Origin: a virus | Length of the DNA stretch: 64,000 nt | IMG/VR virus record: IMGVR_UViG_3300023296_001674 | Reading direction: 5' to 3' (one strand) | Made by a program: the position numbers and the translations under genes | Notes under the pieces: model-generated | The model's database searches: none | Told to the model about the DNA's origin: nothing | What the model saw: only the letters and a program-made list of their open reading frames with translations | Shown: piece by piece, positions 1-64,000 of the stretch | Layout of the letters: each line of letters opens with the position of its first letter | Numbering within the stretch: position 1 is the stretch's first letter

Positions 1-110
1 AACATACATTACATATCCGCCTAGCGGAAATTTAAATCAAGGAGGTGAGCCTAGCTTACTATTCGTGATGTATGTTTCTTCTATTTTTTTGACTAAAATA
101 AAGGTAACAC

Positions 111-758
111 ATGACGAACAGAGTAGTTTTAGTAAGACACGGACAAAGCACCGGAAATGCAGACGGTAGTTTTTATAAACACAATGTAGACGCCGCTGTA
201 TGTTTAACGCAACTTGGTGTAAGCCAAGCGTTACATGCTGGTCAAAAACTTGATGAATTGCGTGGTCATTTAAAATGGCCTTGGCACGGTGTTTTAGCGT
301 TCACCTCAGAATATACAAGAGCGCAACAAACAGGTAGAATTGTTCTTGATAAAATGGGTCTTAAGCATATTGATATGACAATAACACCCGCGATAAATGA
401 ACGCATGTATGGTGATAATGACACGCCACCAGATTGGCATAAAAACGCTTATGCAGTATGTTCTAATGGTGAATCGTTATTAGCCGCACAGGCAAGATTT
501 AACGGATGGTGGGCAACGATGGAGCCTAATCTATCACAGAGAGATATCGTTTTATTTTGTCATGGTGAAATAATGAAAAGTATAACTGCGACATTACTCA
601 ATCTATCACCAACAGAATTGGTTAAAGTGTCGACACCGAATGCGGTCCCAGTTATATTTGAACGAACTGTTGATTCTTTAACGGGACGATCAACATACAA
701 TCCATCAATTCATACATTTAAACGTTATGATGATACAGCAACCGACGTAATTCATTAA
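111..758 (+). CDS. histidine phosphatase (phosphoglycerate-mutase-like) family protein
   Basis: N-terminal LVRHGQSTGN (RHG catalytic motif of branch-1 histidine phosphatases); 215 aa. Confidence 0.55.
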   Translation: MTNRVVLVRHGQSTGNADGSFYKHNVDAAVCLTQLGVSQALHAGQKLDELRGHLKWPWHGVLAFTSEYTRAQQTGRIVLDKMGLKHIDMTITPAINERMYGDNDTPPDWHKNAYAVCSNGESLLAAQARFNGWWATMEPNLSQRDIVLFCHGEIMKSITATLLNLSPTELVKVSTPNAVPVIFERTVDSLTGRSTYNPSIHTFKRYDDTATDVIH

Positions 759-767
759 GGGGGTAAC

Positions 768-977
768 ATGACAATACCAGTTGCATTATATATAAAAAAG
801 GCTGATGATGGATTTGATTTGGTCGTGAAAACATTAAATGATGGCGTTGAGCATTTTGTAAATGATAATACAATAACAACCACGACAGAAGCGTTTGAAT
901 TGTTTGAGTTTTTGAAAGATAAATCAAATGAGAATGAAAATTATGACATTCAATATGTTAGTGATAATATATTATAA
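768..977 (+). CDS. hypothetical protein
   Basis: 69-aa ORF with GGGGGT RBS-like sequence; no motif recognised. Confidence 0.3.
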   Translation: MTIPVALYIKKADDGFDLVVKTLNDGVEHFVNDNTITTTTEAFELFEFLKDKSNENENYDIQYVSDNIL

Positions 978-1523
978 GATTTTCATAACAGTTAATAACT
1001 GTATTATTCCTACGACACCTGCTTCAACACTTTCGTCATGCATTTCGTCGACTCCTTCAAATGTTAATGAAGGAATATTATGTTGATCACAAAAATATCT
1101 TAAACTGTGTTCGGGTGCAGGTTGATAATAGTGTGGCAATCCCATTAACGATGCTATATTACTGGCACATTTATTTGGGAATACTGCTATTTCGTCAAGA
1201 CCCGTTATAGGGGTGCTATGACAATCGATAACCAATTGTGATTGTTTGGTTTTCTCTTTAATTATATTGACCATATCGTCTAATTCAAGTATATTAGTTG
1301 ATTGGTCGCCATATGCACGATTTAAGTTAACTCCGTTGAATTCACGGGTTTTATCGATGAATGCAGGTCGATTGGCGATAGGTATTATATGCACCCCATT
1401 ATTTGGTGGTATTATTTTTGATAATTCTTGACATATTTCCACACCTATAGGCTCATTGCCATGTTGTCCGCCAATTATTAAACATTTAGAGGATGGTTTA
1501 TCATATAATTCAAACAGTTTCAT
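972..1523 (-). CDS. AstE/AspA-family (M14-related) zinc hydrolase-like protein
   Basis: CLIIGGQHGNEPIG zinc-binding signature of the succinylglutamate desuccinylase/aspartoacylase family; 183 aa. Confidence 0.5.
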   Translation of the reverse strand: MKLFELYDKPSSKCLIIGGQHGNEPIGVEICQELSKIIPPNNGVHIIPIANRPAFIDKTREFNGVNLNRAYGDQSTNILELDDMVNIIKEKTKQSQLVIDCHSTPITGLDEIAVFPNKCASNIASLMGLPHYYQPAPEHSLRYFCDQHNIPSLTFEGVDEMHDESVEAGVVGIIQLLTVMKIL

Positions 1524-1587
1524 ATTTATATTTATCGATTACATAAATAATAAATAATATAGGATCGTATGAAAACCGGAACAAATT

Positions 1588-2187
1588 ATGAATCAAAAAC
1601 AATTTAAAAATTATCTTAATGATGTCATCGAAGAGAAAAGCACCATTGTTGAAGATGATGCCAACAAGAAACCCGATGAAAGCGCTGTCTCCAGCAAAAT
1701 AACTCCTATTTCTTCCAAGATAAAAAATATCAAAGAAGCCAACGCAACCGTTGCGTCAGAACGGATACCAATTGAAGAAATTAAAACTGATATTGTCGAA
1801 GAAACAAAAAATATTGTTGCTGTTATCGCAGAAAATCCTGATCTTAATGAACATCAAGAACTTGGCGCTGGAACGGTGTTAATTCTTGAAGCATTAAACA
1901 AATTAATAGACAAAGTGGATGTTCTTATCAACACCGCGCCGCCTGAAATTATCGTCCCTGCACCAATAGTAAAACTTACTTTACCGGAAAGCAAGAATGT
2001 TGTTAAAAGAATTGTTCGCAATGAAGAAACTGGTTTAATAGACCATATAGTAGAATCACCAGAAGAACCACTTTTAGAACAAGTCGTTGTTACGCCAGAA
2101 AAACCAACAATTAAAAAAGCAGTGGCAAAGAAGGCACCAGTTAAGAAGGCACCTCCTAAAAAAGCAACAAAGGAAAAAAGTAAATGA
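1588..2187 (+). CDS. hypothetical protein with Lys/Ala/Pro-rich basic tail
   Basis: C-terminus KKAVAKKAPVKKAPPKKATKEKSK (histone-H1-like low complexity); otherwise no motif. Confidence 0.4.
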   Translation: MNQKQFKNYLNDVIEEKSTIVEDDANKKPDESAVSSKITPISSKIKNIKEANATVASERIPIEEIKTDIVEETKNIVAVIAENPDLNEHQELGAGTVLILEALNKLIDKVDVLINTAPPEIIVPAPIVKLTLPESKNVVKRIVRNEETGLIDHIVESPEEPLLEQVVVTPEKPTIKKAVAKKAPVKKAPPKKATKEKSK

Positions 2188-2234
2188 CCTTATTAGTACC
2201 AGATGCAGCAGAAACAATAATTTAATCCAATTTT

Positions 2235-2798
2235 TTGAATAAAACCCCATCGGAAGATTTAGTCATTAGATTATATGCTAACGATGTGACACCCGCAGAG
2301 TCCGATACAGAAGCAGATTACACAGAAGCAACTGGCGGCGGCTATGTTGATGGAACGGCAGAAGTTAATGATGATAATGTTCTTGAACTTTCGACCTTCG
2401 AATTTGTTGCTTCTGGTGGTGTAGATGTTGATGGAACTGCTGATATAGACAATACCGATATAGATAATATCAAAATACTTGACGAAGAATATATTGTCGG
2501 TGTATATCTTAACGCGAATGATCTGGTAATTGAAGAAGCATATAGCACAGAAGAAATATTGGCATTAGATGATGAATTCTTATTAAATTATCAATTGTTC
2601 GAACATTCTGATTTTGTTAAAAAAGACGAATCACAAACCATATTGCAATTCGTTGAAGAGTGTATATTGTTATACGATATGAATGATGAAAAACGTTCTG
2701 TCGTTTTAGAAGAAACATTGAATACAATTCAAATTAAAAACATTAAAAGTGCAAACGATATAGAAAACGAAATATTTGCACTTTACGAACTGCTTTAA
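2235..2798 (+). CDS. hypothetical acidic protein
   Basis: Asp/Glu-rich 187-aa ORF; start uncertain (TTG in track, no nearby in-frame ATG). Confidence 0.35.
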   Translation: MNKTPSEDLVIRLYANDVTPAESDTEADYTEATGGGYVDGTAEVNDDNVLELSTFEFVASGGVDVDGTADIDNTDIDNIKILDEEYIVGVYLNANDLVIEEAYSTEEILALDDEFLLNYQLFEHSDFVKKDESQTILQFVEECILLYDMNDEKRSVVLEETLNTIQIKNIKSANDIENEIFALYELL

Positions 2799-3017
2799 TA
2801 TATCACAAATTACATTTAAAGATTGACAATTGTGGCAACACGTGATAAAAATATCATGCGTAAGTTTCGAAGAAAACGTCGTGTATAAAATAGATTATAA
2901 GATTAGGCGCATGTAGGTACATTGGATATCGAGCGTGATATATGATTTATGTAGATGTGAAAAATTAACATAAGTTTCTTGAGCGATAAGTACTATATTT
3001 AACTATGTTACTTGAAT

Positions 3018-3065
3018 AAGTGTCCCACTAACCGTCTAATATTAGAAGAATAAAGTGGGACACTT
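3018..3065 (+). promoter_or_regulatory. 12-bp perfect inverted repeat (stem-loop) in a ~290-bp leader
   Basis: AAGTGTCCCACT-24 nt-AGTGGGACACTT; no T-tract follows, so not a simple terminator. Confidence 0.35.
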
Positions 3066-3088
3066 ATCACAATTTAAAGGAGAATAAA

Positions 3089-3292
3089 GTGTTTAATCGT
3101 AAAAAGCCACATTGTCATTATTATCGCAACGGTGAATATTTTGATCATGGTAGATATATATTCGATAAAAAACCCAATCGCGGTGATATCATAGCACCAT
3201 TTAGAAATAATGCGGGTGATATAAAATTTAGAGTATTATCAATTGAATTGGATGATGATGTGTTTAAAATAGAAATAGAAACAGTGGAGTAA
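3089..3292 (+). CDS. hypothetical small protein
   Basis: GTG start 7 nt after AAAGGAG; 67 aa; directly upstream of aspS. Confidence 0.35.
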   Translation: MFNRKKPHCHYYRNGEYFDHGRYIFDKKPNRGDIIAPFRNNAGDIKFRVLSIELDDDVFKIEIETVE

Positions 3293-3296
3293 AAAA

Positions 3297-5111
3297 ATGA
3301 TTACAAAAACAAACAAACTGCTAATTTGTAAAGCTGGTGAAGTAGTGACTATTCAGGGTTGGGTTCATAGAACACGCGACCATGGCGGACTTACTTTCAT
3401 CGATTTCCGCGATTATGAAGGATTGGTGCAGTGTGTTTTTGACAATTATGGTGGTACGGTTGATTATCATCATTTGCGGGATGAGTCTGTCGTCCGAATG
3501 ACTGGTGCTGTCAGATTGCGACCAACGGGAACGGAAAATCCTAACTTGCGTACAGGCGACATTGAGATTGAAGTTAGTGAGATAGAAATATTGAACGGCG
3601 CGGATGTGTTGCCATTTAAGGTGTTTGCTGAAGAAGAAGAATATACGCCGTCTTTGGAACAACGATTAAAATATCGTTATTTGGACTTGCGTCGTGATGA
3701 AAATCAAAAAATGTTGAAGTTGCGGTCTGATGTTCAGCATTTTATCAGAAACTACATGCATGATCAAGAATTCATAGAAGTTCAAACGCCTACCTTATCG
3801 TCGACGTCACCAGAAGGAGCAAGAGATTTTTTGATTCCGAGCAGAATACACAAAGGTCAAGTATATTCATTAATTCAATCACCACAAATTCAAAAACAAT
3901 TGCTAATGGCGAGCGGTGTAGAAAAATACTATCAATTATGTCGCTGTTGGCGCGATGAGGCGTCACGTTCTGATCGCGCACTTGAATTTACACAGTTGGA
4001 TTTAGAAATTGGATTTGGCACACAAGAAATGGTGTTTAGTTTAGTTGAACCATTGTTGACAGAGATGTTTGAATCATATGGACTAGGATGGAAGTTGAAT
4101 CAATCACCGAGATATGATGATGGCGATCATGGATTTGTGAGAATACCATATAAAGAATCAATTGAAAAATATGGCACGGATAAACCCGATCTACGGGCGA
4201 GTCTTGAAATGACCGATGTGACTATTTTATTCAAGAAGCAAGGGCCGCAATTCATTGTGGATGCTGTTGAATCAGGACAAATAGTTAAAGCAATACATCT
4301 TACGGATGCAGATGGATTAAGTGGTAAATTCTACAAAGATATTGAAAAATATGCTCAAGAGTTGGGTATGCCGGGATTGGGATATGTCAAATCTGGTTTC
4401 AGTGTAGATAATGGCGGAAACCCCGGACCATTGGCTAAAATGATGAATGCTGGACAATTGACGCAGTTAAGATCAATAGTTGGGTTTAATCCTTTATCTA
4501 GTGACACACAGGCAACCTTCCTTATGGTTGGGCATCCTAAAGCAGTAAACGCATGGGGTGCCGATTTACGGGTTGAGTTATCCAAGCGAACCAAAAACTT
4601 TGATGAAGAATCTTATGAGTTTTGTTGGATTGTAGATTTTCCATTTTTTGAAGAAAATGAAGAAACGGGAAAGATTGATTTCTCGCATAATCCATTTAGT
4701 ATGCCAAAAGGTGGCATGGAAGCATTGGAAAATAAAAATCTGTTGGATATTTTAGCTTGTCAGTATGACACGGTTCTGAACGGAATGGAAATTAACAGTG
4801 GTGGCGAACGAAACTATAATCCAGAAATTATGAAAAAAGTTTTTGAAATAGTCGGATATGATGAATCGGTAGTTGAAGAAAAGTTTCCTTCGTTGTGGGG
4901 GGCGATGAAACTTGGTCATCCCCCTTGCGCTGGTTGTGCACCGGGTATAGACCGATTGATACAATTATTGATGTTTAAAGATGGTGGGCATATAAGAGAT
5001 GTGACGGCATTTCCAATAGGTTCAAATGGGATTGATTTATTAATGGGGGCACCATCTGTGCCATCGGATGAACAAATTAAAGAGTTGGGTATTAAATTTC
5101 AGAAGAAATGA
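3297..5111 (+). CDS. aspS: aspartate--tRNA ligase, bacterial type
   Basis: 604 aa; class II motif 2 WRDEASRSDRALEFTQLD (cf. E. coli FRDEDLRADRQPEFTQID) and motif 3 GCAPGIDRLIQLL; N-terminal OB fold; bacterial insertion domain length. Confidence 0.9.
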   Translation: MITKTNKLLICKAGEVVTIQGWVHRTRDHGGLTFIDFRDYEGLVQCVFDNYGGTVDYHHLRDESVVRMTGAVRLRPTGTENPNLRTGDIEIEVSEIEILNGADVLPFKVFAEEEEYTPSLEQRLKYRYLDLRRDENQKMLKLRSDVQHFIRNYMHDQEFIEVQTPTLSSTSPEGARDFLIPSRIHKGQVYSLIQSPQIQKQLLMASGVEKYYQLCRCWRDEASRSDRALEFTQLDLEIGFGTQEMVFSLVEPLLTEMFESYGLGWKLNQSPRYDDGDHGFVRIPYKESIEKYGTDKPDLRASLEMTDVTILFKKQGPQFIVDAVESGQIVKAIHLTDADGLSGKFYKDIEKYAQELGMPGLGYVKSGFSVDNGGNPGPLAKMMNAGQLTQLRSIVGFNPLSSDTQATFLMVGHPKAVNAWGADLRVELSKRTKNFDEESYEFCWIVDFPFFEENEETGKIDFSHNPFSMPKGGMEALENKNLLDILACQYDTVLNGMEINSGGERNYNPEIMKKVFEIVGYDESVVEEKFPSLWGAMKLGHPPCAGCAPGIDRLIQLLMFKDGGHIRDVTAFPIGSNGIDLLMGAPSVPSDEQIKELGIKFQKK

Positions 5112-6102
5112 TGTCCCATTCTGATTCCCATATTTCAACTAGATTATAACCTGCATTTATTATACGCTGGCGTTTTAGTTGAGTTTCTTCGTGTAAATGA
5201 CCCATCGTTTTATGGTTTACTTTGTTTATGATATCTGGGGTATATTTATTTGGATTGCCGTGCCAATAATCGCCCCAGAATTCATATATTGTATTATCTA
5301 TAAGACCATCAACGCAAATTTTACCAGTTTTTATATTATCATTTAACGATATAACGACTTGCCTATTATTATGATTATTTGGCACCGAGATATGATCTAA
5401 CCAACTATCTTGTTTTTTCCATTTTATCTTACATAGTTTACATCCTCCTGATGATGTATCCAGCAACGATTTAGAAGCCGTAAGGATGGGCTGGTTGTGT
5501 TTTTTGCATACCAAGTTAGTTATAGGATAATGAACGCCTGTATGCGCCGCATTTGCCCAATCTAGGTTATTGTATTGTTCCATTCCAAACACTGATATGT
5601 ATCTATTTTTATATTCTTCTAATGTGATTGATTTAAATAATGATAACGATTCGTTTCCACACTTAAGACATCCACCAGTAGCAGATTTTAATAAATCTTT
5701 TGGGCAAGACATTATAGGTTCATTATGGATTTTACATATTAAATTATCAACGGATGATAACGCCCCGTTATATGATGAATCGCACCAATTTAATTTATCG
5801 TGTTTATATATGCCGAATATTTTTATATATTCATTTCGAAATATAATAAGTGATTTTTTATTGGGATTGCAGTTGGATTTATGTTCAGTTATGCATTGGG
5901 GGCAACCACCATTGCCATTATATATCAAATTGTTGGCATGCTGTGAAACTAATTGATTGTGTATTATACATAGTAAATTGTTTATTGGTTTATGTATACT
6001 AATATATTCAGCATTTGACCAATTTAGATTATCAAATTTGTTTTGACCATGCTTTTTAATATAACGTTCTTTTATTGTGTTTAGGTTTATATTTCTTGAC
6101 AT
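5092..6102 (-). CDS. Vsr/DUF559-type homing endonuclease with three tandem Cys-containing repeats
   Basis: C-terminal EFWGDYWHGNP...RQRIINAGYNLVEIWESEW (DUF559/Vsr-like nuclease fold); three ~100-aa N-terminal repeats each with KHNQPI/KIHNEPI + GGCxxC; 3' end overlaps aspS 3' end convergently by 20 nt. Confidence 0.55.
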   Translation of the reverse strand: MSRNINLNTIKERYIKKHGQNKFDNLNWSNAEYISIHKPINNLLCIIHNQLVSQHANNLIYNGNGGCPQCITEHKSNCNPNKKSLIIFRNEYIKIFGIYKHDKLNWCDSSYNGALSSVDNLICKIHNEPIMSCPKDLLKSATGGCLKCGNESLSLFKSITLEEYKNRYISVFGMEQYNNLDWANAAHTGVHYPITNLVCKKHNQPILTASKSLLDTSSGGCKLCKIKWKKQDSWLDHISVPNNHNNRQVVISLNDNIKTGKICVDGLIDNTIYEFWGDYWHGNPNKYTPDIINKVNHKTMGHLHEETQLKRQRIINAGYNLVEIWESEWDIISSEI

Positions 6103-6228
6103 TATTGCTTCCTTGCTTTACTATATAAATAGTTTTGGGGACACCAGTTACTTCCTTGCAACTGCTGTTTAGATGTCCTACCATCTAAACTTACCCTATA
6201 TCTATTTATCAATAAAATTGGAAATCAA

Positions 6229-6735
6229 ATGCTTAAATTAATGGAACAAATTGAAAACTTCAACGATCCACGTAAAGATGGGTTGTTGAAGTTCCATCAA
6301 GATAATATGGATTTTGTTAATACCGCAAAAGGGTCTTCGCATAACCATCAGGCATGGGAAGGTGGATATAAAGATCATATTGCTGAAACCTTGCGTATTG
6401 CTGATGTCGTTTATGCTGGAATGTCGCAAATACGTGAAATGCCATTTGAACTTGATTCGGGCAAAATTTGTTTATTATTGCACGATATTGAGAAAATATG
6501 GAAATATTCAACGGGTGAAGATATCAATAAACAGTCTTGGTATACTAATATCTTACCAACAGTTTATAAAGTTGAATTGACCGATGATGAAATGAATGCA
6601 TTAGAATATACACATGGCGAAGTTGACGATCACTCTAAAACAGAGAGAAAAATGGGTCGACTAGCAGCATTTGTTCATGCTTGTGATTGTATGTCAGCAA
6701 GATTGTGGCACGATGAAGGTAAAGGATTGGGCTAA
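6229..6735 (+). CDS. HD-domain phosphohydrolase-like protein
   Basis: SHNHQAWEGGYKDHIAE (His) followed by ICLLLHDIEK (HD dyad). Confidence 0.45.
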   Translation: MLKLMEQIENFNDPRKDGLLKFHQDNMDFVNTAKGSSHNHQAWEGGYKDHIAETLRIADVVYAGMSQIREMPFELDSGKICLLLHDIEKIWKYSTGEDINKQSWYTNILPTVYKVELTDDEMNALEYTHGEVDDHSKTERKMGRLAAFVHACDCMSARLWHDEGKGLG

Positions 6736-6838
6736 ATAAAAACATAGGCGGTAGGATAAGTGCTCCACACATGGTGGTAATGATTATTTAATCGGCAATA
6801 TGCTATACCCAGCGCCCGTTGATGCGTGGTAACAGAAA

Positions 6839-7267
6839 TCAACTACTTTCTAATTTTGCTACTTCTGATTCCCAATCGATGGGAAGTATTTCACGAATAT
6901 GGCTATATTTAAATTTTATAATATGTTTTGCTGGATCGCTGTCGCCATAATCGAAATCAAGTTTGTGCTCTATGCATTCACTTGATACAAGTTCAATTGA
7001 GCAATATGGATTGGATGAACTAGCGAGTGGTTCTACATATATTGGTAATGTGTTTTTGACTATGAAATTAACCACATTAATCATCGATAGTTCTACTGAT
7101 TGTCTAATGGTTACATCAAATGTTTTATTTTTCATGTCGATTGAGCATTTTTCAATATTTCGTGTAATACATGCTTGATCTTTGTAAAATATAGCATGAC
7201 CAAAAATCACACGAAATTGATATTTAAGAACAGGCATCATCATGCCTTGTTTTTCTTTTTTTGTCAT
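6839..7267 (-). CDS. hypothetical protein
   Basis: 142-aa non-repetitive ORF with AGGA SD; the overlapping + ORFs look spurious. Confidence 0.4.
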   Translation of the reverse strand: MTKKEKQGMMMPVLKYQFRVIFGHAIFYKDQACITRNIEKCSIDMKNKTFDVTIRQSVELSMINVVNFIVKNTLPIYVEPLASSSNPYCSIELVSSECIEHKLDFDYGDSDPAKHIIKFKYSHIREILPIDWESEVAKLESS

Positions 7268-7328
7268 TATTAATTCCTATAAAGATGAGGGGGTATAATA
7301 ATATTTATACTATAAATTAAGTGTGGTT

Positions 7329-7784
7329 TTAAAGGGTTTCGTCGGATTTATTTTTTTCACGCGATCCCTGTGATAACAAATCAAATAATGCTTCTTTGTT
7401 TGCTTTTTTTAGGTCATTGTCGACCATATATGATTTATAATCTTTTATGATTTTTTGTACTGCTTGTTTATCACCAGTATGCAATGCTGTTTTATATGCA
7501 TCATATATATCATCGCGATTTACTTTTTCTAAATTGTACTCAGTTCTTATTATATTTCTTAATCGAACGTCGTCTGGAAGGTTTCTGCCGACACCACGAC
7601 CACGTTCGTTTTTGTCCCATGTTTTACCAGCATACTTTTTTAACGCTGCTTTGGCGTCGGGTCCGCCAGCCCCCACAATGCCAGCATTTGCTGCATTTGC
7701 GGTATTTGCAATACCTTTGCCGACGTTTTTTGCAATATCTGCAACGCCTTCATCTATATTTTCAAATAGTTCTATAAGTTTCAT
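7329..7784 (-). CDS. hypothetical Gly/Ala-rich protein
   Basis: 151-aa ORF; the overlapping + frame (N-terminal part of track ORF 7447..8088) is low-complexity junk. Confidence 0.4.
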   Translation of the reverse strand: MKLIELFENIDEGVADIAKNVGKGIANTANAANAGIVGAGGPDAKAALKKYAGKTWDKNERGRGVGRNLPDDVRLRNIIRTEYNLEKVNRDDIYDAYKTALHTGDKQAVQKIIKDYKSYMVDNDLKKANKEALFDLLSQGSREKNKSDETL

Positions 7785-7806
7785 ACTATTATTTATAAAT
7801 AACTAC

Positions 7807-8088
7807 ATGAGAGCAAAAGAATTTATAACAGAATACATCGGTGATTTGAGTGATTGGGTAATATTATCCAAAAATGCTATATTGTCGAGAATTGCAAAGG
7901 GTGAAATACCCAATAATCCAGATTCCATAAAGAAAGCCGCTATGGATTTGGCTTCACGTATAAAAGATTCCAATGGTGATCCAATACAAGATGTAAGTCC
8001 TGAAATGCTTGCTGCCGAAGTAGAACGTCAGATTGAATATGATAATTTGTATGACAATTCTCATCTGGGTGGAAAAATACCACAATAA
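7807..8088 (+). CDS. hypothetical protein, MRA(K/H)E(F/I)I N-terminal family (paralog 1)
   Basis: ATG at 7807 begins MRAKEFITEY; shares 5' codon block with ORFs at 11051 and 59975; the track ORF from 7447 is a spurious upstream extension. Confidence 0.45.
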   Translation: MRAKEFITEYIGDLSDWVILSKNAILSRIAKGEIPNNPDSIKKAAMDLASRIKDSNGDPIQDVSPEMLAAEVERQIEYDNLYDNSHLGGKIPQ

Positions 8089-8152
8089 CTATTGACACGT
8101 ATATATAACGTGTTATTATCATAAACTATTATATCGAACAAGGAGAAGTATT

Positions 8153-8581
8153 ATGGCCTTACTTAAGGGTACTGGTGTTCTTGTATACGATCCTCCTCGT
8201 CCGGGTATGAAAAATACTGATTGGTGGATTGTAGTGAACACCGATAATGAAATTTGCCGCTACTATCGTTGGTGGGTTTGGAAACGGTACATGATCGTTC
8301 TGAACCAGCCTTCTTGGGGTGCACACATTTCCGTTCTTCGTGGTGGTAAGCCACGCGAGGACAAAATTCATTTGTGGAAAAAGTATCAAGGTGAAAAAAT
8401 TGATTTTGAATATTCACCAAACATTCATCAACAGGGTGATGACACTGGTGATTTAGGACCACACTGGTTTGTTGATGCATGGTCTGAGCGTCTTAGCGAC
8501 ATTCGCGAAGAACTTGGTTTCACAAACGAATTTGGTGGGAAAAAGATTAAGTATCACCTAACTTGTGGGCGTACCAACTAG
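8153..8581 (+). CDS. hypothetical protein
   Basis: AAGGAG SD; 142 aa, Trp-rich; no motif recognised. Confidence 0.45.
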   Translation: MALLKGTGVLVYDPPRPGMKNTDWWIVVNTDNEICRYYRWWVWKRYMIVLNQPSWGAHISVLRGGKPREDKIHLWKKYQGEKIDFEYSPNIHQQGDDTGDLGPHWFVDAWSERLSDIREELGFTNEFGGKKIKYHLTCGRTN

Positions 8582-8595
8582 GTACGTCCTTTTTT
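8570..8595 (+). terminator. intrinsic terminator
   Basis: CGTACC-aacta-GGTACG stem followed by TCCTTTTTTC. Confidence 0.5.
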
Positions 8596-8596
8596 C

Positions 8597-8624
8597 TTGA
8601 CTTAATTTAATATGAGTGTATAAT
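8597..8624 (+). promoter_or_regulatory. sigma70-type promoter for tRNA-Cys
   Basis: TTGACT-16 nt-TATAAT ending ~9 nt before the mature tRNA 5' end. Confidence 0.55.
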
Positions 8625-8633
8625 ATATTTAAT

Positions 8634-8709
8634 GTCGTGGTGGCGAAATTGGTAACGCGATGGCTTGCAAAGATATTTATTGGGTGTTCGAGTCACCCCC
8701 ACGACTCCA
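8634..8709 (+). tRNA. tRNA-Cys (GCA), CCA encoded
   Basis: 7-bp acceptor GTCGTGG/CCACGAC; D arm with GG; anticodon loop TTGCAAA (U33, GCA, A37); T arm GGGTG-TTCGAGT-CACCC; discriminator U73 as in bacterial tRNA-Cys; 76 nt. Confidence 0.8.
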
Positions 8710-8728
8710 AATTTTAAAGGAGATATTC

Positions 8729-9553
8729 ATGAGTAACGTTATTGGTGGGCAACAACGGGTTAGATTAATATTTGATAAACGTGCGTCAAATGTTCTATTT
8801 GCGAAAGGTCAAAAACGATTATTCAGTGAACCAAATGGCACTAATCTTATGTTGACTCCTATTATGGGCGGTGGCATCGAAAAAGCAGGTCGCCGTGGTA
8901 GTAATAAAAACGGTAAAGTCAATATGGGTGATGAGATATTTCACGATAAAAAAACTGATTGTGCAGAAACTGTTTTATATTATGGAACAAAAGATGCAAT
9001 GAATTACTATCCTGTTCGGGGACAAGCGCAAATCTATCGATCTGGTTATCAATATTATATTGATGAAGTCGATAAATCAAAATATGCGGAATTTGGAAAA
9101 GTAACCATTGATTATATTGACGCGTTCGATGAGGATGATATTGAAAAATTAAGTTTCGACTTCAATACACCCGCATCGAATAAATATTTTTCTGATATTT
9201 TAAGAAATCGCGCAAATGGCGTAGTTGAACCGGGTCGTATGGCATTATTTTTATATAACGGCAAACCAGCAATTAATTTTTCACCAACTGGTAATGCCAT
9301 GGCGTTTGCCAAGGTATGGGCAAAAGGACCAGGTACGGTAAAGGGTGATTTCCATAAAGATGTTGTTAGAAATTTAAAACTTATCCCTGGATCGAGATAT
9401 AAATTCATCGTTGATGCTTATGATGCTTATGATGCTGATATTGTGTATTTGGAATATTTGTCGGAAGTTACTCATTTTGCACAAGTTGAGAAGTATGATT
9501 TTCCAGTTGTGACTGCATCCATTGTTCGTAAAAAAGGCGATTCTTGGGAGTAA
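8729..9553 (+). CDS. hypothetical protein
   Basis: ATG at 8729 after AAAGGAG; the track ORF from 8660 would read through the tRNA and is rejected. Confidence 0.45.
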   Translation: MSNVIGGQQRVRLIFDKRASNVLFAKGQKRLFSEPNGTNLMLTPIMGGGIEKAGRRGSNKNGKVNMGDEIFHDKKTDCAETVLYYGTKDAMNYYPVRGQAQIYRSGYQYYIDEVDKSKYAEFGKVTIDYIDAFDEDDIEKLSFDFNTPASNKYFSDILRNRANGVVEPGRMALFLYNGKPAINFSPTGNAMAFAKVWAKGPGTVKGDFHKDVVRNLKLIPGSRYKFIVDAYDAYDADIVYLEYLSEVTHFAQVEKYDFPVVTASIVRKKGDSWE

Positions 9554-9561
9554 TAGAGTTT

Positions 9562-9990
9562 TTATGCTTGTAGTAAGTGTTTTTCTTGCATAAATTCAAT
9601 AAATTTCATATCGGTTTTTTTAACATGTTCTTCGACGACTAATGCGAACGATGTTAAGACTTCAATGTGTGATAAAGGGTCATTTGGGTCATTTGCGACA
9701 CTTAATAGCATATCAGTCATAATTTTCATGTATTTAGCATGTTCAATTATGTGTTCATTAGCATATGGATATTTTTGTTTTTTCATGTATATATTTTCAT
9801 CATGAAAGTGTATAAGCATAAAATCTATGAGATATAGTGCTTGTTCTTTGATTGTCGCATGATCTTTATCGTCGGCGAGACATTCCACTAGAATATTATA
9901 TCTGTTAAATATTTCTTTGTGTGCATCATCGGTTGATTTATCGAAGCACGTTAGAGTGTCGTCCCATTTAATCATTTGATAGTTTTCCAT
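9562..9990 (-). CDS. hemerythrin-like metal-binding protein (tentative)
   Basis: H..E / HF..E / H...H spacing (LIHFHDENIYM, HIIEHAKYM) resembling the hemerythrin HHE cation-binding domain. Confidence 0.3.
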   Translation of the reverse strand: MENYQMIKWDDTLTCFDKSTDDAHKEIFNRYNILVECLADDKDHATIKEQALYLIDFMLIHFHDENIYMKKQKYPYANEHIIEHAKYMKIMTDMLLSVANDPNDPLSHIEVLTSFALVVEEHVKKTDMKFIEFMQEKHLLQA

Positions 9991-10008
9991 AGTGCTATAG
10001 TTTATTTA

Positions 10009-10037
10009 TTGACATATATAAATAGATTTGTTATAAT
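10009..10037 (+). promoter_or_regulatory. consensus sigma70 promoter
   Basis: TTGACA-17 nt-TATAAT, then AGAGGAG SD and ATG at 10064. Confidence 0.55.
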
Positions 10038-10063
10038 TATTTATTAAAAGAGGAGAAATTAAT

Positions 10064-10306
10064 ATGGGATTCCCAATAGTAGCAGCGTTTGGACTTGGAA
10101 TGGTAGGCGCAGTAGGCGCAAAAGTTGGAACACAGCATGTTTATCCATGGTTGGTTGAAAATGCTAGCAAAGGCAAAGAAACATTGAATGATTGGTTAGA
10201 TTATACACTCGCCAAGGTGGAAACAAAGTTTGATTTCGAACATGCTGAGTTAAAAGGCGACATTGAAGAAAAAAATATCGAAAGAAATATGAACATCATC
10301 AAATAA
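10064..10306 (+). CDS. small membrane protein
   Basis: N-terminal hydrophobic Gly-rich helix MGFPIVAAFGLGMVGAVGAKVG; 80 aa. Confidence 0.4.
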   Translation: MGFPIVAAFGLGMVGAVGAKVGTQHVYPWLVENASKGKETLNDWLDYTLAKVETKFDFEHAELKGDIEEKNIERNMNIIK

Positions 10307-10451
10307 ATGTTGACTAAATGTTGACTATATGCAATATTGTGATAATATAAGTAAATATTACAAACATTGGAGTAAAGCGCATGTCTATAAAAAATTTAAA
10401 AGAAGGTAAATGTGAATTCCGTTAGGTAACTTAACTTAATGGAGAAAACAC

Positions 10452-11042
10452 ATGAGCAACACAAAAACTACCGACAAGATCATTCTTATACATGAGGATG
10501 GCAATCGTTGGGTATTTAATGACATATATGATGCTGCAATCAAATTGATTGATTGGAAATTAATTTATCATTGGGGGTCTGATTCTCACATTGGTGATCA
10601 TTTTGGATTGATTTATGATACCGGCATCAATTGTTTTGGCAAACCAATAGGTCGTGTATCGTATATTTTACGCTCGGAATTTGGCGACGTTATCACCAAA
10701 GACGACATATCCGAAGCATTCGCAAAAATACGAACAGATTCACGAAATGCTAGAATTGATAAAGAAATAGCACGCGCACAACGAAATTTCCGTTGTGCTC
10801 CAGAACCAAGTACTGGTTACAGACGATATGGAAATTGTTATCGTCATATTAGCACATATTCTGAACATCGCGATAATGATGCACTCAATTACGATGATGA
10901 TGCAATAGAATACAATATTAAATCTCGTTCAAAACGCACTAAGTCATATCTTCCTAATTATTGGGATGATCGCATTCGTTCTGATTATGACGTTAAAAAT
11001 TGGAAACGACAGCGCAAAACACAGTGGAAGCAAAAGGACTAA
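10452..11042 (+). CDS. hypothetical protein
   Basis: 196 aa with GGAGAAAACAC ATG context; no motif. Confidence 0.45.
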   Translation: MSNTKTTDKIILIHEDGNRWVFNDIYDAAIKLIDWKLIYHWGSDSHIGDHFGLIYDTGINCFGKPIGRVSYILRSEFGDVITKDDISEAFAKIRTDSRNARIDKEIARAQRNFRCAPEPSTGYRRYGNCYRHISTYSEHRDNDALNYDDDAIEYNIKSRSKRTKSYLPNYWDDRIRSDYDVKNWKRQRKTQWKQKD

Positions 11043-11050
11043 ATATATTC

Positions 11051-11320
11051 ATGAGAGCACATGAAATACTTATTGAAGCAAATCTTGAAACTTTAAAAAA
11101 GAATAAAGTTGTATTGAGCGACGAAGAGCGTACCAAAGTTATGGATGCTGGCGCAATTTGGCATCATGGGCCTAATGGCGCACCTTCACCAGCTATATGG
11201 AAAGGTAAAGATAGTAAAGGTAAAATGTGGTATGCATGTAATACACATAGGGCTTGCGCAATAGAAGATTCATTAAGTAAAGCAATTAAAGAATATCCAT
11301 CAATAGAGGCATCAGCATAA
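11051..11320 (+). CDS. hypothetical protein, MRAHEI N-terminal family (paralog 2)
   Basis: ATG at 11051 starts MRAHEILIEAN; the 17 nt ATGAGAGCACATGAAAT are identical to the ORF at 59975; the track start at 11000 overlaps the upstream gene and is rejected. Confidence 0.45.
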   Translation: MRAHEILIEANLETLKKNKVVLSDEERTKVMDAGAIWHHGPNGAPSPAIWKGKDSKGKMWYACNTHRACAIEDSLSKAIKEYPSIEASA

Positions 11321-11321
11321 T

Positions 11322-11798
11322 ATGAGTTTTGTAAAAACCATAGAACTTCCACCCAATGCATTGATAATAAACCCAGAAGATAGAAATTCTAATGGTCGTT
11401 ATGAAATTGCATCAGGTTTTATTAATATATTTCAATTTGAAATAGTAGCAGATGGTCAATTTCGTGTTCCAGTTAGGCATTTGAACACCAATGAACGATC
11501 ACATGAATCGTTTTCGTTGCGTGCGTGGATTAGCGTTGATCCAAACGGAATAGAATTATTTTATAGATTTCATCCAACCTCTGGTGGTTTATCGCATTTA
11601 ATATACGATGAATCGATAGACCCACCACCAGAACCAACAAAACATTCACCGATGCGAAATGAACATTCACCTATAACATTTACACCACAAGACAGCCTTG
11701 TTCCATTAGCCCCAGGTGTATATTATTATAATATATTAAATATGATATTAAAACCAAATGCTTATGAAATATCGTTTGACGTGCCATTCGTATTTTAA
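11322..11798 (+). CDS. hypothetical protein
   Basis: 158 aa; ATG overlaps the upstream stop (TAATATG). Confidence 0.45.
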   Translation: MSFVKTIELPPNALIINPEDRNSNGRYEIASGFINIFQFEIVADGQFRVPVRHLNTNERSHESFSLRAWISVDPNGIELFYRFHPTSGGLSHLIYDESIDPPPEPTKHSPMRNEHSPITFTPQDSLVPLAPGVYYYNILNMILKPNAYEISFDVPFVF

Positions 11799-11881
11799 TT
11801 TACCCCCGCCGATGATTCGGACATGACTTTCCTAAAGTTATTGAAACGGTTTGATTCCGTTCGAGGGTACCACAATCAAAC

Positions 11882-11911
11882 GCCATCTTTTTTCGGAAGG
11901 GTGGCTTTTTT
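11882..11911 (+). terminator. intrinsic terminator
   Basis: GCCATC-12 nt loop-GGTGGC followed by TTTTTT. Confidence 0.45.
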
Positions 11912-11912
11912 A

Positions 11913-11941
11913 TTGACTTTTTTCATACATGTTTGTATACT
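11913..11941 (+). promoter_or_regulatory. sigma70-type promoter
   Basis: TTGACT-17 nt-TATACT directly upstream of the ORF at 11948. Confidence 0.5.
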
Positions 11942-11947
11942 TTGTAA

Positions 11948-12211
11948 ATGATAAAACTACCAAAAAATAAAATAGATTGGATTGATGAAATTGGTTCTTG
12001 GACCGGAATAATAAGTGTGCTAATGCTTTCTAGTAATATAGGAATGAATGGATTAGCGTTTACTATATTCACAGTGACGTCTATATGTTTTGTATATGTC
12101 GCACATGAAAAAAAACTGAATGGCATGAGGCGAATGAATGTTGTCATGTTTTTTATTAATATATGGGGTATATGGAGATGGGCAATTCAACCTTGGATGA
12201 TTGGTGTTTAA
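11948..12211 (+). CDS. small integral membrane protein
   Basis: two predicted hydrophobic helices; 87 aa. Confidence 0.4.
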   Translation: MIKLPKNKIDWIDEIGSWTGIISVLMLSSNIGMNGLAFTIFTVTSICFVYVAHEKKLNGMRRMNVVMFFINIWGIWRWAIQPWMIGV

Positions 12212-12445
12212 ATGAGTTTGTTTGAATACAAAAAAATTGTAAATAAAAAAACGACACTTGAATACGTCGTTAATATGGAAGATGTGCCATATGATGAATT
12301 TCATCGATTAAAAAAATGGATTCAAGGTAATATTCCATCATCTGATCGATATACACCAGATTGGAATGATCATACGGAAAAAATGGAATTTAGATTTAGG
12401 TATGAAGAACACGCAATGGCGTTTAAATTAATAATACAATATTGA
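12212..12445 (+). CDS. hypothetical protein
   Basis: 77 aa; ATG overlaps the upstream stop. Confidence 0.4.
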   Translation: MSLFEYKKIVNKKTTLEYVVNMEDVPYDEFHRLKKWIQGNIPSSDRYTPDWNDHTEKMEFRFRYEEHAMAFKLIIQY

Positions 12446-12501
12446 CTTTTTAATGATTGATATTGTATAATGAAAGAAATTATAAACAAGGAGAGATTAC
12501 T

Positions 12502-12768
12502 ATGAAGTGGAATTTAACAAAAGATAGAAGAAGTGTTGAACGTGATACAGAAGAAGCATCTAATGATCCAGTATGGATTGAAGTGGATTCTAGTTTTGTA
12601 GAAGCAATTGCTTATAACGATGATGGTTTGTATGTGACGTTGTCGCATGGATCATACCTTTATAACGGTGTTCCTGAACAAGTATTCGAAGATTTCAAGA
12701 ATGCATCTTCAAAAGGTCAATTTTTTAATTTAAATGTTAAAGATATATACACATTTAGCAACCGTTAA
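12502..12768 (+). CDS. KTSC-domain protein
   Basis: AIAYNDDGLYVTLSHGSYLYNGVPEQVFEDFKNASSKGQFFN matches the KTSC (Lys-tRNA-synthetase C-terminal-like) consensus; ATG at 12502 after AAGGAGAG. Confidence 0.55.
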   Translation: MKWNLTKDRRSVERDTEEASNDPVWIEVDSSFVEAIAYNDDGLYVTLSHGSYLYNGVPEQVFEDFKNASSKGQFFNLNVKDIYTFSNR

Positions 12769-12816
12769 GGTATTATAAACTAAATATTAACAGTGGTTAT
12801 AATACAAGGAATGAAC

Positions 12817-13359
12817 ATGAAATTTTTTCAATGGCTAGATAATAAAGAAGCTGAAAAAATGCCGGAACGAGATATTGATGACATAAAACCGATATCAAGT
12901 AAAAAATCAGAGTTAGATAAAAAGATTTTTGAAGTAGAAAATGGGGTAATTGATATTACTGCATTGGATAATGATGAAATCATAGAAAAGAAATTTGTTC
13001 ATGCTGCGACAGGTAAAAAATATAAAACTGAACGTGCGCTAAAAGCTGGAATAACACGATATAATAAGAAACAGAATGTTTCACCTAGCTCGATAAATCT
13101 TGCAGGTAGAAACACACCAGAAGCACGAGATAAAGCAAAAAAAATTATTAAAAAAATGAATGCTGCTGAGAATCTTACATTGATAAAAACGGGTTTAAAA
13201 TACGATAAACCCGACGATAGTGTAAATCAAGTTAAAACAGATAAAGAATTAAAAATATTTGTCGATGCAGAAACAGGCAAAACGTATAAAACAGCACCTG
13301 CTTTAAAAGCAGGTATAACTAGACGATTAAAAAAACAAAAACAAGGCGATAAAATATGA
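12817..13359 (+). CDS. hypothetical protein with internal duplicated basic motif
   Basis: two copies of K(K/T)YKT..ALKAGITR..KKQ; start taken at the ATG with AAGGA SD. Confidence 0.4.
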   Translation: MKFFQWLDNKEAEKMPERDIDDIKPISSKKSELDKKIFEVENGVIDITALDNDEIIEKKFVHAATGKKYKTERALKAGITRYNKKQNVSPSSINLAGRNTPEARDKAKKIIKKMNAAENLTLIKTGLKYDKPDDSVNQVKTDKELKIFVDAETGKTYKTAPALKAGITRRLKKQKQGDKI

Positions 13360-13598
13360 GTAATAGACACGGAAAATGTGAAATCGGTAAAGGATTATCA
13401 GTAGCTGTACGCGGCGATGAAATCGAAAAAGCGATGAAAAAATTCAAAAAAATGATTATCAATGAGGGATTTTTAAAAGAACTAAAAGCCCGTCAAGAAT
13501 ATGAAAAACCAAGTGATAAAAGACGTCTTGCTAAAAAAGAAGCAGTGCGTAGACAGCAAAAAGCGATAGCGTTACGTATTAAACACGACGGTTATTGA
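13356..13598 (+). CDS. rpsU: ribosomal protein bS21
   Basis: 80 aa; VAVRGDEIEKAMKKFKK...EYEKPSDKRRLAKKEAVRRQQK aligns with E. coli S21 (RRFKRSCEK...[23 protein letters not shown]). Confidence 0.8.
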   Translation: MSNRHGKCEIGKGLSVAVRGDEIEKAMKKFKKMIINEGFLKELKARQEYEKPSDKRRLAKKEAVRRQQKAIALRIKHDGY

Positions 13599-13603
13599 AC
13601 ATA

Positions 13604-14128
13604 ATGCGAGTAGGTAGAGAGTTAGACGCGACTATCGCATTAACTATCATGGGGCTGAAGGCAGTGGAGCCTGAGCATATACCAAAATATTCTTCTGATA
13701 TATTTGCCGCACATAAAATAATATCTAAATTACAAACCATTGGATGGTTTTGCAATGTTGGTTCACGTATAGGCAATGATGGATCGTTGTTTTACAGAGC
13801 TAGATTCTTCCAAAATGGACGTGAATGTGAACGATTTGCAGATACGATTCCTATGGCATTATGTACCGCATCGCTTGCAGTAATAAAAGATGAATATTTT
13901 GAATATGTAGATATATTAAAAGACAACGACGATGATTCCCCCATTGATATAATACCAAGTGCGACCACTGGATTTTCAAAAATAGACGCCGATGATGATA
14001 TATCTGATATTGTCCAACAAGTGATGTTAAAACATAGCGATGTGCATCCCAATTGGAATGTTATAACAAAATCATTAATAGATGATTTACGAGAAAAAAA
14101 TTATATAATAATAAAAAAACCATCATAG
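13604..14128 (+). CDS. hypothetical protein
   Basis: ATG at 13604 (track TTG start at 13595 overlaps the rpsU stop); acidic C-terminus. Confidence 0.4.
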   Translation: MRVGRELDATIALTIMGLKAVEPEHIPKYSSDIFAAHKIISKLQTIGWFCNVGSRIGNDGSLFYRARFFQNGRECERFADTIPMALCTASLAVIKDEYFEYVDILKDNDDDSPIDIIPSATTGFSKIDADDDISDIVQQVMLKHSDVHPNWNVITKSLIDDLREKNYIIIKKPS

Positions 14129-14184
14129 TCTATTGACCTTTTAGATATATATGGTATTATTACATATATTTAAAGGAGTTGAAA

Positions 14185-15204
14185 ATGTTATTAGAACGTG
14201 ATAAATTTAGAGAAGGTGTGTTTGAACGCGATAGTCATAAGTGCGTCATGTGTGATGCACCTGCTCAAGATGCTCATCACATCATTGAACGTAGGCTCTT
14301 TACGGATGGTGGCTATTACTTAGATAATGGGTCTAGCCTGTGTGGTGAACATCATTTAGCAGCCGAATATACAACGCTTTCGCCACAAGAAATTCGTGAA
14401 AAAATAGGCATCACTAAAGTCGTATTACCAGAGCATTTATACCGCGATCAAGAGTATGACAAATGGGGCAACCCTATGTTACCTAACGGCACACGCCTTA
14501 AGGGTGATTTGTTTGATGATTTGTCGGTTCAGAAAGCATTAAAGGCTGGTGGCGTTTTGGGAAGTTTTACGCACTTAGTGAAATATCCAAGAACATATCA
14601 TGTAATGTGGAGTCCCGGTTTAAGTAATGATGACCGTGCGCATAACTCATTGGATCAGTTTGAAGGAAAAAATGTTGTCGTCCATTTGAAGATGGACGGT
14701 GAAAACGCAAGTTTTTATAATGATCATTATCACGCACGTTCGTTAGATACTGTTAATCATCCATCTCGCAAATGGGCTAAAATGCTTCATGCGCGTATTA
14801 TGGGTGATATACCAGAAAGCTGGCGTGTGTGTGCTGAGAATTTGTATGCTGAACATTCGATTCATTATGACGATCTTGAAGCCTTCGTTCTTGCTTTTTC
14901 TATATGGAATGAAAAAAATGAATGCCTTGGTTGGGATGAAACCCAAGATTGGTTTGAGTTGTTAGAAGTTCCACAAGTTCCAGTTTTGTATGAAGGATTA
15001 TTTTCAGAAGAAAAGTTGCATGAAATTGAATCAACGCTTGATTTTGAAATTGATGAAGGATATGTGATGAGAACGCGAGATAGTTTCCATTATAATGACT
15101 TTCGGCAAAATGTCGCTAAATATGTTCGTAAAGGGCATGTTCAACATTCAACCGAAGGACACTGGATCAATCGACCAATTACGCCTAATGAACTGAGAAA
15201 ATAA
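14185..15204 (+). CDS. HNH-motif / ATP-dependent nucleic-acid (RNA) ligase fusion protein
   Basis: N-terminal CVMCDAPAQDAHHIIER...NGSSLCGEHH (HNH zinc finger); central VHLKMDGENAS (nucleotidyltransferase motif I KxDG), IDEGYVMRTR (motif IV) and AKYVRKG (motif V) as in Rnl-family ligases. Confidence 0.5.
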   Translation: MLLERDKFREGVFERDSHKCVMCDAPAQDAHHIIERRLFTDGGYYLDNGSSLCGEHHLAAEYTTLSPQEIREKIGITKVVLPEHLYRDQEYDKWGNPMLPNGTRLKGDLFDDLSVQKALKAGGVLGSFTHLVKYPRTYHVMWSPGLSNDDRAHNSLDQFEGKNVVVHLKMDGENASFYNDHYHARSLDTVNHPSRKWAKMLHARIMGDIPESWRVCAENLYAEHSIHYDDLEAFVLAFSIWNEKNECLGWDETQDWFELLEVPQVPVLYEGLFSEEKLHEIESTLDFEIDEGYVMRTRDSFHYNDFRQNVAKYVRKGHVQHSTEGHWINRPITPNELRK

Positions 15205-15214
15205 GGAGACTATA

Positions 15215-15523
15215 ATGGGACTTAGAATATGTTTCGAGCCACACGAAAAAATGGAAATCAACGATGCTGGCGTATTTAGATATTACGCAGAGAACTATTT
15301 GTCTGATTTTGATGTAGAATTTGGCGGTTGTTATGCAATGGATGCTGGAAAGAAGAAACTCCAACGTTTGGAGCCAGTGTGGCAATTTTTAACAACTTGG
15401 CAAATTTATGGCGATTCCGACCTAGTTAGTTTGTTGGGTTATTTTGACGAGAATCCATTGAATGGTTATTATATTCATGTATTCGAATCAGTGTATAATG
15501 GAAATGAAGTAAAAATTTACTAA
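15215..15523 (+). CDS. hypothetical protein
   Basis: AAGGAGAC SD; 102 aa. Confidence 0.4.
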   Translation: MGLRICFEPHEKMEINDAGVFRYYAENYLSDFDVEFGGCYAMDAGKKKLQRLEPVWQFLTTWQIYGDSDLVSLLGYFDENPLNGYYIHVFESVYNGNEVKIY

Positions 15524-15666
15524 AATCAATAAAACCATGTTTTTCTCTTAAAGTATTAAATACTATTATAATTATATTGCAGTAATGGATATAGTTATAG
15601 TAATATAGTGATCGCAGCATTTGTTGGATCACGGAATAAGTTCAACTTGCTTTAAAGGAGAAGAAC

Positions 15667-16713
15667 ATGGCAAATACCTATTCAAAGGCGGAGATGACTC
15701 CTGCCCTAATAAAACTAAACTTACAATATTTTTTCGATAAACCAGCGCGTGAATACAAAGCGGAAATGGATGAAGTATTAGCAAATCACAATCCCGATAC
15801 ACACAATCAAAGTTCGCGTGCCGAAGTAGGGCATATGCGAAAATGGGCATCTATCACAGGGTTATGGCATAAAAATATGAAAGCTATGCCGTTGACTGAA
15901 TCCCCGTTCCAAAATATAACTGAAAAACTCGCTGAGTTAGCAACGGATGAAAATACATCATTGATTCTTGATATATTTGATGATTTTACCGCATTGCTAA
16001 CAGATGATGTTGATCGTTCAAAAGATGAGCTATTATTGTTTAAAACTGAGTTGTATGAAACTACAGCCCAAGAAGAATTTGATAAAAAACAACAAAAAAT
16101 AGATGATGTAAATAAAGTGCACGATGAAGCAGTGAAAGATATGTTAGCCGCATTGATTGTTGATTTAAAAGAGCGTGATGTTAATAATAAAGCAAACGAA
16201 TCTACGGAAGACTTGCAGCCACAGATTAATGCCCTCATTAAAGTTATGGAAGACATCGACGTTGTTGTTCTAGATGTACGTGATGAAACACCTACGCTTA
16301 ATACACCAACTGAGGTATTTGATCGTATGATGAAAATGTCGAGGATTAAAAATACTGAACTTGCTGATACAAGAGCAAAAGAAATCGCCGATGCGTTAGA
16401 AGAAGCAGAAAAGTTGCTCTCCGAACTCAGCAAAGAACAAAATCAAGAACGATCTGAAAAACTGATAGAGAACAAAGACGCGATAGATAGTTTTAATGAT
16501 TGTTGGGACTCGTATGTATTGAAATATACCACCGCGAGTGAAAAACCAACAGCAACGTTATTTGAAATGTTTTTAATTGACGTCGGTGATATGACCCGAA
16601 ATCAAGTTAAAATGATGAAAGTTCATGCTGATATCTATGACGATAACGGCATTGAAAACTATATAGAATTTCAAGCAGAAATCGATAGAGTTAAAGAAAA
16701 ATATCCAGAATAA
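15667..16713 (+). CDS. hypothetical acidic coiled-coil protein
   Basis: 348 aa, Asp/Glu/Lys-rich with predicted helical heptads; AAAGGAGAAG SD. Confidence 0.45.
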   Translation: MANTYSKAEMTPALIKLNLQYFFDKPAREYKAEMDEVLANHNPDTHNQSSRAEVGHMRKWASITGLWHKNMKAMPLTESPFQNITEKLAELATDENTSLILDIFDDFTALLTDDVDRSKDELLLFKTELYETTAQEEFDKKQQKIDDVNKVHDEAVKDMLAALIVDLKERDVNNKANESTEDLQPQINALIKVMEDIDVVVLDVRDETPTLNTPTEVFDRMMKMSRIKNTELADTRAKEIADALEEAEKLLSELSKEQNQERSEKLIENKDAIDSFNDCWDSYVLKYTTASEKPTATLFEMFLIDVGDMTRNQVKMMKVHADIYDDNGIENYIEFQAEIDRVKEKYPE

Positions 16714-16724
16714 CAAAATATGAC

Positions 16725-16753
16725 TTGACATGATTCATCCCTGATATTATAAT
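16725..16753 (+). promoter_or_regulatory. consensus sigma70 promoter embedded in a 13-bp inverted repeat
   Basis: TTGACA-17 nt-TATAAT; CATGATTCATCCC (16729-16741) is the reverse complement of GGGATGAATCATG at the start codon (16770-16782). Confidence 0.55.
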
Positions 16754-16779
16754 AGATTTTTTAATATTGGGGATGAATC

Positions 16780-17754
16780 ATGTCCGAAAGAACAAAAATG
16801 GATTATTCTATATCGTTTAAAATATTAGTATCTTTTATGTTATTGCTTTGGTCGACGTTGATGTATGTATCATATGTAAATCAACCAGAGCCAAAAGTAG
16901 TATACAAAACACCAGTTAAAACACACGCGGTTGTAGAAATTGAAATCGCAGATATTAAACCACTCAATGTTATATCATCAATCAAATCCGAAGATGTAGT
17001 GAATAAATTCAATTCTTTGAGATATGATTTAAATGATTATATTGTTCCTAGAGTCATTGTGGCAACATTGCCTACTGATTTGAACAAATTGAGTATTCCA
17101 GAAAAAAAAGAATTATTTGTAAAAATAGTGCTACCACTTATTTTACATGAAAATGAATCAATCAACCACGAACGCAATCTTGCGATTTTTAATATAAATC
17201 GAGATACCGAAGGTTCGCGATTGATTATGGCGTATTTGTATAAAAAATATCGTATATCTACAAATTCTGCCACGAACCCTATTATAAAGACTGATGAAGA
17301 ATTGCTGACTAAAATTATGCCTATACCTGTATCATTGGTATTGGCGCAAACAGCAATTGAATCTGGTTGGGGAACGTCGTATTTCGCAAGGCATGGAAAT
17401 GCACTATTTGGGCAACACGCCTATAAAGGTCAAAAATCATTGAAGCCAAGAAACATAGTAGCGCCTCGAGTAGCAGCGTTTAAAACGTTGGGAGTTTCTG
17501 TTAGTGCGTATATGAGAAATCTTAACACGCATTTGGCATACAGTGATTTTCGAAAAAAACGAATGAATTTGTCAAATTTTAAAGGGGTTATTTTAGCAGA
17601 ACATTTAGATTTATATTCGGAGCGTGGTGCTGCGTATATTAAAGATGTTAAACAAATGATAAAATATAACAAATTTGACAGATTTGAACGACATGTATTA
17701 GAGGATGATACATATCGTGCTAAAAAATCCCTTGACATGATATCCGTTCCATAG
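16780..17754 (+). CDS. membrane-anchored mannosyl-glycoprotein endo-beta-N-acetylglucosaminidase (GH73, Bax/FlgJ-like)
   Basis: N-terminal TM helix; LAQTAIESGWGTSYFARHGNALFGQHA matches the GH73 glucosaminidase catalytic region. Confidence 0.6.
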   Translation: MSERTKMDYSISFKILVSFMLLLWSTLMYVSYVNQPEPKVVYKTPVKTHAVVEIEIADIKPLNVISSIKSEDVVNKFNSLRYDLNDYIVPRVIVATLPTDLNKLSIPEKKELFVKIVLPLILHENESINHERNLAIFNINRDTEGSRLIMAYLYKKYRISTNSATNPIIKTDEELLTKIMPIPVSLVLAQTAIESGWGTSYFARHGNALFGQHAYKGQKSLKPRNIVAPRVAAFKTLGVSVSAYMRNLNTHLAYSDFRKKRMNLSNFKGVILAEHLDLYSERGAAYIKDVKQMIKYNKFDRFERHVLEDDTYRAKKSLDMISVP

Positions 17755-17808
17755 TATAACTAACAGCATGAATGAATTTATTTTATTAACAATGTAGGAG
17801 ACTGACCA

Positions 17809-18962
17809 ATGAATGACACTGTAACAGTAGAAGTAGCAACTGTTGAAGGCAAAGATATTAAAGCCGAAATGGATTTAAGCCTTTCCGAAAGTAAAGGAGC
17901 ACTTGCGGTTGCTTCTGAAAACACTTCCCCCGCAGATCAAAAGCGCGTTAAAGAATTGATATTGGTAGCACCGATTCAATTATCAACTTCGGCGTTGAAG
18001 CGCAGGGTGGTTTAAGTAAACAATCTGATGCGATGCTTAAAGGAGTTCGCAATAAAGATACTGGACCTGCTGGTGAAGTTATGAACGGTCTTATGGTTCA
18101 AATTCGTGGTTTGGGTCTTAGTGATCTCGATCCTGGTGAAAAACGAGGATTTTTCGGCAAAATGTTAGGTAAACTTACACCTGTTCAAAAATTCCTTCAA
18201 TCATATGAAAGCGTTGAAAGTCAAGTTGACGCCATGGTTGCGAAATTGACGCAAGAAAAAAACACACTACAGCGCGATGTTATTATGCTTGATGCAATGT
18301 ATAATGAAGCATTGGTATTTTTTGATGATTTGGCTTTTTATATTGAAGCCGGTGAATTGAAACTTGCTGATGTTAAAAACGTTGATATTCCAGCATTGGC
18401 GGATAAAGCACAGCAATCAGATAATATGCTTGACGCACAAGCACTTCGTGATATTAACGAACGCACACTCGATCTTGAACGTAAAATTCAAGACCTTATG
18501 CTTACACGCCAAGCAACAATGCAAATGCTTCCGCAATTACGCATGATTCAAGATGTTGATAAAGGTCTTGTAACAAAGATTCAATCTTCTATTCTTGTTA
18601 CCATTCCACTTTGGAAAGGCCAAATTGCTATGGCTATCACACTTTGGAGACAGGCTGGTGCAATCAAAACACAAAAAGCAGTTTCCGATGCCACCAATGA
18701 TATGTTGCTACAAAATTCTGCATTGTTGAAGCAGAACAGTGGTGACGCTCGATGCGAAATGGAACGTGGCGTTCTTGACATGGCAACATTGAAGCAGGTT
18801 AATGATGATCTTATCGCTACCATCGTGGAAGCCGGTCAGATTGCTGAAGAAGGCAAACGAGCGCGTATTGCTTCAAGGGTTGAAATGGATAAGTGTGAAA
18901 CTGAACTTAAAGCTGCTTTGAAAAATTCAGGTGCTAATGCCCTGAACGCAATCGCAGCCTAA
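17809..18962 (+). pseudogene. TelA-family toxic anion resistance protein, interrupted by a frameshift near 17958
   Basis: ORF 18033..18962 carries TelA signatures (IPLWKGQ, LLKQNSGDARCEMERGVLDMATLK); the N-terminal motif SIINFGVEAQGGLSKQSDAMLKGVRNKD lies in frame 0 upstream of 18033, while its leader (17809..18015) is in frame 1. Confidence 0.55.
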
Positions 18963-18992
18963 TTATTGAAAAATAGGAAAGGAGACTATATT

Positions 18993-20719
18993 ATGAATAA
19001 TCGACTTAAGATGAGTATCTACGCCGCAGCATTGGTATTAACCAGTGCTGTGTCGGCGCAGGCGGCTAGCAATTATGTTGGCATGGATTCTGTGAACAAC
19101 GTTGTCACAGAAGGCGTTCGTGATTGCCGTGGTGGTGAGGGTAATAATATTCCCATTATCACGTGGGGTGGTGATATGATTACCATTCATGCAAACGGTG
19201 ATGCGCTTGTAACCAAAGCAGGTAGTGTGTTTGACAAAGAAGGTCTTGCACTTACCTTGAAACGTGAAGACGTATTCACCAAACAGGTTGCCGGATATCT
19301 TCGTTGTGATACGCCATATATTCGTGGCACACAAGGTCAGTTAAATCTTGCTGCGGCGGTTACTGAAAACGATCCACGCACAAAAATGGTTACTATCTTC
19401 CAGCACACATGGTCGAATGGCGGTGATGCGTTGGTTGTTAAAGATGGCATCAAATCATTGGCGGATTTGAAAGGCAAAACTATCGCGTTGCAAGCATATG
19501 GACCACATATTAGTTATTTGTTTAAAATTCTTTCTGATGCAGGACTTAAACCAACCGATGTTAAATTGAAATTCACCAAAGATTTAGTTGGACTCGACGA
19601 GGATACAACGCCGGGTGTTGCGTTACTTGAAGATAAAAGCATTGATGCGGCGATGGTTATTATTCCTGATGCATTAACACTTACCTCTGGTGGAACAGTA
19701 GGAACTGAAGCCGAAGGTGCTGTAGAAGGGGCAACTATTCTTCTTACTACAAAATCAGCAAGTCGTGTTATTTCTGATGTATACGCAGTTCGTCAAGATT
19801 ATTTTGACGCTCATAAAGCAGAAGTTCAATCTTTTGTTCATGGGTTGATGGGTTGATGGTTGCAGAAGAAAATTTAGTTGCTGCCGCACGTGGTAAAACC
19901 GCCGCGTTTAAGAGTACTGTTGCTGCTACAGCAACCATTCTTCTTGGTGCCCCTACCGCGATTGGTGATGCAGGCGACCTATGGATTGATGCTGAAACCA
20001 CAGGTATCAACGGGAATGTGAAGTTTTTCACAAATAATAATTTTTCACGCAACTTTACGGCTATTACTGCCGAAATTCAACAATCATATGTGGATTTAGG
20101 GCTTCTACCAAAAGCAATGGTTTTGGCTGACGCTGGTTGGGACTACAGTGTATTGGCGATTGACTTGAAAACTGCTGGTAAGATTGAAGCACCCAGGTTT
20201 GATACTAAAAAACTTACTGCGGCTGTAACGGCAAAGGCTGCTACTGGTGATCTTGACAAAGGCGCATTGTTTACCTTCGAAATCAATTTTAAGCCAAACG
20301 TTAAGGAATTTCCAGTAGCGTTATACATGGACGCATTTAAGAAGGTGATTGATCTATCAAACACTTATTCTGGTGCAGTGATTACGGTTGAAGGACATTC
20401 CGATCCTTATGGTTATCAGAAAAAGCAGGAAAAAGGTGTAGGCGAAGGAATTCTTTCTAAAATCAAGCAATCTGGACGCACATTGAGTATTAAACGTGCT
20501 GGTGCGGTTCGTGATGCGATTATTGCCCTCGCCGAACAAGATGGTATTACGATTGACAAAAGTCAGTTTGTTGCCATCGGACTTGGTATCTCTAGCCCAA
20601 AGAATGCAATTATGCCTAAATCCATAGCGGAATGGACTACAATTACTGCGCAAAATCGTCGAGTTGTGTTTAAATTGATTAATATCGAAGCAGAATCTTC
20701 TGAATTCGAAGCACTTTAA
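18993..20719 (+). pseudogene. secreted substrate-binding-fold + OmpA-like domain protein, split by an 8-bp tandem duplication
   Basis: signal peptide MNNRLKMSIYAAALVLTSAVSAQA; NMT1/SsuA-like fold; C-terminal OmpA-like VEGHSDPYGYQ...LSIKRAGAVRDAI; GGGTTGAT is duplicated at 19842-19857, and removing one copy fuses ORFs 18966..19856 and 19853..20719 in frame. Confidence 0.55.
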
Positions 20720-20734
20720 GGGGGGATTAATAAT

Positions 20735-21523
20735 ATGAAAATATATAACAAACTCTTTATTTCATCTATCCTTGTAGCCAGCGTTCTTTTAGTTGGCTGT
20801 GAGGAAAACGCCGCACCTCTTGCCCCAAAAGCGGCAGTTGCTACAACTCAAACTTCGGATAATACACCACAGGCGGAACAAGCGCCTTGGGTTTGGCCGG
20901 GAACATCAAAAGGTGCTATTGCGTTAGCATCAGATTTGACAGCAAATAACTATATGGTAGTATATGATGGTTCTGGTAGCATGGGTGACCCATCATGTGA
21001 TAAAAATAGCCAAACATCTAAGCATGCAGAAGGCAAAATTGCTCTTAAATCATTTATCAATGCGATACCCGATGAATCTAATATTGGTTTTTACGCATTT
21101 GATAATAATGGAAAAGGTGTACGAACACAACTTAATACAGGCAACAAATCAAAAATCGTTGCTGAGATTGATAGTGTTAGTCCTGGTGATGGAACTCCGT
21201 TAAAAAGTGCGGTTAGAACAGGTTATGATGCATTGACTTTACAAGGTCAAAAACAACTCGGTTATGGAAGATATGTGTTAGTTATTGTGACTGATGGTGT
21301 TGCAAGTAGCGGTGAAAGTCCAACCAATATTGTTAATGACATCATTGACGATACACCAGTTGAAATACATACTGTTGGTTTTTGTTTGGGTGATAAACAT
21401 ACACTTAATCAACCGGGACGAACATTTTATGCTTCTGCGACAAGTTCCGAGGAAGTGTTGAAATCTCTGGAAGATGTTCTTTCAGAATCTTCGGATGTTG
21501 ATGATAACGACTTCAGTAACTAA
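20735..21523 (+). CDS. von Willebrand factor A (VWA) domain lipoprotein
   Basis: lipobox LLVGC; MIDAS motif VYDGSGSMG and downstream VTDG. Confidence 0.6.
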   Translation: MKIYNKLFISSILVASVLLVGCEENAAPLAPKAAVATTQTSDNTPQAEQAPWVWPGTSKGAIALASDLTANNYMVVYDGSGSMGDPSCDKNSQTSKHAEGKIALKSFINAIPDESNIGFYAFDNNGKGVRTQLNTGNKSKIVAEIDSVSPGDGTPLKSAVRTGYDALTLQGQKQLGYGRYVLVIVTDGVASSGESPTNIVNDIIDDTPVEIHTVGFCLGDKHTLNQPGRTFYASATSSEEVLKSLEDVLSESSDVDDNDFSN

Positions 21524-21526
21524 CAC

Positions 21527-21554
21527 TTGACATGTTGGGTGGTCATGTTAATAT
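21527..21554 (+). promoter_or_regulatory. sigma70-type promoter overlapping an imperfect inverted repeat
   Basis: TTGACA-16 nt-TAATAT; GTTGGGTGGTCAT / ATGATCACCCAA arms span the spacer and -10. Confidence 0.45.
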
Positions 21555-21588
21555 ATGATCACCCAATATTATTTTATAAGGAGTTATT

Positions 21589-21939
21589 ATGGAAGAAAAT
21601 ACGTATACTGTAAAACAATCACCAAATGGATCGACGCATTGGTATGATGAAGATGGAGCATTGCATTGTATCGGTGCACCTGCTATTATTACACTCAGCA
21701 AAGGTTTAATGATTAGTGAAGAATGGTATAAGCATGGTAGATTGCATAATTTAAACGGACATGCAAGAATTGGCTACAAACAAAACGCCGATGGTGATAT
21801 GGATGTGACGTGGTCGCAACATTGGATTGATGGTGAACAATTGTCGGAAAAAGAATTCACCGAACAGACCACTGTTAAACAAATGACCATGGATGAAATA
21901 AACACTAAGTTGGGTTGTATTGTTGATATTGTTGAATAA
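21589..21939 (+). CDS. MORN-repeat-like protein
   Basis: EWYKHGRLHNLNGHARIG and HWYDEDGALHCIGAPAII resemble the MORN_2 unit (WYxNGxLHRxDGPA). Confidence 0.4.
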   Translation: MEENTYTVKQSPNGSTHWYDEDGALHCIGAPAIITLSKGLMISEEWYKHGRLHNLNGHARIGYKQNADGDMDVTWSQHWIDGEQLSEKEFTEQTTVKQMTMDEINTKLGCIVDIVE

Positions 21940-21966
21940 TATTTTTACTAAAGAAAGGATTATAAA

Positions 21967-23520
21967 ATGAAACCATTACATATCGTAATTGCTTTAATTT
22001 TAACACTTATTGGTGTTGGAGGAATGGTCGGGTATAAAGTGTTTGACGATGCTTCGTTGACTGCTTCCACGGATTCCGCTAATGTTCGCGAAACTGTAAA
22101 TATTGGTGTTGATAGTTGGGCTGGTTATACAGTGTTATGTTCAACTGAAACGAGACGATTAGCGCTTGTTGATGGCATTCTTGTAAAGTGTCACGATGAT
22201 AAAGCCAACTATACAGATCGTATGGCTAAACTAGCCAGTGAAGAATTGCAAATGGCTGCTGCTGCGGTTGATGGTTATGTTCTTGCAGGTGATGCAGTTA
22301 AATATCCGGGCAGTGTTACATTTGTTATCGATGAATCACAAGGTGGTGATGTTATTATCGCCAACGCAAGTGTAGCAAAAAATATCAATGATTTGAAAAA
22401 TCGCAGTGGTGTTAAAATTGCATTTACCCCTGATTCACCAAGTCAGACGTTACTTACTAAATGGAGTAGCGACTTTGATGTTAAAATTAATGATCCCAAG
22501 GCGATAACATTGGTTCACGCTAATGGTGCAGCAGACGCTGCTAAAAAACTTCAAAATGGTGAAGTAGATGTTGCAGTTGTTTGGGAACCACACGCATCCA
22601 AATTGTTAAGTAATGCAAATTTTGTTAAACTTATTGGCACAGAAAGCACTAAAAACCTTATCGTTGATGTGTTACTCACCAATCAGCGTTATGCAAAAAG
22701 CAATCCAGATGTAATGAAGACGGTTGTTAAATCATACTTTTTAGCATTGGAGCATTATAAAACAAACACCAAAGAATTTGATGATGAGATTATTCGTTAT
22801 GCTGGTGCCAGCCGTGATCAAGTTGACGCAATTAAAGCGGGTATCAATTGGGTTGATTTACCACACAATGCCGCAGATTGGTTGGGTATTAGTCAAACTG
22901 GCGGTAAAGCGCAACGACAGTTGTATGACACCTTCAACTCTGCGGTTCGTTTATATGTCAATAGTGGTGATTTTACTACAAGCCCTATTCCTGGTGATGA
23001 TCCGTTTCGTTTGATTGATTCAAGTGCATTCAATGACGTATATACATTGGGAATGACTGGAAAACTTGGTGTTATGTTTCAACCTATCACAGTTATCAAA
23101 GACGTTAGTGTTACACGCCCCTTTAAGAAACTTTCACCGGGTCGTTGGGCTAAACTTAAAGATATTGGATCATTGAAATTACAAGCTATTACGTTCAAGC
23201 GTGGAACATACGAACTTGAATCAACAGGTCAATCCGCATTCAAATCATTGGTTGAAATGCTTGAAACATATCCAAATTATCGCATTAAAGTTGTGGGTCA
23301 TTCGGGCAAGCGCGGAGATCAAGCGGCTAATATGGTTCTTTCTAAAAAACGTTCTATATCTGCGGCAAAATATTTGATGGACAAATATGGCATTGACAAA
23401 AATCGAATTTACGCGTATGGTGTAGGCAATGGACAGCCACCTCGCCGTGAAACCGGTGAAACGAAACGTGCATATAATGCAAGGTGGCCTCGTGTTGAAC
23501 TTATTTTAGTGGAAGGATAA
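21967..23520 (+). CDS. membrane-anchored substrate-binding-fold (NMT1/SsuA-like) protein with C-terminal OmpA-like domain
   Basis: N-terminal TM helix; GEVDVAVVWEPHASKLL binding-protein fold; C-terminal VVGHSGKRGDQAANMVLSKKRSISAAKYL (OmpA/MotB peptidoglycan-binding motif); intact paralog of the split gene at 18993. Confidence 0.6.
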   Translation: MKPLHIVIALILTLIGVGGMVGYKVFDDASLTASTDSANVRETVNIGVDSWAGYTVLCSTETRRLALVDGILVKCHDDKANYTDRMAKLASEELQMAAAAVDGYVLAGDAVKYPGSVTFVIDESQGGDVIIANASVAKNINDLKNRSGVKIAFTPDSPSQTLLTKWSSDFDVKINDPKAITLVHANGAADAAKKLQNGEVDVAVVWEPHASKLLSNANFVKLIGTESTKNLIVDVLLTNQRYAKSNPDVMKTVVKSYFLALEHYKTNTKEFDDEIIRYAGASRDQVDAIKAGINWVDLPHNAADWLGISQTGGKAQRQLYDTFNSAVRLYVNSGDFTTSPIPGDDPFRLIDSSAFNDVYTLGMTGKLGVMFQPITVIKDVSVTRPFKKLSPGRWAKLKDIGSLKLQAITFKRGTYELESTGQSAFKSLVEMLETYPNYRIKVVGHSGKRGDQAANMVLSKKRSISAAKYLMDKYGIDKNRIYAYGVGNGQPPRRETGETKRAYNARWPRVELILVEG

Positions 23521-23524
23521 TAAC

Positions 23525-23710
23525 GTGGGCATTTGGAGAGGTTGCACACAAAAAGATTTGGTCAAGCAGTTTATCATCGATAAAGGCACCCTCGACGCTA
23601 TATATATTGCTAAACGGTTATGGCCTTCCCATCCACAACCATCCGAATGGATTGAGTTTACCGAAGATGATATTAATCAGTTACAACAGTATGAAATGGA
23701 GAATAAATGA
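23525..23710 (+). CDS. hypothetical small protein
   Basis: GTG start; 61 aa. Confidence 0.3.
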   Translation: MGIWRGCTQKDLVKQFIIDKGTLDAIYIAKRLWPSHPQPSEWIEFTEDDINQLQQYEMENK

Positions 23711-24537
23711 TGGACGCACAATTTATTGATTTATCACAGATGACACCGGAAGCGGTTAAAAGCGCAGTGTTTAAAAATACCGCTACTAACCCATTAACGA
23801 TTTTTCCAATTCTTGCAAGTTTGCCGATATTGGGTGTTTGGGCGATTTTTGATGCAGGTTTGTTATTTGTTGCGTTAAGTGTTTTATCGGCTGCGGGTGG
23901 TGGTAGCATGTTTGCTATAAATTACTTTGGTCGTTATGCAGTGTTCTCTAACAAATATTTCATTCAACTTCGAAAAGATAATGAAGCGAAAGCAAAACAG
24001 AAACTCGTCGAAGTTGAAGAATTTCTCGATGAACGCGAATTTGAGCAAGGTGCAAGACAGGTAACTAAATTGCAAGCATCAATGACTGCTTTTGAAAAGG
24101 TTCTTGATCGTAAATTTGAACCGCATGAATTTGCACGTGCCCGATATCATGGCGTAGCCGAACAAGTTCAATTGAATGCACTTGGCAACCTAGAACAAAT
24201 TGTGACTATGTTGACGGCGGTTGACGCAATTGATCCAGAATATATTCAAAGACGTATTGACGAACTTGGCGAAATTGCAAATGATAACGATGGTTTGAAT
24301 GATTCGCAGTGGGAAGAAAAAGAAGCACTTGAAGCACGATGGGAACTTCGTGAAAATCAATTCAAGGGTATTGACGAACTGCTTTCACAGAACGAAAAAG
24401 CAATGACTGAACTTGGTAAAATATCAACCAATATTGCCTCTTCAAATGTTGCGGGTAATAGCGCAGAAGAAGATTTAGAATCAGCAATCGATTCACTTAA
24501 CAATCTTGGAAAAGACGCCCAAAAGCATTGGGCTTAA
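23707..24537 (+). CDS. membrane protein with C-terminal coiled coil
   Basis: two N-terminal hydrophobic helices followed by a long acidic helical region; ATGA overlap with the upstream gene. Confidence 0.4.
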   Translation: MMDAQFIDLSQMTPEAVKSAVFKNTATNPLTIFPILASLPILGVWAIFDAGLLFVALSVLSAAGGGSMFAINYFGRYAVFSNKYFIQLRKDNEAKAKQKLVEVEEFLDEREFEQGARQVTKLQASMTAFEKVLDRKFEPHEFARARYHGVAEQVQLNALGNLEQIVTMLTAVDAIDPEYIQRRIDELGEIANDNDGLNDSQWEEKEALEARWELRENQFKGIDELLSQNEKAMTELGKISTNIASSNVAGNSAEEDLESAIDSLNNLGKDAQKHWA

Positions 24538-24562
24538 CTGAAACTATAAAGGAGAACTTATT

Positions 24563-25603
24563 ATGCGTAAATTATGTACTTATATGCTTGCTTTCACTGC
24601 ATTTGCGATAATCGCTATTGTCGTTGCTGAAAGTGTGAACGCAGCAGAAACTGTTAAAGTTGGGTGGTCGCGATATACAGGATTTGAACCATTGGGCCTT
24701 ATGCAAAATACCGGAATTATGGAAAAATGGAATAAAAAGATGGGCACGGATGTCCAACTTGAATTTGTTGGCAATTATGTTGATTCGGTAACATTGTATT
24801 CATCCGGTCAATATCAAGGTGTTGCTGTAACCAACATGGACGTTTTAGCCATCGCTGGTGTAGGTGGACGACATTCTACCGCAGTTATTGTTGGTGATTA
24901 TTCGAATGGTAACGACGGGTTGGTTCTTAAAGGGTTTTCATCGCTTGCGAAAGTTAAATCAAATATCAATTTGGTTGAATATTCGGTATCGCATTATTTA
25001 CTTGCACGATGTGCAGAAAAAATGGGTGTTGATATAAATTCATTCACTCTAGAAAACACGATGGATTCAGACATTCCGGCAGTAGTTGAAGCGAATGATG
25101 CGATTGCGGTTGTTGCGTGGAATCCAATGCTTACCAGTATCAAAGAATTGAACGACGCTAATATCGTTTGCACCAGTTCAGAATTTCCTGGCGAGATCAT
25201 CGACATGGTTGTTGTAAGCGACGACGTTGATGAAAATTCTCGTAAAGCATTGACGGGTGCATGGTATGAAGCAATGGCGTTGATTAAATCTGGCGATGTT
25301 GATACATTATCATTTTTGGCTGAACAATCAGGTAGCACATTGGAAGATTTTATGTCACAATTGAAAACTACACATTTGTTTTATACTGCCAATGATGCAG
25401 TTTCGTTTATTAAAGATGCGGAATTAAAAGCAACGATGACTAAGGTTGTTAAGTTTTCGTTTGAGGCTGGTGTATATGATGGTGTTGATGATCCAAATGA
25501 AATTGGTGTGAAGTTTGCTGATGGTTCAGTGATGGGTGATGAAGCAAATGTAATGCTTACGTTTGATCCAAGTGTTACACAGTGGGTATCTACTGCAAAA
25601 TAA
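24563..25603 (+). CDS. ABC transporter periplasmic substrate-binding protein (NMT1/SsuA/TauA family)
   Basis: signal peptide; VKVGWSRYTGFEPL and IAVVAWNPM motifs typical of sulfonate/nitrate/taurine binding proteins; AAGGAGAAC SD. Confidence 0.65.
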   Translation: MRKLCTYMLAFTAFAIIAIVVAESVNAAETVKVGWSRYTGFEPLGLMQNTGIMEKWNKKMGTDVQLEFVGNYVDSVTLYSSGQYQGVAVTNMDVLAIAGVGGRHSTAVIVGDYSNGNDGLVLKGFSSLAKVKSNINLVEYSVSHYLLARCAEKMGVDINSFTLENTMDSDIPAVVEANDAIAVVAWNPMLTSIKELNDANIVCTSSEFPGEIIDMVVVSDDVDENSRKALTGAWYEAMALIKSGDVDTLSFLAEQSGSTLEDFMSQLKTTHLFYTANDAVSFIKDAELKATMTKVVKFSFEAGVYDGVDDPNEIGVKFADGSVMGDEANVMLTFDPSVTQWVSTAK

Positions 25604-25631
25604 CACTTGACACAATATGTATATATGATAA

Positions 25632-25664
25632 AATGGTGTAATAGAAATATTACACCATTTTTTT
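25632..25664 (+). terminator. intrinsic terminator
   Basis: perfect 12-bp stem AATGGTGTAATA-gaaa-TATTACACCATT followed by TTTTTTT. Confidence 0.6.
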
Positions 25665-25677
25665 ACGAGGAGTGCAA

Positions 25678-25788
25678 ATGATTTATAAAAATAAGTTATT
25701 CAGAAATTCAAATTTTAGACTAACGGTAGAAATTGCATTTACTATCACAGTTTTTTTATTGGTGGCGTTTTTTGGCGCATATTATTAA
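25678..25788 (+). CDS. possible 36-aa hydrophobic peptide
   Basis: ACGAGGAGTGCAA ATG; MIYKNKLFRNSNFRLTVEIAFTITVFLLVAFFGAYY; below the size cutoff of the ORF track. Confidence 0.3.
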   Translation: MIYKNKLFRNSNFRLTVEIAFTITVFLLVAFFGAYY

Positions 25789-25812
25789 TATAATAAAATA
25801 AGGAATAATTAA

Positions 25813-26646
25813 ATGAAAGAATCTAAATTTTTTGGACTACATGCAAGACCTGGAAAAAAGTTAGGAATATTTCTAATGTTTATTCCATTCATTTTTGCGT
25901 TGTTTGTATATATGGGTGGATCGCAATATCGCCAAATGGAAAACGAAAAAGACAAAGTTATGCCTACTATTGCAAAAATGGTAGATTCCACGATCAAATA
26001 CACAGTTACCGAAGATCGAAAAGGAAATTATCGACTATTAAATGACGCTGTTAATAGCGTGCGTCGAATCGTAATAGGTGTTACATTAGCAGCATTGGTT
26101 GGTTTGATGTTGGGTATGAATACGGCGTTATTCCCCGGTATGCGAGAACTTTTAAATCCATTTATTACATTCTTTTCAAATATTCCAGCATTGGCATTAA
26201 TGCCGATCTTACTTATTACGATGGGGACAGGCGAGGTTGCAAAAATTGGACTTATATTCATTGGCACCGTGTTTATGATTACACGTGATGTTTTTCGAGC
26301 AACAAACGAACTCCCCAAAGAACAAATCACTAAAGCACTTACATTAGGCGCAACCGAATTTGAAGTTGTGTATAAAATCGTGCTGCCACAAATCATTCCA
26401 TCGCTTTTAAGCACTGTGCGACTTAGTTTAGGAGCAGCATGGTTATTTCTTATTGCTGGTGAAGCAATCGCATCTACTGATGGCTTAGGATATCGTATAT
26501 ACCTTGTGAAGCGGTATATGGCTATGGATGTTATTATTCCTTATGTATTGGCTATTACCGGATTGGCGTTTAGTATGGATCGTATATTAAAACGATTTAT
26601 CGGTTGGAAATATCCTTGGTATGTAGCAACAAGCGGAGGTAAGTGA
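25813..26646 (+). CDS. ABC transporter permease (SsuC/TauC/NrtB-like)
   Basis: 6 predicted TM helices; EAA-loop region IAGEAIASTDGLGYRIY. Confidence 0.75.
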   Translation: MKESKFFGLHARPGKKLGIFLMFIPFIFALFVYMGGSQYRQMENEKDKVMPTIAKMVDSTIKYTVTEDRKGNYRLLNDAVNSVRRIVIGVTLAALVGLMLGMNTALFPGMRELLNPFITFFSNIPALALMPILLITMGTGEVAKIGLIFIGTVFMITRDVFRATNELPKEQITKALTLGATEFEVVYKIVLPQIIPSLLSTVRLSLGAAWLFLIAGEAIASTDGLGYRIYLVKRYMAMDVIIPYVLAITGLAFSMDRILKRFIGWKYPWYVATSGGK

Positions 26647-26647
26647 T

Positions 26648-27076
26648 ATGGTTAAATGGACAGATGGCGACGACGATGATAAATTGCGTTCAGCCCCTTT
26701 AGCATCACAAGCAGAAGAAATACAAACAACTTTAAACAGTTTGATTGAGGAAGGACCAGAAATTGTGAATGGTGTTAGATTGCAGCTTAATGATATGCCA
26801 GCAATGATATACGATCCTCAATCGTCTGCAATGGCATTAGTTGAAATGCGACGACTTGATAAAGGTGAATCAAAATTGGTAAAAGTCACCTTAATGATGT
26901 TGGTGCCAATAGATGTATCATTAAATGTTGTTGAAGATAATGTTTCGTGCGCAATAGATAATATCATAGATCAAGATCAGTTTATGGATGATCCGGTAGA
27001 TGATACATATCCAATTATTGAAAATGTTAAATTGCTTACAACAAAAAGTGAAGAAATAACGTTGGAAGGGGAATAA
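26648..27076 (+). CDS. hypothetical acidic protein inserted within the ABC operon
   Basis: 142 aa, Asp/Glu-rich; ATGA overlaps with both neighbours. Confidence 0.4.
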   Translation: MVKWTDGDDDDKLRSAPLASQAEEIQTTLNSLIEEGPEIVNGVRLQLNDMPAMIYDPQSSAMALVEMRRLDKGESKLVKVTLMMLVPIDVSLNVVEDNVSCAIDNIIDQDQFMDDPVDDTYPIIENVKLLTTKSEEITLEGE

Positions 27077-27078
27077 TA

Positions 27079-28019
27079 ATGATAGCCAAAGCAAACAAAC
27101 TTAAGAACTCAAACCTTTTACATATTCAAGATGTTTATAAGGAATATGACGATAATGTCATTTTGGACAACATTGATTTATCCGTCAGTAAAGGTGCATT
27201 CGTGACCGTAGTGGCCCATCTGGATGTGGTAAATCTACACTGTTGCGATTAATTCTTGGTCAAGAAACACCCACCAGCGGCAATGTATCATTAGATGGCA
27301 AAACCGTTGGTCGTGCTGATGTTAATCGTGGCATCGTATATCAAAAATATTCACTATTTCCAAATCTTACCGTTTTGGACAACGTTCTTCTTGGTAAGAA
27401 ACTTGGAGATAATAAAGATGAATGGTCGCAAAATAAACGCATATTGACCGAAGAAGCAATGCATTTTTTATCAAGTGTTAAACTTGGAGAACATGCGAAC
27501 AAATATCCACACCAACTTTCTGGCGGTATGCAACAGCGGGTCGCAGTTATGCAAGCACTTATCATGAAACCAAATATTTTGATGATGGACGAACCTTTTG
27601 GTGCACTTGATCCAGGCACACGTGAAGATATTCAAATTTTTCTTTTAGAGCAATGGAAAGAACATGGTATGACTATTTTCTTTGTGACACACGACTTGGA
27701 AGAAGCTGTATTTCTTGGAACTCGCATTATCACATTGTCGCAATATTATACAGATGATCGTCATGATGATTTGCCCGGTATGCTTTCGTATCAACGCAAT
27801 TGGCACGGTGCCAAAGTTGTATCTGATCGAAGCGTCGAACATATGAATGACGACATCAAAGGTTCGGTGACAGAAAAACAAACAAAAGAATTCTCTGAAA
27901 TCATTGAAGATATTCGCGATGAAGGCTTCAATCCTGAAAATATTAGACATGTGTCAGAATTTAATCTTACACATCGCAATAGTTTTCAAATATTAACATC
28001 AGAGGAGCAAGTAAAATAA
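27079..28019 (+). pseudogene. ABC transporter ATP-binding protein with a -1 frameshift in the Walker A region
   Basis: ORF from 27079 encodes ...SKGAFVTVV and then goes out of frame; the next frame reads SGPSGCGKSTLLRLILG (Walker A), followed by LSGGMQQRVAVMQAL (signature) and ILMMDEPFGALD (Walker B); a G appears to be missing in GTGG-CCCATCTGG near 27213. Confidence 0.6.
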
Positions 28020-28297
28020 TGAAAGATTCTAATTTTACCGATAATAAACTATATGCACTTATGTGGGTCATTGTGGGTGTTGTATTGTGTTCTTTAATAA
28101 GCGGCATAACAATATATAATATTCATAAAAATGAAATGCCATTGCGCATGATTAAAAATGGCGTTAACCCTGCGGTATTAGAATGTCTAGACAAAAATTG
28201 GACATATGTCTCTGTCCATGAAATATGTAAAAATGTATTAACCGATAGCAACTTGACAAACGATGAAGCAAATGAATTGGTTGAAAAACTTCGATGA
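28019..28297 (+). CDS. small membrane protein
   Basis: single TM helix WVIVGVVLCSLISGITIY; 92 aa. Confidence 0.4.
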   Translation: MKDSNFTDNKLYALMWVIVGVVLCSLISGITIYNIHKNEMPLRMIKNGVNPAVLECLDKNWTYVSVHEICKNVLTDSNLTNDEANELVEKLR

Positions 28298-28638
28298 AAT
28301 CATATTATATAATATTAGAAATTTGGCGACATTTTTTAGTAGTATGTTCAATCCTGTTCGGTGTTATTGTTATTATATCAGGAGTAATAGGTTCTGAATA
28401 TATCAATGTCGTTTATTTCGCTCGTGGTGATTGGGCAATGATTTTCCTGATTACTGGCGCACTTGTTATTTCATATTGTATATTTTACTATATTTTACTA
28501 CCAATAGAAGGAATATTTTTAATATTAGGCGTTGCGTTTGTGGCTATGATACACAAATATAATAATGGCGTAGTCAGTATCGAAAATTTCGTTAATGATT
28601 ACATGAATTATGTAATAAGAAAAATGGAGAGAAATTAA
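28294..28638 (+). CDS. integral membrane protein
   Basis: 3 predicted hydrophobic helices; 114 aa. Confidence 0.4.
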   Translation: MKSYYIILEIWRHFLVVCSILFGVIVIISGVIGSEYINVVYFARGDWAMIFLITGALVISYCIFYYILLPIEGIFLILGVAFVAMIHKYNNGVVSIENFVNDYMNYVIRKMERN

Positions 28639-28639
28639 A

Positions 28640-28957
28640 ATGAAAATATTTATGATATTGATGTTATTGAGTATGACATCAATGATAGGAATCGCAAATG
28701 CGGAGACAATCACCATCAATGCTAAACCAATTGTAGAAGAGGAATGGCTTTGGCATACAGTATGCACCATGATCGTTCCAGGTTATGTTGATAGAATTAT
28801 GATGGATGAAAAGCATGTGGATACATTTGCTCTTCAAGTGGCGACAACGATATATCGTCGGACTGTGATATCTAACAAATATAGACGACATTTCATGATA
28901 GGCAATAATATTTGGTGCACGACTGCTAATCGTATAGATATTGAGGATAATAGGTAA
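28640..28957 (+). CDS. secreted hypothetical protein
   Basis: signal peptide MKIFMILMLLSMTSMIGIANA; GGAGAGAAA SD. Confidence 0.4.
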   Translation: MKIFMILMLLSMTSMIGIANAETITINAKPIVEEEWLWHTVCTMIVPGYVDRIMMDEKHVDTFALQVATTIYRRTVISNKYRRHFMIGNNIWCTTANRIDIEDNR

Positions 28958-29027
28958 ATGATATTGACGTAATGTATGGATATCCGGTATAATACATTTT
29001 TTAACGATTACAAAGGTTATATACATT

Positions 29028-39003: not shown

Positions 39004-39222
39004 ATGTTTTGTTTTCACAAATATGACAAAGAAATAAAAGATGGCTATCAGTTTTGCACAAAATGCGGTAAAGCACATTCAGTTGTATGTGTACATGAAT
39101 GGAAAACTATTCATGAATATAACGTGACTACATCAACAATAGGGGGTTCAAAACGACAAAGTGTGGAATACCATCTGCAATGTAAAAAATGCGGTAATTT
39201 AAAAGTTAGACATCTGGAATAA
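39004..39222 (+). CDS. small zinc-ribbon protein
   Basis: CTKCGK...CKKCGN pair of CxxC motifs; 72 aa. Confidence 0.4.
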   Translation: MFCFHKYDKEIKDGYQFCTKCGKAHSVVCVHEWKTIHEYNVTTSTIGGSKRQSVEYHLQCKKCGNLKVRHLE

Positions 39223-39289
39223 TCTATTGACATCTCCGCACATTTATGTTATATTGGAATCATTATTAACACAAAGAAAGGATAATATC

Positions 39290-39727
39290 ATGTTGAATAA
39301 ACTGTCCGCTGCAACCATCCAAGCACGTAAAGATAAAAACGGAGACGCTAAATTATTGGTTACGTTTCTCTCCGAAGTTCGAATGCGTGCCAAAGATGAT
39401 GGCAATCGTGAAGTGACTGACACTGATATCGTTAAAGTTGCGCAAAAATTCATGAAATCAGCAAAAGAAACAGTAGGCATTCTTCAAAAAGACGATAGCC
39501 GACCAGATGCCCTTACAGCCGCACTACGTGAAATCGAAGTGCTTGATGCGTATATTCCTACACTTATGGATGAAGACGCTACACGGGCTGCTGTAGCCGC
39601 TGCAATCGAAGCAACTGGCGCTACCGATATGTCTGATATGGGTAGAATTATGGGTGAATTGAAAAAATCACACGGCGTAACCATTAATATGGGTCTTGCT
39701 TCCGGTATTTTGAAAACGTCATTCTAA
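39290..39727 (+). CDS. GatB/YqeY-domain protein
   Basis: MLNKLSAATIQARKDKNGDAKLLVTFLSEVRMRAKD...DIVKVAQKFMKSAKE matches the YqeY/GatB C-terminal domain; ATG at 39290 after AAGGA. Confidence 0.55.
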   Translation: MLNKLSAATIQARKDKNGDAKLLVTFLSEVRMRAKDDGNREVTDTDIVKVAQKFMKSAKETVGILQKDDSRPDALTAALREIEVLDAYIPTLMDEDATRAAVAAAIEATGATDMSDMGRIMGELKKSHGVTINMGLASGILKTSF

Positions 39728-40191
39728 TGGATACAATCATTGATCCAGACGTAGTTAAAAAGTGGTTAAAAGATAATCATACAACATATGAATCTATTCG
39801 TGAAATGGGTTTAATAGATGCATTCAACAACGAAGTAGGATTTGAAGTATTTAATCCTATCTGCTTTGATGAGGGTGCTGCTTATGCTGATTTTTTAATC
39901 ACTACTACTGCACTATATGGTCATTCATGGTCATTTAGTGTATATGAAATTGGTTCGTGGCAGAGTTTTGATCGAAATAATTTATTTGATGTTCCATGTG
40001 ACTTGGAAATATACATCAACGGATTCATCAAATGGGACGGTTGTTCACATTTTTGGTTCGGCGATGAAGATGGATATATTCATATTTGTGGTGCTGATGA
40101 ATTTGAAAAACATAACAAATTGATGACCTACGTTTATAACGAAGCAAACGAAATGATTCAAACTTTTGATCAAAGTGAATTATTAACATAA
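39727..40191 (+). CDS. hypothetical protein
   Basis: 154 aa. Confidence 0.4.
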   Translation: MDTIIDPDVVKKWLKDNHTTYESIREMGLIDAFNNEVGFEVFNPICFDEGAAYADFLITTTALYGHSWSFSVYEIGSWQSFDRNNLFDVPCDLEIYINGFIKWDGCSHFWFGDEDGYIHICGADEFEKHNKLMTYVYNEANEMIQTFDQSELLT

Positions 40192-40201
40192 GGAGAATAA
40201 C

Positions 40202-40534
40202 ATGAAGTTTTCATTTAATATGGATATGTATGGCGCATTCAATACTAAACTCGACTGGCAATATGAACAACATGGCGAAGGTGACGTATTGATTACCGTG
40301 TATCCTACCGAAGAAGCCGATAGTGGTGTAGCTTCAGTGTTGTCATTCGAAGAAATGTTCACAGAACTCGTTTCGTTGAATATGCTGGTCGGGAAAGACG
40401 TTTTTCCTAAAGAAGCAGATAAAATGGAAATGGTGGATGAATTATATCGTATTCATGAAAGTTTTATGGATGCATTTAACGCCGCTAAAGATCGTGTGGT
40501 TGATGCTAAAGTATCTAAAATTAAAAAGAAATAA
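40202..40534 (+). CDS. hypothetical protein
   Basis: 110 aa; AAGGAGAA SD. Confidence 0.4.
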   Translation: MKFSFNMDMYGAFNTKLDWQYEQHGEGDVLITVYPTEEADSGVASVLSFEEMFTELVSLNMLVGKDVFPKEADKMEMVDELYRIHESFMDAFNAAKDRVVDAKVSKIKKK

Positions 40535-40584
40535 TTGACAGAAAGAGGTAGTTGAGGTAATATAAAAATAGATAAACAACCGAT

Positions 40585-40665
40585 GCTGGTAACGCATAGT
40601 GGGGGTGCAGCGTGCTCATAACGCGCCGACGAAAGTCCGGGTTGGTTCGATTCCAACTATCAGTA
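40585..40665 (+). tRNA. atypical tRNA-like gene: anticodon CAU, long variable arm, no encoded CCA
   Basis: acceptor GCTGGTA/TATCAGT (7 bp, 2 G-U); D arm GCAT-agtgggg-GTGC; anticodon arm GCGTG-CTCATAA-CGCGC (U33, CAU, A37, A38); 14-nt variable arm with GAAA tetraloop; T arm GTTGG-TTCGATT-CCAAC; A8 rather than U8. Confidence 0.45.
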
Positions 40666-40685
40666 CATATAAGAAATGGTTGGCT

Positions 40686-41366
40686 TTAGCCGACTATTTT
40701 TTTGACTTCAATAAAAGCACTTTCTGGTGAGAAATAACGATCTTCAAATATGACTACATTCCATCCATTTTCTTTGAATAGTTTTTGTTTGATTCGGTCT
40801 CTATTTTGAACTTGTTTTAAACTATGCACCAAGCCTACCATTTCTTTATAATGCCATGGGCCATTCCATAGGATTGCTATTTTATGATCATTTAGTATAA
40901 TGTCTGCGTCCCATCCATCTACTAAATGTTTATTGTGGTCTACGTTGTTGTATTTTTGATGACATAAATCATATAATGCCATTTCATCTTTACTTCGCAA
41001 ACATCGTTTTTGTGCGGATATTTTGCCGCCTATAAGACCACCTTTTTTGCCTGCTGCACGTAGTCTATTATTGAAACAACTTGTAGAACAAGTTTTGCGT
41101 TTTCTATTTTTCGTTGGATGGTTTTTTGACGGTGTGTTATAAAACTTGACACCACAACTATTACACTCGCACCATATTATTGGCGAGTAATCACCATCGA
41201 TGCCGTTATATTTAAGAACGGATAAACGTGTTTTATTTTTACTGTGTTCTGAACGTTTTCTATTTTTGTTGTTGAATGTCGCGGCACATTGGCGGCTACA
41301 ATACTTGCGTCTATGATCGTTTGTTTCAAACTCATTTCCACATTGTTCACATTTTTTGATTTTCAT
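40686..41366 (-). CDS. Vsr/DUF559-type homing endonuclease with N-terminal zinc fingers
   Basis: CEQCGNEF...CSRQC and CECNSCG...CSTSC fingers; C-terminal DGWDADIILNDHKIAILWNGPWHY...NGWNVVIFEDRYF (DUF559/Vsr fold). Confidence 0.55.
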   Translation of the reverse strand: MKIKKCEQCGNEFETNDHRRKYCSRQCAATFNNKNRKRSEHSKNKTRLSVLKYNGIDGDYSPIIWCECNSCGVKFYNTPSKNHPTKNRKRKTCSTSCFNNRLRAAGKKGGLIGGKISAQKRCLRSKDEMALYDLCHQKYNNVDHNKHLVDGWDADIILNDHKIAILWNGPWHYKEMVGLVHSLKQVQNRDRIKQKLFKENGWNVVIFEDRYFSPESAFIEVKKIVG

Positions 41367-41477
41367 TTTGACTTACCCTAGTTAAACAGTTATAAATAAT
41401 GCAGCGGGACAGTCTGTCACCCTAGTCAGATTTCCTATTTGTTCGAAGCATTTAGGATTACCGCTATTAGTATTTAT

Positions 41478-42317
41478 TCAAGTGAATATTTTAAATGCAG
41501 GATTTTTTTGTATATTTTCCATCCTTTTTTCTGCTATTTCTATATATTTTTCTTCTAAGTCTATACCAATGAAAGACCGATTGTTTTTGAGGCAAGCTAC
41601 GCCTGTTGTTCCGCTACCCATGAATGGGTCTAATACTACGCCTTGTTCCGGTGATAACAGTTTGATCAACCATGATGCTAAATTTTCTGGATATTGCGCT
41701 GGATGTGTATTAAATTTGTCTTTGTTAGATTCATGTGTCCCGACTTCGACGTAATCTTTGCATCTCGCGATTCCTGATTTGGCGGTGCTTACGCTATCGA
41801 TATATTCATTAACGCCTTTCACTGATTCCATGCCTATTCTATCCGAAACCACACCATTCGCTTTAGGATCGCAATAGCTACGCTGATCTAATGAAAACCA
41901 ATGTATGCTTTCCCAACTTCTTCTAGGGCGATAGTTGCTACCTAATGGTGCAGATGTAGGTTTAATCCATATCAATTCTTCACACTCGCGCCAACCATCT
42001 TCACGTATTGCTAGTCTCATTTTTAATGTATAATCACTGATTTGACCTTCTTTGATATGTGGTCTAATCACGATTGCCACATTACCGGCTGGTTTAAGAA
42101 TTCGTTTGACTTGTTGCATCCATTTTACAGTCCATTCAGGGTAATCGTGTTCATTGATTCCGTTGTATAATCCATCGCGTTGTTCGGCATACGGTGGTGA
42201 AGTTAACACCAAGTCTACAGAATTATCTTCTATATTTGTTATTTGTTCTAATAAATCACCTTTAAATATAATCAATTTTAGCACTCCAATAAAATAATTT
42301 CCTATTGTATTTATCAT
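41478..42317 (-). CDS. beta-class DNA amino-methyltransferase (N6-adenine or N4-cytosine)
   Basis: motif IV DLVLTSPPY precedes motif I DPFMGSGTTG (beta-class order); true start may be the internal TTG preceded by GGAGTG. Confidence 0.7.
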   Translation of the reverse strand: MINTIGNYFIGVLKLIIFKGDLLEQITNIEDNSVDLVLTSPPYAEQRDGLYNGINEHDYPEWTVKWMQQVKRILKPAGNVAIVIRPHIKEGQISDYTLKMRLAIREDGWRECEELIWIKPTSAPLGSNYRPRRSWESIHWFSLDQRSYCDPKANGVVSDRIGMESVKGVNEYIDSVSTAKSGIARCKDYVEVGTHESNKDKFNTHPAQYPENLASWLIKLLSPEQGVVLDPFMGSGTTGVACLKNNRSFIGIDLEEKYIEIAEKRMENIQKNPAFKIFT

Positions 42318-42535
42318 TATTAAATACGGTGTTTATTATATCAATATGTATATATATCAAATGGTTAGACCCTTGCGCAAAAATTCAATTTCATCATTTA
42401 GTTAGTTTTTGATTTTATGCGCAACCATGATTTTTGAAAATAATTAAAAACAATGCTTGACAATATATAATAATGGATATATGGTGTATATTATATAAAT
42501 CCAATAATTGAAACTATACAATGAGGTATTAAAAA

Positions 42536-45046
42536 ATGAGTAACCAACAGCCAAGTATTATCCGTATCGGTGATATACCATCTAATGATGATTCACCTGT
42601 AAATGAAACCCTTGCTACTATTGTACCGTTTTCCAACGCTTTAAAAAAACAAAGCAATTTCGATAAATTAGTAAATGATCATTTATTGTATATTGATTAT
42701 TCTTATCCTATAATGTCATATTTAACTTCACATTTAAAAAATGTTATAATTCCAGAAAAAGATGGTGTTTCAATAGTTGTAAACATGAAACCATATGATA
42801 AAAATTTATTTTTAGCAATGAATAGATCAGAGCAACGAGATATAATTAATAAAGCACATAATTCTGGTTATAAAAAATTAATTACAGCATTGAAAAATGG
42901 CGAAAAACATCCCATTGGAACACCACATTTAAACGCTATTAGAACATTAGTTGAGCGGGTTATTCCGTCGTTATTGAATGACCCATCTAAATGTAAAAAT
43001 ATTAATGGACCAACACAATCTGGAAAATCTAGTTTGGCGCATATTATGTCTTGGTTGGAGCCAATTATGTGTTTAATGACAGGTCGTAAATATTTTAATA
43101 TCAATGTAGGAACAAATAAATTGGCGCATGGATCGCAATATCGTGAAGAGCTTGATGTGTTTTTGGATTTGTTCGGCGACGTTGAATTTGAATATGCTAA
43201 ATCTGAAATTGCATATAAATCATCCAGAGTGTCATTAAATCAACTTCGTAAACTCAATAACGATGCCATAGATCGTATGTGCAAATCGTATAATGAATAT
43301 CAATTGTCATTTAAAGAAAACGTCGAAGACGGTGGAAATGAATATCTAAAATCTGTATTTGTAGCGAGAACAAATAAACTGCAATGCATTTCAGATATCC
43401 AACAATTGTGCCAAAATGCCGATCTCGAAGGATTTGATTTATTATATTTGGTTGATGAACATCATTATGGCGCTGACACCGATAGCATATTATATCAAAT
43501 TATGTCTATACATAACACAGATGGAAATAATCTAGCGAGTGAAAACTCAAATCATATATGGATAGGGTTTTCCGCTACTGCATATGATTTCAATCATTTG
43601 GAAAAAATAGATAATATTAAACAATTTCTCGGTGATAATTACTGCGGGTTTAATGTTCTTCAGGGTGATATATATGATACTGATGCGGCAGTTATCAATC
43701 CGGTTTTATATACATTCGACGAGGCAGCTAAGATTTATGATTGTGAAGGTCTGCAACACATTAATATAAAATTACTTAGTAATAAATCTAAGTATAATAA
43801 AAAGCCGCAATTCATTGGTGGGGAAAAATTAACACATGATGAATATTATACATATTGCATGAATGCAGTAGATTTATTTATAACCAATGTTTTACTTGAC
43901 GGAAATGGCGATAATGATAAGACACTAATGTTAATGAGATGGCATCATTCTAACGCAATTACTGATATAATTGAAAATTATATAGTCAACACGATGGGAA
44001 TAAAAGTGATCAATTTCAGAATAACGCCATCAACCACAAAAAAAGATAAAGAAACATCTATTGCTAAACGTATCGAAAATGAAGTGGGCAATGAAAAAGC
44101 TATTATTTTGGTGACTGGTAATGGTAGAATGGCTGATTCGTTTCCTATATGTGTAAAATATTATGTCGATTTTACTGAAACTATTGGATCACAAGCGGCA
44201 TTTATTCAAGGCACCCTTGGGCGTTCTACTGGTTACGGCAAACAATCTGTTGTGTTCATGAATAGAAAGAATATTGGCGCTATTAGAGCTTATGCTATTG
44301 AAGGATTTTATTCAAAACATCCAACAAAAAATTTAAAATTGGGGGATAAAGTTGGAAATTCTAAACCTATTATCAATATGGCGTTTAATAGATATGGCAA
44401 TCTTTTCGATCATCAACCTATTATAGATACTTTTCAATCAATTGTTGCCAAATATCTTAGTAATGATGTATCACATATTGATATAAAGAAACAGTTAGCA
44501 TCCGCGTCAAATAAAGCTAATAAATTAAATGGTATTACTGCACGTGGATATATTGATTTATGGAATATATATCTCCCTGAAGATGTGATGCAAACACTAG
44601 AAGATATATGCAATAGTTCATTGTTGCGTGCAGGGGTTGGGCATGTTACGGAAAATCCACTAAAACCTAAATTTAATGGTGAAGGATATGATTATAAAGG
44701 TGGTCAGACAGGCGAACCTATTAGACCATCTGATATAGGATTTAGAAACATGACCGAGAAGGATAATGAAAAAGGGCATATGTCAAAGCGTATGAAAGAT
44801 GATCGCAACAAAGGTGGTACAAGCGGCAAGAAACCATCCGGTTTATCTTTGGCACCACAAATTGGTGTTAAATTTGAAGATGGAAAATGGCTATTTGTCG
44901 AGATTGAATTGCGTTTGAAATATGGTTCATATACCCAACATAAAACATCTTCTACCGCATATCTTGATCATACCAGCAAATCATCTGCTGTAGAATTCAT
45001 GAATGATGATGAAATTCAGCACTCAATATTAATGCAAGGGGTATAA
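42536..45046 (+). CDS. SF2 (DExH) helicase-like P-loop NTPase, possible restriction (Res-like) or phage ATPase
   Basis: 836 aa; motif I NGPTQSGKSS, motif II LYLVDEHHYG, motif III GFSATAYDF; divergently transcribed from the MTase gene across a 218-bp AT-rich spacer. Confidence 0.4.
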   Translation: MSNQQPSIIRIGDIPSNDDSPVNETLATIVPFSNALKKQSNFDKLVNDHLLYIDYSYPIMSYLTSHLKNVIIPEKDGVSIVVNMKPYDKNLFLAMNRSEQRDIINKAHNSGYKKLITALKNGEKHPIGTPHLNAIRTLVERVIPSLLNDPSKCKNINGPTQSGKSSLAHIMSWLEPIMCLMTGRKYFNINVGTNKLAHGSQYREELDVFLDLFGDVEFEYAKSEIAYKSSRVSLNQLRKLNNDAIDRMCKSYNEYQLSFKENVEDGGNEYLKSVFVARTNKLQCISDIQQLCQNADLEGFDLLYLVDEHHYGADTDSILYQIMSIHNTDGNNLASENSNHIWIGFSATAYDFNHLEKIDNIKQFLGDNYCGFNVLQGDIYDTDAAVINPVLYTFDEAAKIYDCEGLQHINIKLLSNKSKYNKKPQFIGGEKLTHDEYYTYCMNAVDLFITNVLLDGNGDNDKTLMLMRWHHSNAITDIIENYIVNTMGIKVINFRITPSTTKKDKETSIAKRIENEVGNEKAIILVTGNGRMADSFPICVKYYVDFTETIGSQAAFIQGTLGRSTGYGKQSVVFMNRKNIGAIRAYAIEGFYSKHPTKNLKLGDKVGNSKPIINMAFNRYGNLFDHQPIIDTFQSIVAKYLSNDVSHIDIKKQLASASNKANKLNGITARGYIDLWNIYLPEDVMQTLEDICNSSLLRAGVGHVTENPLKPKFNGEGYDYKGGQTGEPIRPSDIGFRNMTEKDNEKGHMSKRMKDDRNKGGTSGKKPSGLSLAPQIGVKFEDGKWLFVEIELRLKYGSYTQHKTSSTAYLDHTSKSSAVEFMNDDEIQHSILMQGV

Positions 45047-45050
45047 CGAC

Positions 45051-45998
45051 ATGTATGATCGCAAATTAAAAAATCTCGCGAGACAAAAAATTCTTGAATA
45101 TATGGCAATAGATGATGTAATTGTTGGTGATAGTATATGGTTTCCTGCCTCGCAAGCATTATGTGTATTACAGGCACAACAAATGGGTTTGCTGACTCAA
45201 AATACCATATTGGTAGAGAAAGATGCTTCAATAATTGACGATTTTGATCAAATAACTGAACATCTTCCAAATAGAATCATTCATCATGGTGAATTGAGTG
45301 CTCTAAAATTAATTAATGACGTATCTTATGCATTTTTTGATTTAAATGGATGCATGGATGAAAAAATAGCCCGATGGGTTGTCGAAAATTTTATACCATA
45401 TGTTAAATTCGGTGGAATTTATTCATTTAATTATTTATATGGCAATCGTTCTAATATATTTCAGCCTAAAATATTATCAGCATTGAAGAAATTGACAATT
45501 TATAAACAACTTAAAAAATATATGAATGAAGAAGATGATTTGATAATGGGTCCGTTAGCGCTTTTACATTGTTTGTTTGACGATTTAGATGTATATCATA
45601 ATGAGCCTATATATTATTGTGACACGGTTCCAATGTGTACATATACGTTGGAAATTGTATCTGATAAAAAATCTATCAGAGCATGGCCCACCATTGATGA
45701 ACTAATTGACATGATGGATAATCCATCGCCCATCAGACCTGTGAAATCACACAGACCTGTAAAACCCGCGACAATAACGTCGCATATACCAAGGAGAAAG
45801 AATATGACTGCAACGCAACAAATTGATGCTCTTGTTAAGAGTGGCAAAATTACAAAAAAAAGTGCTGGTGCATATAAAGCCAATATCACTAGAAAACATC
45901 GTGTTATTGATAATGATAAATCGTTATCATCTGGTAGCGCGGCGGCAAAAAAAGCTCATATTTCGAGAAAGATTCTATCCTCTGCTAAAGGGATTTAA
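45051..45998 (+). CDS. hypothetical protein, possibly TylF-like class I methyltransferase fold, with basic C-terminal tail
   Basis: FFDLNGCMDEKIARWVVENFIPYVKFGGIYSFNY resembles the TylF/MycF C-terminal motif (weak). Confidence 0.3.
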   Translation: MYDRKLKNLARQKILEYMAIDDVIVGDSIWFPASQALCVLQAQQMGLLTQNTILVEKDASIIDDFDQITEHLPNRIIHHGELSALKLINDVSYAFFDLNGCMDEKIARWVVENFIPYVKFGGIYSFNYLYGNRSNIFQPKILSALKKLTIYKQLKKYMNEEDDLIMGPLALLHCLFDDLDVYHNEPIYYCDTVPMCTYTLEIVSDKKSIRAWPTIDELIDMMDNPSPIRPVKSHRPVKPATITSHIPRRKNMTATQQIDALVKSGKITKKSAGAYKANITRKHRVIDNDKSLSSGSAAAKKAHISRKILSSAKGI

Positions 45999-46172
45999 TA
46001 TATAAAGTGCCTCATCATAACGGTGGGGCATTTTTTATTGCGCCACGTTTCCTCATTGTGGTATACTCATGAAATAATAATTTAAAGAGGAAATATCACG
46101 AGAACATTTAAAGCCCCGAAATTAACTGGCGTAAGAAAAAAAGCACAAAAACGATTATCCATAAAAAACGAA

Positions 46173-46736
46173 TTGCTAGATTTAGCAAATAGCAGTGCAA
46201 CCAAGCCAAGACAGTGCACTGAAATTGGAATGAAATTGATTAGATTCACAAACCAAAAAAGTTCCACGTTTAATTCGGAATTAAGAGAAGAATTGAAAGC
46301 GATTAGACCTGAATGGTTTAAAACTGAAACCGTATCATATAAAAAACAAAAACTTGTATTTATGGCTGAGAATAAATTGAGTCGCCCTGTTCATACTAGC
46401 AAAATAGGTCAGGCCGTTGGAAACTATACATCTGGACACGGTGGTGCTTATGATGCATCATTCGATGTAGAACTACGGTCACTTTCACCAAAATGGTTTA
46501 GAGGTAGACTAGCCAAATACAAAAATACCGATTTTACAAAACCGAAGAAACCAAGAGTTCCGGTATCCGAAAAGAAAGCAGAATTGCTTAGACTTGCGTC
46601 AACTGGTAAAGGGCGACCTAATTATAGCCATCCTTATGGAAATGTTTTGGGTGGATACATTTGTAAAACTTCAAACGGATACGATGAAGCATTCAGTAAT
46701 CAAATACGTTCGTTGCGTCCAGATTGGTTCAAATAG
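46173..46736 (+). CDS. hypothetical protein with three LRxLRP(E/D/K)WF repeats
   Basis: ELKAIRPEWFK / ELRSLSPKWFRG / IRSLRPDWFK spaced about 60 aa apart. Confidence 0.4.
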   Translation: MLDLANSSATKPRQCTEIGMKLIRFTNQKSSTFNSELREELKAIRPEWFKTETVSYKKQKLVFMAENKLSRPVHTSKIGQAVGNYTSGHGGAYDASFDVELRSLSPKWFRGRLAKYKNTDFTKPKKPRVPVSEKKAELLRLASTGKGRPNYSHPYGNVLGGYICKTSNGYDEAFSNQIRSLRPDWFK

Positions 46737-46746
46737 GATAAACACA

Positions 46747-47262
46747 ATGGCTGATAAAAAAACACCAAATGAATTACTTGATATGCTAAGAGAACGAGCA
46801 AACCGCCACCCCACAGAAGCGGAGTTGGCACAAAAGCAAATTGAAGAAGATAATCACATTGAACGGCAAAAAAAGATAGATTGTTTCGTGATTAATACGG
46901 TTTATGAAACAGTTGAAAGACCATCATCGTTGACAACATATGTTGTTGGGGTTTTAAGGCCGTTATGTGAACGAATGCCAGAAGATTGTTATCATTTTTC
47001 AGAGAATGAATGGCTTGAAATTGCGATGGATTATGCATCTGAAAATAACATTGGAATGAATGATCCAGTGATGCGATATTATTATGTTCATAGTGATGAT
47101 ATTCATTGGACATTATCAGCATCGTATGCATCGGATCACTATAGCAAATCTCATCCATCCAACTTTGATGACATCAACGATTGGGTTATGTCATGGCTTC
47201 TTGATTATGTAGAAGATGAAAAAGAAATAAAAATTACCGAGGTTAATGTCACATATAATTAA
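46747..47262 (+). CDS. hypothetical protein
   Basis: ATG at 46747 (MADKKTPNELL); the track extension from 46594 overlaps the upstream gene. Confidence 0.4.
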   Translation: MADKKTPNELLDMLRERANRHPTEAELAQKQIEEDNHIERQKKIDCFVINTVYETVERPSSLTTYVVGVLRPLCERMPEDCYHFSENEWLEIAMDYASENNIGMNDPVMRYYYVHSDDIHWTLSASYASDHYSKSHPSNFDDINDWVMSWLLDYVEDEKEIKITEVNVTYN

Positions 47263-47321
47263 TCCTTGACAATATCTGATTATCATATATAATAATCAAA
47301 TAATCAACGAAAGGTATTATT

Positions 47322-47894
47322 ATGAATAATGAAATGCAAACACGATTCAAAGAAACTGTATATAGGGTTGAAGCCACGCGCTTTGAAAAAAGTGTGTTAT
47401 GGCGCAGTCATTCCAATGAGGCGGTTAAGCATAAATTATCTACCGCCGATCATCCACATTTGGTTGTTGATTGGGTGCAAATTACTAGTGGATATGGACT
47501 GACGGTTGGTTGGATTGAGGATCGTTCTGTGCATGTATCGTTTGAGTGGGCCAATATTAACGACAAATTAGTTATGTTTTGGGAGCCAACAAGCTTCCTC
47601 GTCGATTATGATATTATTGACAAATGGTTTGAAGTCGAAATGCCTCATGTAGAAAAATGTGAGGCTGATACTTTTACACACTGTATTGATTGGATTAATA
47701 AACAACACAAGGAACCAGATACAATGTCAGATGAAACACCCGATTATAAAACAATAGTAGATTCGATAGTGCGTGATCTTACAGGCAGAGGTGGATTACG
47801 CCAATCGTGGGATAACATAGATGAAGAAATTCATGAAGAGATTAAAGACGCTTGGGCCAAAATCATTGAAAATGGAATGAACGGAAAAACATAA
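47322..47894 (+). CDS. hypothetical protein
   Basis: 190 aa; AAAGGTATTATT ATG. Confidence 0.4.
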   Translation: MNNEMQTRFKETVYRVEATRFEKSVLWRSHSNEAVKHKLSTADHPHLVVDWVQITSGYGLTVGWIEDRSVHVSFEWANINDKLVMFWEPTSFLVDYDIIDKWFEVEMPHVEKCEADTFTHCIDWINKQHKEPDTMSDETPDYKTIVDSIVRDLTGRGGLRQSWDNIDEEIHEEIKDAWAKIIENGMNGKT

Positions 47895-47998
47895 TGAAAA
47901 TACAATTGATATTTTTAGCAGTTGTAATGCTTACAACATATACGTGGTTTTGGGTATTCGTTGTTTGGTTATAGCATTTGTTATAGAGGACTGGTAAA

Positions 47999-48391
47999 AT
48001 GGATAATAAATATTTCAGGTTTGGAAAGTCATTGGCATGTGTTCAATTGGTGATAGAACTTGAAAAACTCCCACGCAAAGATAGCAGAAAAATATCCACA
48101 CATATTGAAGAATTTTGTCGCGGTTTGAATCAACTCAGTTCTGTTGATAAATTTTGCCGCCATCGAATGGGAACTATGTGGTTAGATCAATTCACAAATC
48201 ACGATTTAACTATACCAAAACGTCTCGATTTTAATTATGATACCACTCTAAAAAACATTCTTAAATATCGCTATCGGCTTTGGCTTGAAGAAAACAATTT
48301 GTTGAATAAGTATGAACTTGCGGATCGCCAAGAAAAAAATATCCGTGAATCATTAAACGCAGAACGGTGGATTGCTGAAAATATCTCTTGA
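47999..48391 (+). CDS. hypothetical protein
   Basis: 130 aa. Confidence 0.35.
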   Translation: MDNKYFRFGKSLACVQLVIELEKLPRKDSRKISTHIEEFCRGLNQLSSVDKFCRHRMGTMWLDQFTNHDLTIPKRLDFNYDTTLKNILKYRYRLWLEENNLLNKYELADRQEKNIRESLNAERWIAENIS

Positions 48392-48444
48392 CAAATACAT
48401 CATGTATGGTATCTTTAATTATATTTCATTGAAGGAGATCGAAC

Positions 48445-48921
48445 ATGCAATATATTATTAATAAATTGCGCAACGAACTTAAAACATTGTTTTCGAATGT
48501 TAAAATTTCTAACACGCAAGGAACATTGTATAAAGTGTCTGCGAAGAACGCATTTCGTGATATTCACGGTGCAACATATGAAGAATTTGTTGTAAAGGCA
48601 ATTGAAGTTGCAGGATTTGAAGTCGATGCAGTAAACATGTCAATGGATGATAATGTTAGTATTATGTGTAGACATGAAAAGGATAATATTGTTCCTGATG
48701 ATGTTATTACATTTTGGGCTAACTATCAAATCGGTGGCAGCGGAATGAGCACTTCAACGCAAAGCACGCTTCGCAACATGGCACGTATGATTTACAAAGA
48801 GCGTGGCATTGATTATAAAACCATCGAATACTCGATTGGTAGATATAATGGAACTGATAAAGTTGCGGTCATGGCAAATAACAAATTTATTAGATTTCAA
48901 GATGAAGTGGAGATTGCATAA
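48445..48921 (+). CDS. hypothetical protein
   Basis: 158 aa; GAAGGAGATCGAAC ATG. Confidence 0.4.
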   Translation: MQYIINKLRNELKTLFSNVKISNTQGTLYKVSAKNAFRDIHGATYEEFVVKAIEVAGFEVDAVNMSMDDNVSIMCRHEKDNIVPDDVITFWANYQIGGSGMSTSTQSTLRNMARMIYKERGIDYKTIEYSIGRYNGTDKVAVMANNKFIRFQDEVEIA

Positions 48922-49376
48922 TGAAAAATCTTGCTGGTGTAGAAAAATGTGATGACTACATTCGTGACGAACTTGAAAAAGCGGGTATTACTCCGTTTGA
49001 AATTCTTAAAGGAACATCAGAAGTTCCATATTCAGTTATTGGTTTATTGGGGCATGATGATTATGATGAGCGTGATATTAATTTTTTCAAGCGCCATAAA
49101 CTCGCTATAAAAATTGCATCATTTCATTTCACACGAAATTGGTATTACTGGATAGTTAGTGGTTATGTTCCATTGGATGTGGCTGAAATAATGTACGCTA
49201 ATCCCAATGGCGTTAAGGATATTCGTGCTGCTGGACATTGTGGATGTCCACCACCTTCTGAACAAGTTGATAGAATTTTAGTTTGTGGGAAAAAGGTGGT
49301 GTCTTCATATCACATTGACTCACAAGAAGGTTTGAATTATTTTGTTCAAACACTCAAAGAACACGGTTTGGTATAA
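48921..49376 (+). CDS. hypothetical protein
   Basis: 151 aa; ATGA overlap with upstream gene. Confidence 0.4.
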   Translation: MKNLAGVEKCDDYIRDELEKAGITPFEILKGTSEVPYSVIGLLGHDDYDERDINFFKRHKLAIKIASFHFTRNWYYWIVSGYVPLDVAEIMYANPNGVKDIRAAGHCGCPPPSEQVDRILVCGKKVVSSYHIDSQEGLNYFVQTLKEHGLV

Positions 49377-49387
49377 AGGAGAATAAA

Positions 49388-49618
49388 ATGTCTGATTTAA
49401 CCAATGTTACTACACATGATGCATGGATGGCTTTATTTAATATTAGAAAAAAAGATTTAGAGTCTGTATTAACACTACTAACAAAAAACAATACACTAGG
49501 AATTGATAATTCAAAAATTTCTAAAATTATGGAACATCTTGATACCGCTTTTGATGGCATCGAAGCACAAGTTATTATTGCGCAGCGCGACAAACAAATG
49601 GAAAAAGGAAAATTATAA
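49388..49618 (+). CDS. hypothetical protein
   Basis: 76 aa; AAGGAGAATAAA ATG. Confidence 0.4.
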   Translation: MSDLTNVTTHDAWMALFNIRKKDLESVLTLLTKNNTLGIDNSKISKIMEHLDTAFDGIEAQVIIAQRDKQMEKGKL

Positions 49619-50617
49619 ATGTCGCATTCTTCTAAAAAGGTAATTTATTATGCTGCGGTAGCCAATTTTGGTATTGCTATTGCTAAATTTGGTGGTGCAT
49701 GGCTTACTGGTAGTGCCGCTATGATGTCAGAAGGAATTCACTCTTTGGTGGATACCAGCAATCAAGGATTGCTTTTATTGGGGATGAAAAAAGCGAGTAA
49801 ACCAGCAGATGCCAAACATCCTTCTGGTTATGGTCGTGAACTTTATTTTTATGCATTTATTGTAGCCATTCTTATTTTTGCAGTTGGTGCAGGTGTATCA
49901 TTATTGGAAGGTGTAGAAGCATTGATGCATGGTAAAGCATTATTAATGGGATCGGTTGCATTCGTGGGTTTCAATATTGGATATCAATACATTGTTCTTG
50001 GTATTTTATTTTTTGGTATGTTGTTGGAAGGGAAATCGTGGTTGGTTGCATATCAGGAATTTACTGGATCGTTACCAAATGGTGTAGGTGTGTGGAAAGG
50101 TCTTACTGATGTTAAAGACCCGACTGTAGCAGTTATTTTAGTTGAAGACACTGCTGCTATGTTGGGTTTGTTTGTAGCATTTATTGGTGTAGGGGCAGCA
50201 TATTATTTTAATAATTCGTTGCTTGATGCTGGTGCAACTATTATTATTGGTGTTATTTTAGCATCGGTATCAATGTTTTTGGCGTATGAATGTAAATCGT
50301 TATTGATCGGCGAAGCAGCATCACCAGAAGTCCAAAAAAGTATTGCTGATATTATTTCTGAAATGCCGGGTGTTATTAAAGCGAACGAAGTTATTACTGA
50401 ACATATTGGGCCAAAAGAAGTTAGAGTATTGATTTCATTGGATTTTAAGGATTCTACTTCATCGACGCAAATTGAAGCAATTTCTAGCAGATTGGAAAAG
50501 CAAATTAAAAAGAAACACGTCGATGTTACGAGAGTGTTTGTTGAAGCACAAAGCAGTTATTCGCATGCACGCGATGCTGAAACCGAAGCGGCTGAACATA
50601 ATGGATTATACGGATGA
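49619..50617 (+). CDS. cation diffusion facilitator family transporter
   Basis: TM domain with MSEGIHSLVDTSNQG (HSLxD metal-binding motif), 5-6 helices, cytoplasmic C-terminal domain. Confidence 0.65.
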   Translation: MSHSSKKVIYYAAVANFGIAIAKFGGAWLTGSAAMMSEGIHSLVDTSNQGLLLLGMKKASKPADAKHPSGYGRELYFYAFIVAILIFAVGAGVSLLEGVEALMHGKALLMGSVAFVGFNIGYQYIVLGILFFGMLLEGKSWLVAYQEFTGSLPNGVGVWKGLTDVKDPTVAVILVEDTAAMLGLFVAFIGVGAAYYFNNSLLDAGATIIIGVILASVSMFLAYECKSLLIGEAASPEVQKSIADIISEMPGVIKANEVITEHIGPKEVRVLISLDFKDSTSSTQIEAISSRLEKQIKKKHVDVTRVFVEAQSSYSHARDAETEAAEHNGLYG

Positions 50618-51198
50618 AAAAATTAAAAATAGCAGTTTTAATTTCTGGCAATGGGTCTAACTTACAAGCATTGATAAATTCATGTAGACCGAATGTTTCA
50701 CCAGTTGAAATCGTATGTGTTATATCTAATGAGGCTTCTGCATATGGATTAACAAGGGCAAAAGAAAGTGGTATAAGAACATTTGTTGCGCCATATTTAT
50801 CGACTAAATCGAAGCAAGAAAACGATCAATTTGTGACATATATTTTAAATTATTTTGATGTTGATTTAGTATGTCTTGCCGGATTTATGAAATTATTCAC
50901 AAATGAATTTTGTGAACGATGGAAAGGTAATTTGATCAACATACATCCTTCATTGTTGCCCAAGTATAAAGGACTTGACGTATATCAACGAGCACTTGAT
51001 GACAATGAAACAGTTAGTGGATGCACAATTCATTACGTGACGGCGAAAATGGACGATGGCCCAATTATTGCTCAATATCAAGTCCCAATTAATGAGGGTG
51101 ATACATCTGAAGATTTACAAAAACGTATTTTAACAATGGAGCATTTGATATATCCTAATGTGGTATATAGAATTGCACATGAACGAGGGTTTGGTTAA
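50614..51198 (+). CDS. purN: phosphoribosylglycinamide formyltransferase
   Basis: KIAVLISGNGSNLQAL; NIHPSLLPKYKGLDVYQRAL; GCTIHYVTAKMDDGPIIAQ. Confidence 0.7.
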   Translation: MKKLKIAVLISGNGSNLQALINSCRPNVSPVEIVCVISNEASAYGLTRAKESGIRTFVAPYLSTKSKQENDQFVTYILNYFDVDLVCLAGFMKLFTNEFCERWKGNLINIHPSLLPKYKGLDVYQRALDDNETVSGCTIHYVTAKMDDGPIIAQYQVPINEGDTSEDLQKRILTMEHLIYPNVVYRIAHERGFG

Positions 51199-51434
51199 TG
51201 CCATTTAGAATGATACGTGTTCGTATACCGATGACATTGATGGACTATCAACAGCTTCCAAATTTGTATCAAGCTGATTCTCCTGGTGATTATGAGAAAC
51301 CGATGTCGATTATGATGGGGCAATATTATGTCCAAGAAGATAGATATCACGTTGGTGATAAATCATTCATTATGCATTATGGTGCCATTTGGTATCCAAA
51401 ACAAAAATATTTTATAAAATGGTTAAGGGGATAA
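51198..51434 (+). CDS. hypothetical protein
   Basis: 78 aa; ATG overlaps purN stop. Confidence 0.35.
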   Translation: MPFRMIRVRIPMTLMDYQQLPNLYQADSPGDYEKPMSIMMGQYYVQEDRYHVGDKSFIMHYGAIWYPKQKYFIKWLRG

Positions 51435-51514
51435 TACTATGGAAAGAAAATAAAAGAAAAAGAACAATTAGAGAAACAAATAGCAACGTTAAATAAAAAA
51501 TTGGAGAAAATGTA

Positions 51515-52105
51515 ATGTCTGATATAAAACCCAAAATAACGCTACCAAAAAAACAATATATGCCCGAATATGGCGACATTGACGTTTATGGTGAATATTG
51601 CAAATATTTAGAAAAGGTTGATTGGGAGTTATTTCGTACCATGAATCCAATGCCCATTCTTGGCATATTCTCAAGTAATCCATGGAACGCAATGCTTGGT
51701 TTTGGTATTGATAAAACTTCTGTCGAAAATTTGAAACAATGGTCTAGAAATTACTGCCCTTGTTCTGATATGAATTATAATTCCATTGTTCCAGTAAGCA
51801 TTTTAACATCAGACGCAGATCGATATATTGGTGGTGATAAAGCGCATTGGTTTTACGACCTTCTTAGTGATGGCGATTGGAATAGATATCAAAACTGGGG
51901 TATTAGTAATGAAGACTCTTCTAAAGATAAATCACGTGAAACACCAGAAGATTATCTTAGTACGGTGAGTAGAGCAATACTTGGTAGCGGCTATACTGAA
52001 TGTATTTTACCTAGCGATGGTGGGCATGATTTAATCTTTGCGATGATTCCTCTTGACAATGGTGATAAAATTGTTACAATAGGATGGGAATGGTATAACA
52101 AATAA
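51515..52105 (+). CDS. hypothetical protein
   Basis: 196 aa; Trp-rich. Confidence 0.4.
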   Translation: MSDIKPKITLPKKQYMPEYGDIDVYGEYCKYLEKVDWELFRTMNPMPILGIFSSNPWNAMLGFGIDKTSVENLKQWSRNYCPCSDMNYNSIVPVSILTSDADRYIGGDKAHWFYDLLSDGDWNRYQNWGISNEDSSKDKSRETPEDYLSTVSRAILGSGYTECILPSDGGHDLIFAMIPLDNGDKIVTIGWEWYNK

Positions 52106-52170
52106 AGGACACCAATACAAGTATTGGCAGATAAAAAATTCGACTTGGAATATGATTGAAGGGATATAAA

Positions 52171-53103
52171 ATGATTAATAAAGACGCAAAAATTTTAGTA
52201 GCAGTATCTGGTGGTGTTGACTCTGTCTATATGTTACATTTGTTATTGAAACTTGGATATTCAAATCTTGGTGTTGTTAATTTCAATCATCAACATCGCG
52301 ATGAATCTATGATGGAACAACAATTTGTTAGAACGTTGGCAGAAAATAGCAAACTCGTATTTCACGCCGCAGGTACTAATGTAGATACTCATTGTAAAAT
52401 GAGAAACGAATCATTCGAGTTAGTGGCAAGAGATTTGCGGCGCACGTATTTTAATGCTATTATTGAAGAGCATGAATATGAATGGCTTGCATTGGGTCAA
52501 CATAGTGATGACCAAGCAGAAACTGTTTTATTGAATTTGTTTCGTGGTTCGGGCGTCCATGGATTGGCTGGAATGCTTGGTGAAGATGAAGAACAAAAAA
52601 TCTTTCGACCACTACTTCAAATGTCAAAGCATGAAATTTATACAAGTGCGATTGCTGCTAATCTCGAATGGCACGAAGATCACACCAATCATGAAACGGA
52701 ACACGATAGAAATTGGTTGCGCAATGAAATTATTCCACAGTTGGAAACTCGCCGCAGTGGATTAAAAACAGTATTGAATGATACTGCTACACGTATGCAA
52801 GATATGAGTGATTATATCAAAAGTGAAGCACATCATTGGTTTGAAAATTATTTTTTAGGAACTGGTTATCAACTTTCAGCCAATCATTACATGGTAGAAC
52901 ATAAAGTTTTACGTGCTGAAATTTTAGGTTTTATTTGGGTATACTGTAATGGTTCACGTAAAAACTTTAACAACAAAGTAGTGTTTGAAATTGAAAAATG
53001 GTTATCGTCTAATCCAGAAGGTGGAACCAAAGTCTATTTTGGTGACACATATTTGACTATTAAACATGGATTGGTAACAGTAATTTATGATAAAACAACG
53101 TAG
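52171..53103 (+). CDS. tilS: tRNA(Ile)-lysidine synthetase, short form
   Basis: PP-loop KILVAVSGGVDSVYMLHLL; N-type ATP pyrophosphatase fold; 310 aa (lacks the long C-terminal domain of E. coli TilS). Confidence 0.7.
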   Translation: MINKDAKILVAVSGGVDSVYMLHLLLKLGYSNLGVVNFNHQHRDESMMEQQFVRTLAENSKLVFHAAGTNVDTHCKMRNESFELVARDLRRTYFNAIIEEHEYEWLALGQHSDDQAETVLLNLFRGSGVHGLAGMLGEDEEQKIFRPLLQMSKHEIYTSAIAANLEWHEDHTNHETEHDRNWLRNEIIPQLETRRSGLKTVLNDTATRMQDMSDYIKSEAHHWFENYFLGTGYQLSANHYMVEHKVLRAEILGFIWVYCNGSRKNFNNKVVFEIEKWLSSNPEGGTKVYFGDTYLTIKHGLVTVIYDKTT

Positions 53104-53371
53104 CTCATTTCCTAGAACTGTATTGGTTGGCAAAGAACGCCGACTAATGTTGATGAAATCCATGATGAATGGTATAGAGCAACGGTTGTTGGTCAATCGC
53201 GAGGGATGTTATAATATTAAAGATGTTGATATTAAAGCAATGATGAAAAAAGGTCATGTAACGCTTTTTCGTGTGAAATCGCATTCATTTTGTTGTGAAC
53301 ATAGACAATTATCATATATCAAGATGACTAGAAAAGGTCGCGTATATTATCGAAAACACATTAAGTGTTGA
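53087..53371 (+). CDS. hypothetical small basic protein
   Basis: 94 aa; overlaps the tilS 3' end by 17 nt; Cys/His-containing. Confidence 0.3.
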   Translation: MIKQRSSFPRTVLVGKERRLMLMKSMMNGIEQRLLVNREGCYNIKDVDIKAMMKKGHVTLFRVKSHSFCCEHRQLSYIKMTRKGRVYYRKHIKC

Positions 53372-53396
53372 CGGTTAATAATATAGATGATATGAT
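53368..53396 (+). promoter_or_regulatory. sigma70-type promoter upstream of tyrS
   Basis: TTGACG-17 nt-TATGAT. Confidence 0.4.
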
Positions 53397-53424
53397 TATT
53401 GAAATATGAAAAAGGAAATATAAT

Positions 53425-54675
53425 ATGTCGCATGTTTTTAAAAATGATTTAATGGTGGATTTGACCGATAGAGGTTTTATACACTCTACTACGGCTGACA
53501 CCAATCTCGAAAACGCATTAAGTGAGCCATGCGTCATTTACTGTGGATTTGATTGCACTGCTGATTCTTTGCATATTGGTAGTTTAGTCCAACTTAAAAT
53601 GTTAAAAAAGTTTAAAGACGCTGGTCATGTAGTGGTTCCAGTTATTGGAACTGCTACGACTAAAATTGGCGATCCATCTGGTCGCGATACGGCAAGACCG
53701 TTACTTACAGATGAAGAAATTGATCGTAATGCTAGGGGCATCGAATTCAGCATTTCTAATGTGGTTGATGCTGATGAAGTTATACACAATCATGAATTTA
53801 TTGAAGAACTTGACGTCGTTGATTTCATGCGCAATATCGGTAGTAAGATATCCATCAACACAATGATGAATCTTGAAAGCGTTCGTTCGAGAATGGAAGG
53901 CGACGAAGGAATGTCATTTCTTGAATTTTCATACAGTTTATTTCAAGCATACGATTTCTACAATATCATCAATGAAAACCCAACCATGCATGTAATTCAA
54001 ATAGGCGGCAGTGATCAATGGGGTAATATCACCATGGGTTTGGAGTTGGCTAAAAAAATGTGGGATAGCAAAAATCCAATGAAAGAAGCATTTGGCATTA
54101 CAACGCCATTGTTGACATCGTCTAATGGTCAAAAAATGGGCAAAACTGCGGATGGTGTAGTATGGCTCAATGGGAGCAAAATGACTGCATTGGATTTCTG
54201 GCAATTTTGGAGAAATATTCCAGATGATGATCTATTCCATTTGTTGCGATTATTTAGCGATTCAAGTCTTGAATTAATAAACCATATGGATGAGCACGGC
54301 AGTGAAACAGATGGTTACATCAACATGATGAAAAAATCATTCGCTTGTGAAATGACTTCTATGATTCGCGGTAACGATGAATCATTAAAAGCGGCAAAAA
54401 TGGCAGAAAGCATATTTGAAGATAAATCAGATATTGATTTACCAGAACATAAAGTTGATCGAGAATGCATGGTTAGTAATCTTGCATTGACTGTCTTTTT
54501 ACGCGAAGAAGGATTTATGAAATCATCCGGCGAAGCCAAACGCATGATTCAACAAGGTGGAATTCGTATAGACAACGTTAAGGTCGACGATGTCAATACT
54601 ATTATATCATCAAAAGGTGAATCATTCAAACTAAGCATAGGACAAAAGAAACATTACAGGATTGAATTTGAATGA
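53425..54675 (+). CDS. tyrS: tyrosine--tRNA ligase, bacterial type with C-terminal S4 domain
   Basis: HIGH motif (DSLHIGSL); KMSKS variant (QKMGKT); C-terminal S4-like RNA-binding domain; 416 aa. Confidence 0.85.
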   Translation: MSHVFKNDLMVDLTDRGFIHSTTADTNLENALSEPCVIYCGFDCTADSLHIGSLVQLKMLKKFKDAGHVVVPVIGTATTKIGDPSGRDTARPLLTDEEIDRNARGIEFSISNVVDADEVIHNHEFIEELDVVDFMRNIGSKISINTMMNLESVRSRMEGDEGMSFLEFSYSLFQAYDFYNIINENPTMHVIQIGGSDQWGNITMGLELAKKMWDSKNPMKEAFGITTPLLTSSNGQKMGKTADGVVWLNGSKMTALDFWQFWRNIPDDDLFHLLRLFSDSSLELINHMDEHGSETDGYINMMKKSFACEMTSMIRGNDESLKAAKMAESIFEDKSDIDLPEHKVDRECMVSNLALTVFLREEGFMKSSGEAKRMIQQGGIRIDNVKVDDVNTIISSKGESFKLSIGQKKHYRIEFE

Positions 54676-55016
54676 TATTTAAAGACGCAGATATTACCCG
54701 ATTTTGGAGTAAAGTAAAAAGAGAAAAAGAAAACGACTGTTGGCATTGGCAAGGTGGAATTCACTGGGCAAGTTCATTGGAAGTTCGTAATCGATATGGT
54801 GTATTTCATGCAAATAATAAAAAATATAGAGCACATCGTGTTTCTTATGCTATAATAAATGGAATAATACCAGATGGGCATGTTGTTAGACATAAGTGCG
54901 ATAATCCTAAATGTTGCAATCCAGCACATTTGGAAACTGGCACACAACAGGAAAACGATATGGATAGAATTATTCGTGGTAGAACGAGGAACGGACATAC
55001 AGGGAGAATAAAATGA
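54672..55016 (+). CDS. HNH homing endonuclease
   Basis: CWHWQGG...YRAHRVSYAI...HKCDNPKCCNPAHLETGTQQEN; ATGA overlap with the tyrS stop. Confidence 0.65.
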   Translation: MIFKDADITRFWSKVKREKENDCWHWQGGIHWASSLEVRNRYGVFHANNKKYRAHRVSYAIINGIIPDGHVVRHKCDNPKCCNPAHLETGTQQENDMDRIIRGRTRNGHTGRIK

Positions 55017-55306
55017 AAAAATATATGATTTTGTTAGTTGGAGTATTAGCGTTGGCTGGTTGTGACAATACCGAAATAGTGAGTGATTGTAGCAATTTAA
55101 CCACCGAACCGAGACTGGAAATGGAAAAAACTTTCTCCATGTGTTTGATAAAAACTGACGTTGGCACATGCAAACGCAACGTTGAAGATTTGTATTGTGA
55201 AAAACGCATCGTTGAAACAAATAGCGATGGCGCAGTAGTAAAAATTCATCGTATTTTAGATGGCAAACAAATAATGTCAAATGAGGTCAAACTTGATGTT
55301 GAGTAA
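55013..55306 (+). CDS. small lipoprotein
   Basis: lipobox LALAGC; 97 aa. Confidence 0.45.
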   Translation: MKKYMILLVGVLALAGCDNTEIVSDCSNLTTEPRLEMEKTFSMCLIKTDVGTCKRNVEDLYCEKRIVETNSDGAVVKIHRILDGKQIMSNEVKLDVE

Positions 55307-55631
55307 TAAAAATGCCAATTTAATAGGTGCGGCAATGGTGTGTTTGACAATTGTTATTGTTGTTAATGTGATAACACCCAATGAGCCGGTAGTGTTCCCA
55401 CCAATATCTCTAACAAATGTTGAAATGGATTGTGGTTCTATTACTGCCACCGGGGCAACACGAATGGATGTATATATTAGAACATGCCCATCGGTAGAAC
55501 TCAGTGCAGGAAGAACGTGTGTTCATCGCGCACCACATTTGTTTTGTCCAAAAGTAGTTATCGAACTTAATGTTGATGAAACAGTAAAATCAATTCGTAA
55601 GTTTTCCAATATAGAGGTTGAAAATGAGTAA
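55296..55631 (+). CDS. membrane-anchored hypothetical protein
   Basis: ATG at 55296 with GAGG SD (the track start at 55281 lacks an SD); N-terminal TM helix. Confidence 0.35.
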   Translation: MLSNKNANLIGAAMVCLTIVIVVNVITPNEPVVFPPISLTNVEMDCGSITATGATRMDVYIRTCPSVELSAGRTCVHRAPHLFCPKVVIELNVDETVKSIRKFSNIEVENE

Positions 55632-56118
55632 ATCGATTGCGGTATACGCGGGAAGTTTTTCGCCAATAACTCTGGGACACTTAGATATCATCGAAAAAGC
55701 GCGTAATCTGTTTGATGTTATATATGTTTCGGTTGGGCATAATGAAAATAAAACCAGTTTGTTTACAGTCAACGAACGTATTAAATTGATTAAGTGTTCC
55801 ATGGAAGAATATGGTATATCAAATGATACAGTTAATGTTACTTCATTCGATGGATTATTAATTGATCATGCCGAATTGAAAAATGCCACACATTTGGTTC
55901 GTGGATTGCGTGCTGCATCTGATTTTGACGCGGAGTTCACATTGAATGGAACTAACTCCAGAATGAATAATGATATTGTTACAACGTTTTTCATGGCACC
56001 ACAAGATTTTCTATTTGTGTCATCAAGTACGGTAAAAGTGTTAGCACCAAGTGGAAAAGATATTTCGTGGATGGTTACGCCGTGTGTTGAAGCAGCACTT
56101 AAGGAGAAATTCAAATGA
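55624..56118 (+). CDS. coaD: phosphopantetheine adenylyltransferase
   Basis: IAVYAGSFSPITLGHLDII (nucleotidyltransferase T/HxGH motif); 164 aa. Confidence 0.75.
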   Translation: MSKSIAVYAGSFSPITLGHLDIIEKARNLFDVIYVSVGHNENKTSLFTVNERIKLIKCSMEEYGISNDTVNVTSFDGLLIDHAELKNATHLVRGLRAASDFDAEFTLNGTNSRMNNDIVTTFFMAPQDFLFVSSSTVKVLAPSGKDISWMVTPCVEAALKEKFK

Positions 56119-56399
56119 CAAAAAAATGGCTAGTTACAGTTACAACAACGGATCATTTTTATGTGAAATCATTGAATAGGCGTGATACTTGTTTAATAAA
56201 CTGGGTTAACAGTTATATCATTGATGATCATCCGGTGGTATGGTTTAATAATACTATCCGATTATATAATGAATGGTATATGTCCGATGAACGTGATGAA
56301 CGAAAGGGTGTTATGGAAGTTCATAATATTTTATATTCTATCGAAATTCCTGATGGTTTAAATGTTGATAAAATCAGAGTATGGAATGACATGGATTAA
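56115..56399 (+). CDS. hypothetical protein
   Basis: 94 aa; ATGA overlap with coaD. Confidence 0.35.
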   Translation: MTKKWLVTVTTTDHFYVKSLNRRDTCLINWVNSYIIDDHPVVWFNNTIRLYNEWYMSDERDERKGVMEVHNILYSIEIPDGLNVDKIRVWNDMD

Positions 56400-56431
56400 T
56401 ACGCGTTCAGCCATAATGATAAATAATATCT

Positions 56432-56686
56432 ATGGGGCTACCAATATTAAAATGGGAAAAAATAAATTCCACCAACATTAAACGAACTTCATGGATTCCA
56501 GAAGAAGACCCTGAAGCCGACGGTGGCAATATGTATGTCGATTTTCATTCTGGTTGGATGTATGTTTATTTTGAAGTTCCTAGCGAAGTATATGATGCAT
56601 TCAAAAAAGCACCATCACGCGGAAAATTTCACGCACAGCATATTAAATGGAAATATGACTATTCCGTTCTAAATAAGAAAAAATAA
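56432..56686 (+). CDS. KTSC-domain protein (second copy)
   Basis: GGNMYVDFHSGWMYVYFEVPSEVYDAFKKAPSRGKFHAQHIKWKYDY matches the KTSC consensus. Confidence 0.5.
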   Translation: MGLPILKWEKINSTNIKRTSWIPEEDPEADGGNMYVDFHSGWMYVYFEVPSEVYDAFKKAPSRGKFHAQHIKWKYDYSVLNKKK

Positions 56687-56756
56687 TATTTGACATAATA
56701 CCCCCCCCACTGTGATATACTTATATAAGTTTAAAAAATATAGGAGAGATATTAGT

Positions 56757-57773
56757 ATGGGATTTTTAACACTATGGTTTATTATTATTATAATTACCGG
56801 ATTTGCGATGTATATAATGCGCAATGTAAAATTATCAAAATTAAAACAAAAAATTGAAAAAAGTCACCGTTATCGTGATGACGAGAAAGCGCCTGTTGCG
56901 GTTCTTGCTAAATCAGAATGGATGGCATTACCAGGAACAATAGGTGGTCTTTTACTCGCAATTACATATGCAATCTGTGCAATTTATATTATTTCTCCTG
57001 GACACATCGGTGTTCCAGTATGGTTTGGTAATGTGCAAGAAACATCACTTGATGATGGTATAATATGGATCAATCCAATGGCTAATATTGATATTATGGA
57101 TGGTCGACGTTTTGCTTATGAATTCTCTGGCGATTCTAAACTATTATCAGTTTCTAAAAAACAAAATCCATTAACTGTTGAAGTAGCATTTCCGTTTAAC
57201 TTGAATACCACTTATGCATGGAAATTACGCCAAAAAATTGGCAAGGATGATCGGTATCGTGAACAATTCAAATCATCAGCCCGTTCCGCTGTGCGTTCTG
57301 CTATTGCTGAATATGAATGGGGCGAAGTAACTAGCAAATTAGAAGAAATTTCTGAAAAAATGCGTAAATATTTCAAACGTAATGTAACGCGTGATTTGGT
57401 TGGATTGGGATTCACCACAGAAGAAGCATCTGCCACGTTTACATTCTTGAATGTTCAGTTGCGCGAGATTGTTCCTGATGAAAAGATTTTAGCAGCAACT
57501 GCTGAAAAAATGGCTGCATTGCAAGATTTGGAACGTCAATCAACATTGACCGAGATTGCTGGCGAGATTGCCGAGCGACGTGAAGCAGAAGGTCGTGGTG
57601 TTAGTAAGTTGTTTAACGCACTTCCTGATGGATTTAAACCAAGTGAAATCCAAATGGTTCTTGAAGCATTGGCAAATAAAACCCGTGCAGATGCTATGAT
57701 GAAAGCGGTTGAAACAGGACAAGTTGATACCATCATCATGGGAGCAGCAGTTCCTTCGATACCGGCTAAGTAA
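56757..57773 (+). CDS. SPFH/band-7 (prohibitin/stomatin-like) membrane protein
   Basis: N-terminal TM helix; HIGVPVWFGNVQETSLDDGIIWINPMANIDIMDGRRF (SPFH core); C-terminal Ala/Glu-rich coiled coil; ATG at 56757 after TAGGAGAG. Confidence 0.65.
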   Translation: MGFLTLWFIIIIITGFAMYIMRNVKLSKLKQKIEKSHRYRDDEKAPVAVLAKSEWMALPGTIGGLLLAITYAICAIYIISPGHIGVPVWFGNVQETSLDDGIIWINPMANIDIMDGRRFAYEFSGDSKLLSVSKKQNPLTVEVAFPFNLNTTYAWKLRQKIGKDDRYREQFKSSARSAVRSAIAEYEWGEVTSKLEEISEKMRKYFKRNVTRDLVGLGFTTEEASATFTFLNVQLREIVPDEKILAATAEKMAALQDLERQSTLTEIAGEIAERREAEGRGVSKLFNALPDGFKPSEIQMVLEALANKTRADAMMKAVETGQVDTIIMGAAVPSIPAK

Positions 57774-57790
57774 TACACAATGAATGACGA

Positions 57791-57816
57791 AGGCGGGAGA
57801 AATCCCGCCTTTTTCT
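57791..57816 (+). terminator. intrinsic terminator
   Basis: AGGCGGGA-gaaa-TCCCGCCT followed by TTTTTCT. Confidence 0.6.
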
Positions 57817-57827
57817 CACAATTGTTA

Positions 57828-57855
57828 TTGACAAATATTATAGATATGGTATCAT
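57828..57855 (+). promoter_or_regulatory. sigma70-type promoter upstream of clpS
   Basis: TTGACA-16 nt-TATCAT. Confidence 0.45.
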
Positions 57856-57885
57856 GAATGAAATTTATTATAAAGGATTATTATT

Positions 57886-58203
57886 ATGAGCGACATTGAT
57901 GTCATTGACAGAGTGGAAACTGTGGTTATAACTAAAGTCATAAAACCCAAAAAATACGCGGTGTTGTTGCATAACGATGATTTTACACCAATGGAATTTG
58001 TGGTTGTAGTTCTAGAAAAAATATTCAATAAAGGCGCTGAAGACGCGGTTGAAGTTATGCTTACAATTCATAAATCTGGAAAGGCTGCTGTGGGTTTATA
58101 CTCTAAAGAAATTGCTGAACAAAAAGTGTTTGACACAGAGGAATTCGCAAGAATTAATGATTATCCATTAAAAGCCACGATTGAAGAGCAAGGTGAAGAT
58201 TAA
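57886..58203 (+). CDS. clpS: ATP-dependent Clp protease adaptor ClpS
   Basis: KKYAVLLHNDDFTPMEFVVVVLEKIFNKGAEDAVEVMLTIHKSGKAAVG matches ClpS; 105 aa; no adjacent clpA. Confidence 0.75.
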   Translation: MSDIDVIDRVETVVITKVIKPKKYAVLLHNDDFTPMEFVVVVLEKIFNKGAEDAVEVMLTIHKSGKAAVGLYSKEIAEQKVFDTEEFARINDYPLKATIEEQGED

Positions 58204-58676
58204 CTGTTAGATGAGTCTTTTGATACACGTGGTGGAATGCCACCGTCTGTAATATCAAAACCCATTTGTTTACCATTCTTTTTTAATGTTCCTGGTTTTA
58301 CATCAACAGTTGAGTTTTGTTTAGTCAATATACCAACACCAGCACTTTCTTCTATATCAGCTTCCATAAATGCATCAAATGATTCTTTATACATTTCATA
58401 TTTTTCATCATATTTGTGTGACTGTTGGGCATTATTTATTGTCGTTTTAGAACTTTCAGAAATTGAAGCAGAACATTCATTCATATTTCTATTACCAGTG
58501 CGTTCACCGCAATCACAACAACATCCTTTACTGCCACACTTAGCACCACATTTGCCACCACATTTACAATCAGGGCCACATCCACACGATTCTATTTTGG
58601 ATTCAGTTATTGTTTTTTTAGAATCAGCAATAATTGGTAATCCAGCATTCATGAGAACTCTATTTAGATCGTCCAT
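58200..58676 (-). CDS. Cys-rich metallothionein-like protein
   Basis: CGCGPDCKCGGKCGAKCGSKGCCCDCG (13 Cys in 27 aa) after a short N-terminal region; convergent with clpS, overlapping by 4 nt. Confidence 0.45.
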   Translation of the reverse strand: MDDLNRVLMNAGLPIIADSKKTITESKIESCGCGPDCKCGGKCGAKCGSKGCCCDCGERTGNRNMNECSASISESSKTTINNAQQSHKYDEKYEMYKESFDAFMEADIEESAGVGILTKQNSTVDVKPGTLKKNGKQMGFDITDGGIPPRVSKDSSNS

Positions 58677-58745
58677 AATATTTTCCTTGACAAATTTGAT
58701 ATTTACTTATATATTATTTATATTTATTGGATTTAGGAGACTGTC

Positions 58746-64000: not shown

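What the first reader, a model, noticed from the sequence alone, without database searches (positions are those of the whole stretch)
19842..19857. Clean 8-bp tandem duplication (GGGTTGAT x2) splits a secreted binding-fold/OmpA-domain gene
Deleting one copy of GGGTTGAT fuses ORF 18966-19856 (...FVHGLM) in frame with ORF 19853-20719 (VAEENLVAAARGK...). This rebuilds a ~575-aa protein with the same architecture as the intact paralog at 21967-23520: N-terminal anchor/signal, NMT1/SsuA-like fold, C-terminal OmpA-like domain. An 8-bp direct duplication is not a typical sequencing artefact, so this is a recent slipped-strand inactivation or a reversible phase-variation-like switch.
Basis: seen in the sequence. 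Interest (0 to 1): 0.5.

Follow-up and report, generated by a model that had tools for sequence, protein, structure and literature searches.

The report
Frameshifted envelope gene in huge phage
A real 8-base tandem duplication has broken a cell-wall-anchored binding-protein gene in a roughly 570-kb phage-like genome, and two neighbouring genes of the same conserved cassette are also frameshifted, so this looks like ordinary recent gene decay rather than a genetic switch.

Summary
GGGTTGAT occurs twice in tandem at 19842-19857. Removing one copy fuses ORF 18993-19856 to ORF 19856-20719 and gives a 572-aa protein. That protein aligns end to end, with no gap at the junction, to a widespread 570-585-aa family with a TauA/SsuA-type binding fold and an OmpA-like C-terminus.

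Five relatives carry the single-copy sequence. The two-copy allele is in every assembly on record, from JGI, ENA and Logan.

The break lies inside a helix of the binding fold, and the downstream half has no signal peptide or ribosome-binding site. The lesion is therefore inactivating.

The same eight-gene cassette holds two more frameshifts:
- TelA has a 13-nt gap at 17953/17954.
- The ABC ATPase has a 1-nt deletion at 27211/27212, just before Walker A.

All three genes are intact in the relatives that carry them. dN/dS is not raised in the broken genes, so the lesions are recent.

The window belongs to a huge-phage-like element. I found nothing that supports phase variation or programmed frameshifting. 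Verdict: a young slipped-strand pseudogene in a decaying accessory cassette, of low to moderate interest.

The parts
19842..19849 (+). First copy of the 8-nt unit GGGTTGAT
   Evidence: It is absent as an extra unit from the orthologs.
19850..19857 (+). Second copy of GGGTTGAT. It contains the premature stop TGA at 19854-19856 and overlaps the ATG at 19856.
19840..19862 (+). Full slippage context, ATGGGTTG ATGGGTTG ATGG TTG.
   Evidence: Period-8 run at 19840-19859. The mechanism is inferred from the sequence.
18993..19856 (+). 5' fragment of the broken SBP-OmpA gene (287 aa). It holds a Sec signal peptide (cleavage likely after AQA) and about two thirds of the TauA/SsuA-type binding fold. An alternative TTG start lies at 18966.
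19856..20719 (+). 3' fragment of the broken gene (287 aa). It holds the rest of the binding fold and the OmpA-like peptidoglycan-binding domain (GHSD...LSxxRAxxV). It has no signal peptide and no AGGAG-type ribosome-binding site.
17809..18015 (+). 5' fragment of TelA (68-aa ORF). The true TelA frame is left at 17953/17954, where the window has a 13-nt gap relative to L003.
17952..18962 (+). 3' part of TelA. The frame is open from 17952 and the first ATG is at 18033. The 309-aa ORF matches Pfam TelA positions 34-331 of 332.
   Evidence: TelA is 384 aa and intact in L003, L089, L090 and L091.
20735..21523 (+). vWA-domain protein, probably a lipoprotein (LLVGC lipobox). Intact. It sits next to the SBP-OmpA gene in 84 of 84 related loci.
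   Evidence: The lipobox is read from the sequence.
21967..23520 (+). Intact distant paralog (517 aa): N-terminal membrane anchor, SBP fold and OmpA domain. It is 24% identical to the repaired gene.
23707..24537 (+). Conserved cassette gene orf276. Intact, no known domain.
24563..25603 (+). Cassette substrate-binding protein. It resembles TIGR03427 at 331 bits, just below the 333.9-bit cut-off. Intact.
25813..26646 (+). ABC transporter permease (BPD_transp_1). Intact.
27079..27252 (+). 5' fragment of the ABC ATPase gene. A 1-nt deletion between 27211 and 27212 shifts the frame just before the Walker A motif.
27213..28019 (+). 3' part of the ABC ATPase gene. Walker A (GPSGCGKST) is encoded at 27213-27240 in this frame, but the first usable start is TTG 27243, so the 258-aa ORF lacks the P-loop.

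Best explanation
The 8-nt tandem duplication is a genuine, recent replication-slippage mutation. The nascent strand mispaired between two ATGG tetramers 8 nt apart. The result frameshifts and inactivates a gene for a secreted protein made of a TauA/SsuA-type ligand-binding fold fused to an OmpA-like peptidoglycan-binding domain.

The gene belongs to a conserved eight-gene cassette: SBP-OmpA, a vWA protein that is probably a lipoprotein, an SBP-OmpA paralog, orf276, TelA, and an ABC importer made of a binding protein, a permease and an ATPase. Many bacteria and several huge phages carry this cassette. In this roughly 570-kb phage-like genome three of the eight genes (TelA, SBP-OmpA, ABC ATPase) each carry one independent frameshift. 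The cassette is therefore being lost under relaxed selection, and the duplication is one step in that decay.

What is shown:
- The duplication exists.
- The lesion is present in all assemblies on record.
- Every relative that carries these genes has them intact.
- The break falls inside a domain.
- Two further lesions lie in the same cassette.

What is inferred:
- The slippage mechanism.
- Loss of function.
- Relaxed selection as the cause.
For: - The sequence and the frame restoration are shown.
- The repaired protein matches 1,232 homologs. The best are 69-70% identical over 99-100% of the query and 575-581 aa long. There is no gap at the junction.
- The ortholog DNA alignment shows an insertion of exactly 8 nt. 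Five relatives have a single copy.
- The exact truncated products are on all 5 contigs that carry the neighbouring gene, the longest being 570,750 bp. The Logan contig from SRR7528202 is identical to the window over 20.8 kb.
- The AlphaFold model (pLDDT 91.9) places the break at residue 286/287, in the middle of helix 275-298. The binding fold continues to about residue 385 and matches TauA and SsuA over about 330 columns.
- TelA has a 13-nt gap. The ABC ATPase has a 1-nt deletion that separates Walker A from the rest of the protein.
- The cassette is conserved: vWA is adjacent in 84 of 84 loci and the paralog in 81 of 84.
- Every 'TelA-first' relative that spans these genes has them intact: TelA (384 aa) and SBP-OmpA (571-581 aa) in L003, L089, L090 and L091, and the ATPase (309-311 aa) in L003 and L089, the two contigs that reach it.
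- dN/dS against L003 is 0.05-0.15 for all eight genes and is not higher in the broken ones. The repaired frames contain no internal stops. The lesions are therefore young.
- About 13 non-cassette genes in the window have full-length domain matches.
Against: - No reads were inspected, so heterogeneity within the population cannot be excluded.
- The assemblies may share read sets. JGI and Logan could both derive from SRR7528202.
- No close relative (more than 90% identical) with an intact allele exists to date the event. The nearest ortholog is only 74% identical.
- The downstream half keeps a 287-codon open frame and begins with a TGATG stop-start overlap, so some expression by translational coupling is possible.
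- The claim that frameshifts are concentrated in the cassette rests on a weak control. Domain coverage would have missed the TelA lesion.
Confidence: 0.75

Rival explanations
1. The duplication is a reversible, phase-variation-like switch. Slippage toggles between one and two copies and turns the envelope protein on and off in the phage or host population.
For: A perfect tandem duplication can revert by the same slippage that made it. The rest of the gene is undamaged. The window has more short perfect tandem duplications than expected: 8 loci with units of 8-12 nt against 2.3 expected.
Against: - There are only about 2.5 copies. Known contingency loci carry long tracts (established knowledge).
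- All assemblies carry the same allele, and the 90% cluster has a single member.
- Pattern scans allowing 1-4 copies found no other allele, and neither did degenerate flank scans.
- None of the 80 bacterial loci or the phage relatives shows a repeat tract at this site.
- TelA and the ABC ATPase in the same cassette are broken by lesions that are not repeats.
- The other tandem duplications in the window do not break genes.
Confidence: 0.05
2. The duplication is a sequencing or assembly artefact and the gene is really intact.
For: Three frameshifts within 10 kb could point to a poor consensus. One of them is a single-base deletion next to a short G or T run.
Against: - The exact truncated proteins recur on 5 contigs from three repositories. 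These include the Logan contig from SRR7528202, which is flagged as occurring in two samples; a second run, SRR7528804, holds the element's TyrRS gene.
- The Logan contig is identical to the window over 20,789 nt.
- An 8-nt duplication and a 13-nt deletion are not typical platform errors (established knowledge).
- The aminoacyl-tRNA synthetases, the methylase, the MVP-like gene and the RNA ligase elsewhere in the window are full length.
Confidence: 0.07
3. The split gene is still functional. Either the two halves are made separately by translational coupling at the TGATG overlap, or a -1 slip of tRNA-Gly on G GGU UGA reads through and adds G-L-M to the protein.
For: The downstream frame is the -1 frame. 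GGU followed by a stop, with GGG in the -1 register, could allow P-site slippage. Stop and start overlap as TGATG. The downstream 287 codons are still open, and dN/dS is not raised.
Against: - There is no canonical X XXY YYZ heptamer.
- There is no significant RNA structure downstream (z = -0.93).
- The break sits in the middle of a helix inside the binding fold, so the separate halves should not fold.
- The 3' half lacks a signal peptide, although its OmpA-like domain has to reach the periplasm.
- No AGGAG-type ribosome-binding site precedes 19856, whereas TelA has one.
- The TelA and ATPase frameshift sites have no slippery sequence and differ from L003 by true indels.
- The low dN/dS is averaged over a long, saturated branch (dS above 1).
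Confidence: 0.08

Closest known systems
Frameshift pseudogenes made by slipped-strand tandem duplication (Streisinger-type frameshifts between short direct repeats)
   Same: The inserted unit is a perfect copy of the adjacent 8 nt and is bounded by 4-nt microhomology (ATGG). Its length is not a multiple of three. A stop follows within 2 codons. The orthologs lack the insertion.
   Different: Nothing essential differs. The setting is unusual: an accessory cassette of a huge phage, alongside two other young frameshifts.
Simple-sequence contingency loci (phase-variable genes of Neisseria, Haemophilus and Campylobacter)
   Same: A tandem repeat inside an ORF for a surface or envelope protein sets the reading frame through its copy number.
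   Different: There are only two full copies rather than a long tract. No copy-number polymorphism was found. No repeat occurs at this site in any homolog. The neighbouring genes are inactivated by other means.
TauA/SsuA (NMT1-type, NitT/TauT family) periplasmic substrate-binding proteins
   Same: The predicted fold matches TauA (6ssy, E = 1.6e-12) and SsuA (2x26, 3ksj) over about 330 columns. Pfam NMT1 scores above its gathering threshold.
   Different: The domain is fused to a C-terminal OmpA-like domain and so is tethered to the cell wall. Sequence identity is 15-20%. The scores against TIGR01728 and the taurine SBP models are far below their cut-offs. The ligand is unknown.
OmpA-like (Pal/MotB/OmpA C-terminal) peptidoglycan-binding domains
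   Same: The motifs GHSD...LSxxRAxxVR are present. The family profile hits the Acinetobacter Omp38 C-domain 3td3 (E = 1.4e-5). The paralog scores 9e-18 on Pfam OmpA.
   Different: This copy scores below the Pfam gathering threshold (17.8 against 27.2 bits) and has a long insert between the GHSD and LSxxRA motifs.
Huge phages (over 200 kb, up to 735 kb; Al-Shayeb et al. 2020, PMC7162821)
   Same: The longest contig is 570,750 bp. The window encodes AspRS, TyrRS, a TilS-like PP-loop protein, ribosomal protein S21 and tRNAs. Its MVP-like protein has homologs in the phage collection only in the 462-kb and 735-kb uncultured phages, and its RNA ligase is closest to jumbo-phage ligases. The cassette is also present in 545-kb and 595-kb phage contigs.
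   Different: The 64-kb window contains no capsid, portal or terminase gene, so the viral nature of the element is inferred and not shown here.

Membership tests
Slipped-strand frameshift pseudogene | An insertion or deletion relative to the orthologs whose length is not a multiple of three | tested here: met
   There is an 8-nt insertion against L003. L003, L089, L090, L091 and L006 all have a single copy.
Slipped-strand frameshift pseudogene | The inserted bases are a perfect tandem copy flanked by microhomology | tested here: met
   GGGTTGAT occurs twice.
Slipped-strand frameshift pseudogene | A premature stop and a disrupted domain, so the product should not function | tested here: met
   TGA lies at 19854-19856. 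The break is in the middle of helix 275-298 inside the binding fold. The 3' half has no signal peptide. Loss of function itself is inferred.
Slipped-strand frameshift pseudogene | The lesion is present in the organism and not only in one assembly | tested here: inconclusive
   The truncated product is the same on 5 contigs from JGI, ENA and Logan. Reads were not examined, and the read sets may overlap.
Phase-variable contingency locus | A long tract of tandem repeat units, typically five or more | tested here: not met
   There are only 2.5 units.
Phase-variable contingency locus | Copy-number polymorphism between or within populations | tested here: not met
   The protein cluster has a single member. 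No allele with 1-4 copies was found in the viral or metagenome collections. Read-level variation could not be tested.
Phase-variable contingency locus | The rest of the functional unit is intact, so switching has a phenotype | tested here: not met
   TelA and the ABC ATPase of the same cassette carry independent frameshifts that are not repeat-based.
Programmed -1 ribosomal frameshift | A slippery heptamer X XXY YYZ in the zero frame | tested here: not met
   The sequence is ATG GGT TGA. The only candidate is a non-canonical G GGU slip at the stop.
Programmed -1 ribosomal frameshift | A stimulatory RNA structure downstream | tested here: not met
   The fold of 19857-19950 is -27 kcal/mol with z = -0.93.
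Programmed -1 ribosomal frameshift | The frameshift site is conserved in homologs | tested here: not met
   All homologs are single uninterrupted ORFs.
SBP(NMT1)-OmpA fusion family | A TauA/SsuA-type periplasmic binding fold | tested here: met
   Pfam NMT1 scores 36 bits against a cut-off of 20.5. Foldseek hits TauA at 1.6e-12 and SsuA.
SBP(NMT1)-OmpA fusion family | A C-terminal OmpA-like domain | tested here: inconclusive
   Pfam OmpA scores 17.8 bits, below the 27.2 cut-off. The family profile hits 3td3 at 1.4e-5. The alignment to the OmpA domain of the paralog and the GHSD/LSxxRA motifs support it.
SBP(NMT1)-OmpA fusion family | Full-length colinearity with family members and the conserved vWA neighbour | tested here: met
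   Coverage is 99-100% at 69-70% identity. vWA is adjacent in 84 of 84 loci.
Huge phage genome | Structural and packaging genes (major capsid protein, portal, terminase) | not tested
   None turned up among the ORFs of the 64-kb window that were scanned. The rest of the 570-kb contig was not available.
Huge phage genome | A genome over 200 kb with phage-type gene content and homologs in recognised huge phages | tested here: met
   The contig is 570,750 bp. It encodes S21, aminoacyl-tRNA synthetases and tRNAs. MVP-like hits occur only in LR756500, LR756501 and LR756503. The RNA ligase is closest to jumbo-phage ligases. The cassette is in the IMG/VR 545-kb contig and in LR756511.

The most novel reading that the evidence does not exclude
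The three same-direction frameshifts may not be decay. All three move the frame by +2 (equivalently -1) and all lie in one cassette. They could be a regulated or reversible state of a phage-borne envelope and transport module. For example, population-level switching by slippage, or low-level -1 recoding, could tune how much of a host-envelope-remodelling complex a huge phage makes. Independently of that, the eight-gene SBP-OmpA/vWA/TelA/ABC cassette shared by huge phages and hundreds of bacteria would be an uncharacterised envelope system.
Probability: 0.05. Interest if true: 0.6.

Novelty: new member of a known kind. Interest (0 to 1): 0.25.

Why it matters
The duplication itself is a textbook slippage frameshift and changes little. 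It has two practical consequences.

First, annotation should mark 18993-20719, 17809-18962 and 27079-28019 as three pseudogenes rather than six small genes.

Second, the lesions catch a huge phage in the act of losing a conserved eight-gene cassette of bacterial type, whose function is unknown. This suggests the cassette is dispensable for this phage. The cassette recurs in phage contigs of 545, 570 and 595 kb and in more than 80 bacterial genomes, which makes it a defined target for study.

Tried and rejected
- **Phage megablast.** A megablast of 17000-26000 against GenBank phages found no match.
- **Exact-pattern scans.** Scans allowing 1-4 repeat copies found nothing in IMG/VR or the JGI metagenomes. 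A degenerate scan for the conserved flank KAEVQSFVHG also found nothing. No second allele could be recovered.
- **Literature.** Searches for SRR7528202 and for a described TelA/vWA/OmpA cassette found nothing useful. Al-Shayeb et al. 2020 does not mention OmpA, tellurite, ABC transporters or pseudogenes.
- **Programmed frameshifting.** Rejected. There is no heptamer and no downstream structure, and the other two sites are plain indels.
- **Other tandem duplications as extra lesions.** The duplications at 28479, 10304 and 47291 were checked. Removing a copy at 28479 breaks an ORF rather than repairing one, and the other two are intergenic or at a gene end.
- **dN/dS as a test for relaxed selection.** This was uninformative beyond showing the lesions are recent, because dS is saturated at 1-3.
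- **Hallmark phage genes.** PHROGs returned only an RNA ligase among the ten large ORFs scanned.

Full report
**1. The observation**

The window reads ...TTTGTTC ATGGGTTG ATGGGTTG ATGG TTGCAGAAG.... GGGTTGAT sits at 19842-19849 and again at 19850-19857, and period-8 identity runs from 19840 to 19859. The upstream ORF ends at TGA 19854-19856. Its likely start is ATG 18993, with a possible TTG at 18966. The downstream ORF opens at TTG 19853 or ATG 19856 and ends at 20719. Deleting one unit gives an uninterrupted 572-codon frame reading ...VQSFVHGLMVAEENLV....

A perfect 8-nt tandem repeat is not improbable on its own. A second-order Markov model of the window expects about 1.6 such loci, and 2 are seen. 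The case therefore rests on homology.

**2. It is a true duplication inside one ancestral gene**

The repaired protein finds 1,232 homologs. The best are 69-70% identical over 99-100% of the query and 575-581 aa long. In a 15-sequence alignment there is no gap at the junction: HGLMVAEE against HGLLVAEE.

The closest relative at DNA level is L003, a 12.5-kb Logan contig with 74% nt identity and the same gene order. It has an intact 581-aa gene, and the pairwise alignment shows exactly one 8-nt gap opposite the window's extra unit. Four further relatives (L089, L090, L091 and the 545-kb IMG/VR phage contig L006) also have a single copy. None of the 80 bacterial loci fetched is split.

**3. It is not an assembly artefact, as far as this can be judged without reads**

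The exact 287-aa truncated product, the 287-aa downstream product and both TelA pieces are on record from JGI/IMG, ENA and Logan. All 5 contigs that carry the neighbouring vWA gene also carry the truncated product, and the longest is 570,750 bp. The Logan contig from run SRR7528202 is identical to the window over 20,789 nt and is flagged as occurring in two samples. A second run, SRR7528804, holds the same element's TyrRS gene. An 8-nt duplication is not a known platform error (established knowledge). These assemblies may share reads, so they exclude an assembler error but not population heterogeneity.

**4. What the gene encodes and why the split is inactivating**

Pfam finds NMT1 above its threshold and OmpA below it. 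An AlphaFold model built on 120 homologs has pLDDT 91.9 and pTM 0.89. Foldseek matches TauA (6ssy, E = 1.6e-12) and SsuA over about 330 columns. The family profile also hits the OmpA-like domain of Omp38, 3td3.

The protein starts with a Sec-type signal peptide (...SAVSAQA/AS) and ends with the GHSD...LSxxRAxxVR motifs. This reads as a periplasmic ligand-binding domain tethered to peptidoglycan.

The break at residue 286/287 falls in the middle of helix 275-298, while the binding fold continues to about residue 385. The 5' product therefore lacks roughly 100 residues of its fold. The 3' product begins mid-helix and has no signal peptide. It also has no AGGAG-type ribosome-binding site, unlike TelA at 17798-17802.

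**5. The decisive context: two more frameshifts in the same cassette**

The 68-aa ORF at 17809-18015 is the N-terminus of TelA. The frame changes at 17953/17954, where the window has a 13-nt gap against L003. TelA is 384 aa and intact in L003, L089, L090 and L091.

The ABC ATPase is also split, into ORFs 27079-27252 and 27243-28019. A 1-nt deletion between 27211 and 27212 puts Walker A (GPSGCGKST) out of frame, and the downstream ORF can only start after it.

The other five cassette genes are intact and match the length of their L003 counterparts.

The cassette itself is strongly conserved. Its order is SBP-OmpA, vWA, SBP-OmpA2, orf276, TelA, SBP, permease, ATPase. vWA is adjacent in 84 of 84 loci and the paralog in 81 of 84. 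Carriers include Desulfogranum japonicum, Desulfosarcina variabilis and cable bacteria.

About 13 genes outside the cassette have full-length domain matches. By my arithmetic, 3 of 8 against 0 of 13 gives a hypergeometric p of about 0.04. This control is insensitive, so the figure should be treated with caution.

**6. Age of the lesions**

Nei-Gojobori dN/dS against L003 is 0.05-0.15 for all eight genes. The broken genes score 0.127, 0.132 and 0.087, which is not elevated, and the repaired frames have no internal stops. Each gene carries one lesion. The inactivations are therefore recent relative to the saturated divergence from L003 (dS above 1).

**7. Mechanism**

If the nascent second ATGG slips back onto the first, GTTGATGG is copied again and the observed product results. 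This is inferred from the sequence and follows the classical Streisinger slippage model.

The window also has an excess of short perfect tandem duplications: 8 loci with units of 8-12 nt against 2.3 expected, reached in 0 of 200 simulations. Only this one breaks a gene.

**8. Rivals**

- *Phase variation.* There are only 2.5 units, no other allele was found, homologs have no repeat at this site, and the cassette is also broken by lesions that cannot revert by slippage.
- *Programmed -1 frameshifting.* There is no X XXY YYZ heptamer and no downstream structure (z = -0.93), and the TelA and ATPase sites are plain indels. A non-canonical G GGU UGA P-site slip cannot be formally excluded.
- *Functional split by coupling at TGATG.* This is disfavoured by the mid-helix break and the missing signal peptide.

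**9. What the window is**

The window has 36% GC and nearly all its genes are on one strand. It encodes AspRS, TyrRS, a TilS-like protein, ribosomal protein S21, YqeY, SpoU, two tRNAs, a DNA methylase, an RNA ligase and an MVP-like protein.

The MVP-like protein's only hits in the GenBank phage collection are uncultured huge phages of 462 and 735 kb. The RNA ligase is closest to ligases of jumbo phages. The cassette also occurs in a 545-kb IMG/VR contig and in the 595-kb phage LR756511.1. No bacterial species genome has an SBP-OmpA relative above about 52% identity.

The element is therefore most likely a huge phage of about 570 kb. No structural gene lies in this window, so this remains an inference.

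**10. Verdict**

The reading 'recent slipped-strand inactivation' is supported, and the reading 'reversible switch' is not. The duplication is one of three young frameshifts that are eroding a conserved accessory cassette of a huge phage. The kind of event is well known and the instance is new. Interest is low to moderate, and most of it lies in the cassette rather than in the duplication.

Noticed in passing
window 17809-28019; L003, L006, L088, L089, L090; L007-L086: A conserved eight-gene cassette of unknown function: SBP-OmpA, a vWA protein that is probably a lipoprotein, an SBP-OmpA paralog, orf276, TelA, a TIGR03427-like SBP, a permease and an ABC ATPase. It occurs in more than 80 bacterial genomes (Desulfobacterota including cable bacteria, Gammaproteobacteria, Myxococcota) and in huge-phage contigs of 545, 570 and 595 kb. 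In the phage-type version TelA has moved to the front.
   Followed up: partly
window 17953/17954: TelA is frameshifted by a 13-nt gap relative to L003. The 68-aa ORF 17809-18015 is its detached N-terminus.
   Followed up: yes
window 27211/27212: The ABC transporter ATPase is frameshifted by a 1-nt deletion immediately before the Walker A motif. The 258-aa ORF 27243-28019 lacks the P-loop.
   Followed up: yes
window 30686-33346: An 886-aa protein with major-vault-protein repeat and shoulder domains. Its only hits in the GenBank phage collection (40-42% identity over 94%) are uncultured huge phages LR756500 (462 kb) and LR756501/LR756503 (735 kb). An SPFH/Band-7 protein lies at 56712-57773 and a FecR-domain protein at 34996-36753.
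   Followed up: partly
L006 20381-20383 (IMG/VR UViG_3300037484_000435): The ABC ATPase of the same cassette in this 545-kb phage contig has an in-frame TAA after residue 227, and homology continues past it. This could be another lesion in the cassette or a recoded stop.
   Followed up: no
window 9412-9436, 9677-9695, 10103-10120, 10304-10327, 21918-21935, 28479-28500, 47291-47307: The window has more perfect short tandem duplications (units of 8-12 nt) than expected: 8 loci against 2.3 in a Markov model, reached in 0 of 200 simulations. Of the three frame-shifting units checked, the one at 28479 does not break its ORF and those at 10304 and 47291 lie at a gene end or between genes; the 9-nt units would be frame-neutral in coding sequence (the one at 21918 was not placed). 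This suggests a genome prone to replication slippage.
   Followed up: partly
window 3297-5111, 53425-54675, 52156-53103, 8634-8709, 40585-40666, about 13356-13598: Translation-related genes typical of huge phages: aspartyl-tRNA synthetase, tyrosyl-tRNA synthetase, a TilS-like PP-loop protein, tRNA-Cys, tRNA-Met and ribosomal protein S21. YqeY lies at 39227-39727 and a SpoU methylase at 58746-59378.
   Followed up: partly
window 21589-21939: A 116-aa ORF sits between the vWA gene and the paralog. It is absent from L003, had no hit in any of the 84 related loci, and matches no Pfam family.
   Followed up: no
window 21532-21569: A 17-bp-stem hairpin followed by a T-rich tail lies just after the vWA gene. 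It is a possible terminator inside the cassette.
   Followed up: no
L018, L024, L070: The cassette also lies on contigs binned as Parcubacteria, Sungiibacteriota and Saccharibacteria (CPR) MAGs. These could be mis-binned phage contigs or real transfers.
   Followed up: no

What the first reader, a model, noticed from the sequence alone, without database searches (positions are those of the whole stretch)
40585..40665. Atypical tRNA-like gene with CAU anticodon and long variable arm, adjacent to a Vsr-type homing endonuclease
An 81-nt cloverleaf can be drawn by hand: 7-bp acceptor (two G-U pairs), D arm with GG, canonical anticodon loop CUCAUAA, 14-nt variable arm with a GAAA tetraloop, textbook T arm GTTGG-TTCGATT-CCAAC, no encoded CCA, and A at position 8. 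CAU with a class-II-like variable arm fits no standard bacterial isotype (Met/fMet/Ile2 are class I). It could be a divergent phage tRNA, a TilS substrate (tilS sits at 52171-53103), a tRNA pseudogene, or an attachment-site remnant. The homing endonuclease gene ends 21 nt downstream.
Basis: seen in the sequence. Interest (0 to 1): 0.6.

Follow-up and report, generated by a model that had tools for sequence, protein, structure and literature searches.

The report
Phage tRNA(CAU) with an extra arm
This is a real transfer-RNA gene of a giant (about 570 kb) phage, one of a widespread but apparently undescribed family of CAU-anticodon tRNAs that carry an extra hairpin arm; it most likely reads the isoleucine codon AUA after modification by the phage's own TilS enzyme, and it sits beside a Vsr-fold homing endonuclease that keeps turning up next to unusual tRNA(CAU) genes.

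Summary
ARAGORN calls a tRNA(CAU) at 40585-40666. Rfam's tRNA model gives 38.2 bits (threshold 29). A model built only from 34 related tRNAs of other phages scores it 79.6 bits, the only hit in the window. It has a promoter-like site and a terminator-like hairpin.

It belongs to a family of at least 41 distinct sequences, mostly marine phage contigs. They share A8, a GGGG D loop and a 3-bp variable-arm hairpin with a mostly GNRA-type loop. All five helices covary.

Identity is not settled. I favour tRNA-Ile2 (about 0.55):
- A type II-like TilS lies 11.5 kb downstream.
- AUA is 34% of Ile codons.
- Family members travel with Arg(UCU) and Leu(UAA), as in T4.
- Three other long-arm CAU tRNAs sit beside phage TilS genes.

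Elongator tRNA-Met is the main rival (about 0.3). Initiator, pseudogene and attachment-site readings are poorly supported.

The neighbouring gene has a Vsr/I-Bth0305I fold. Its homologues repeatedly abut tRNA(CAU) genes carrying insertions, either a long variable arm or a roughly 50-nt anticodon-loop insert.

The claim that CAU with a long arm fits no bacterial tRNA is overstated: Burkholderiaceae carry one just downstream of rpoD.

The parts
40535..40563 (+). Sigma-70-like promoter: TTGACA, 17-nt spacer, TAATAT. It ends 21 nt before the tRNA 5' end.
   Evidence: The consensus scan gives 10 of 12 matches. The scan found 2 such sites in the region against 1.5 expected from shuffles, so the match alone is weak. 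The same element (TTGACAGAAAG..GTTGAGGTATTAT) is conserved before the tRNA in the syntenic slot of the related phage L393, where the upstream coding sequence is not conserved.
40585..40665 (+). tRNA gene of 81 nt with anticodon CAU, A8, a 14-nt variable arm (3-bp stem plus GAAA loop), A73 and no encoded CCA. Most likely tRNA-Ile2; the alternative is elongator tRNA-Met.
   Evidence: ARAGORN. Rfam tRNA 38.2 bits. Leave-one-out family model 79.6 bits, E 5e-23. Across the family, 95.3% of cells are paired, 20 of 24 pairs change on both sides, and 0 of 500 shuffles reach the observed values.
40671..40702 (.). Hairpin with a 14-bp stem and UUUA loop, flanked by an A run and a U run. It is a terminator-like element, possibly two-way, between the convergent tRNA and endonuclease genes.
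   Evidence: RNA fold -15.8 kcal/mol, z -5.3, 0 of 200 shuffles fold as well. It is nearly identical in L393. The consensus terminator scan did not call it.
40686..41366 (-). Free-standing endonuclease gene (226 aa): N-terminal Cys-rich zinc-ribbon-like repeats and a C-terminal Vsr-like nuclease domain. It is convergent with the tRNA.
   Evidence: No Pfam or NCBIfam family. PHROG 1271 'HNH endonuclease', E 2e-9. More than 700 homologues, a few named Vsr endonuclease by JGI. AlphaFold model pLDDT 91. Best Foldseek matches are Vsr 1vsr (E 2.9e-4) and I-Bth0305I 3r3p (E 2.5e-3).
41478..42317 (-). N6/N4 DNA methyltransferase, kept next to the endonuclease in the related phage. Context only; no demonstrated link to the tRNA.
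   Evidence: Pfam N6_N4_Mtase 141.8 bits. 84% identical and in the same order in L393.
52171..53103 (+). Phage tRNA(Ile)-lysidine synthetase (TilS) of the short, type II-like form. It is the proposed modifier of C34 of the tRNA.
   Evidence: NCBIfam TIGR02432 lysidine_TilS_N 162.3 bits (cutoff 93.6). Best solved relative is Aquifex aeolicus TilS 1wy5, 317 aa, E 5e-28. 69% identical orthologue in L393.

Best explanation
The feature at 40585-40665 is a functional tRNA gene of a huge phage.

Proposed mechanism:
1. It is transcribed from its own sigma-70-like promoter and ends at a hairpin terminator.
2. The transcript is trimmed and receives CCA from a CCA-adding enzyme, because CCA is not encoded.
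3. It folds into a cloverleaf with a fifth, short hairpin arm in the variable region.
4. The phage's own short (type II-like) TilS converts C34 to lysidine.
5. Host IleRS then charges it with isoleucine, and it reads AUA, a codon the phage uses heavily.

The extra arm is a heritable family trait, not damage. What it does is not shown. The most economical guess is that it is tolerated by class I synthetases and helps to tell this tRNA apart from tRNA-Met, and/or alters a DNA site that the neighbouring homing endonuclease would otherwise cut.

Shown: the gene, the structure, family membership, the TilS gene, the codon usage and the endonuclease fold. Inferred: expression, CCA addition, lysidine formation, Ile charging and any role of the arm.

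Sub-confidences: real tRNA gene and family member 0.95; Ile2 identity about 0.55.
For: A real gene:
- (79.6 bits from a model that never saw it).
- Covariation in all five helices, including the variable-arm helix: 3 of 3 pairs change on both sides and 97.5% of cells are paired.
- The promoter and terminator are conserved in a relative.

Ile2 reading:
1. TilS is encoded 11.5 kb downstream on the same strand.
2. This is the only CAU tRNA in the 64 kb.
3. AUA is 26.1 per 1000 codons, 34% of Ile codons and as frequent as AUG. For comparison, E. coli uses 4.9 and Borrelia burgdorferi 39.0 per 1000 (PMC12514573 supplement).
4. Phage TilS genes usually come with a CAU tRNA. In 80 IMG/VR TilS loci, at least 11 have one 53-74 nt downstream. 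The jumbo phage MIJ3 has TilS plus three CAU tRNAs.
5. Long-arm CAU tRNAs can be TilS partners. L075 has TilS about 900 nt upstream of an 88-nt A8 tRNA(CAU). L227 has tRNA, then an HNH gene, then TilS. L329 and L331 have a 93-nt CAU tRNA 454 nt after TilS.
6. In 39 distinct family loci the commonest companions are Leu(UAA) and Arg(UCU), 15 each, and the one-companion sets are mostly Arg(UCU) or Leu(UAA). This is the rare-codon set of T4, whose only CAU tRNA is its tRNA-Ile, which ARAGORN also labels 'Met'.
7. In the related phage L401, the tRNA beside the orthologous endonuclease, once its insert is removed, is 84% identical to a TilS-adjacent tRNA.
8. A type II TilS lacks the domain that reads the acceptor stem (PMC11947777). 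The absence of the E. coli-type C4:G69 and C5:G68 determinants therefore need not matter.
Against: - No direct test separates Ile2 from Met. tRNAscan-SE isotype models were not available. Sequence identity to known Ile2 and Met tRNAs is equally low, 57-68%.
- The family has A4:U69 and G5:C68 (the window has G4:C69 and G5.U68), not the C4:G69 and C5:G68 of canonical and TilS-adjacent tRNA-Ile2.
- Seven of 39 family loci also carry a tRNA(UAU), which could already read AUA.
- None of the other family loci has TilS in the stretch fetched.
- The related phage L393 keeps TilS, but its syntenic slot holds a different tRNA whose anticodon is ambiguous.
- The other 506 kb of the genome was not seen and may hold a canonical tRNA-Ile2.
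- An earlier argument of mine failed when checked. The B. cenocepacia tRNA-Ile2 used in PMC12514573 is an ordinary 79-nt tRNA, not the 88-nt long-arm gene.
- The family was collected with a pattern that fixes TGGGG, CTCATAA and GGTTCGATTCC, so invariance of those stretches is partly by construction.
Confidence: 0.5

Rival explanations
1. It is an elongator tRNA-Met. C34 stays unmodified or is not lysidinylated, MetRS charges it through the CAU anticodon, and it reads AUG. The TilS gene serves another tRNA elsewhere in the 570-kb genome or host tRNAs.
For: - CAU is the main MetRS determinant (established knowledge; unmodified tRNA-Ile2 is charged by MetRS, PMC12514573).
- The family lacks C4:G69 and C5:G68.
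- It often co-occurs with tRNA(UAU).
- Phage L013 has a short and a long paralogue side by side, so the two must differ in role.
- L393 keeps TilS without an unambiguous CAU tRNA nearby.
- GenBank annotates the cultured-phage member (Ochrobactrum phage vB_OspM_OC) as tRNA-Met, although that label rests on the anticodon only.
Against: - AUG has no synonymous codon, so a lone phage tRNA-Met gives no codon-usage benefit. Yet this family is often the only tRNA in the stretch fetched, or is paired only with Arg(UCU) or Leu(UAA).
- T4's equivalent tRNA is Ile.
- TilS is in the same window and AUA use is heavy.
- Other long-arm CAU tRNAs lie next to TilS.
Confidence: 0.3
2. It is a decaying or non-translational tRNA-like element. 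One form is a pseudogene. Another is a sequence kept mainly as the landing or immunity site of the adjacent homing endonuclease.
For: - No encoded CCA, whereas most family members and the window's tRNA-Cys encode it.
- It is the lowest-scoring member of the family (79.6 against 86.6-101.8 bits).
- G1.U72 and G5.U68 wobble pairs, and G15 and G48 where the family has A.
- The endonuclease link.
Against: - All 24 modelled pairs form.
- The two deviations at 15 and 48 change together (A:A to G:G), and other members show U:G and C:A, as expected for a tertiary pair.
- The promoter and terminator are intact and conserved.
- Many bacteria add CCA after transcription (established knowledge).
Confidence: 0.07
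3. It is a phage initiator tRNA (fMet).
For: CAU anticodon. G1.U72 is a weak pair. Many other long-arm CAU tRNAs in phage contigs are initiator-like, with C1xA72. A formyltransferase-fold gene lies at 50614-51198.
Against: - There is no 1:72 mismatch.
- The anticodon stem has U30.G40, not three consecutive G:C pairs.
- Family members have Watson-Crick 1:72 pairs.
- The formyltransferase is PurN (211.6 bits, cutoff 150.1), not Fmt (73.8 bits, cutoff 201.5).
Confidence: 0.03
4. It is a class II tRNA (Leu-, Ser- or Tyr-like body) whose anticodon mutated to CAU, inserting another amino acid at AUG.
For: A long variable arm and A73, as in tRNA-Leu. LeuRS and SerRS ignore the anticodon in bacteria (established knowledge).
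Against: - The variable-arm stem has only 3 bp.
- The D loop is small (7 nt).
- A8 replaces the U8:A14 pair needed by E. coli LeuRS, and tRNA-Ser has G73 (own knowledge).
- ORFs in the window read normally with the standard code.
- A short-arm paralogue with the same D and T arms exists in L013.
Confidence: 0.02

Closest known systems
Phage T4 tRNA-Ile (anticodon CAU, reads AUA), next to the homing endonuclease gene segB
   Same: A phage-borne CAU tRNA that anticodon-only tools call 'Met'. It belongs to a set with Arg(UCU) and Leu(UAA) and directly abuts a free-standing homing endonuclease gene.
   Different: The T4 tRNA is a 74-nt class I tRNA with C4:G69 and C5:G68 and relies on host TilS. 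SegB is a GIY-YIG enzyme. Here the tRNA has a 14-nt variable arm and A8, the phage brings its own TilS, and the endonuclease has a Vsr fold.
Phage TilS plus tRNA(CAU) modules (Pseudomonas jumbo phages MIJ3 and PA5oct; many IMG/VR contigs)
   Same: A phage-encoded TilS together with a CAU tRNA in the same genome region.
   Different: In most modules the tRNA is a canonical 75-77-nt tRNA-Ile2 lying 53-74 nt after TilS. Here the two genes are 11.5 kb apart and the tRNA is structurally atypical. Only L075, L227 and L329/L331 pair TilS with a long-arm CAU tRNA.
Class II tRNAs (Leu, Ser, Tyr) and other non-canonical tRNAs such as allo-tRNAs (Mukai et al. 2017, PMC5389517)
   Same: A base-paired extra arm in the variable region.
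   Different: The acceptor/T configuration is the normal 7/5. The arm is short (3 bp plus a tetraloop). The anticodon belongs to a class I family (Met/Ile). The D loop is small and position 8 is A.
88-nt tRNA(CAU) downstream of rpoD in Paraburkholderia, Ralstonia and Cupriavidus
   Same: CAU anticodon, A8, a long variable arm with a GAAA-capped 3-bp stem, and A73. It occupies the position relative to rpoD that ileX has in E. coli.
   Different: It has an 11-nt D loop, U14, an A31:U39 pair and the acceptor GGGCCGG with C4:G69 and C5:G68, and it encodes CCA. It scores only 42-54 bits on the window's family model. Its own identity is not established, and B. cenocepacia also has an ordinary tRNA-Ile2.
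Free-standing homing endonucleases that act together with an insertion in the neighbouring gene (F-CphI and the cyanophage psbA intron; I-Bth0305I as the Vsr-fold homing enzyme)
   Same: A Vsr-fold endonuclease gene lies beside a conserved gene whose allele carries an insertion.
   Different: No cleavage site is known here. The target would be a tRNA gene, and the insertion is a variable arm (or, in relatives, a roughly 50-nt anticodon-loop insert) rather than a group I intron. The parallel rests on my own knowledge and was not tested.

Membership tests
tRNA (Rfam RF00005) | Score at or above the curated gathering threshold of the covariance model | tested here: met
   38.2 bits against 29, over the full model 1-71. 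The call is lost by default filters on the whole window.
tRNA (Rfam RF00005) | Cloverleaf called by an independent tRNA finder, with a 7-nt anticodon loop | tested here: met
   ARAGORN tRNA-Met(cat) at 40585-40666.
Long-arm A8 tRNA(CAU) family defined here (model R2) | High score on a model built without the candidate | tested here: met
   79.6 bits, E 5e-23. The best non-members score 67.6 (L197) and 64.0 (the short paralogue in L013); E. coli ileX scores 38.5. Members score 86.6-101.8.
Long-arm A8 tRNA(CAU) family defined here (model R2) | A8; 7-nt D loop ending in GGGG; variable region of 1 nt + 3-bp stem + tetraloop + 3 nt; G31:C39; T loop UUCGAUU; A73 | tested here: met
   All are present in the window's tRNA. 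The GGGG, CUCAUAA and T-loop stretches were part of the search pattern, so their invariance is partly by construction.
Long-arm A8 tRNA(CAU) family defined here (model R2) | Encoded 3' CCA (present in most members) | tested here: not met
   The window has A73 followed by CAU.
tRNA-Ile2 (lysidine tRNA) | CAU anticodon in a CUCAUAA-type loop | tested here: met
   The feature is shared with Met and fMet tRNAs, so it does not discriminate.
tRNA-Ile2 (lysidine tRNA) | C34 converted to lysidine by TilS | not testable with these tools
   Only the enzyme gene is shown: TIGR02432 162.3 bits at 52171-53103.
tRNA-Ile2 (lysidine tRNA) | Acceptor-stem determinants C4:G69 and C5:G68 (E. coli type I TilS; Ikeuchi et al. 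as cited in PMC12514573) | tested here: not met
   The window has G4:C69 and G5.U68. These determinants are read by the CTD2 domain (PMC11947777), which the 310-aa phage enzyme is too short to hold: it matches the 317-aa type II TilS of A. aeolicus.
tRNA-Ile2 (lysidine tRNA) | Charged by IleRS and reads AUA | not testable with these tools
   Indirect only: AUA is 34% of Ile codons.
Elongator tRNA-Met | CAU anticodon with C34 not lysidinylated; charged by MetRS | tested here: inconclusive
   The anticodon is present. No sequence feature examined separates it from Ile2.
Bacterial initiator tRNA-fMet | Mismatch at 1:72 | tested here: not met
   G1.U72 wobble in the window; Watson-Crick or G.U pairs in all 41 family members.
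Bacterial initiator tRNA-fMet | Three consecutive G:C pairs at 29-31:39-41 | tested here: not met
   G29:C41, U30.G40, G31:C39.
Class II tRNA (Leu, Ser, Tyr) | Long variable arm together with a Leu, Ser or Tyr anticodon | tested here: not met
   The arm is present, but the anticodon is CAU.
Vsr-fold homing endonuclease (I-Bth0305I type), for the neighbouring gene | Vsr-like nuclease fold | tested here: met
   Model pLDDT 91.1. Foldseek: 1vsr E 2.9e-4, 1cw0 E 1.5e-3, 3r3p E 2.5e-3, TM 0.62 normalised on the target. No match by sequence to Pfam or the PDB.
Vsr-fold homing endonuclease (I-Bth0305I type), for the neighbouring gene | Site-specific cleavage of endonuclease-free alleles and preferential inheritance | not testable with these tools
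   Only the recurrent position next to tRNA(CAU) genes in unrelated contigs is shown.

The most novel reading that the evidence does not exclude
The Vsr-fold endonuclease is a free-standing homing enzyme whose target is the ordinary tRNA(CAU) gene, probably tRNA-Ile2. Alleles that carry an insertion are the immune alleles that travel with it. The insertion is a variable-arm hairpin here and in L159 and L187, and a structured roughly 50-nt insert in the anticodon loop in L393 and L401. On this reading a selfish nuclease would be driving structural innovation in a tRNA, and the extra arm may then have been co-opted as a handle that separates phage tRNA-Ile2 from tRNA-Met for the phage's own TilS.
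Probability: 0.25. Interest if true: 0.7.

Novelty: new variant of a known kind. Interest (0 to 1): 0.55.

Why it matters
Textbook rules place Met, fMet and Ile2 tRNAs in class I, with a short variable loop. This gene shows a well-conserved, covarying family of CAU tRNAs with a class II-like arm and A8. The family is spread over dozens of phage contigs, and look-alikes occur in bacterial chromosomes. Annotation pipelines simply label these genes 'tRNA-Met'.

If the Ile2 reading is right, huge phages carry a self-contained AUA-decoding pair of tRNA and TilS. The tRNA lacks the acceptor-stem marks used by type I host enzymes. That is useful for understanding how phages reprogram translation, and possibly as an orthogonal tRNA/enzyme pair.

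The repeated pairing of one endonuclease family with insertion-bearing tRNA(CAU) genes gives a concrete, testable case of a mobile nuclease shaping tRNA architecture.

I found no description of this family in the paper library. That library is incomplete, so prior description cannot be excluded.

Tried and rejected
- **Similarity searches in cultured phages.** Megablast of the region against GenBank phages found nothing. Blastn of the tRNA gave only T-arm fragments. The exact tRNA core is absent from IMG/VR.
- **Neighbouring proteins in IMG/VR.** The 154-aa neighbour has no relative there. The endonuclease search there returned only zinc-finger fragments.
- **An argument I dropped.** I had argued that the 88-nt Burkholderiaceae gene is the tRNA-Ile2 studied in B. 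cenocepacia, because G3:C70, an 11-nt D loop and G51:C63 matched the text of PMC12514573. The supplement shows that tRNA is an ordinary 79-nt one. Only the rpoD synteny and the C4:G69/C5:G68 match remain.
- **Identity by similarity.** Pairwise identity to known Ile2 and Met tRNAs does not discriminate.
- **Initiator reading.** Rejected on structure, and because the nearby formyltransferase is PurN.
- **Attachment-site reading.** No repeat of the 3' half in the window.
- **Folding energy.** Uninformative.
- **Terminator scan.** The consensus scan did not call the hairpin, although it folds strongly.
- **Endonuclease structure.** The single-sequence model was unusable, pLDDT 40. The alignment-based model was used instead. 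A profile search of PDB sequences found nothing.
- **Syntenic conservation in relatives.** The slot, promoter, terminator and endonuclease are conserved in L393, but the tRNA body is a different one. Synteny therefore supports 'a tRNA gene lives here' and not this particular tRNA.
Full report
**1. The observation**

ARAGORN calls tRNA-Met(cat) at 40585-40666. Rfam's tRNA model gives 38.2 bits (gathering score 29) when the region is searched on its own. The whole-window run lost it to the speed filters. The minimum-free-energy fold is the five-armed cloverleaf, but it is no more stable than shuffled sequence (z -0.4), so energy is not evidence. The only other tRNA in the window is tRNA-Cys at 8634-8709, which does encode CCA.

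**2. Where it comes from**

The window is part of a 570,549-bp metagenome contig (ENA ERZ27315719). It is about 36% G+C and has no close relative among cultured phages. It is a huge phage. Gene density under the standard code is normal: 72 ORFs cover 81% of the window.

**3. A family, not a one-off**

A degenerate pattern for 'CAU loop + long variable region + T loop' hit more than 119 IMG/VR contigs and more than 120 genome contigs. ARAGORN confirmed about 97 and 46 long CAU tRNAs in them. They fall into several types. A narrower pattern collected the type to which the window belongs.

This type has 41 distinct sequences with the window's own, mostly from marine and freshwater phage contigs. 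One member is in a cultured phage, Ochrobactrum phage vB_OspM_OC, where it is annotated tRNA-Met.

Shared traits:
- A8 in 38 of 40 members, which is rare in the other tRNAs of the same clusters;
- a 7-nt D loop A-N-U-G-G-G-G;
- G31:C39;
- a variable region of 1 nt + 3-bp stem + a loop that is mostly GNRA + C-G/A-A/G;
- T loop UUCGAUU and A73.

A covariance model built from 34 members without the window scores the window's tRNA 79.6 bits (E 5e-23). Members score 86.6-101.8, the best outsiders 67.6 and 64.0, and E. coli ileX 38.5.

On the family alignment 95.3% of cells pair, and 20 of 24 pairs change on both sides. Every helix covaries, including the variable arm. Shuffled and slid controls are far lower. 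Positions 15 and 48 change together: A:A in most members, G:G in the window, U:G and C:A in a few.

One caveat applies. The GGGG, CUCAUAA and T-loop stretches were fixed by the search pattern.

**4. Its own transcription unit**

A TTGACA-17-TAATAT site ends 21 nt upstream. A 14-bp hairpin flanked by A and U runs follows the tRNA (-15.8 kcal/mol, z -5.3). Both elements are conserved at the DNA level in a related phage, although the upstream gene there is different. There is no second copy of the tRNA 3' half in the window.

**5. Which amino acid? Evidence for Ile2**

ARAGORN's 'Met' label rests on the anticodon alone. It gives the same label to T4's tRNA-Ile.

- The ORF at 52171-53103 is TilS (TIGR02432, 162.3 bits against a cutoff of 93.6). 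Its closest solved relative is the short type II enzyme of Aquifex aeolicus.
- AUA makes up 34% of Ile codons, 26.1 per 1000 codons, as common as AUG.
- Phage TilS genes come with CAU tRNAs. Of 80 IMG/VR TilS loci, at least 11 have one 53-74 nt downstream. The jumbo phage MIJ3 has TilS and three CAU tRNAs.
- Three different long-arm CAU tRNAs lie beside TilS genes: L075, L227 and L329/L331.
- Family members are most often accompanied by Leu(UAA) and Arg(UCU), and are frequently the only tRNA or one of two in the stretch fetched. This mirrors the T4 set, in which the CAU tRNA is Ile.

**6. Which amino acid? Evidence against Ile2**

- The family lacks C4:G69 and C5:G68, which canonical and TilS-adjacent tRNA-Ile2 carry.
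- Seven of 39 family loci also have a tRNA(UAU).
- No other family locus shows TilS in the stretch fetched.
- Identity to reference Ile2 and Met tRNAs does not discriminate.
- The remaining 506 kb of the genome is unseen.

The missing acceptor determinants are less troubling for a type II TilS, which lacks the acceptor-binding domain (PMC11947777). I put Ile2 at about 0.55 and elongator Met at about 0.3.

The initiator reading fails on 1:72 and on the anticodon stem, and the nearby formyltransferase is PurN. A class II body charged by LeuRS or SerRS is unlikely: the stem has only 3 bp, position 8 is A, and a short-arm paralogue with the same D and T arms exists in L013.

**7. Bacterial precedents, and a correction**

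An 88-nt tRNA(CAU) has A8, an 11-nt D loop, a UCC-GAAA-GGA variable arm and the acceptor GGGCCGG. It lies 100-203 nt downstream of rpoD in 17 of 21 Paraburkholderia, Ralstonia and Cupriavidus loci. E. coli has ileX on the same side of rpoD, about 700 nt downstream with the mug gene between them.

I first equated this gene with the B. cenocepacia tRNA-Ile2 described in PMC12514573. The paper's supplement shows that tRNA to be an ordinary 79-nt one. The identity of the 88-nt gene therefore remains open.

A gene like the window's family (67.6 bits) lies among cheA, cheW and alanine racemase genes in a Tepidisphaerales genome. So 'CAU plus a long arm' is not foreign to bacteria.

**8. The neighbour**

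The 226-aa gene at 40686-41366 (-) has no Pfam or NCBIfam family. It has more than 700 homologues. A model from a 44-sequence alignment (pLDDT 91) matches E. coli Vsr and the catalytic domain of homing endonuclease I-Bth0305I best.

Homologues of this protein lie directly beside unusual tRNA(CAU) genes in unrelated contigs:
- L159: convergent, 9 nt from an 87-nt A8 long-arm tRNA.
- L187: 12 nt from an 89-nt initiator-like long-arm tRNA.
- L402-L404: 3' ends overlap a tRNA(CAU).
- L401: a tRNA with an insert of about 52 nt in the anticodon loop. With the insert removed it is 84% identical to a TilS-adjacent tRNA.
- L393: the syntenic slot of the closest relative holds a tRNA with a 48-nt insert. 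Its anticodon could be UUU, CUU, CAU or CAG, depending on the splice points.

L159 and L187 had been fetched only for the tRNA pattern, and they hold 10 and 20 tRNAs. No member of the window's family other than the window has the endonuclease nearby, so the arm exists without it.

I read this as a free-standing homing endonuclease associated with tRNA(CAU) genes. Insertion-bearing alleles may be immune to it. That part is inference only.

**9. Verdict**

This is a real, probably expressed phage tRNA gene, and a new structural variant of a known kind. Its most likely job is AUA decoding together with the phage TilS. The reason for the extra arm is unknown. The endonuclease association is the most interesting lead.

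Noticed in passing
L393:8040-8162 (+) and L401:3789-3913 (-): Relatives of this phage carry, beside the orthologous Vsr-like endonuclease, tRNA genes (Rfam 43.1 and 47.1 bits) with a 48-53-nt insert in the anticodon loop. This is far too short for a group I intron. The two inserts share a hairpin with loop UGCGARU and compensatory stem changes (GGUG/CACC against GAAG/CUUC). ARAGORN with the intron option reads the L393 gene as Lys(UUU); CAU is equally possible.
   Followed up: partly
L159:4561-5285, L187:5415-6162, L402:3001-3690 and others: The endonuclease family of window 40686-41366 recurs within 0-20 nt of tRNA(CAU) genes that carry long variable arms or other oddities, in contigs otherwise unrelated to the window.
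   Followed up: partly
IMG/VR loci L322-L328, L330, L341, L345, L347: A two-gene cassette recurs in phage contigs: a short TilS (about 180 aa matched) followed 53-74 nt later by a canonical tRNA(CAU) with a GGNCC acceptor. 244 IMG/VR contigs encode a TilS relative.
   Followed up: partly
L244-L246, L248, L251, L256, L260, L268, L277, L290 (tRNA clusters): Odd 90-94-nt tRNA(UAU) genes, some with a 4-nt D loop on a 4-bp stem and some with A8. All have a long variable arm whose loop is conserved as CAGAUUA, UAGAUUG or CCGAUUA, a GAU-containing heptaloop reminiscent of an Ile anticodon loop.
   Followed up: no
Loci L002-L120 (IMG/VR): Long variable regions are not limited to CAU tRNAs in these phage clusters. 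Many tRNAs called Asn, Ile, Thr, Cys and Lys are 82 nt or longer, and many long CAU tRNAs are initiator-like (C1xA72).
   Followed up: no
L013:1616-1690 and 1804-1887: Two paralogous CAU tRNAs lie 115 nt apart with identical D and T arms. One has a 5-nt variable loop and the other the 14-nt arm. This is a natural pair for testing what the arm does.
   Followed up: no
L123, L145 and 15 further Burkholderiaceae loci: An 88-nt tRNA(CAU) with A8, U14 and a long arm lies 100-203 nt downstream of rpoD. B. cenocepacia is documented to use an ordinary 79-nt tRNA-Ile2, so these genomes may hold a fourth kind of CAU tRNA.
   Followed up: partly
L393:6239-6314 and L401:6353-6426: Relatives carry a tRNA with anticodon CUA (an amber suppressor; ARAGORN calls it 'Pyl') next to an HSP20 gene. 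No counterpart was found in the window, where 5 of 72 ORFs end in TAG.
   Followed up: no
window 30686-33346 (+): An 886-aa protein with major-vault-protein domains (MVP_shoulder 79.4 bits, Vault_3 47.5 bits), unusual for a phage.
   Followed up: no
window 50614-51198, 53425-54675, 54672-55016, 55618-56118: Around TilS lie PurN (211.6 bits), a full TyrRS (TIGR00234, 324 bits) followed by an HNH_3 endonuclease, and CoaD. The order TilS, TyrRS, HNH is kept in L393.
   Followed up: partly
window 39227-39727 (+): A YqeY/GatB-type domain protein (Pfam 73.6 bits; PHROG 'tRNA amidotransferase') lies two genes upstream of the tRNA. This is a tRNA-binding appendage domain in other systems.
   Followed up: no
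window 8634-8709 (+): tRNA-Cys(GCA) with an encoded CCA, preceded by a TATAAT-like box. A mechanical ORF (8660-9553) starts inside it.
   Followed up: no

What the first reader, a model, noticed from the sequence alone, without database searches (positions are those of the whole stretch)
40585..45046. Candidate restriction-modification / defence islet: tRNA-like gene, Vsr homing endonuclease, beta-class MTase divergent from an 836-aa DExH ATPase
The MTase (motif IV SPPY before motif I FxGxG) and the large SF2 protein (motifs I GKS, II DEHH, III SAT) are transcribed divergently from a 218-bp AT-rich spacer. The spacer contains the 8-bp palindrome TTGCGCAA and a second TGCGCAA nearby. This resembles Mod/Res-like or other ATP-dependent restriction or anti-restriction pairs, but the MTase is small (279 aa) for a type III Mod, so it may be a novel pairing or a phage self-protection methylase with an unrelated helicase.
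Basis: partly seen in the sequence, partly recalled or inferred. Interest (0 to 1): 0.5.

Follow-up and report, generated by a model that had tools for sequence, protein, structure and literature searches.

The report
Phage methylase-linked helicase-like gene pair
In an uncultured huge phage, a DNA methyltransferase sits beside an unannotated motor-protein gene and its unannotated partner gene, and this arrangement recurs with unrelated methyltransferases in many other huge phages, so it is probably an undescribed methylation-linked conflict module rather than a classical restriction enzyme.

Summary
These are a tRNA(CAU), a 226-aa nuclease-like ORF, a beta-class SPPY methyltransferase, and a divergent 836-aa ATPase with intact SF2 motifs.

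Three points change the picture.
1. A homologous partner follows the ATPase in all 11 phage-type lineages with downstream sequence. Neither protein matches Pfam, PHROGs, NCBIfam or PADLOC.
2. A DNA methyltransferase abuts this pair in 10 of 13 independent loci. The class varies (beta N6/N4, Dam-like, C5) and so does the orientation, so the link is real.
3. The ATPase has no nuclease domain and does not fit Mod/Res. The TGCGCAA sites are the arms of one inverted repeat that the closest relative lacks.

The tRNA slot, nuclease and methyltransferase form a 1.8-kb segment that is 75-93% identical in nucleotides to a phage whose flanking genes are only 41-58% identical in protein. This points to recent exchange.

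The mechanism is unresolved. I favour an ATP-driven helper or protector of DNA methylation over a restriction-like effector. Bacterial relatives lie in a defence island next to nucleases.

The parts
40535..40563 (+). Sigma-70-like promoter of the tRNA gene (TTGACA-N17-TAATAT)
   Evidence: Consensus scan gives 10 of 12 matches. The hexamers and their surroundings are conserved at the same place in L001. Function is inferred.
40585..40666 (+). tRNA with CAU anticodon (Met or Ile2 type), 82 nt, with a 13-nt variable arm
   Evidence: ARAGORN. Rfam RF00005 scores 38.2 bits against gathering 29. Cloverleaf MFE fold. L001 has a different tRNA in the same slot, with a 51-nt insert in the anticodon loop.
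40679..40704 (.). Hairpin GTTGGC-TTTA-GCCGAC followed by a T-run. Terminator-like, lying between the tRNA and the 3' end of the 226-aa gene.
   Evidence: Read directly. Nearly identical in L001. The consensus terminator scan did not list it.
40686..41366 (-). 226-aa nuclease-like protein: two CxxC...YCS/TCSxxC zinc-ribbon motifs at the N-terminus and a Vsr-like (PD-(D/E)xK clan) domain at the C-terminus. Either a free-standing homing endonuclease or the nuclease half of an R-M-like cassette.
   Evidence: ORF. phrog_1271 HNH endonuclease 2.1e-9 on the N-terminus and phrog_7140 intron-encoded nuclease 6.8e-5 on the C-terminus. Sub-threshold MTES_1575, RAP and zf-FCS. 73% identical to the L001 copy. 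No Pfam or PDB match at standard thresholds.
41478..42275 (-). Beta-class DNA methyltransferase (N6_N4_Mtase). Motif IV is SPPY, which suggests N4-cytosine. Probable TTG start at 42275; the longest ORF runs to 42317.
   Evidence: PF01555 4e-41. PADLOC MTase_II 2.8e-45. phrog_67 1.5e-60. Motif order. Start codon argued. 84.5% identical to the L001 copy. The reading of SPPY as m4C rests on established knowledge of amino-MTase motifs and was not tested.
42316..42344 (-). Sigma-70-like promoter of the MTase gene (TTGATA-N17-AATAAT)
   Evidence: Consensus scan gives 10 of 12 matches. It lies inside the stretch that is 83% identical in nucleotides to L001. Function is inferred.
42373..42424 (.). Inverted repeat TTGCGCAAAAATTCAA-N20-TTGATTTTATGCGCAA between the two divergent promoters. 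Possibly an operator.
   Evidence: z = -3.75; 0 of 200 shuffles fold as well. Not conserved in L001, which carries a different AT-rich inverted repeat at a similar position.
42457..42485 (+). Sigma-70-like promoter of the ATPase-partner operon (TTGACA-N17-TATGGT)
   Evidence: Both hexamers are conserved in L001. The pattern occurs twice in the window against 0.07 expected.
42536..45046 (+). 836-aa SF2 (DExH) ATPase of an unannotated family. A helical N-terminal domain (about 41-150), RecA1 (about 150-362), the family motif YxGxNxxxGxxxD (369-381), RecA2 (about 434-600), and a unique beta-rich C-terminal domain (600-836).
45051..45998 (+). 315-aa obligate partner of the ATPase, starting 4 nt after the ATPase stop. 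The conserved core (1-215) has a Rossmann/class-I-methyltransferase-like motif pattern (LPG...C, VExD, HxGEL, DFAFxDLxGS). The C-terminal tail is basic with KAxxTR(K/R) repeats.
   Evidence: Homologues lie immediately 3' of the ATPase gene in L001, L005, L006, L007, L008, L010, L011, L014 and L018-L022. Invariant P32, E56, A94, D97, G100, W109, R133, Y189, M195. No family or PDB hit. The only hint of fold is Methyltransf_24 at E = 0.047 in the L014 member. The fold is inferred, not shown.

Best explanation
The locus holds two units that keep company.

Unit 1 (40535-42344) comprises a tRNA gene slot, a 226-aa zinc-ribbon plus Vsr-like nuclease, and a small beta-class (SPPY, probably m4C) DNA methyltransferase. 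This segment has been exchanged recently between otherwise distant huge phages.

Unit 2 (42457-45998) is an early-promoter operon. It encodes an SF2 (DExH) ATPase of an unannotated family and a tightly coupled 315-aa partner with a methyltransferase-like Rossmann motif pattern. I infer that the two proteins form one complex.

Across huge phages, Unit 2 is almost always flanked by some DNA methyltransferase, of any class and in either orientation. Its function is therefore tied to DNA methylation as such, not to one recognition sequence.

My preferred mechanism is inferred, not shown. The ATPase translocates on phage DNA and, with its partner, assists or extends protective modification of the very large genome. 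It could do this by making DNA accessible to stand-alone methyltransferases or by carrying a modifying or SAM-binding subunit along the DNA. The logic resembles the P1 DarB methylase-helicase dyad, or remodeler-assisted methylation. The product would be a phage genome marked against restriction.

Shown: gene identities, motif integrity, the two-RecA fold, partner coupling, the methyltransferase association, and recent exchange of Unit 1.

Inferred: complex formation, DNA as the substrate, the fold and role of the partner, and the direction of the effect (protection rather than attack).
For: - Partner coupling holds in every phage-type locus with downstream DNA. Gaps run from a 4-nt space to an overlap.
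- An MTase is directly adjacent in 10 of 13 independent loci. These are window/L001, L007, L008, L010, L011, the P0010 contig, L012, L020, L021/22 and L018/19.
- The adjacent MTase classes differ: beta with SPPY, beta with DPPY, Dam-like and C5. Pairwise identity among the adjacent beta-class MTases compared is mostly about 23-30% (up to 42% for one later pair). They lie divergent upstream, or convergent and overlapping the partner's 3' end.
- A rough binomial gives p between 1e-7 and 4e-5 for this adjacency.
- The adjacent gene is the only MTase found in the 64-kb window with these loci's MTases as tblastn queries.
- A helper that needs no sequence readout explains naturally why the MTase class is interchangeable.
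- The ATPase motifs are intact and there is no nuclease signature.
- The partner's motif pattern resembles a class I MTase, with a weak Methyltransf_24 hit.
- A sigma-70-like promoter conserved in L001 fits early expression.
- Between the 240-aa gene and TyrRS, the only genes shared by the window and L001 are this block.
- Published precedent: helicase-like ATPases coupled to DNA methylases in phages, by fusion or by neighbourhood, with DarB protecting DNA in cis (PMC5512222). Jumbo phages carry multiple methylases, presumably against host restriction (PMC7824862).
Against: - The partner's fold is not demonstrated. It has no significant Pfam, PHROG or PDB hit and no hhalign relation to C5 MTases.
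- The partner's putative SAM loop tolerates 6-residue insertions, which is unusual for an active methyltransferase.
- Three loci (L005, L013, L014) show no adjacent MTase.
- Bacterial relatives sit in a defence island next to RNase_T and PD-(D/E)xK/RNase_H nucleases. Some phage loci carry restriction-endonuclease genes beside the MTase, such as an Eco29kI-like gene in L010. Both observations point toward an attacking, restriction-like role instead.
- Nothing tested here shows DNA rather than RNA as the substrate.
Confidence: 0.38

Rival explanations
1. Restriction-like, DISARM-like self/non-self module carried by the phage. The neighbouring methyltransferase marks phage DNA. The SF2 ATPase and its partner, possibly together with the adjacent small nuclease, attack or block unmarked DNA from the host or from competing phages.
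For: - Divergent or convergent, tightly packed layouts are typical of R-M operons.
- Nuclease genes lie beside the MTase in the window (Vsr-like) and in L010 (Eco29kI-type GIY-YIG, 2e-15).
- An RHH gene or small ORFs, or an inverted repeat, lie between the MTase and the ATPase gene, as in controller-regulated R-M systems.
- A bacterial homologue sits in a defence island with type I R-M, McrBC, and RNase_T and PD-(D/E)xK nucleases immediately downstream. The PD-(D/E)xK/RNase_H gene co-occurs again in L012.
- DISARM is a precedent for a helicase core working with interchangeable MTase classes. This last point is from my own knowledge.
Against: - No nuclease signature in the ATPase and none recognisable in the partner.
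- No PADLOC model hits the window protein or 55 relatives.
- A conserved effector could hardly read marks made by unrelated stand-alone MTases with different specificities.
- Three loci lack an adjacent MTase, which would be dangerous for a restriction-type effector.
Confidence: 0.25
2. There is no mechanistic link. The tRNA-nuclease-MTase segment is a selfish mobile cassette, either a homing endonuclease with a co-converted flank or a mobile type II R-M unit. It tends to land beside an unrelated helicase operon because conflict and accessory genes cluster in islands.
For: - The 1.8-kb segment is 75-93% identical in nucleotides between the window and L001, while the flanks are unalignable and neighbouring proteins are 41-58% identical.
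- The centre of the nuclease gene has diverged while its ends are conserved.
- The 226-aa protein has a homologue only in L001.
- HNH or intein-type selfish genes lie near other loci.
Against: - Adjacency of an MTase, often without any nuclease gene, holds in 10 of 13 independent loci. It involves three MTase classes and includes genes that overlap the partner's 3' end.
- Every operon boundary in a phage genome is equally permissive, and the window has only this one MTase in 64 kb.
- The binomial estimate is 1e-7 to 4e-5.
Confidence: 0.15
3. RNA-directed function. The SF2 protein is an RNA helicase and the partner an RNA methyltransferase-like protein, and they act on phage tRNA or mRNA. This would fit the translation-related genes around the locus.
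For: - The top Foldseek PDB hits are DEAD-box and DEAH RNA helicases such as Mss116, Prp43 and MDA5/RIG-I.
- The neighbourhood holds a tRNA, YqeY, TyrRS and an RNA ligase. L001 has a TilS-like gene and TyrRS.
Against: - This reading does not explain the recurrent adjacency to DNA methyltransferases and restriction-type nucleases.
- It also does not explain the defence-island context of the bacterial relatives.
Confidence: 0.07

Closest known systems
DarB-type DNA methylase-helicase dyad of phages and plasmids (phage P1 DarB; Iyer et al. 2017, PMC5512222)
   Same: A phage-encoded SF2-type ATPase functionally coupled to DNA methyltransferase activity, by fusion or by conserved neighbourhood. The proposed role is ATP-dependent protective modification of the element's own DNA.
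   Different: - DarB-type dyads use EcoKI/TaqI-like adenine MTases fused to SWI2/SNF2-clade ATPases, with the LPD36 domain.
- Here the ATPase belongs to a separate unannotated SF2 family, and the MTases are stand-alone beta-class, Dam-like or C5 enzymes.
- There is also an extra obligate 300-aa partner.
- Virion packaging is unknown.
DISARM (DrmA helicase, DrmB, DrmC, with DrmMI or DrmMII methyltransferase). The comparison with DISARM's architecture is from my own knowledge; only the PADLOC test was run here.
   Same: A conserved helicase plus a partner of unclear function, a methyltransferase whose class varies between subtypes, and an optional nuclease gene.
   Different: - No PADLOC hit for the window proteins or for 55 relatives of the ATPase.
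- No DUF1998 or PLD domains.
- The proteins are much smaller.
- Carried mainly by huge phages rather than bacterial chromosomes.
Type III restriction-modification (Mod/Res)
   Different: - No PD-(D/E)xK nuclease domain in the ATPase.
- The MTase is 265 aa, lacks the Mod architecture and is transcribed divergently.
- The MTase class is interchangeable between loci.
- There is an extra partner gene.
[not shown]
   Same: Three-gene logic: a methyltransferase, an SF2-like motor without a nuclease, and a separate effector protein of about 300-350 aa.
   Different: - The partner lacks the PLD HxK motif and a B3-like domain. Its invariant residues are P, E, A, D, G, W, R, Y and M.
- The gene order differs.
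Type II R-M cassettes with beta-class m4C/m6A methyltransferases, and free-standing phage homing endonucleases in tRNA regions (such as T4 SegB; from my own knowledge)
   Same: Unit 1 pairs a small beta-class MTase with a small nuclease gene on the same strand. It is laterally exchanged and lies next to a tRNA gene.
   Different: - It is not known whether the 226-aa protein is the MTase's cognate restriction enzyme.
- Its presumed DNA-binding centre has diverged (45-65% nucleotide identity) while the MTase stays 84.5% identical. This fits a homing enzyme better than a cognate restriction enzyme.

Membership tests
Superfamily 2 (DExH) helicase-like ATPases | Motifs I (GKS/T), II (DExH), III (SAT) and VI (QxxGRxxR-like) in canonical order on two RecA-like domains | tested here: met
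   [not shown]
Type III R-M Res subunit | C-terminal PD-(D/E)xK endonuclease domain fused to the SF2 motor | tested here: not met
   No conserved D/E/K triad outside the ATPase core. The only extra near-invariant acidic residue is D381. The C-terminal domain (600-836) matches nothing in PDB or BFVD. No Pfam, PADLOC or NCBIfam hit.
Type III R-M Mod subunit | Mod architecture: a beta-class MTase of about 600 aa with a central target-recognition domain, co-transcribed with res | tested here: not met
   The MTase is 265-279 aa and PF01555 covers it end to end. It is transcribed divergently. The best PADLOC models are MTase_II and orphan MTase.
Beta-class N6/N4 DNA methyltransferases (Pfam N6_N4_Mtase, PF01555) | Motif IV (D/S)PP(Y/F) N-terminal to motif I FxGxG, and a score above the Pfam gathering threshold | tested here: met
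   141.8 bits against a cutoff of 26.7. SPPY at residue 40 and DPFMGSG at residue 230.
N4-cytosine-specific subgroup of amino-methyltransferases | m4C product; an SPPY/F motif IV is typical | not testable with these tools
   The SPPY motif is present. The modified base and the target sequence need methylome or biochemical data.
Vsr (very short patch repair) endonuclease family / Vsr-like PD-(D/E)xK nucleases | A significant match to Vsr or a related clan model, with the catalytic Asp and His in place | tested here: inconclusive
   Pfam Vsr is not hit. Only sub-threshold MTES_1575 (E = 0.085 and 0.027) and RAP (0.0013 in the L001 copy) appear. phrog_7140 'intron encoded nuclease' gives 6.8e-5. 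No PDB sequence hit. The D-A-D-I-I / W-N-G-P-W-H / N-R-D-R...G-W pattern resembles Vsr by eye (inference).
Known anti-phage defence systems (PADLOC-DB v2: DISARM, BREX, Druantia, Hachiman, Hma and others) | A match of the ATPase or its partner to any component model | tested here: not met
   No PADLOC family at E <= 0.1 for the 836-aa protein. The 315-aa protein gives only AbiEi at 0.027, which is not credible. No hits at all for 56 family members.
DarB-like methylase-helicase dyad (polyvalent-protein type) | An EcoKI/TaqI-like adenine MTase coupled to a SWI2/SNF2-clade ATPase, with the LPD36 domain, delivered in the virion | tested here: not met
   The adjacent MTases are beta-class, Dam-like or C5. 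No SNF2_N or SWI2_SNF2 Pfam hit in 56 members. Virion packaging cannot be tested here. The neighbourhood coupling of an ATPase with an MTase is met.
GREB1-type circularly permuted SF2 (Pfam PF20692) | Circular permutation of the helicase motifs | tested here: not met
   5 of 56 relatives, and the LR756511 homologue, give weak partial hits over the DExH-SAT region only. The motif order in this family is canonical, I-II-III-VI.
Class I SAM-dependent methyltransferase fold (for the 315-aa partner) | A Rossmann fold with a glycine-rich SAM loop, an acidic residue at the end of beta-2, and motif IV at the end of beta-4 | tested here: inconclusive
   The motif pattern LPG..C / VExD / HxGEL / DFAFxDLxGS, with invariant E56 and D97. 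One sub-threshold Methyltransf_24 hit at E = 0.047. No hits in Pfam at E <= 10, in PHROGs or in PDB. hhalign against C5 MTases is negative. The SAM loop is degenerate and tolerates insertions.
tRNA | Cloverleaf scoring above the Rfam RF00005 gathering threshold | tested here: met
   38.2 bits against 29. ARAGORN call. Cloverleaf MFE fold.

The most novel reading that the evidence does not exclude
The SF2 ATPase and its 300-aa partner form a previously undescribed, mainly huge-phage-borne conflict system that works together with any DNA methyltransferase. It would be either a generic ATP-driven 'methylation helper/protector' or a new restriction-like effector. Bacterial cousins swap the partner for RNase_T and PD-(D/E)xK nucleases in defence islands. 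Both protein families currently lack any model in Pfam, PHROGs, NCBIfam or PADLOC.
Probability: 0.4. Interest if true: 0.72.

Novelty: new variant of a known kind. Interest (0 to 1): 0.55.

Why it matters
Huge phages must protect, or weaponise, very large genomes, and how they manage DNA methylation at that scale is unknown. This work defines a compact and testable three-to-four-gene module.

- The module consists of an MTase, a new SF2 ATPase family with at least 217 sequence clusters, a new partner family, and sometimes a small nuclease.
- Its recurrence with interchangeable methyltransferase classes argues for a general, methylation-coupled ATP-dependent mechanism.
- If it aids methylation, it would be a prokaryotic-virus analogue of remodeler-assisted methylation and a new anti-restriction strategy.
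- If it restricts, it would be a new R-M-like system encoded by phages, with defence-island relatives in bacteria.
- Either way, it gives names and boundaries to two protein families that are invisible to current annotation and defence-finder pipelines.

Tried and rejected
- Nucleotide search of 40400-46100 against GenBank phages found nothing. tblastn of the ATPase, the partner and two relatives found only the unannotated 595-kb record LR756511.1. Plasmids gave no match.
- Pfam, PHROGs, PADLOC and NCBIfam gave nothing for the 836-aa and 315-aa proteins.
- Sequence searches of the ATPase and partner profiles against the PDB gave nothing meaningful.
- The first AF2 run, with a 2-sequence alignment, was useless (pLDDT 31.8). 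It was redone with 81 sequences.
- Fold searches returned only generic SF2 cores. The afdb50 library was unavailable.
- Word-indexed homologue searches with profiles returned almost nothing. The search for related loci with broad alignments failed or confirmed nothing.
- Rejected: terminase or replicative helicase, because there is no such profile or fold match.
- Rejected: GREB1-type permuted helicase, because the motif order is canonical.
- Rejected: a nuclease in the C-terminal half of the ATPase, because there is no conserved catalytic set.
- Rejected: PLD or PD-(D/E)xK nuclease for the partner, because it has no HxK and no conserved (D/E)xK.
- Rejected: partner homologous to the RNase_T gene that follows the bacterial homologue (hhalign negative).
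- Rejected: partner related to C5 MTases.
- Rejected: TGCGCA as a depleted or enriched restriction-type word.
- Rejected: the palindromes as a conserved operator.
- The small ORFs upstream of relatives (L007 74 aa, L015 93 aa) gave no controller-protein or HTH match.
- A literature search for the KAWxTRR motif found nothing.

Full report
**Source and setting.** The window has about 35% GC with genes almost all on one strand. Its 836-aa protein is found on a 570,750-bp metagenomic contig. Other genes include TyrRS, an RNA ligase, YqeY and two tRNAs. It therefore comes from an uncultured huge phage. No GenBank phage shares nucleotide similarity with the region.

**Checking the observation.** Every feature is present.
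- The tRNA(CAU) at 40585-40666 is called by ARAGORN. It scores 38.2 bits on Rfam tRNA (gathering 29) when a short stretch is searched. Two wider Rfam scans lost it to filters.
- The 226-aa ORF (40686-41366, minus strand) has two CxxC...CSxxC zinc-ribbon motifs. Its C-terminal domain matches a PHROG of intron-encoded nucleases (6.8e-5). It matches the Vsr-like clan families MTES_1575 and RAP only below threshold, so 'Vsr-like' is plausible but weak.
- The MTase is a clear PF01555 member (4e-41), with SPPY before DPFMGSG.
- The MTase start is probably the TTG at 42275, behind a GGAG. In the relative L001 the upstream ATG frame hits a stop.
- The 836-aa protein carries GPTQSGKS, DEHH, SAT and QGTLGR.
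- The two TGCGCAA sites are the ends of one inverted repeat with 16-nt arms. It folds better than all shuffles. The word itself is not enriched, and the repeat is missing from L001.

**What the 836-aa protein is.** It hits nothing in Pfam, PHROGs, PADLOC or NCBIfam.
- An exhaustive HMMER search of 1.84 billion cluster representatives found 217 relatives (131 at E <= 1e-10), mostly 650-1100 aa.
- Across 56-81 relatives the invariant residues are the SF2 motifs plus a family-specific YxGxNxxxGxxxD motif, R468, R531 and R737.
- A few relatives reach Pfam ResIII (8 of 56) or the DExH-SAT part of the GREB1 helicase model (5 of 56). None of the 56 hits any PADLOC model.
- With the 81-sequence alignment, AlphaFold gives a confident model (pLDDT 81.5, pTM 0.82).

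**The missed partner.** The 315-aa gene starts 4 nt after the ATPase stop.
- A homologue follows the ATPase gene, overlapping it or within a few nucleotides, in L001 (47% identity), LR756511 (27%), L006, L007, L008, L010, L011, L014 (hhalign probability 99.8%) and five IMG/VR huge-phage contigs.
- Its invariant residues are P32, E56, A94, D97, G100, W109, R133, Y189 and M195.
- They sit in a pattern (LPG..C, VExD, HxGEL, DFAFxDLxGS) that reads like beta1 to beta4 of a class I methyltransferase.
- The only database support is one sub-threshold Methyltransf_24 hit. All other searches were negative. The fold therefore remains an inference.
- Several members end in a basic SAAAxKAWxTRRANGW motif, which is degenerate in the window protein.

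**The methyltransferase link.** I examined 13 independent loci with usable flanks. In ten of them a DNA MTase directly abuts the ATPase-partner pair.
- Beta-class, divergent upstream: window/L001, L008, L020 and L021/22.
- Beta-class, convergent and overlapping the partner's 3' end: L007, L010 and L011.
- Dam-like, convergent: L018/19.
- C5, divergent upstream: L007 and the P0010 contig. L010 carries an extra C5 gene.
- A 612-aa beta-class MTase upstream and co-directional: L012 (all).

Most adjacent beta-class MTases are only about 23-30% identical to one another (the L021 and L001 pair reaches 42%) and carry either SPPY or DPPY. L005, L013 and L014 show none. The window's 64 kb contains no other MTase detectable with these queries. 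A rough binomial puts this adjacency at p between 1e-7 and 4e-5. The coupling is real, and it is to DNA methylation in general rather than to one enzyme.

**The left-hand unit.** Protein identity between the window and L001 is as follows.

| Gene | Identity (%) |
|---|---|
| MTase | 84.5 |
| 226-aa protein | 73 |
| ATPase | 41 |
| Partner | 47 |
| 240-aa gene | 56 |
| TyrRS | 58 |

- At nucleotide level, 40650-42330 is 75-93% identical, with a dip to 45-65% in the centre of the nuclease gene. Both flanks fall to background.
- The tRNA promoter, T-arm and terminator hairpin are also shared. However, L001 holds a different tRNA with a 51-nt insert in its anticodon loop.
- The tRNA slot, nuclease and MTase therefore behave as a recently exchanged segment. 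This fits a homing endonuclease with co-converted flanks, or a mobile R-M-like cassette.
- L010 carries a genuine Eco29kI-type restriction-endonuclease gene beside its MTase.

**Bacterial relatives.** One family member lies on a 5.5-Mb alphaproteobacterial chromosome, inside a defence island with type I R-M, an AAA_15 ATPase, REase-ARP and McrBC. There it is followed by RNase_T and PD-(D/E)xK/RNase_H genes instead of the phage partner. The RNase_T gene is not homologous to the partner. The PD-(D/E)xK/RNase_H gene recurs near the family member in L012. The motor thus appears in conflict systems with exchangeable effectors.

**Mechanism.**
- Shown: an intact SF2 motor, an obligate partner, recurrent MTase adjacency, a conserved sigma-70-like promoter (TTGACA-N17-TATGGT), and lateral exchange of the MTase cassette.
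- Preferred inference (about 0.38): the pair is an ATP-driven helper or extender of protective DNA modification. It needs no sequence readout, which explains why any MTase class will do. This parallels the published methylase-helicase dyad typified by P1 DarB (PMC5512222) and the multiplicity of methylases in jumbo phages (PMC7824862).
- Main rival (about 0.25): a DISARM-like restriction logic. It is supported by the nuclease neighbours and the defence-island relatives. It is weakened by the lack of any nuclease signature and by the three loci without an MTase.
- Lesser rivals: pure island co-location (about 0.15) and an RNA-directed role (about 0.07).

**Novelty and verdict.** Helicase-methylase coupling is a known theme. 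However, this ATPase family, its partner family and their class-independent MTase association are not covered by any library or paper I could search. I rate it a new variant of a known kind, of moderate interest.

Noticed in passing
window 40585-40665: The tRNA(CAU) has a 13-nt variable arm, unusual for a Met/Ile2-type tRNA. Rfam finds it (38.2 bits) only when a 141-nt stretch is searched. A 6.5-kb E-value scan and the whole-window gathering scan both missed it.
   Followed up: partly
L001 8040-8162: At the homologous slot the related phage has a tRNA (Rfam 43.1 bits) with a 51-nt insertion in the anticodon loop. ARAGORN missed it. It shares the promoter and terminator hairpin with the window's tRNA gene.
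   Followed up: partly
L001 6239-6314: A tRNA with a CTA anticodon (amber suppressor, labelled 'Pyl' by ARAGORN) overlaps a called ORF in the related huge phage. This may hint at stop-codon reassignment or suppression.
   Followed up: no
window 46173-46736: A 187-aa ORF with three internal repeats ending in RPEWFK, SPKWFR and RPDWFK. It has no family hit and no homologue in L001.
   Followed up: no
window 41010-41250: The centre of the 226-aa nuclease gene (linker plus second zinc ribbon) is only 45-65% identical to L001 in nucleotides, while both ends are 83-93% identical. This may reflect diversification of DNA-binding specificity.
   Followed up: partly
window 23393-23421 and 42457-42485: The promoter-like pattern TTGACA-N17-TATGGT occurs twice in the window against 0.07 expected. 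It may be a phage early-promoter variant.
   Followed up: partly
window 14179-15204, 39227-39727, 53425-54675: An RNA ligase (phrog_24030, 2.8e-130) with HNH-like N-terminal hits, a YqeY-like protein and a tyrosyl-tRNA synthetase. Together these are a translation and RNA-repair gene set typical of huge phages.
   Followed up: no
L001 18791-20002 (also L002 11838-13049): An IS605 OrfB/TnpB (Cas12f-like TNB) gene lies inside the related huge-phage genome.
   Followed up: no
L006, L007, L010, L014 partner C-termini; window 45051-45998 C-terminus: A conserved basic motif SAAAxKAWxTRRANGWVHPA ends several partner proteins. It appears twice in degenerate form in the window protein. A full-text literature search for four variants of its core (KAWETRR, KAWATRR, AWETRR, KAWDTRR) found nothing.
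   Followed up: partly
L017 1939-4226: In a second alphaproteobacterial MAG the ATPase homologue (65% identity) is split across two reading frames near 3108-3126, through a frameshift or pseudogenisation. It also lacks the downstream nuclease genes.
   Followed up: no
L006 3789-4184: The gene after the partner in this locus gives a weak hit to ART-PolyVal (ADP-ribosyltransferase of polyvalent proteins, E = 8e-4). This is another conflict-type neighbour.
   Followed up: no
L010 14493-17510: A 1005-aa gene with intein and LAGLIDADG hits lies next to the MTase/REase cluster of this huge-phage contig.
   Followed up: no
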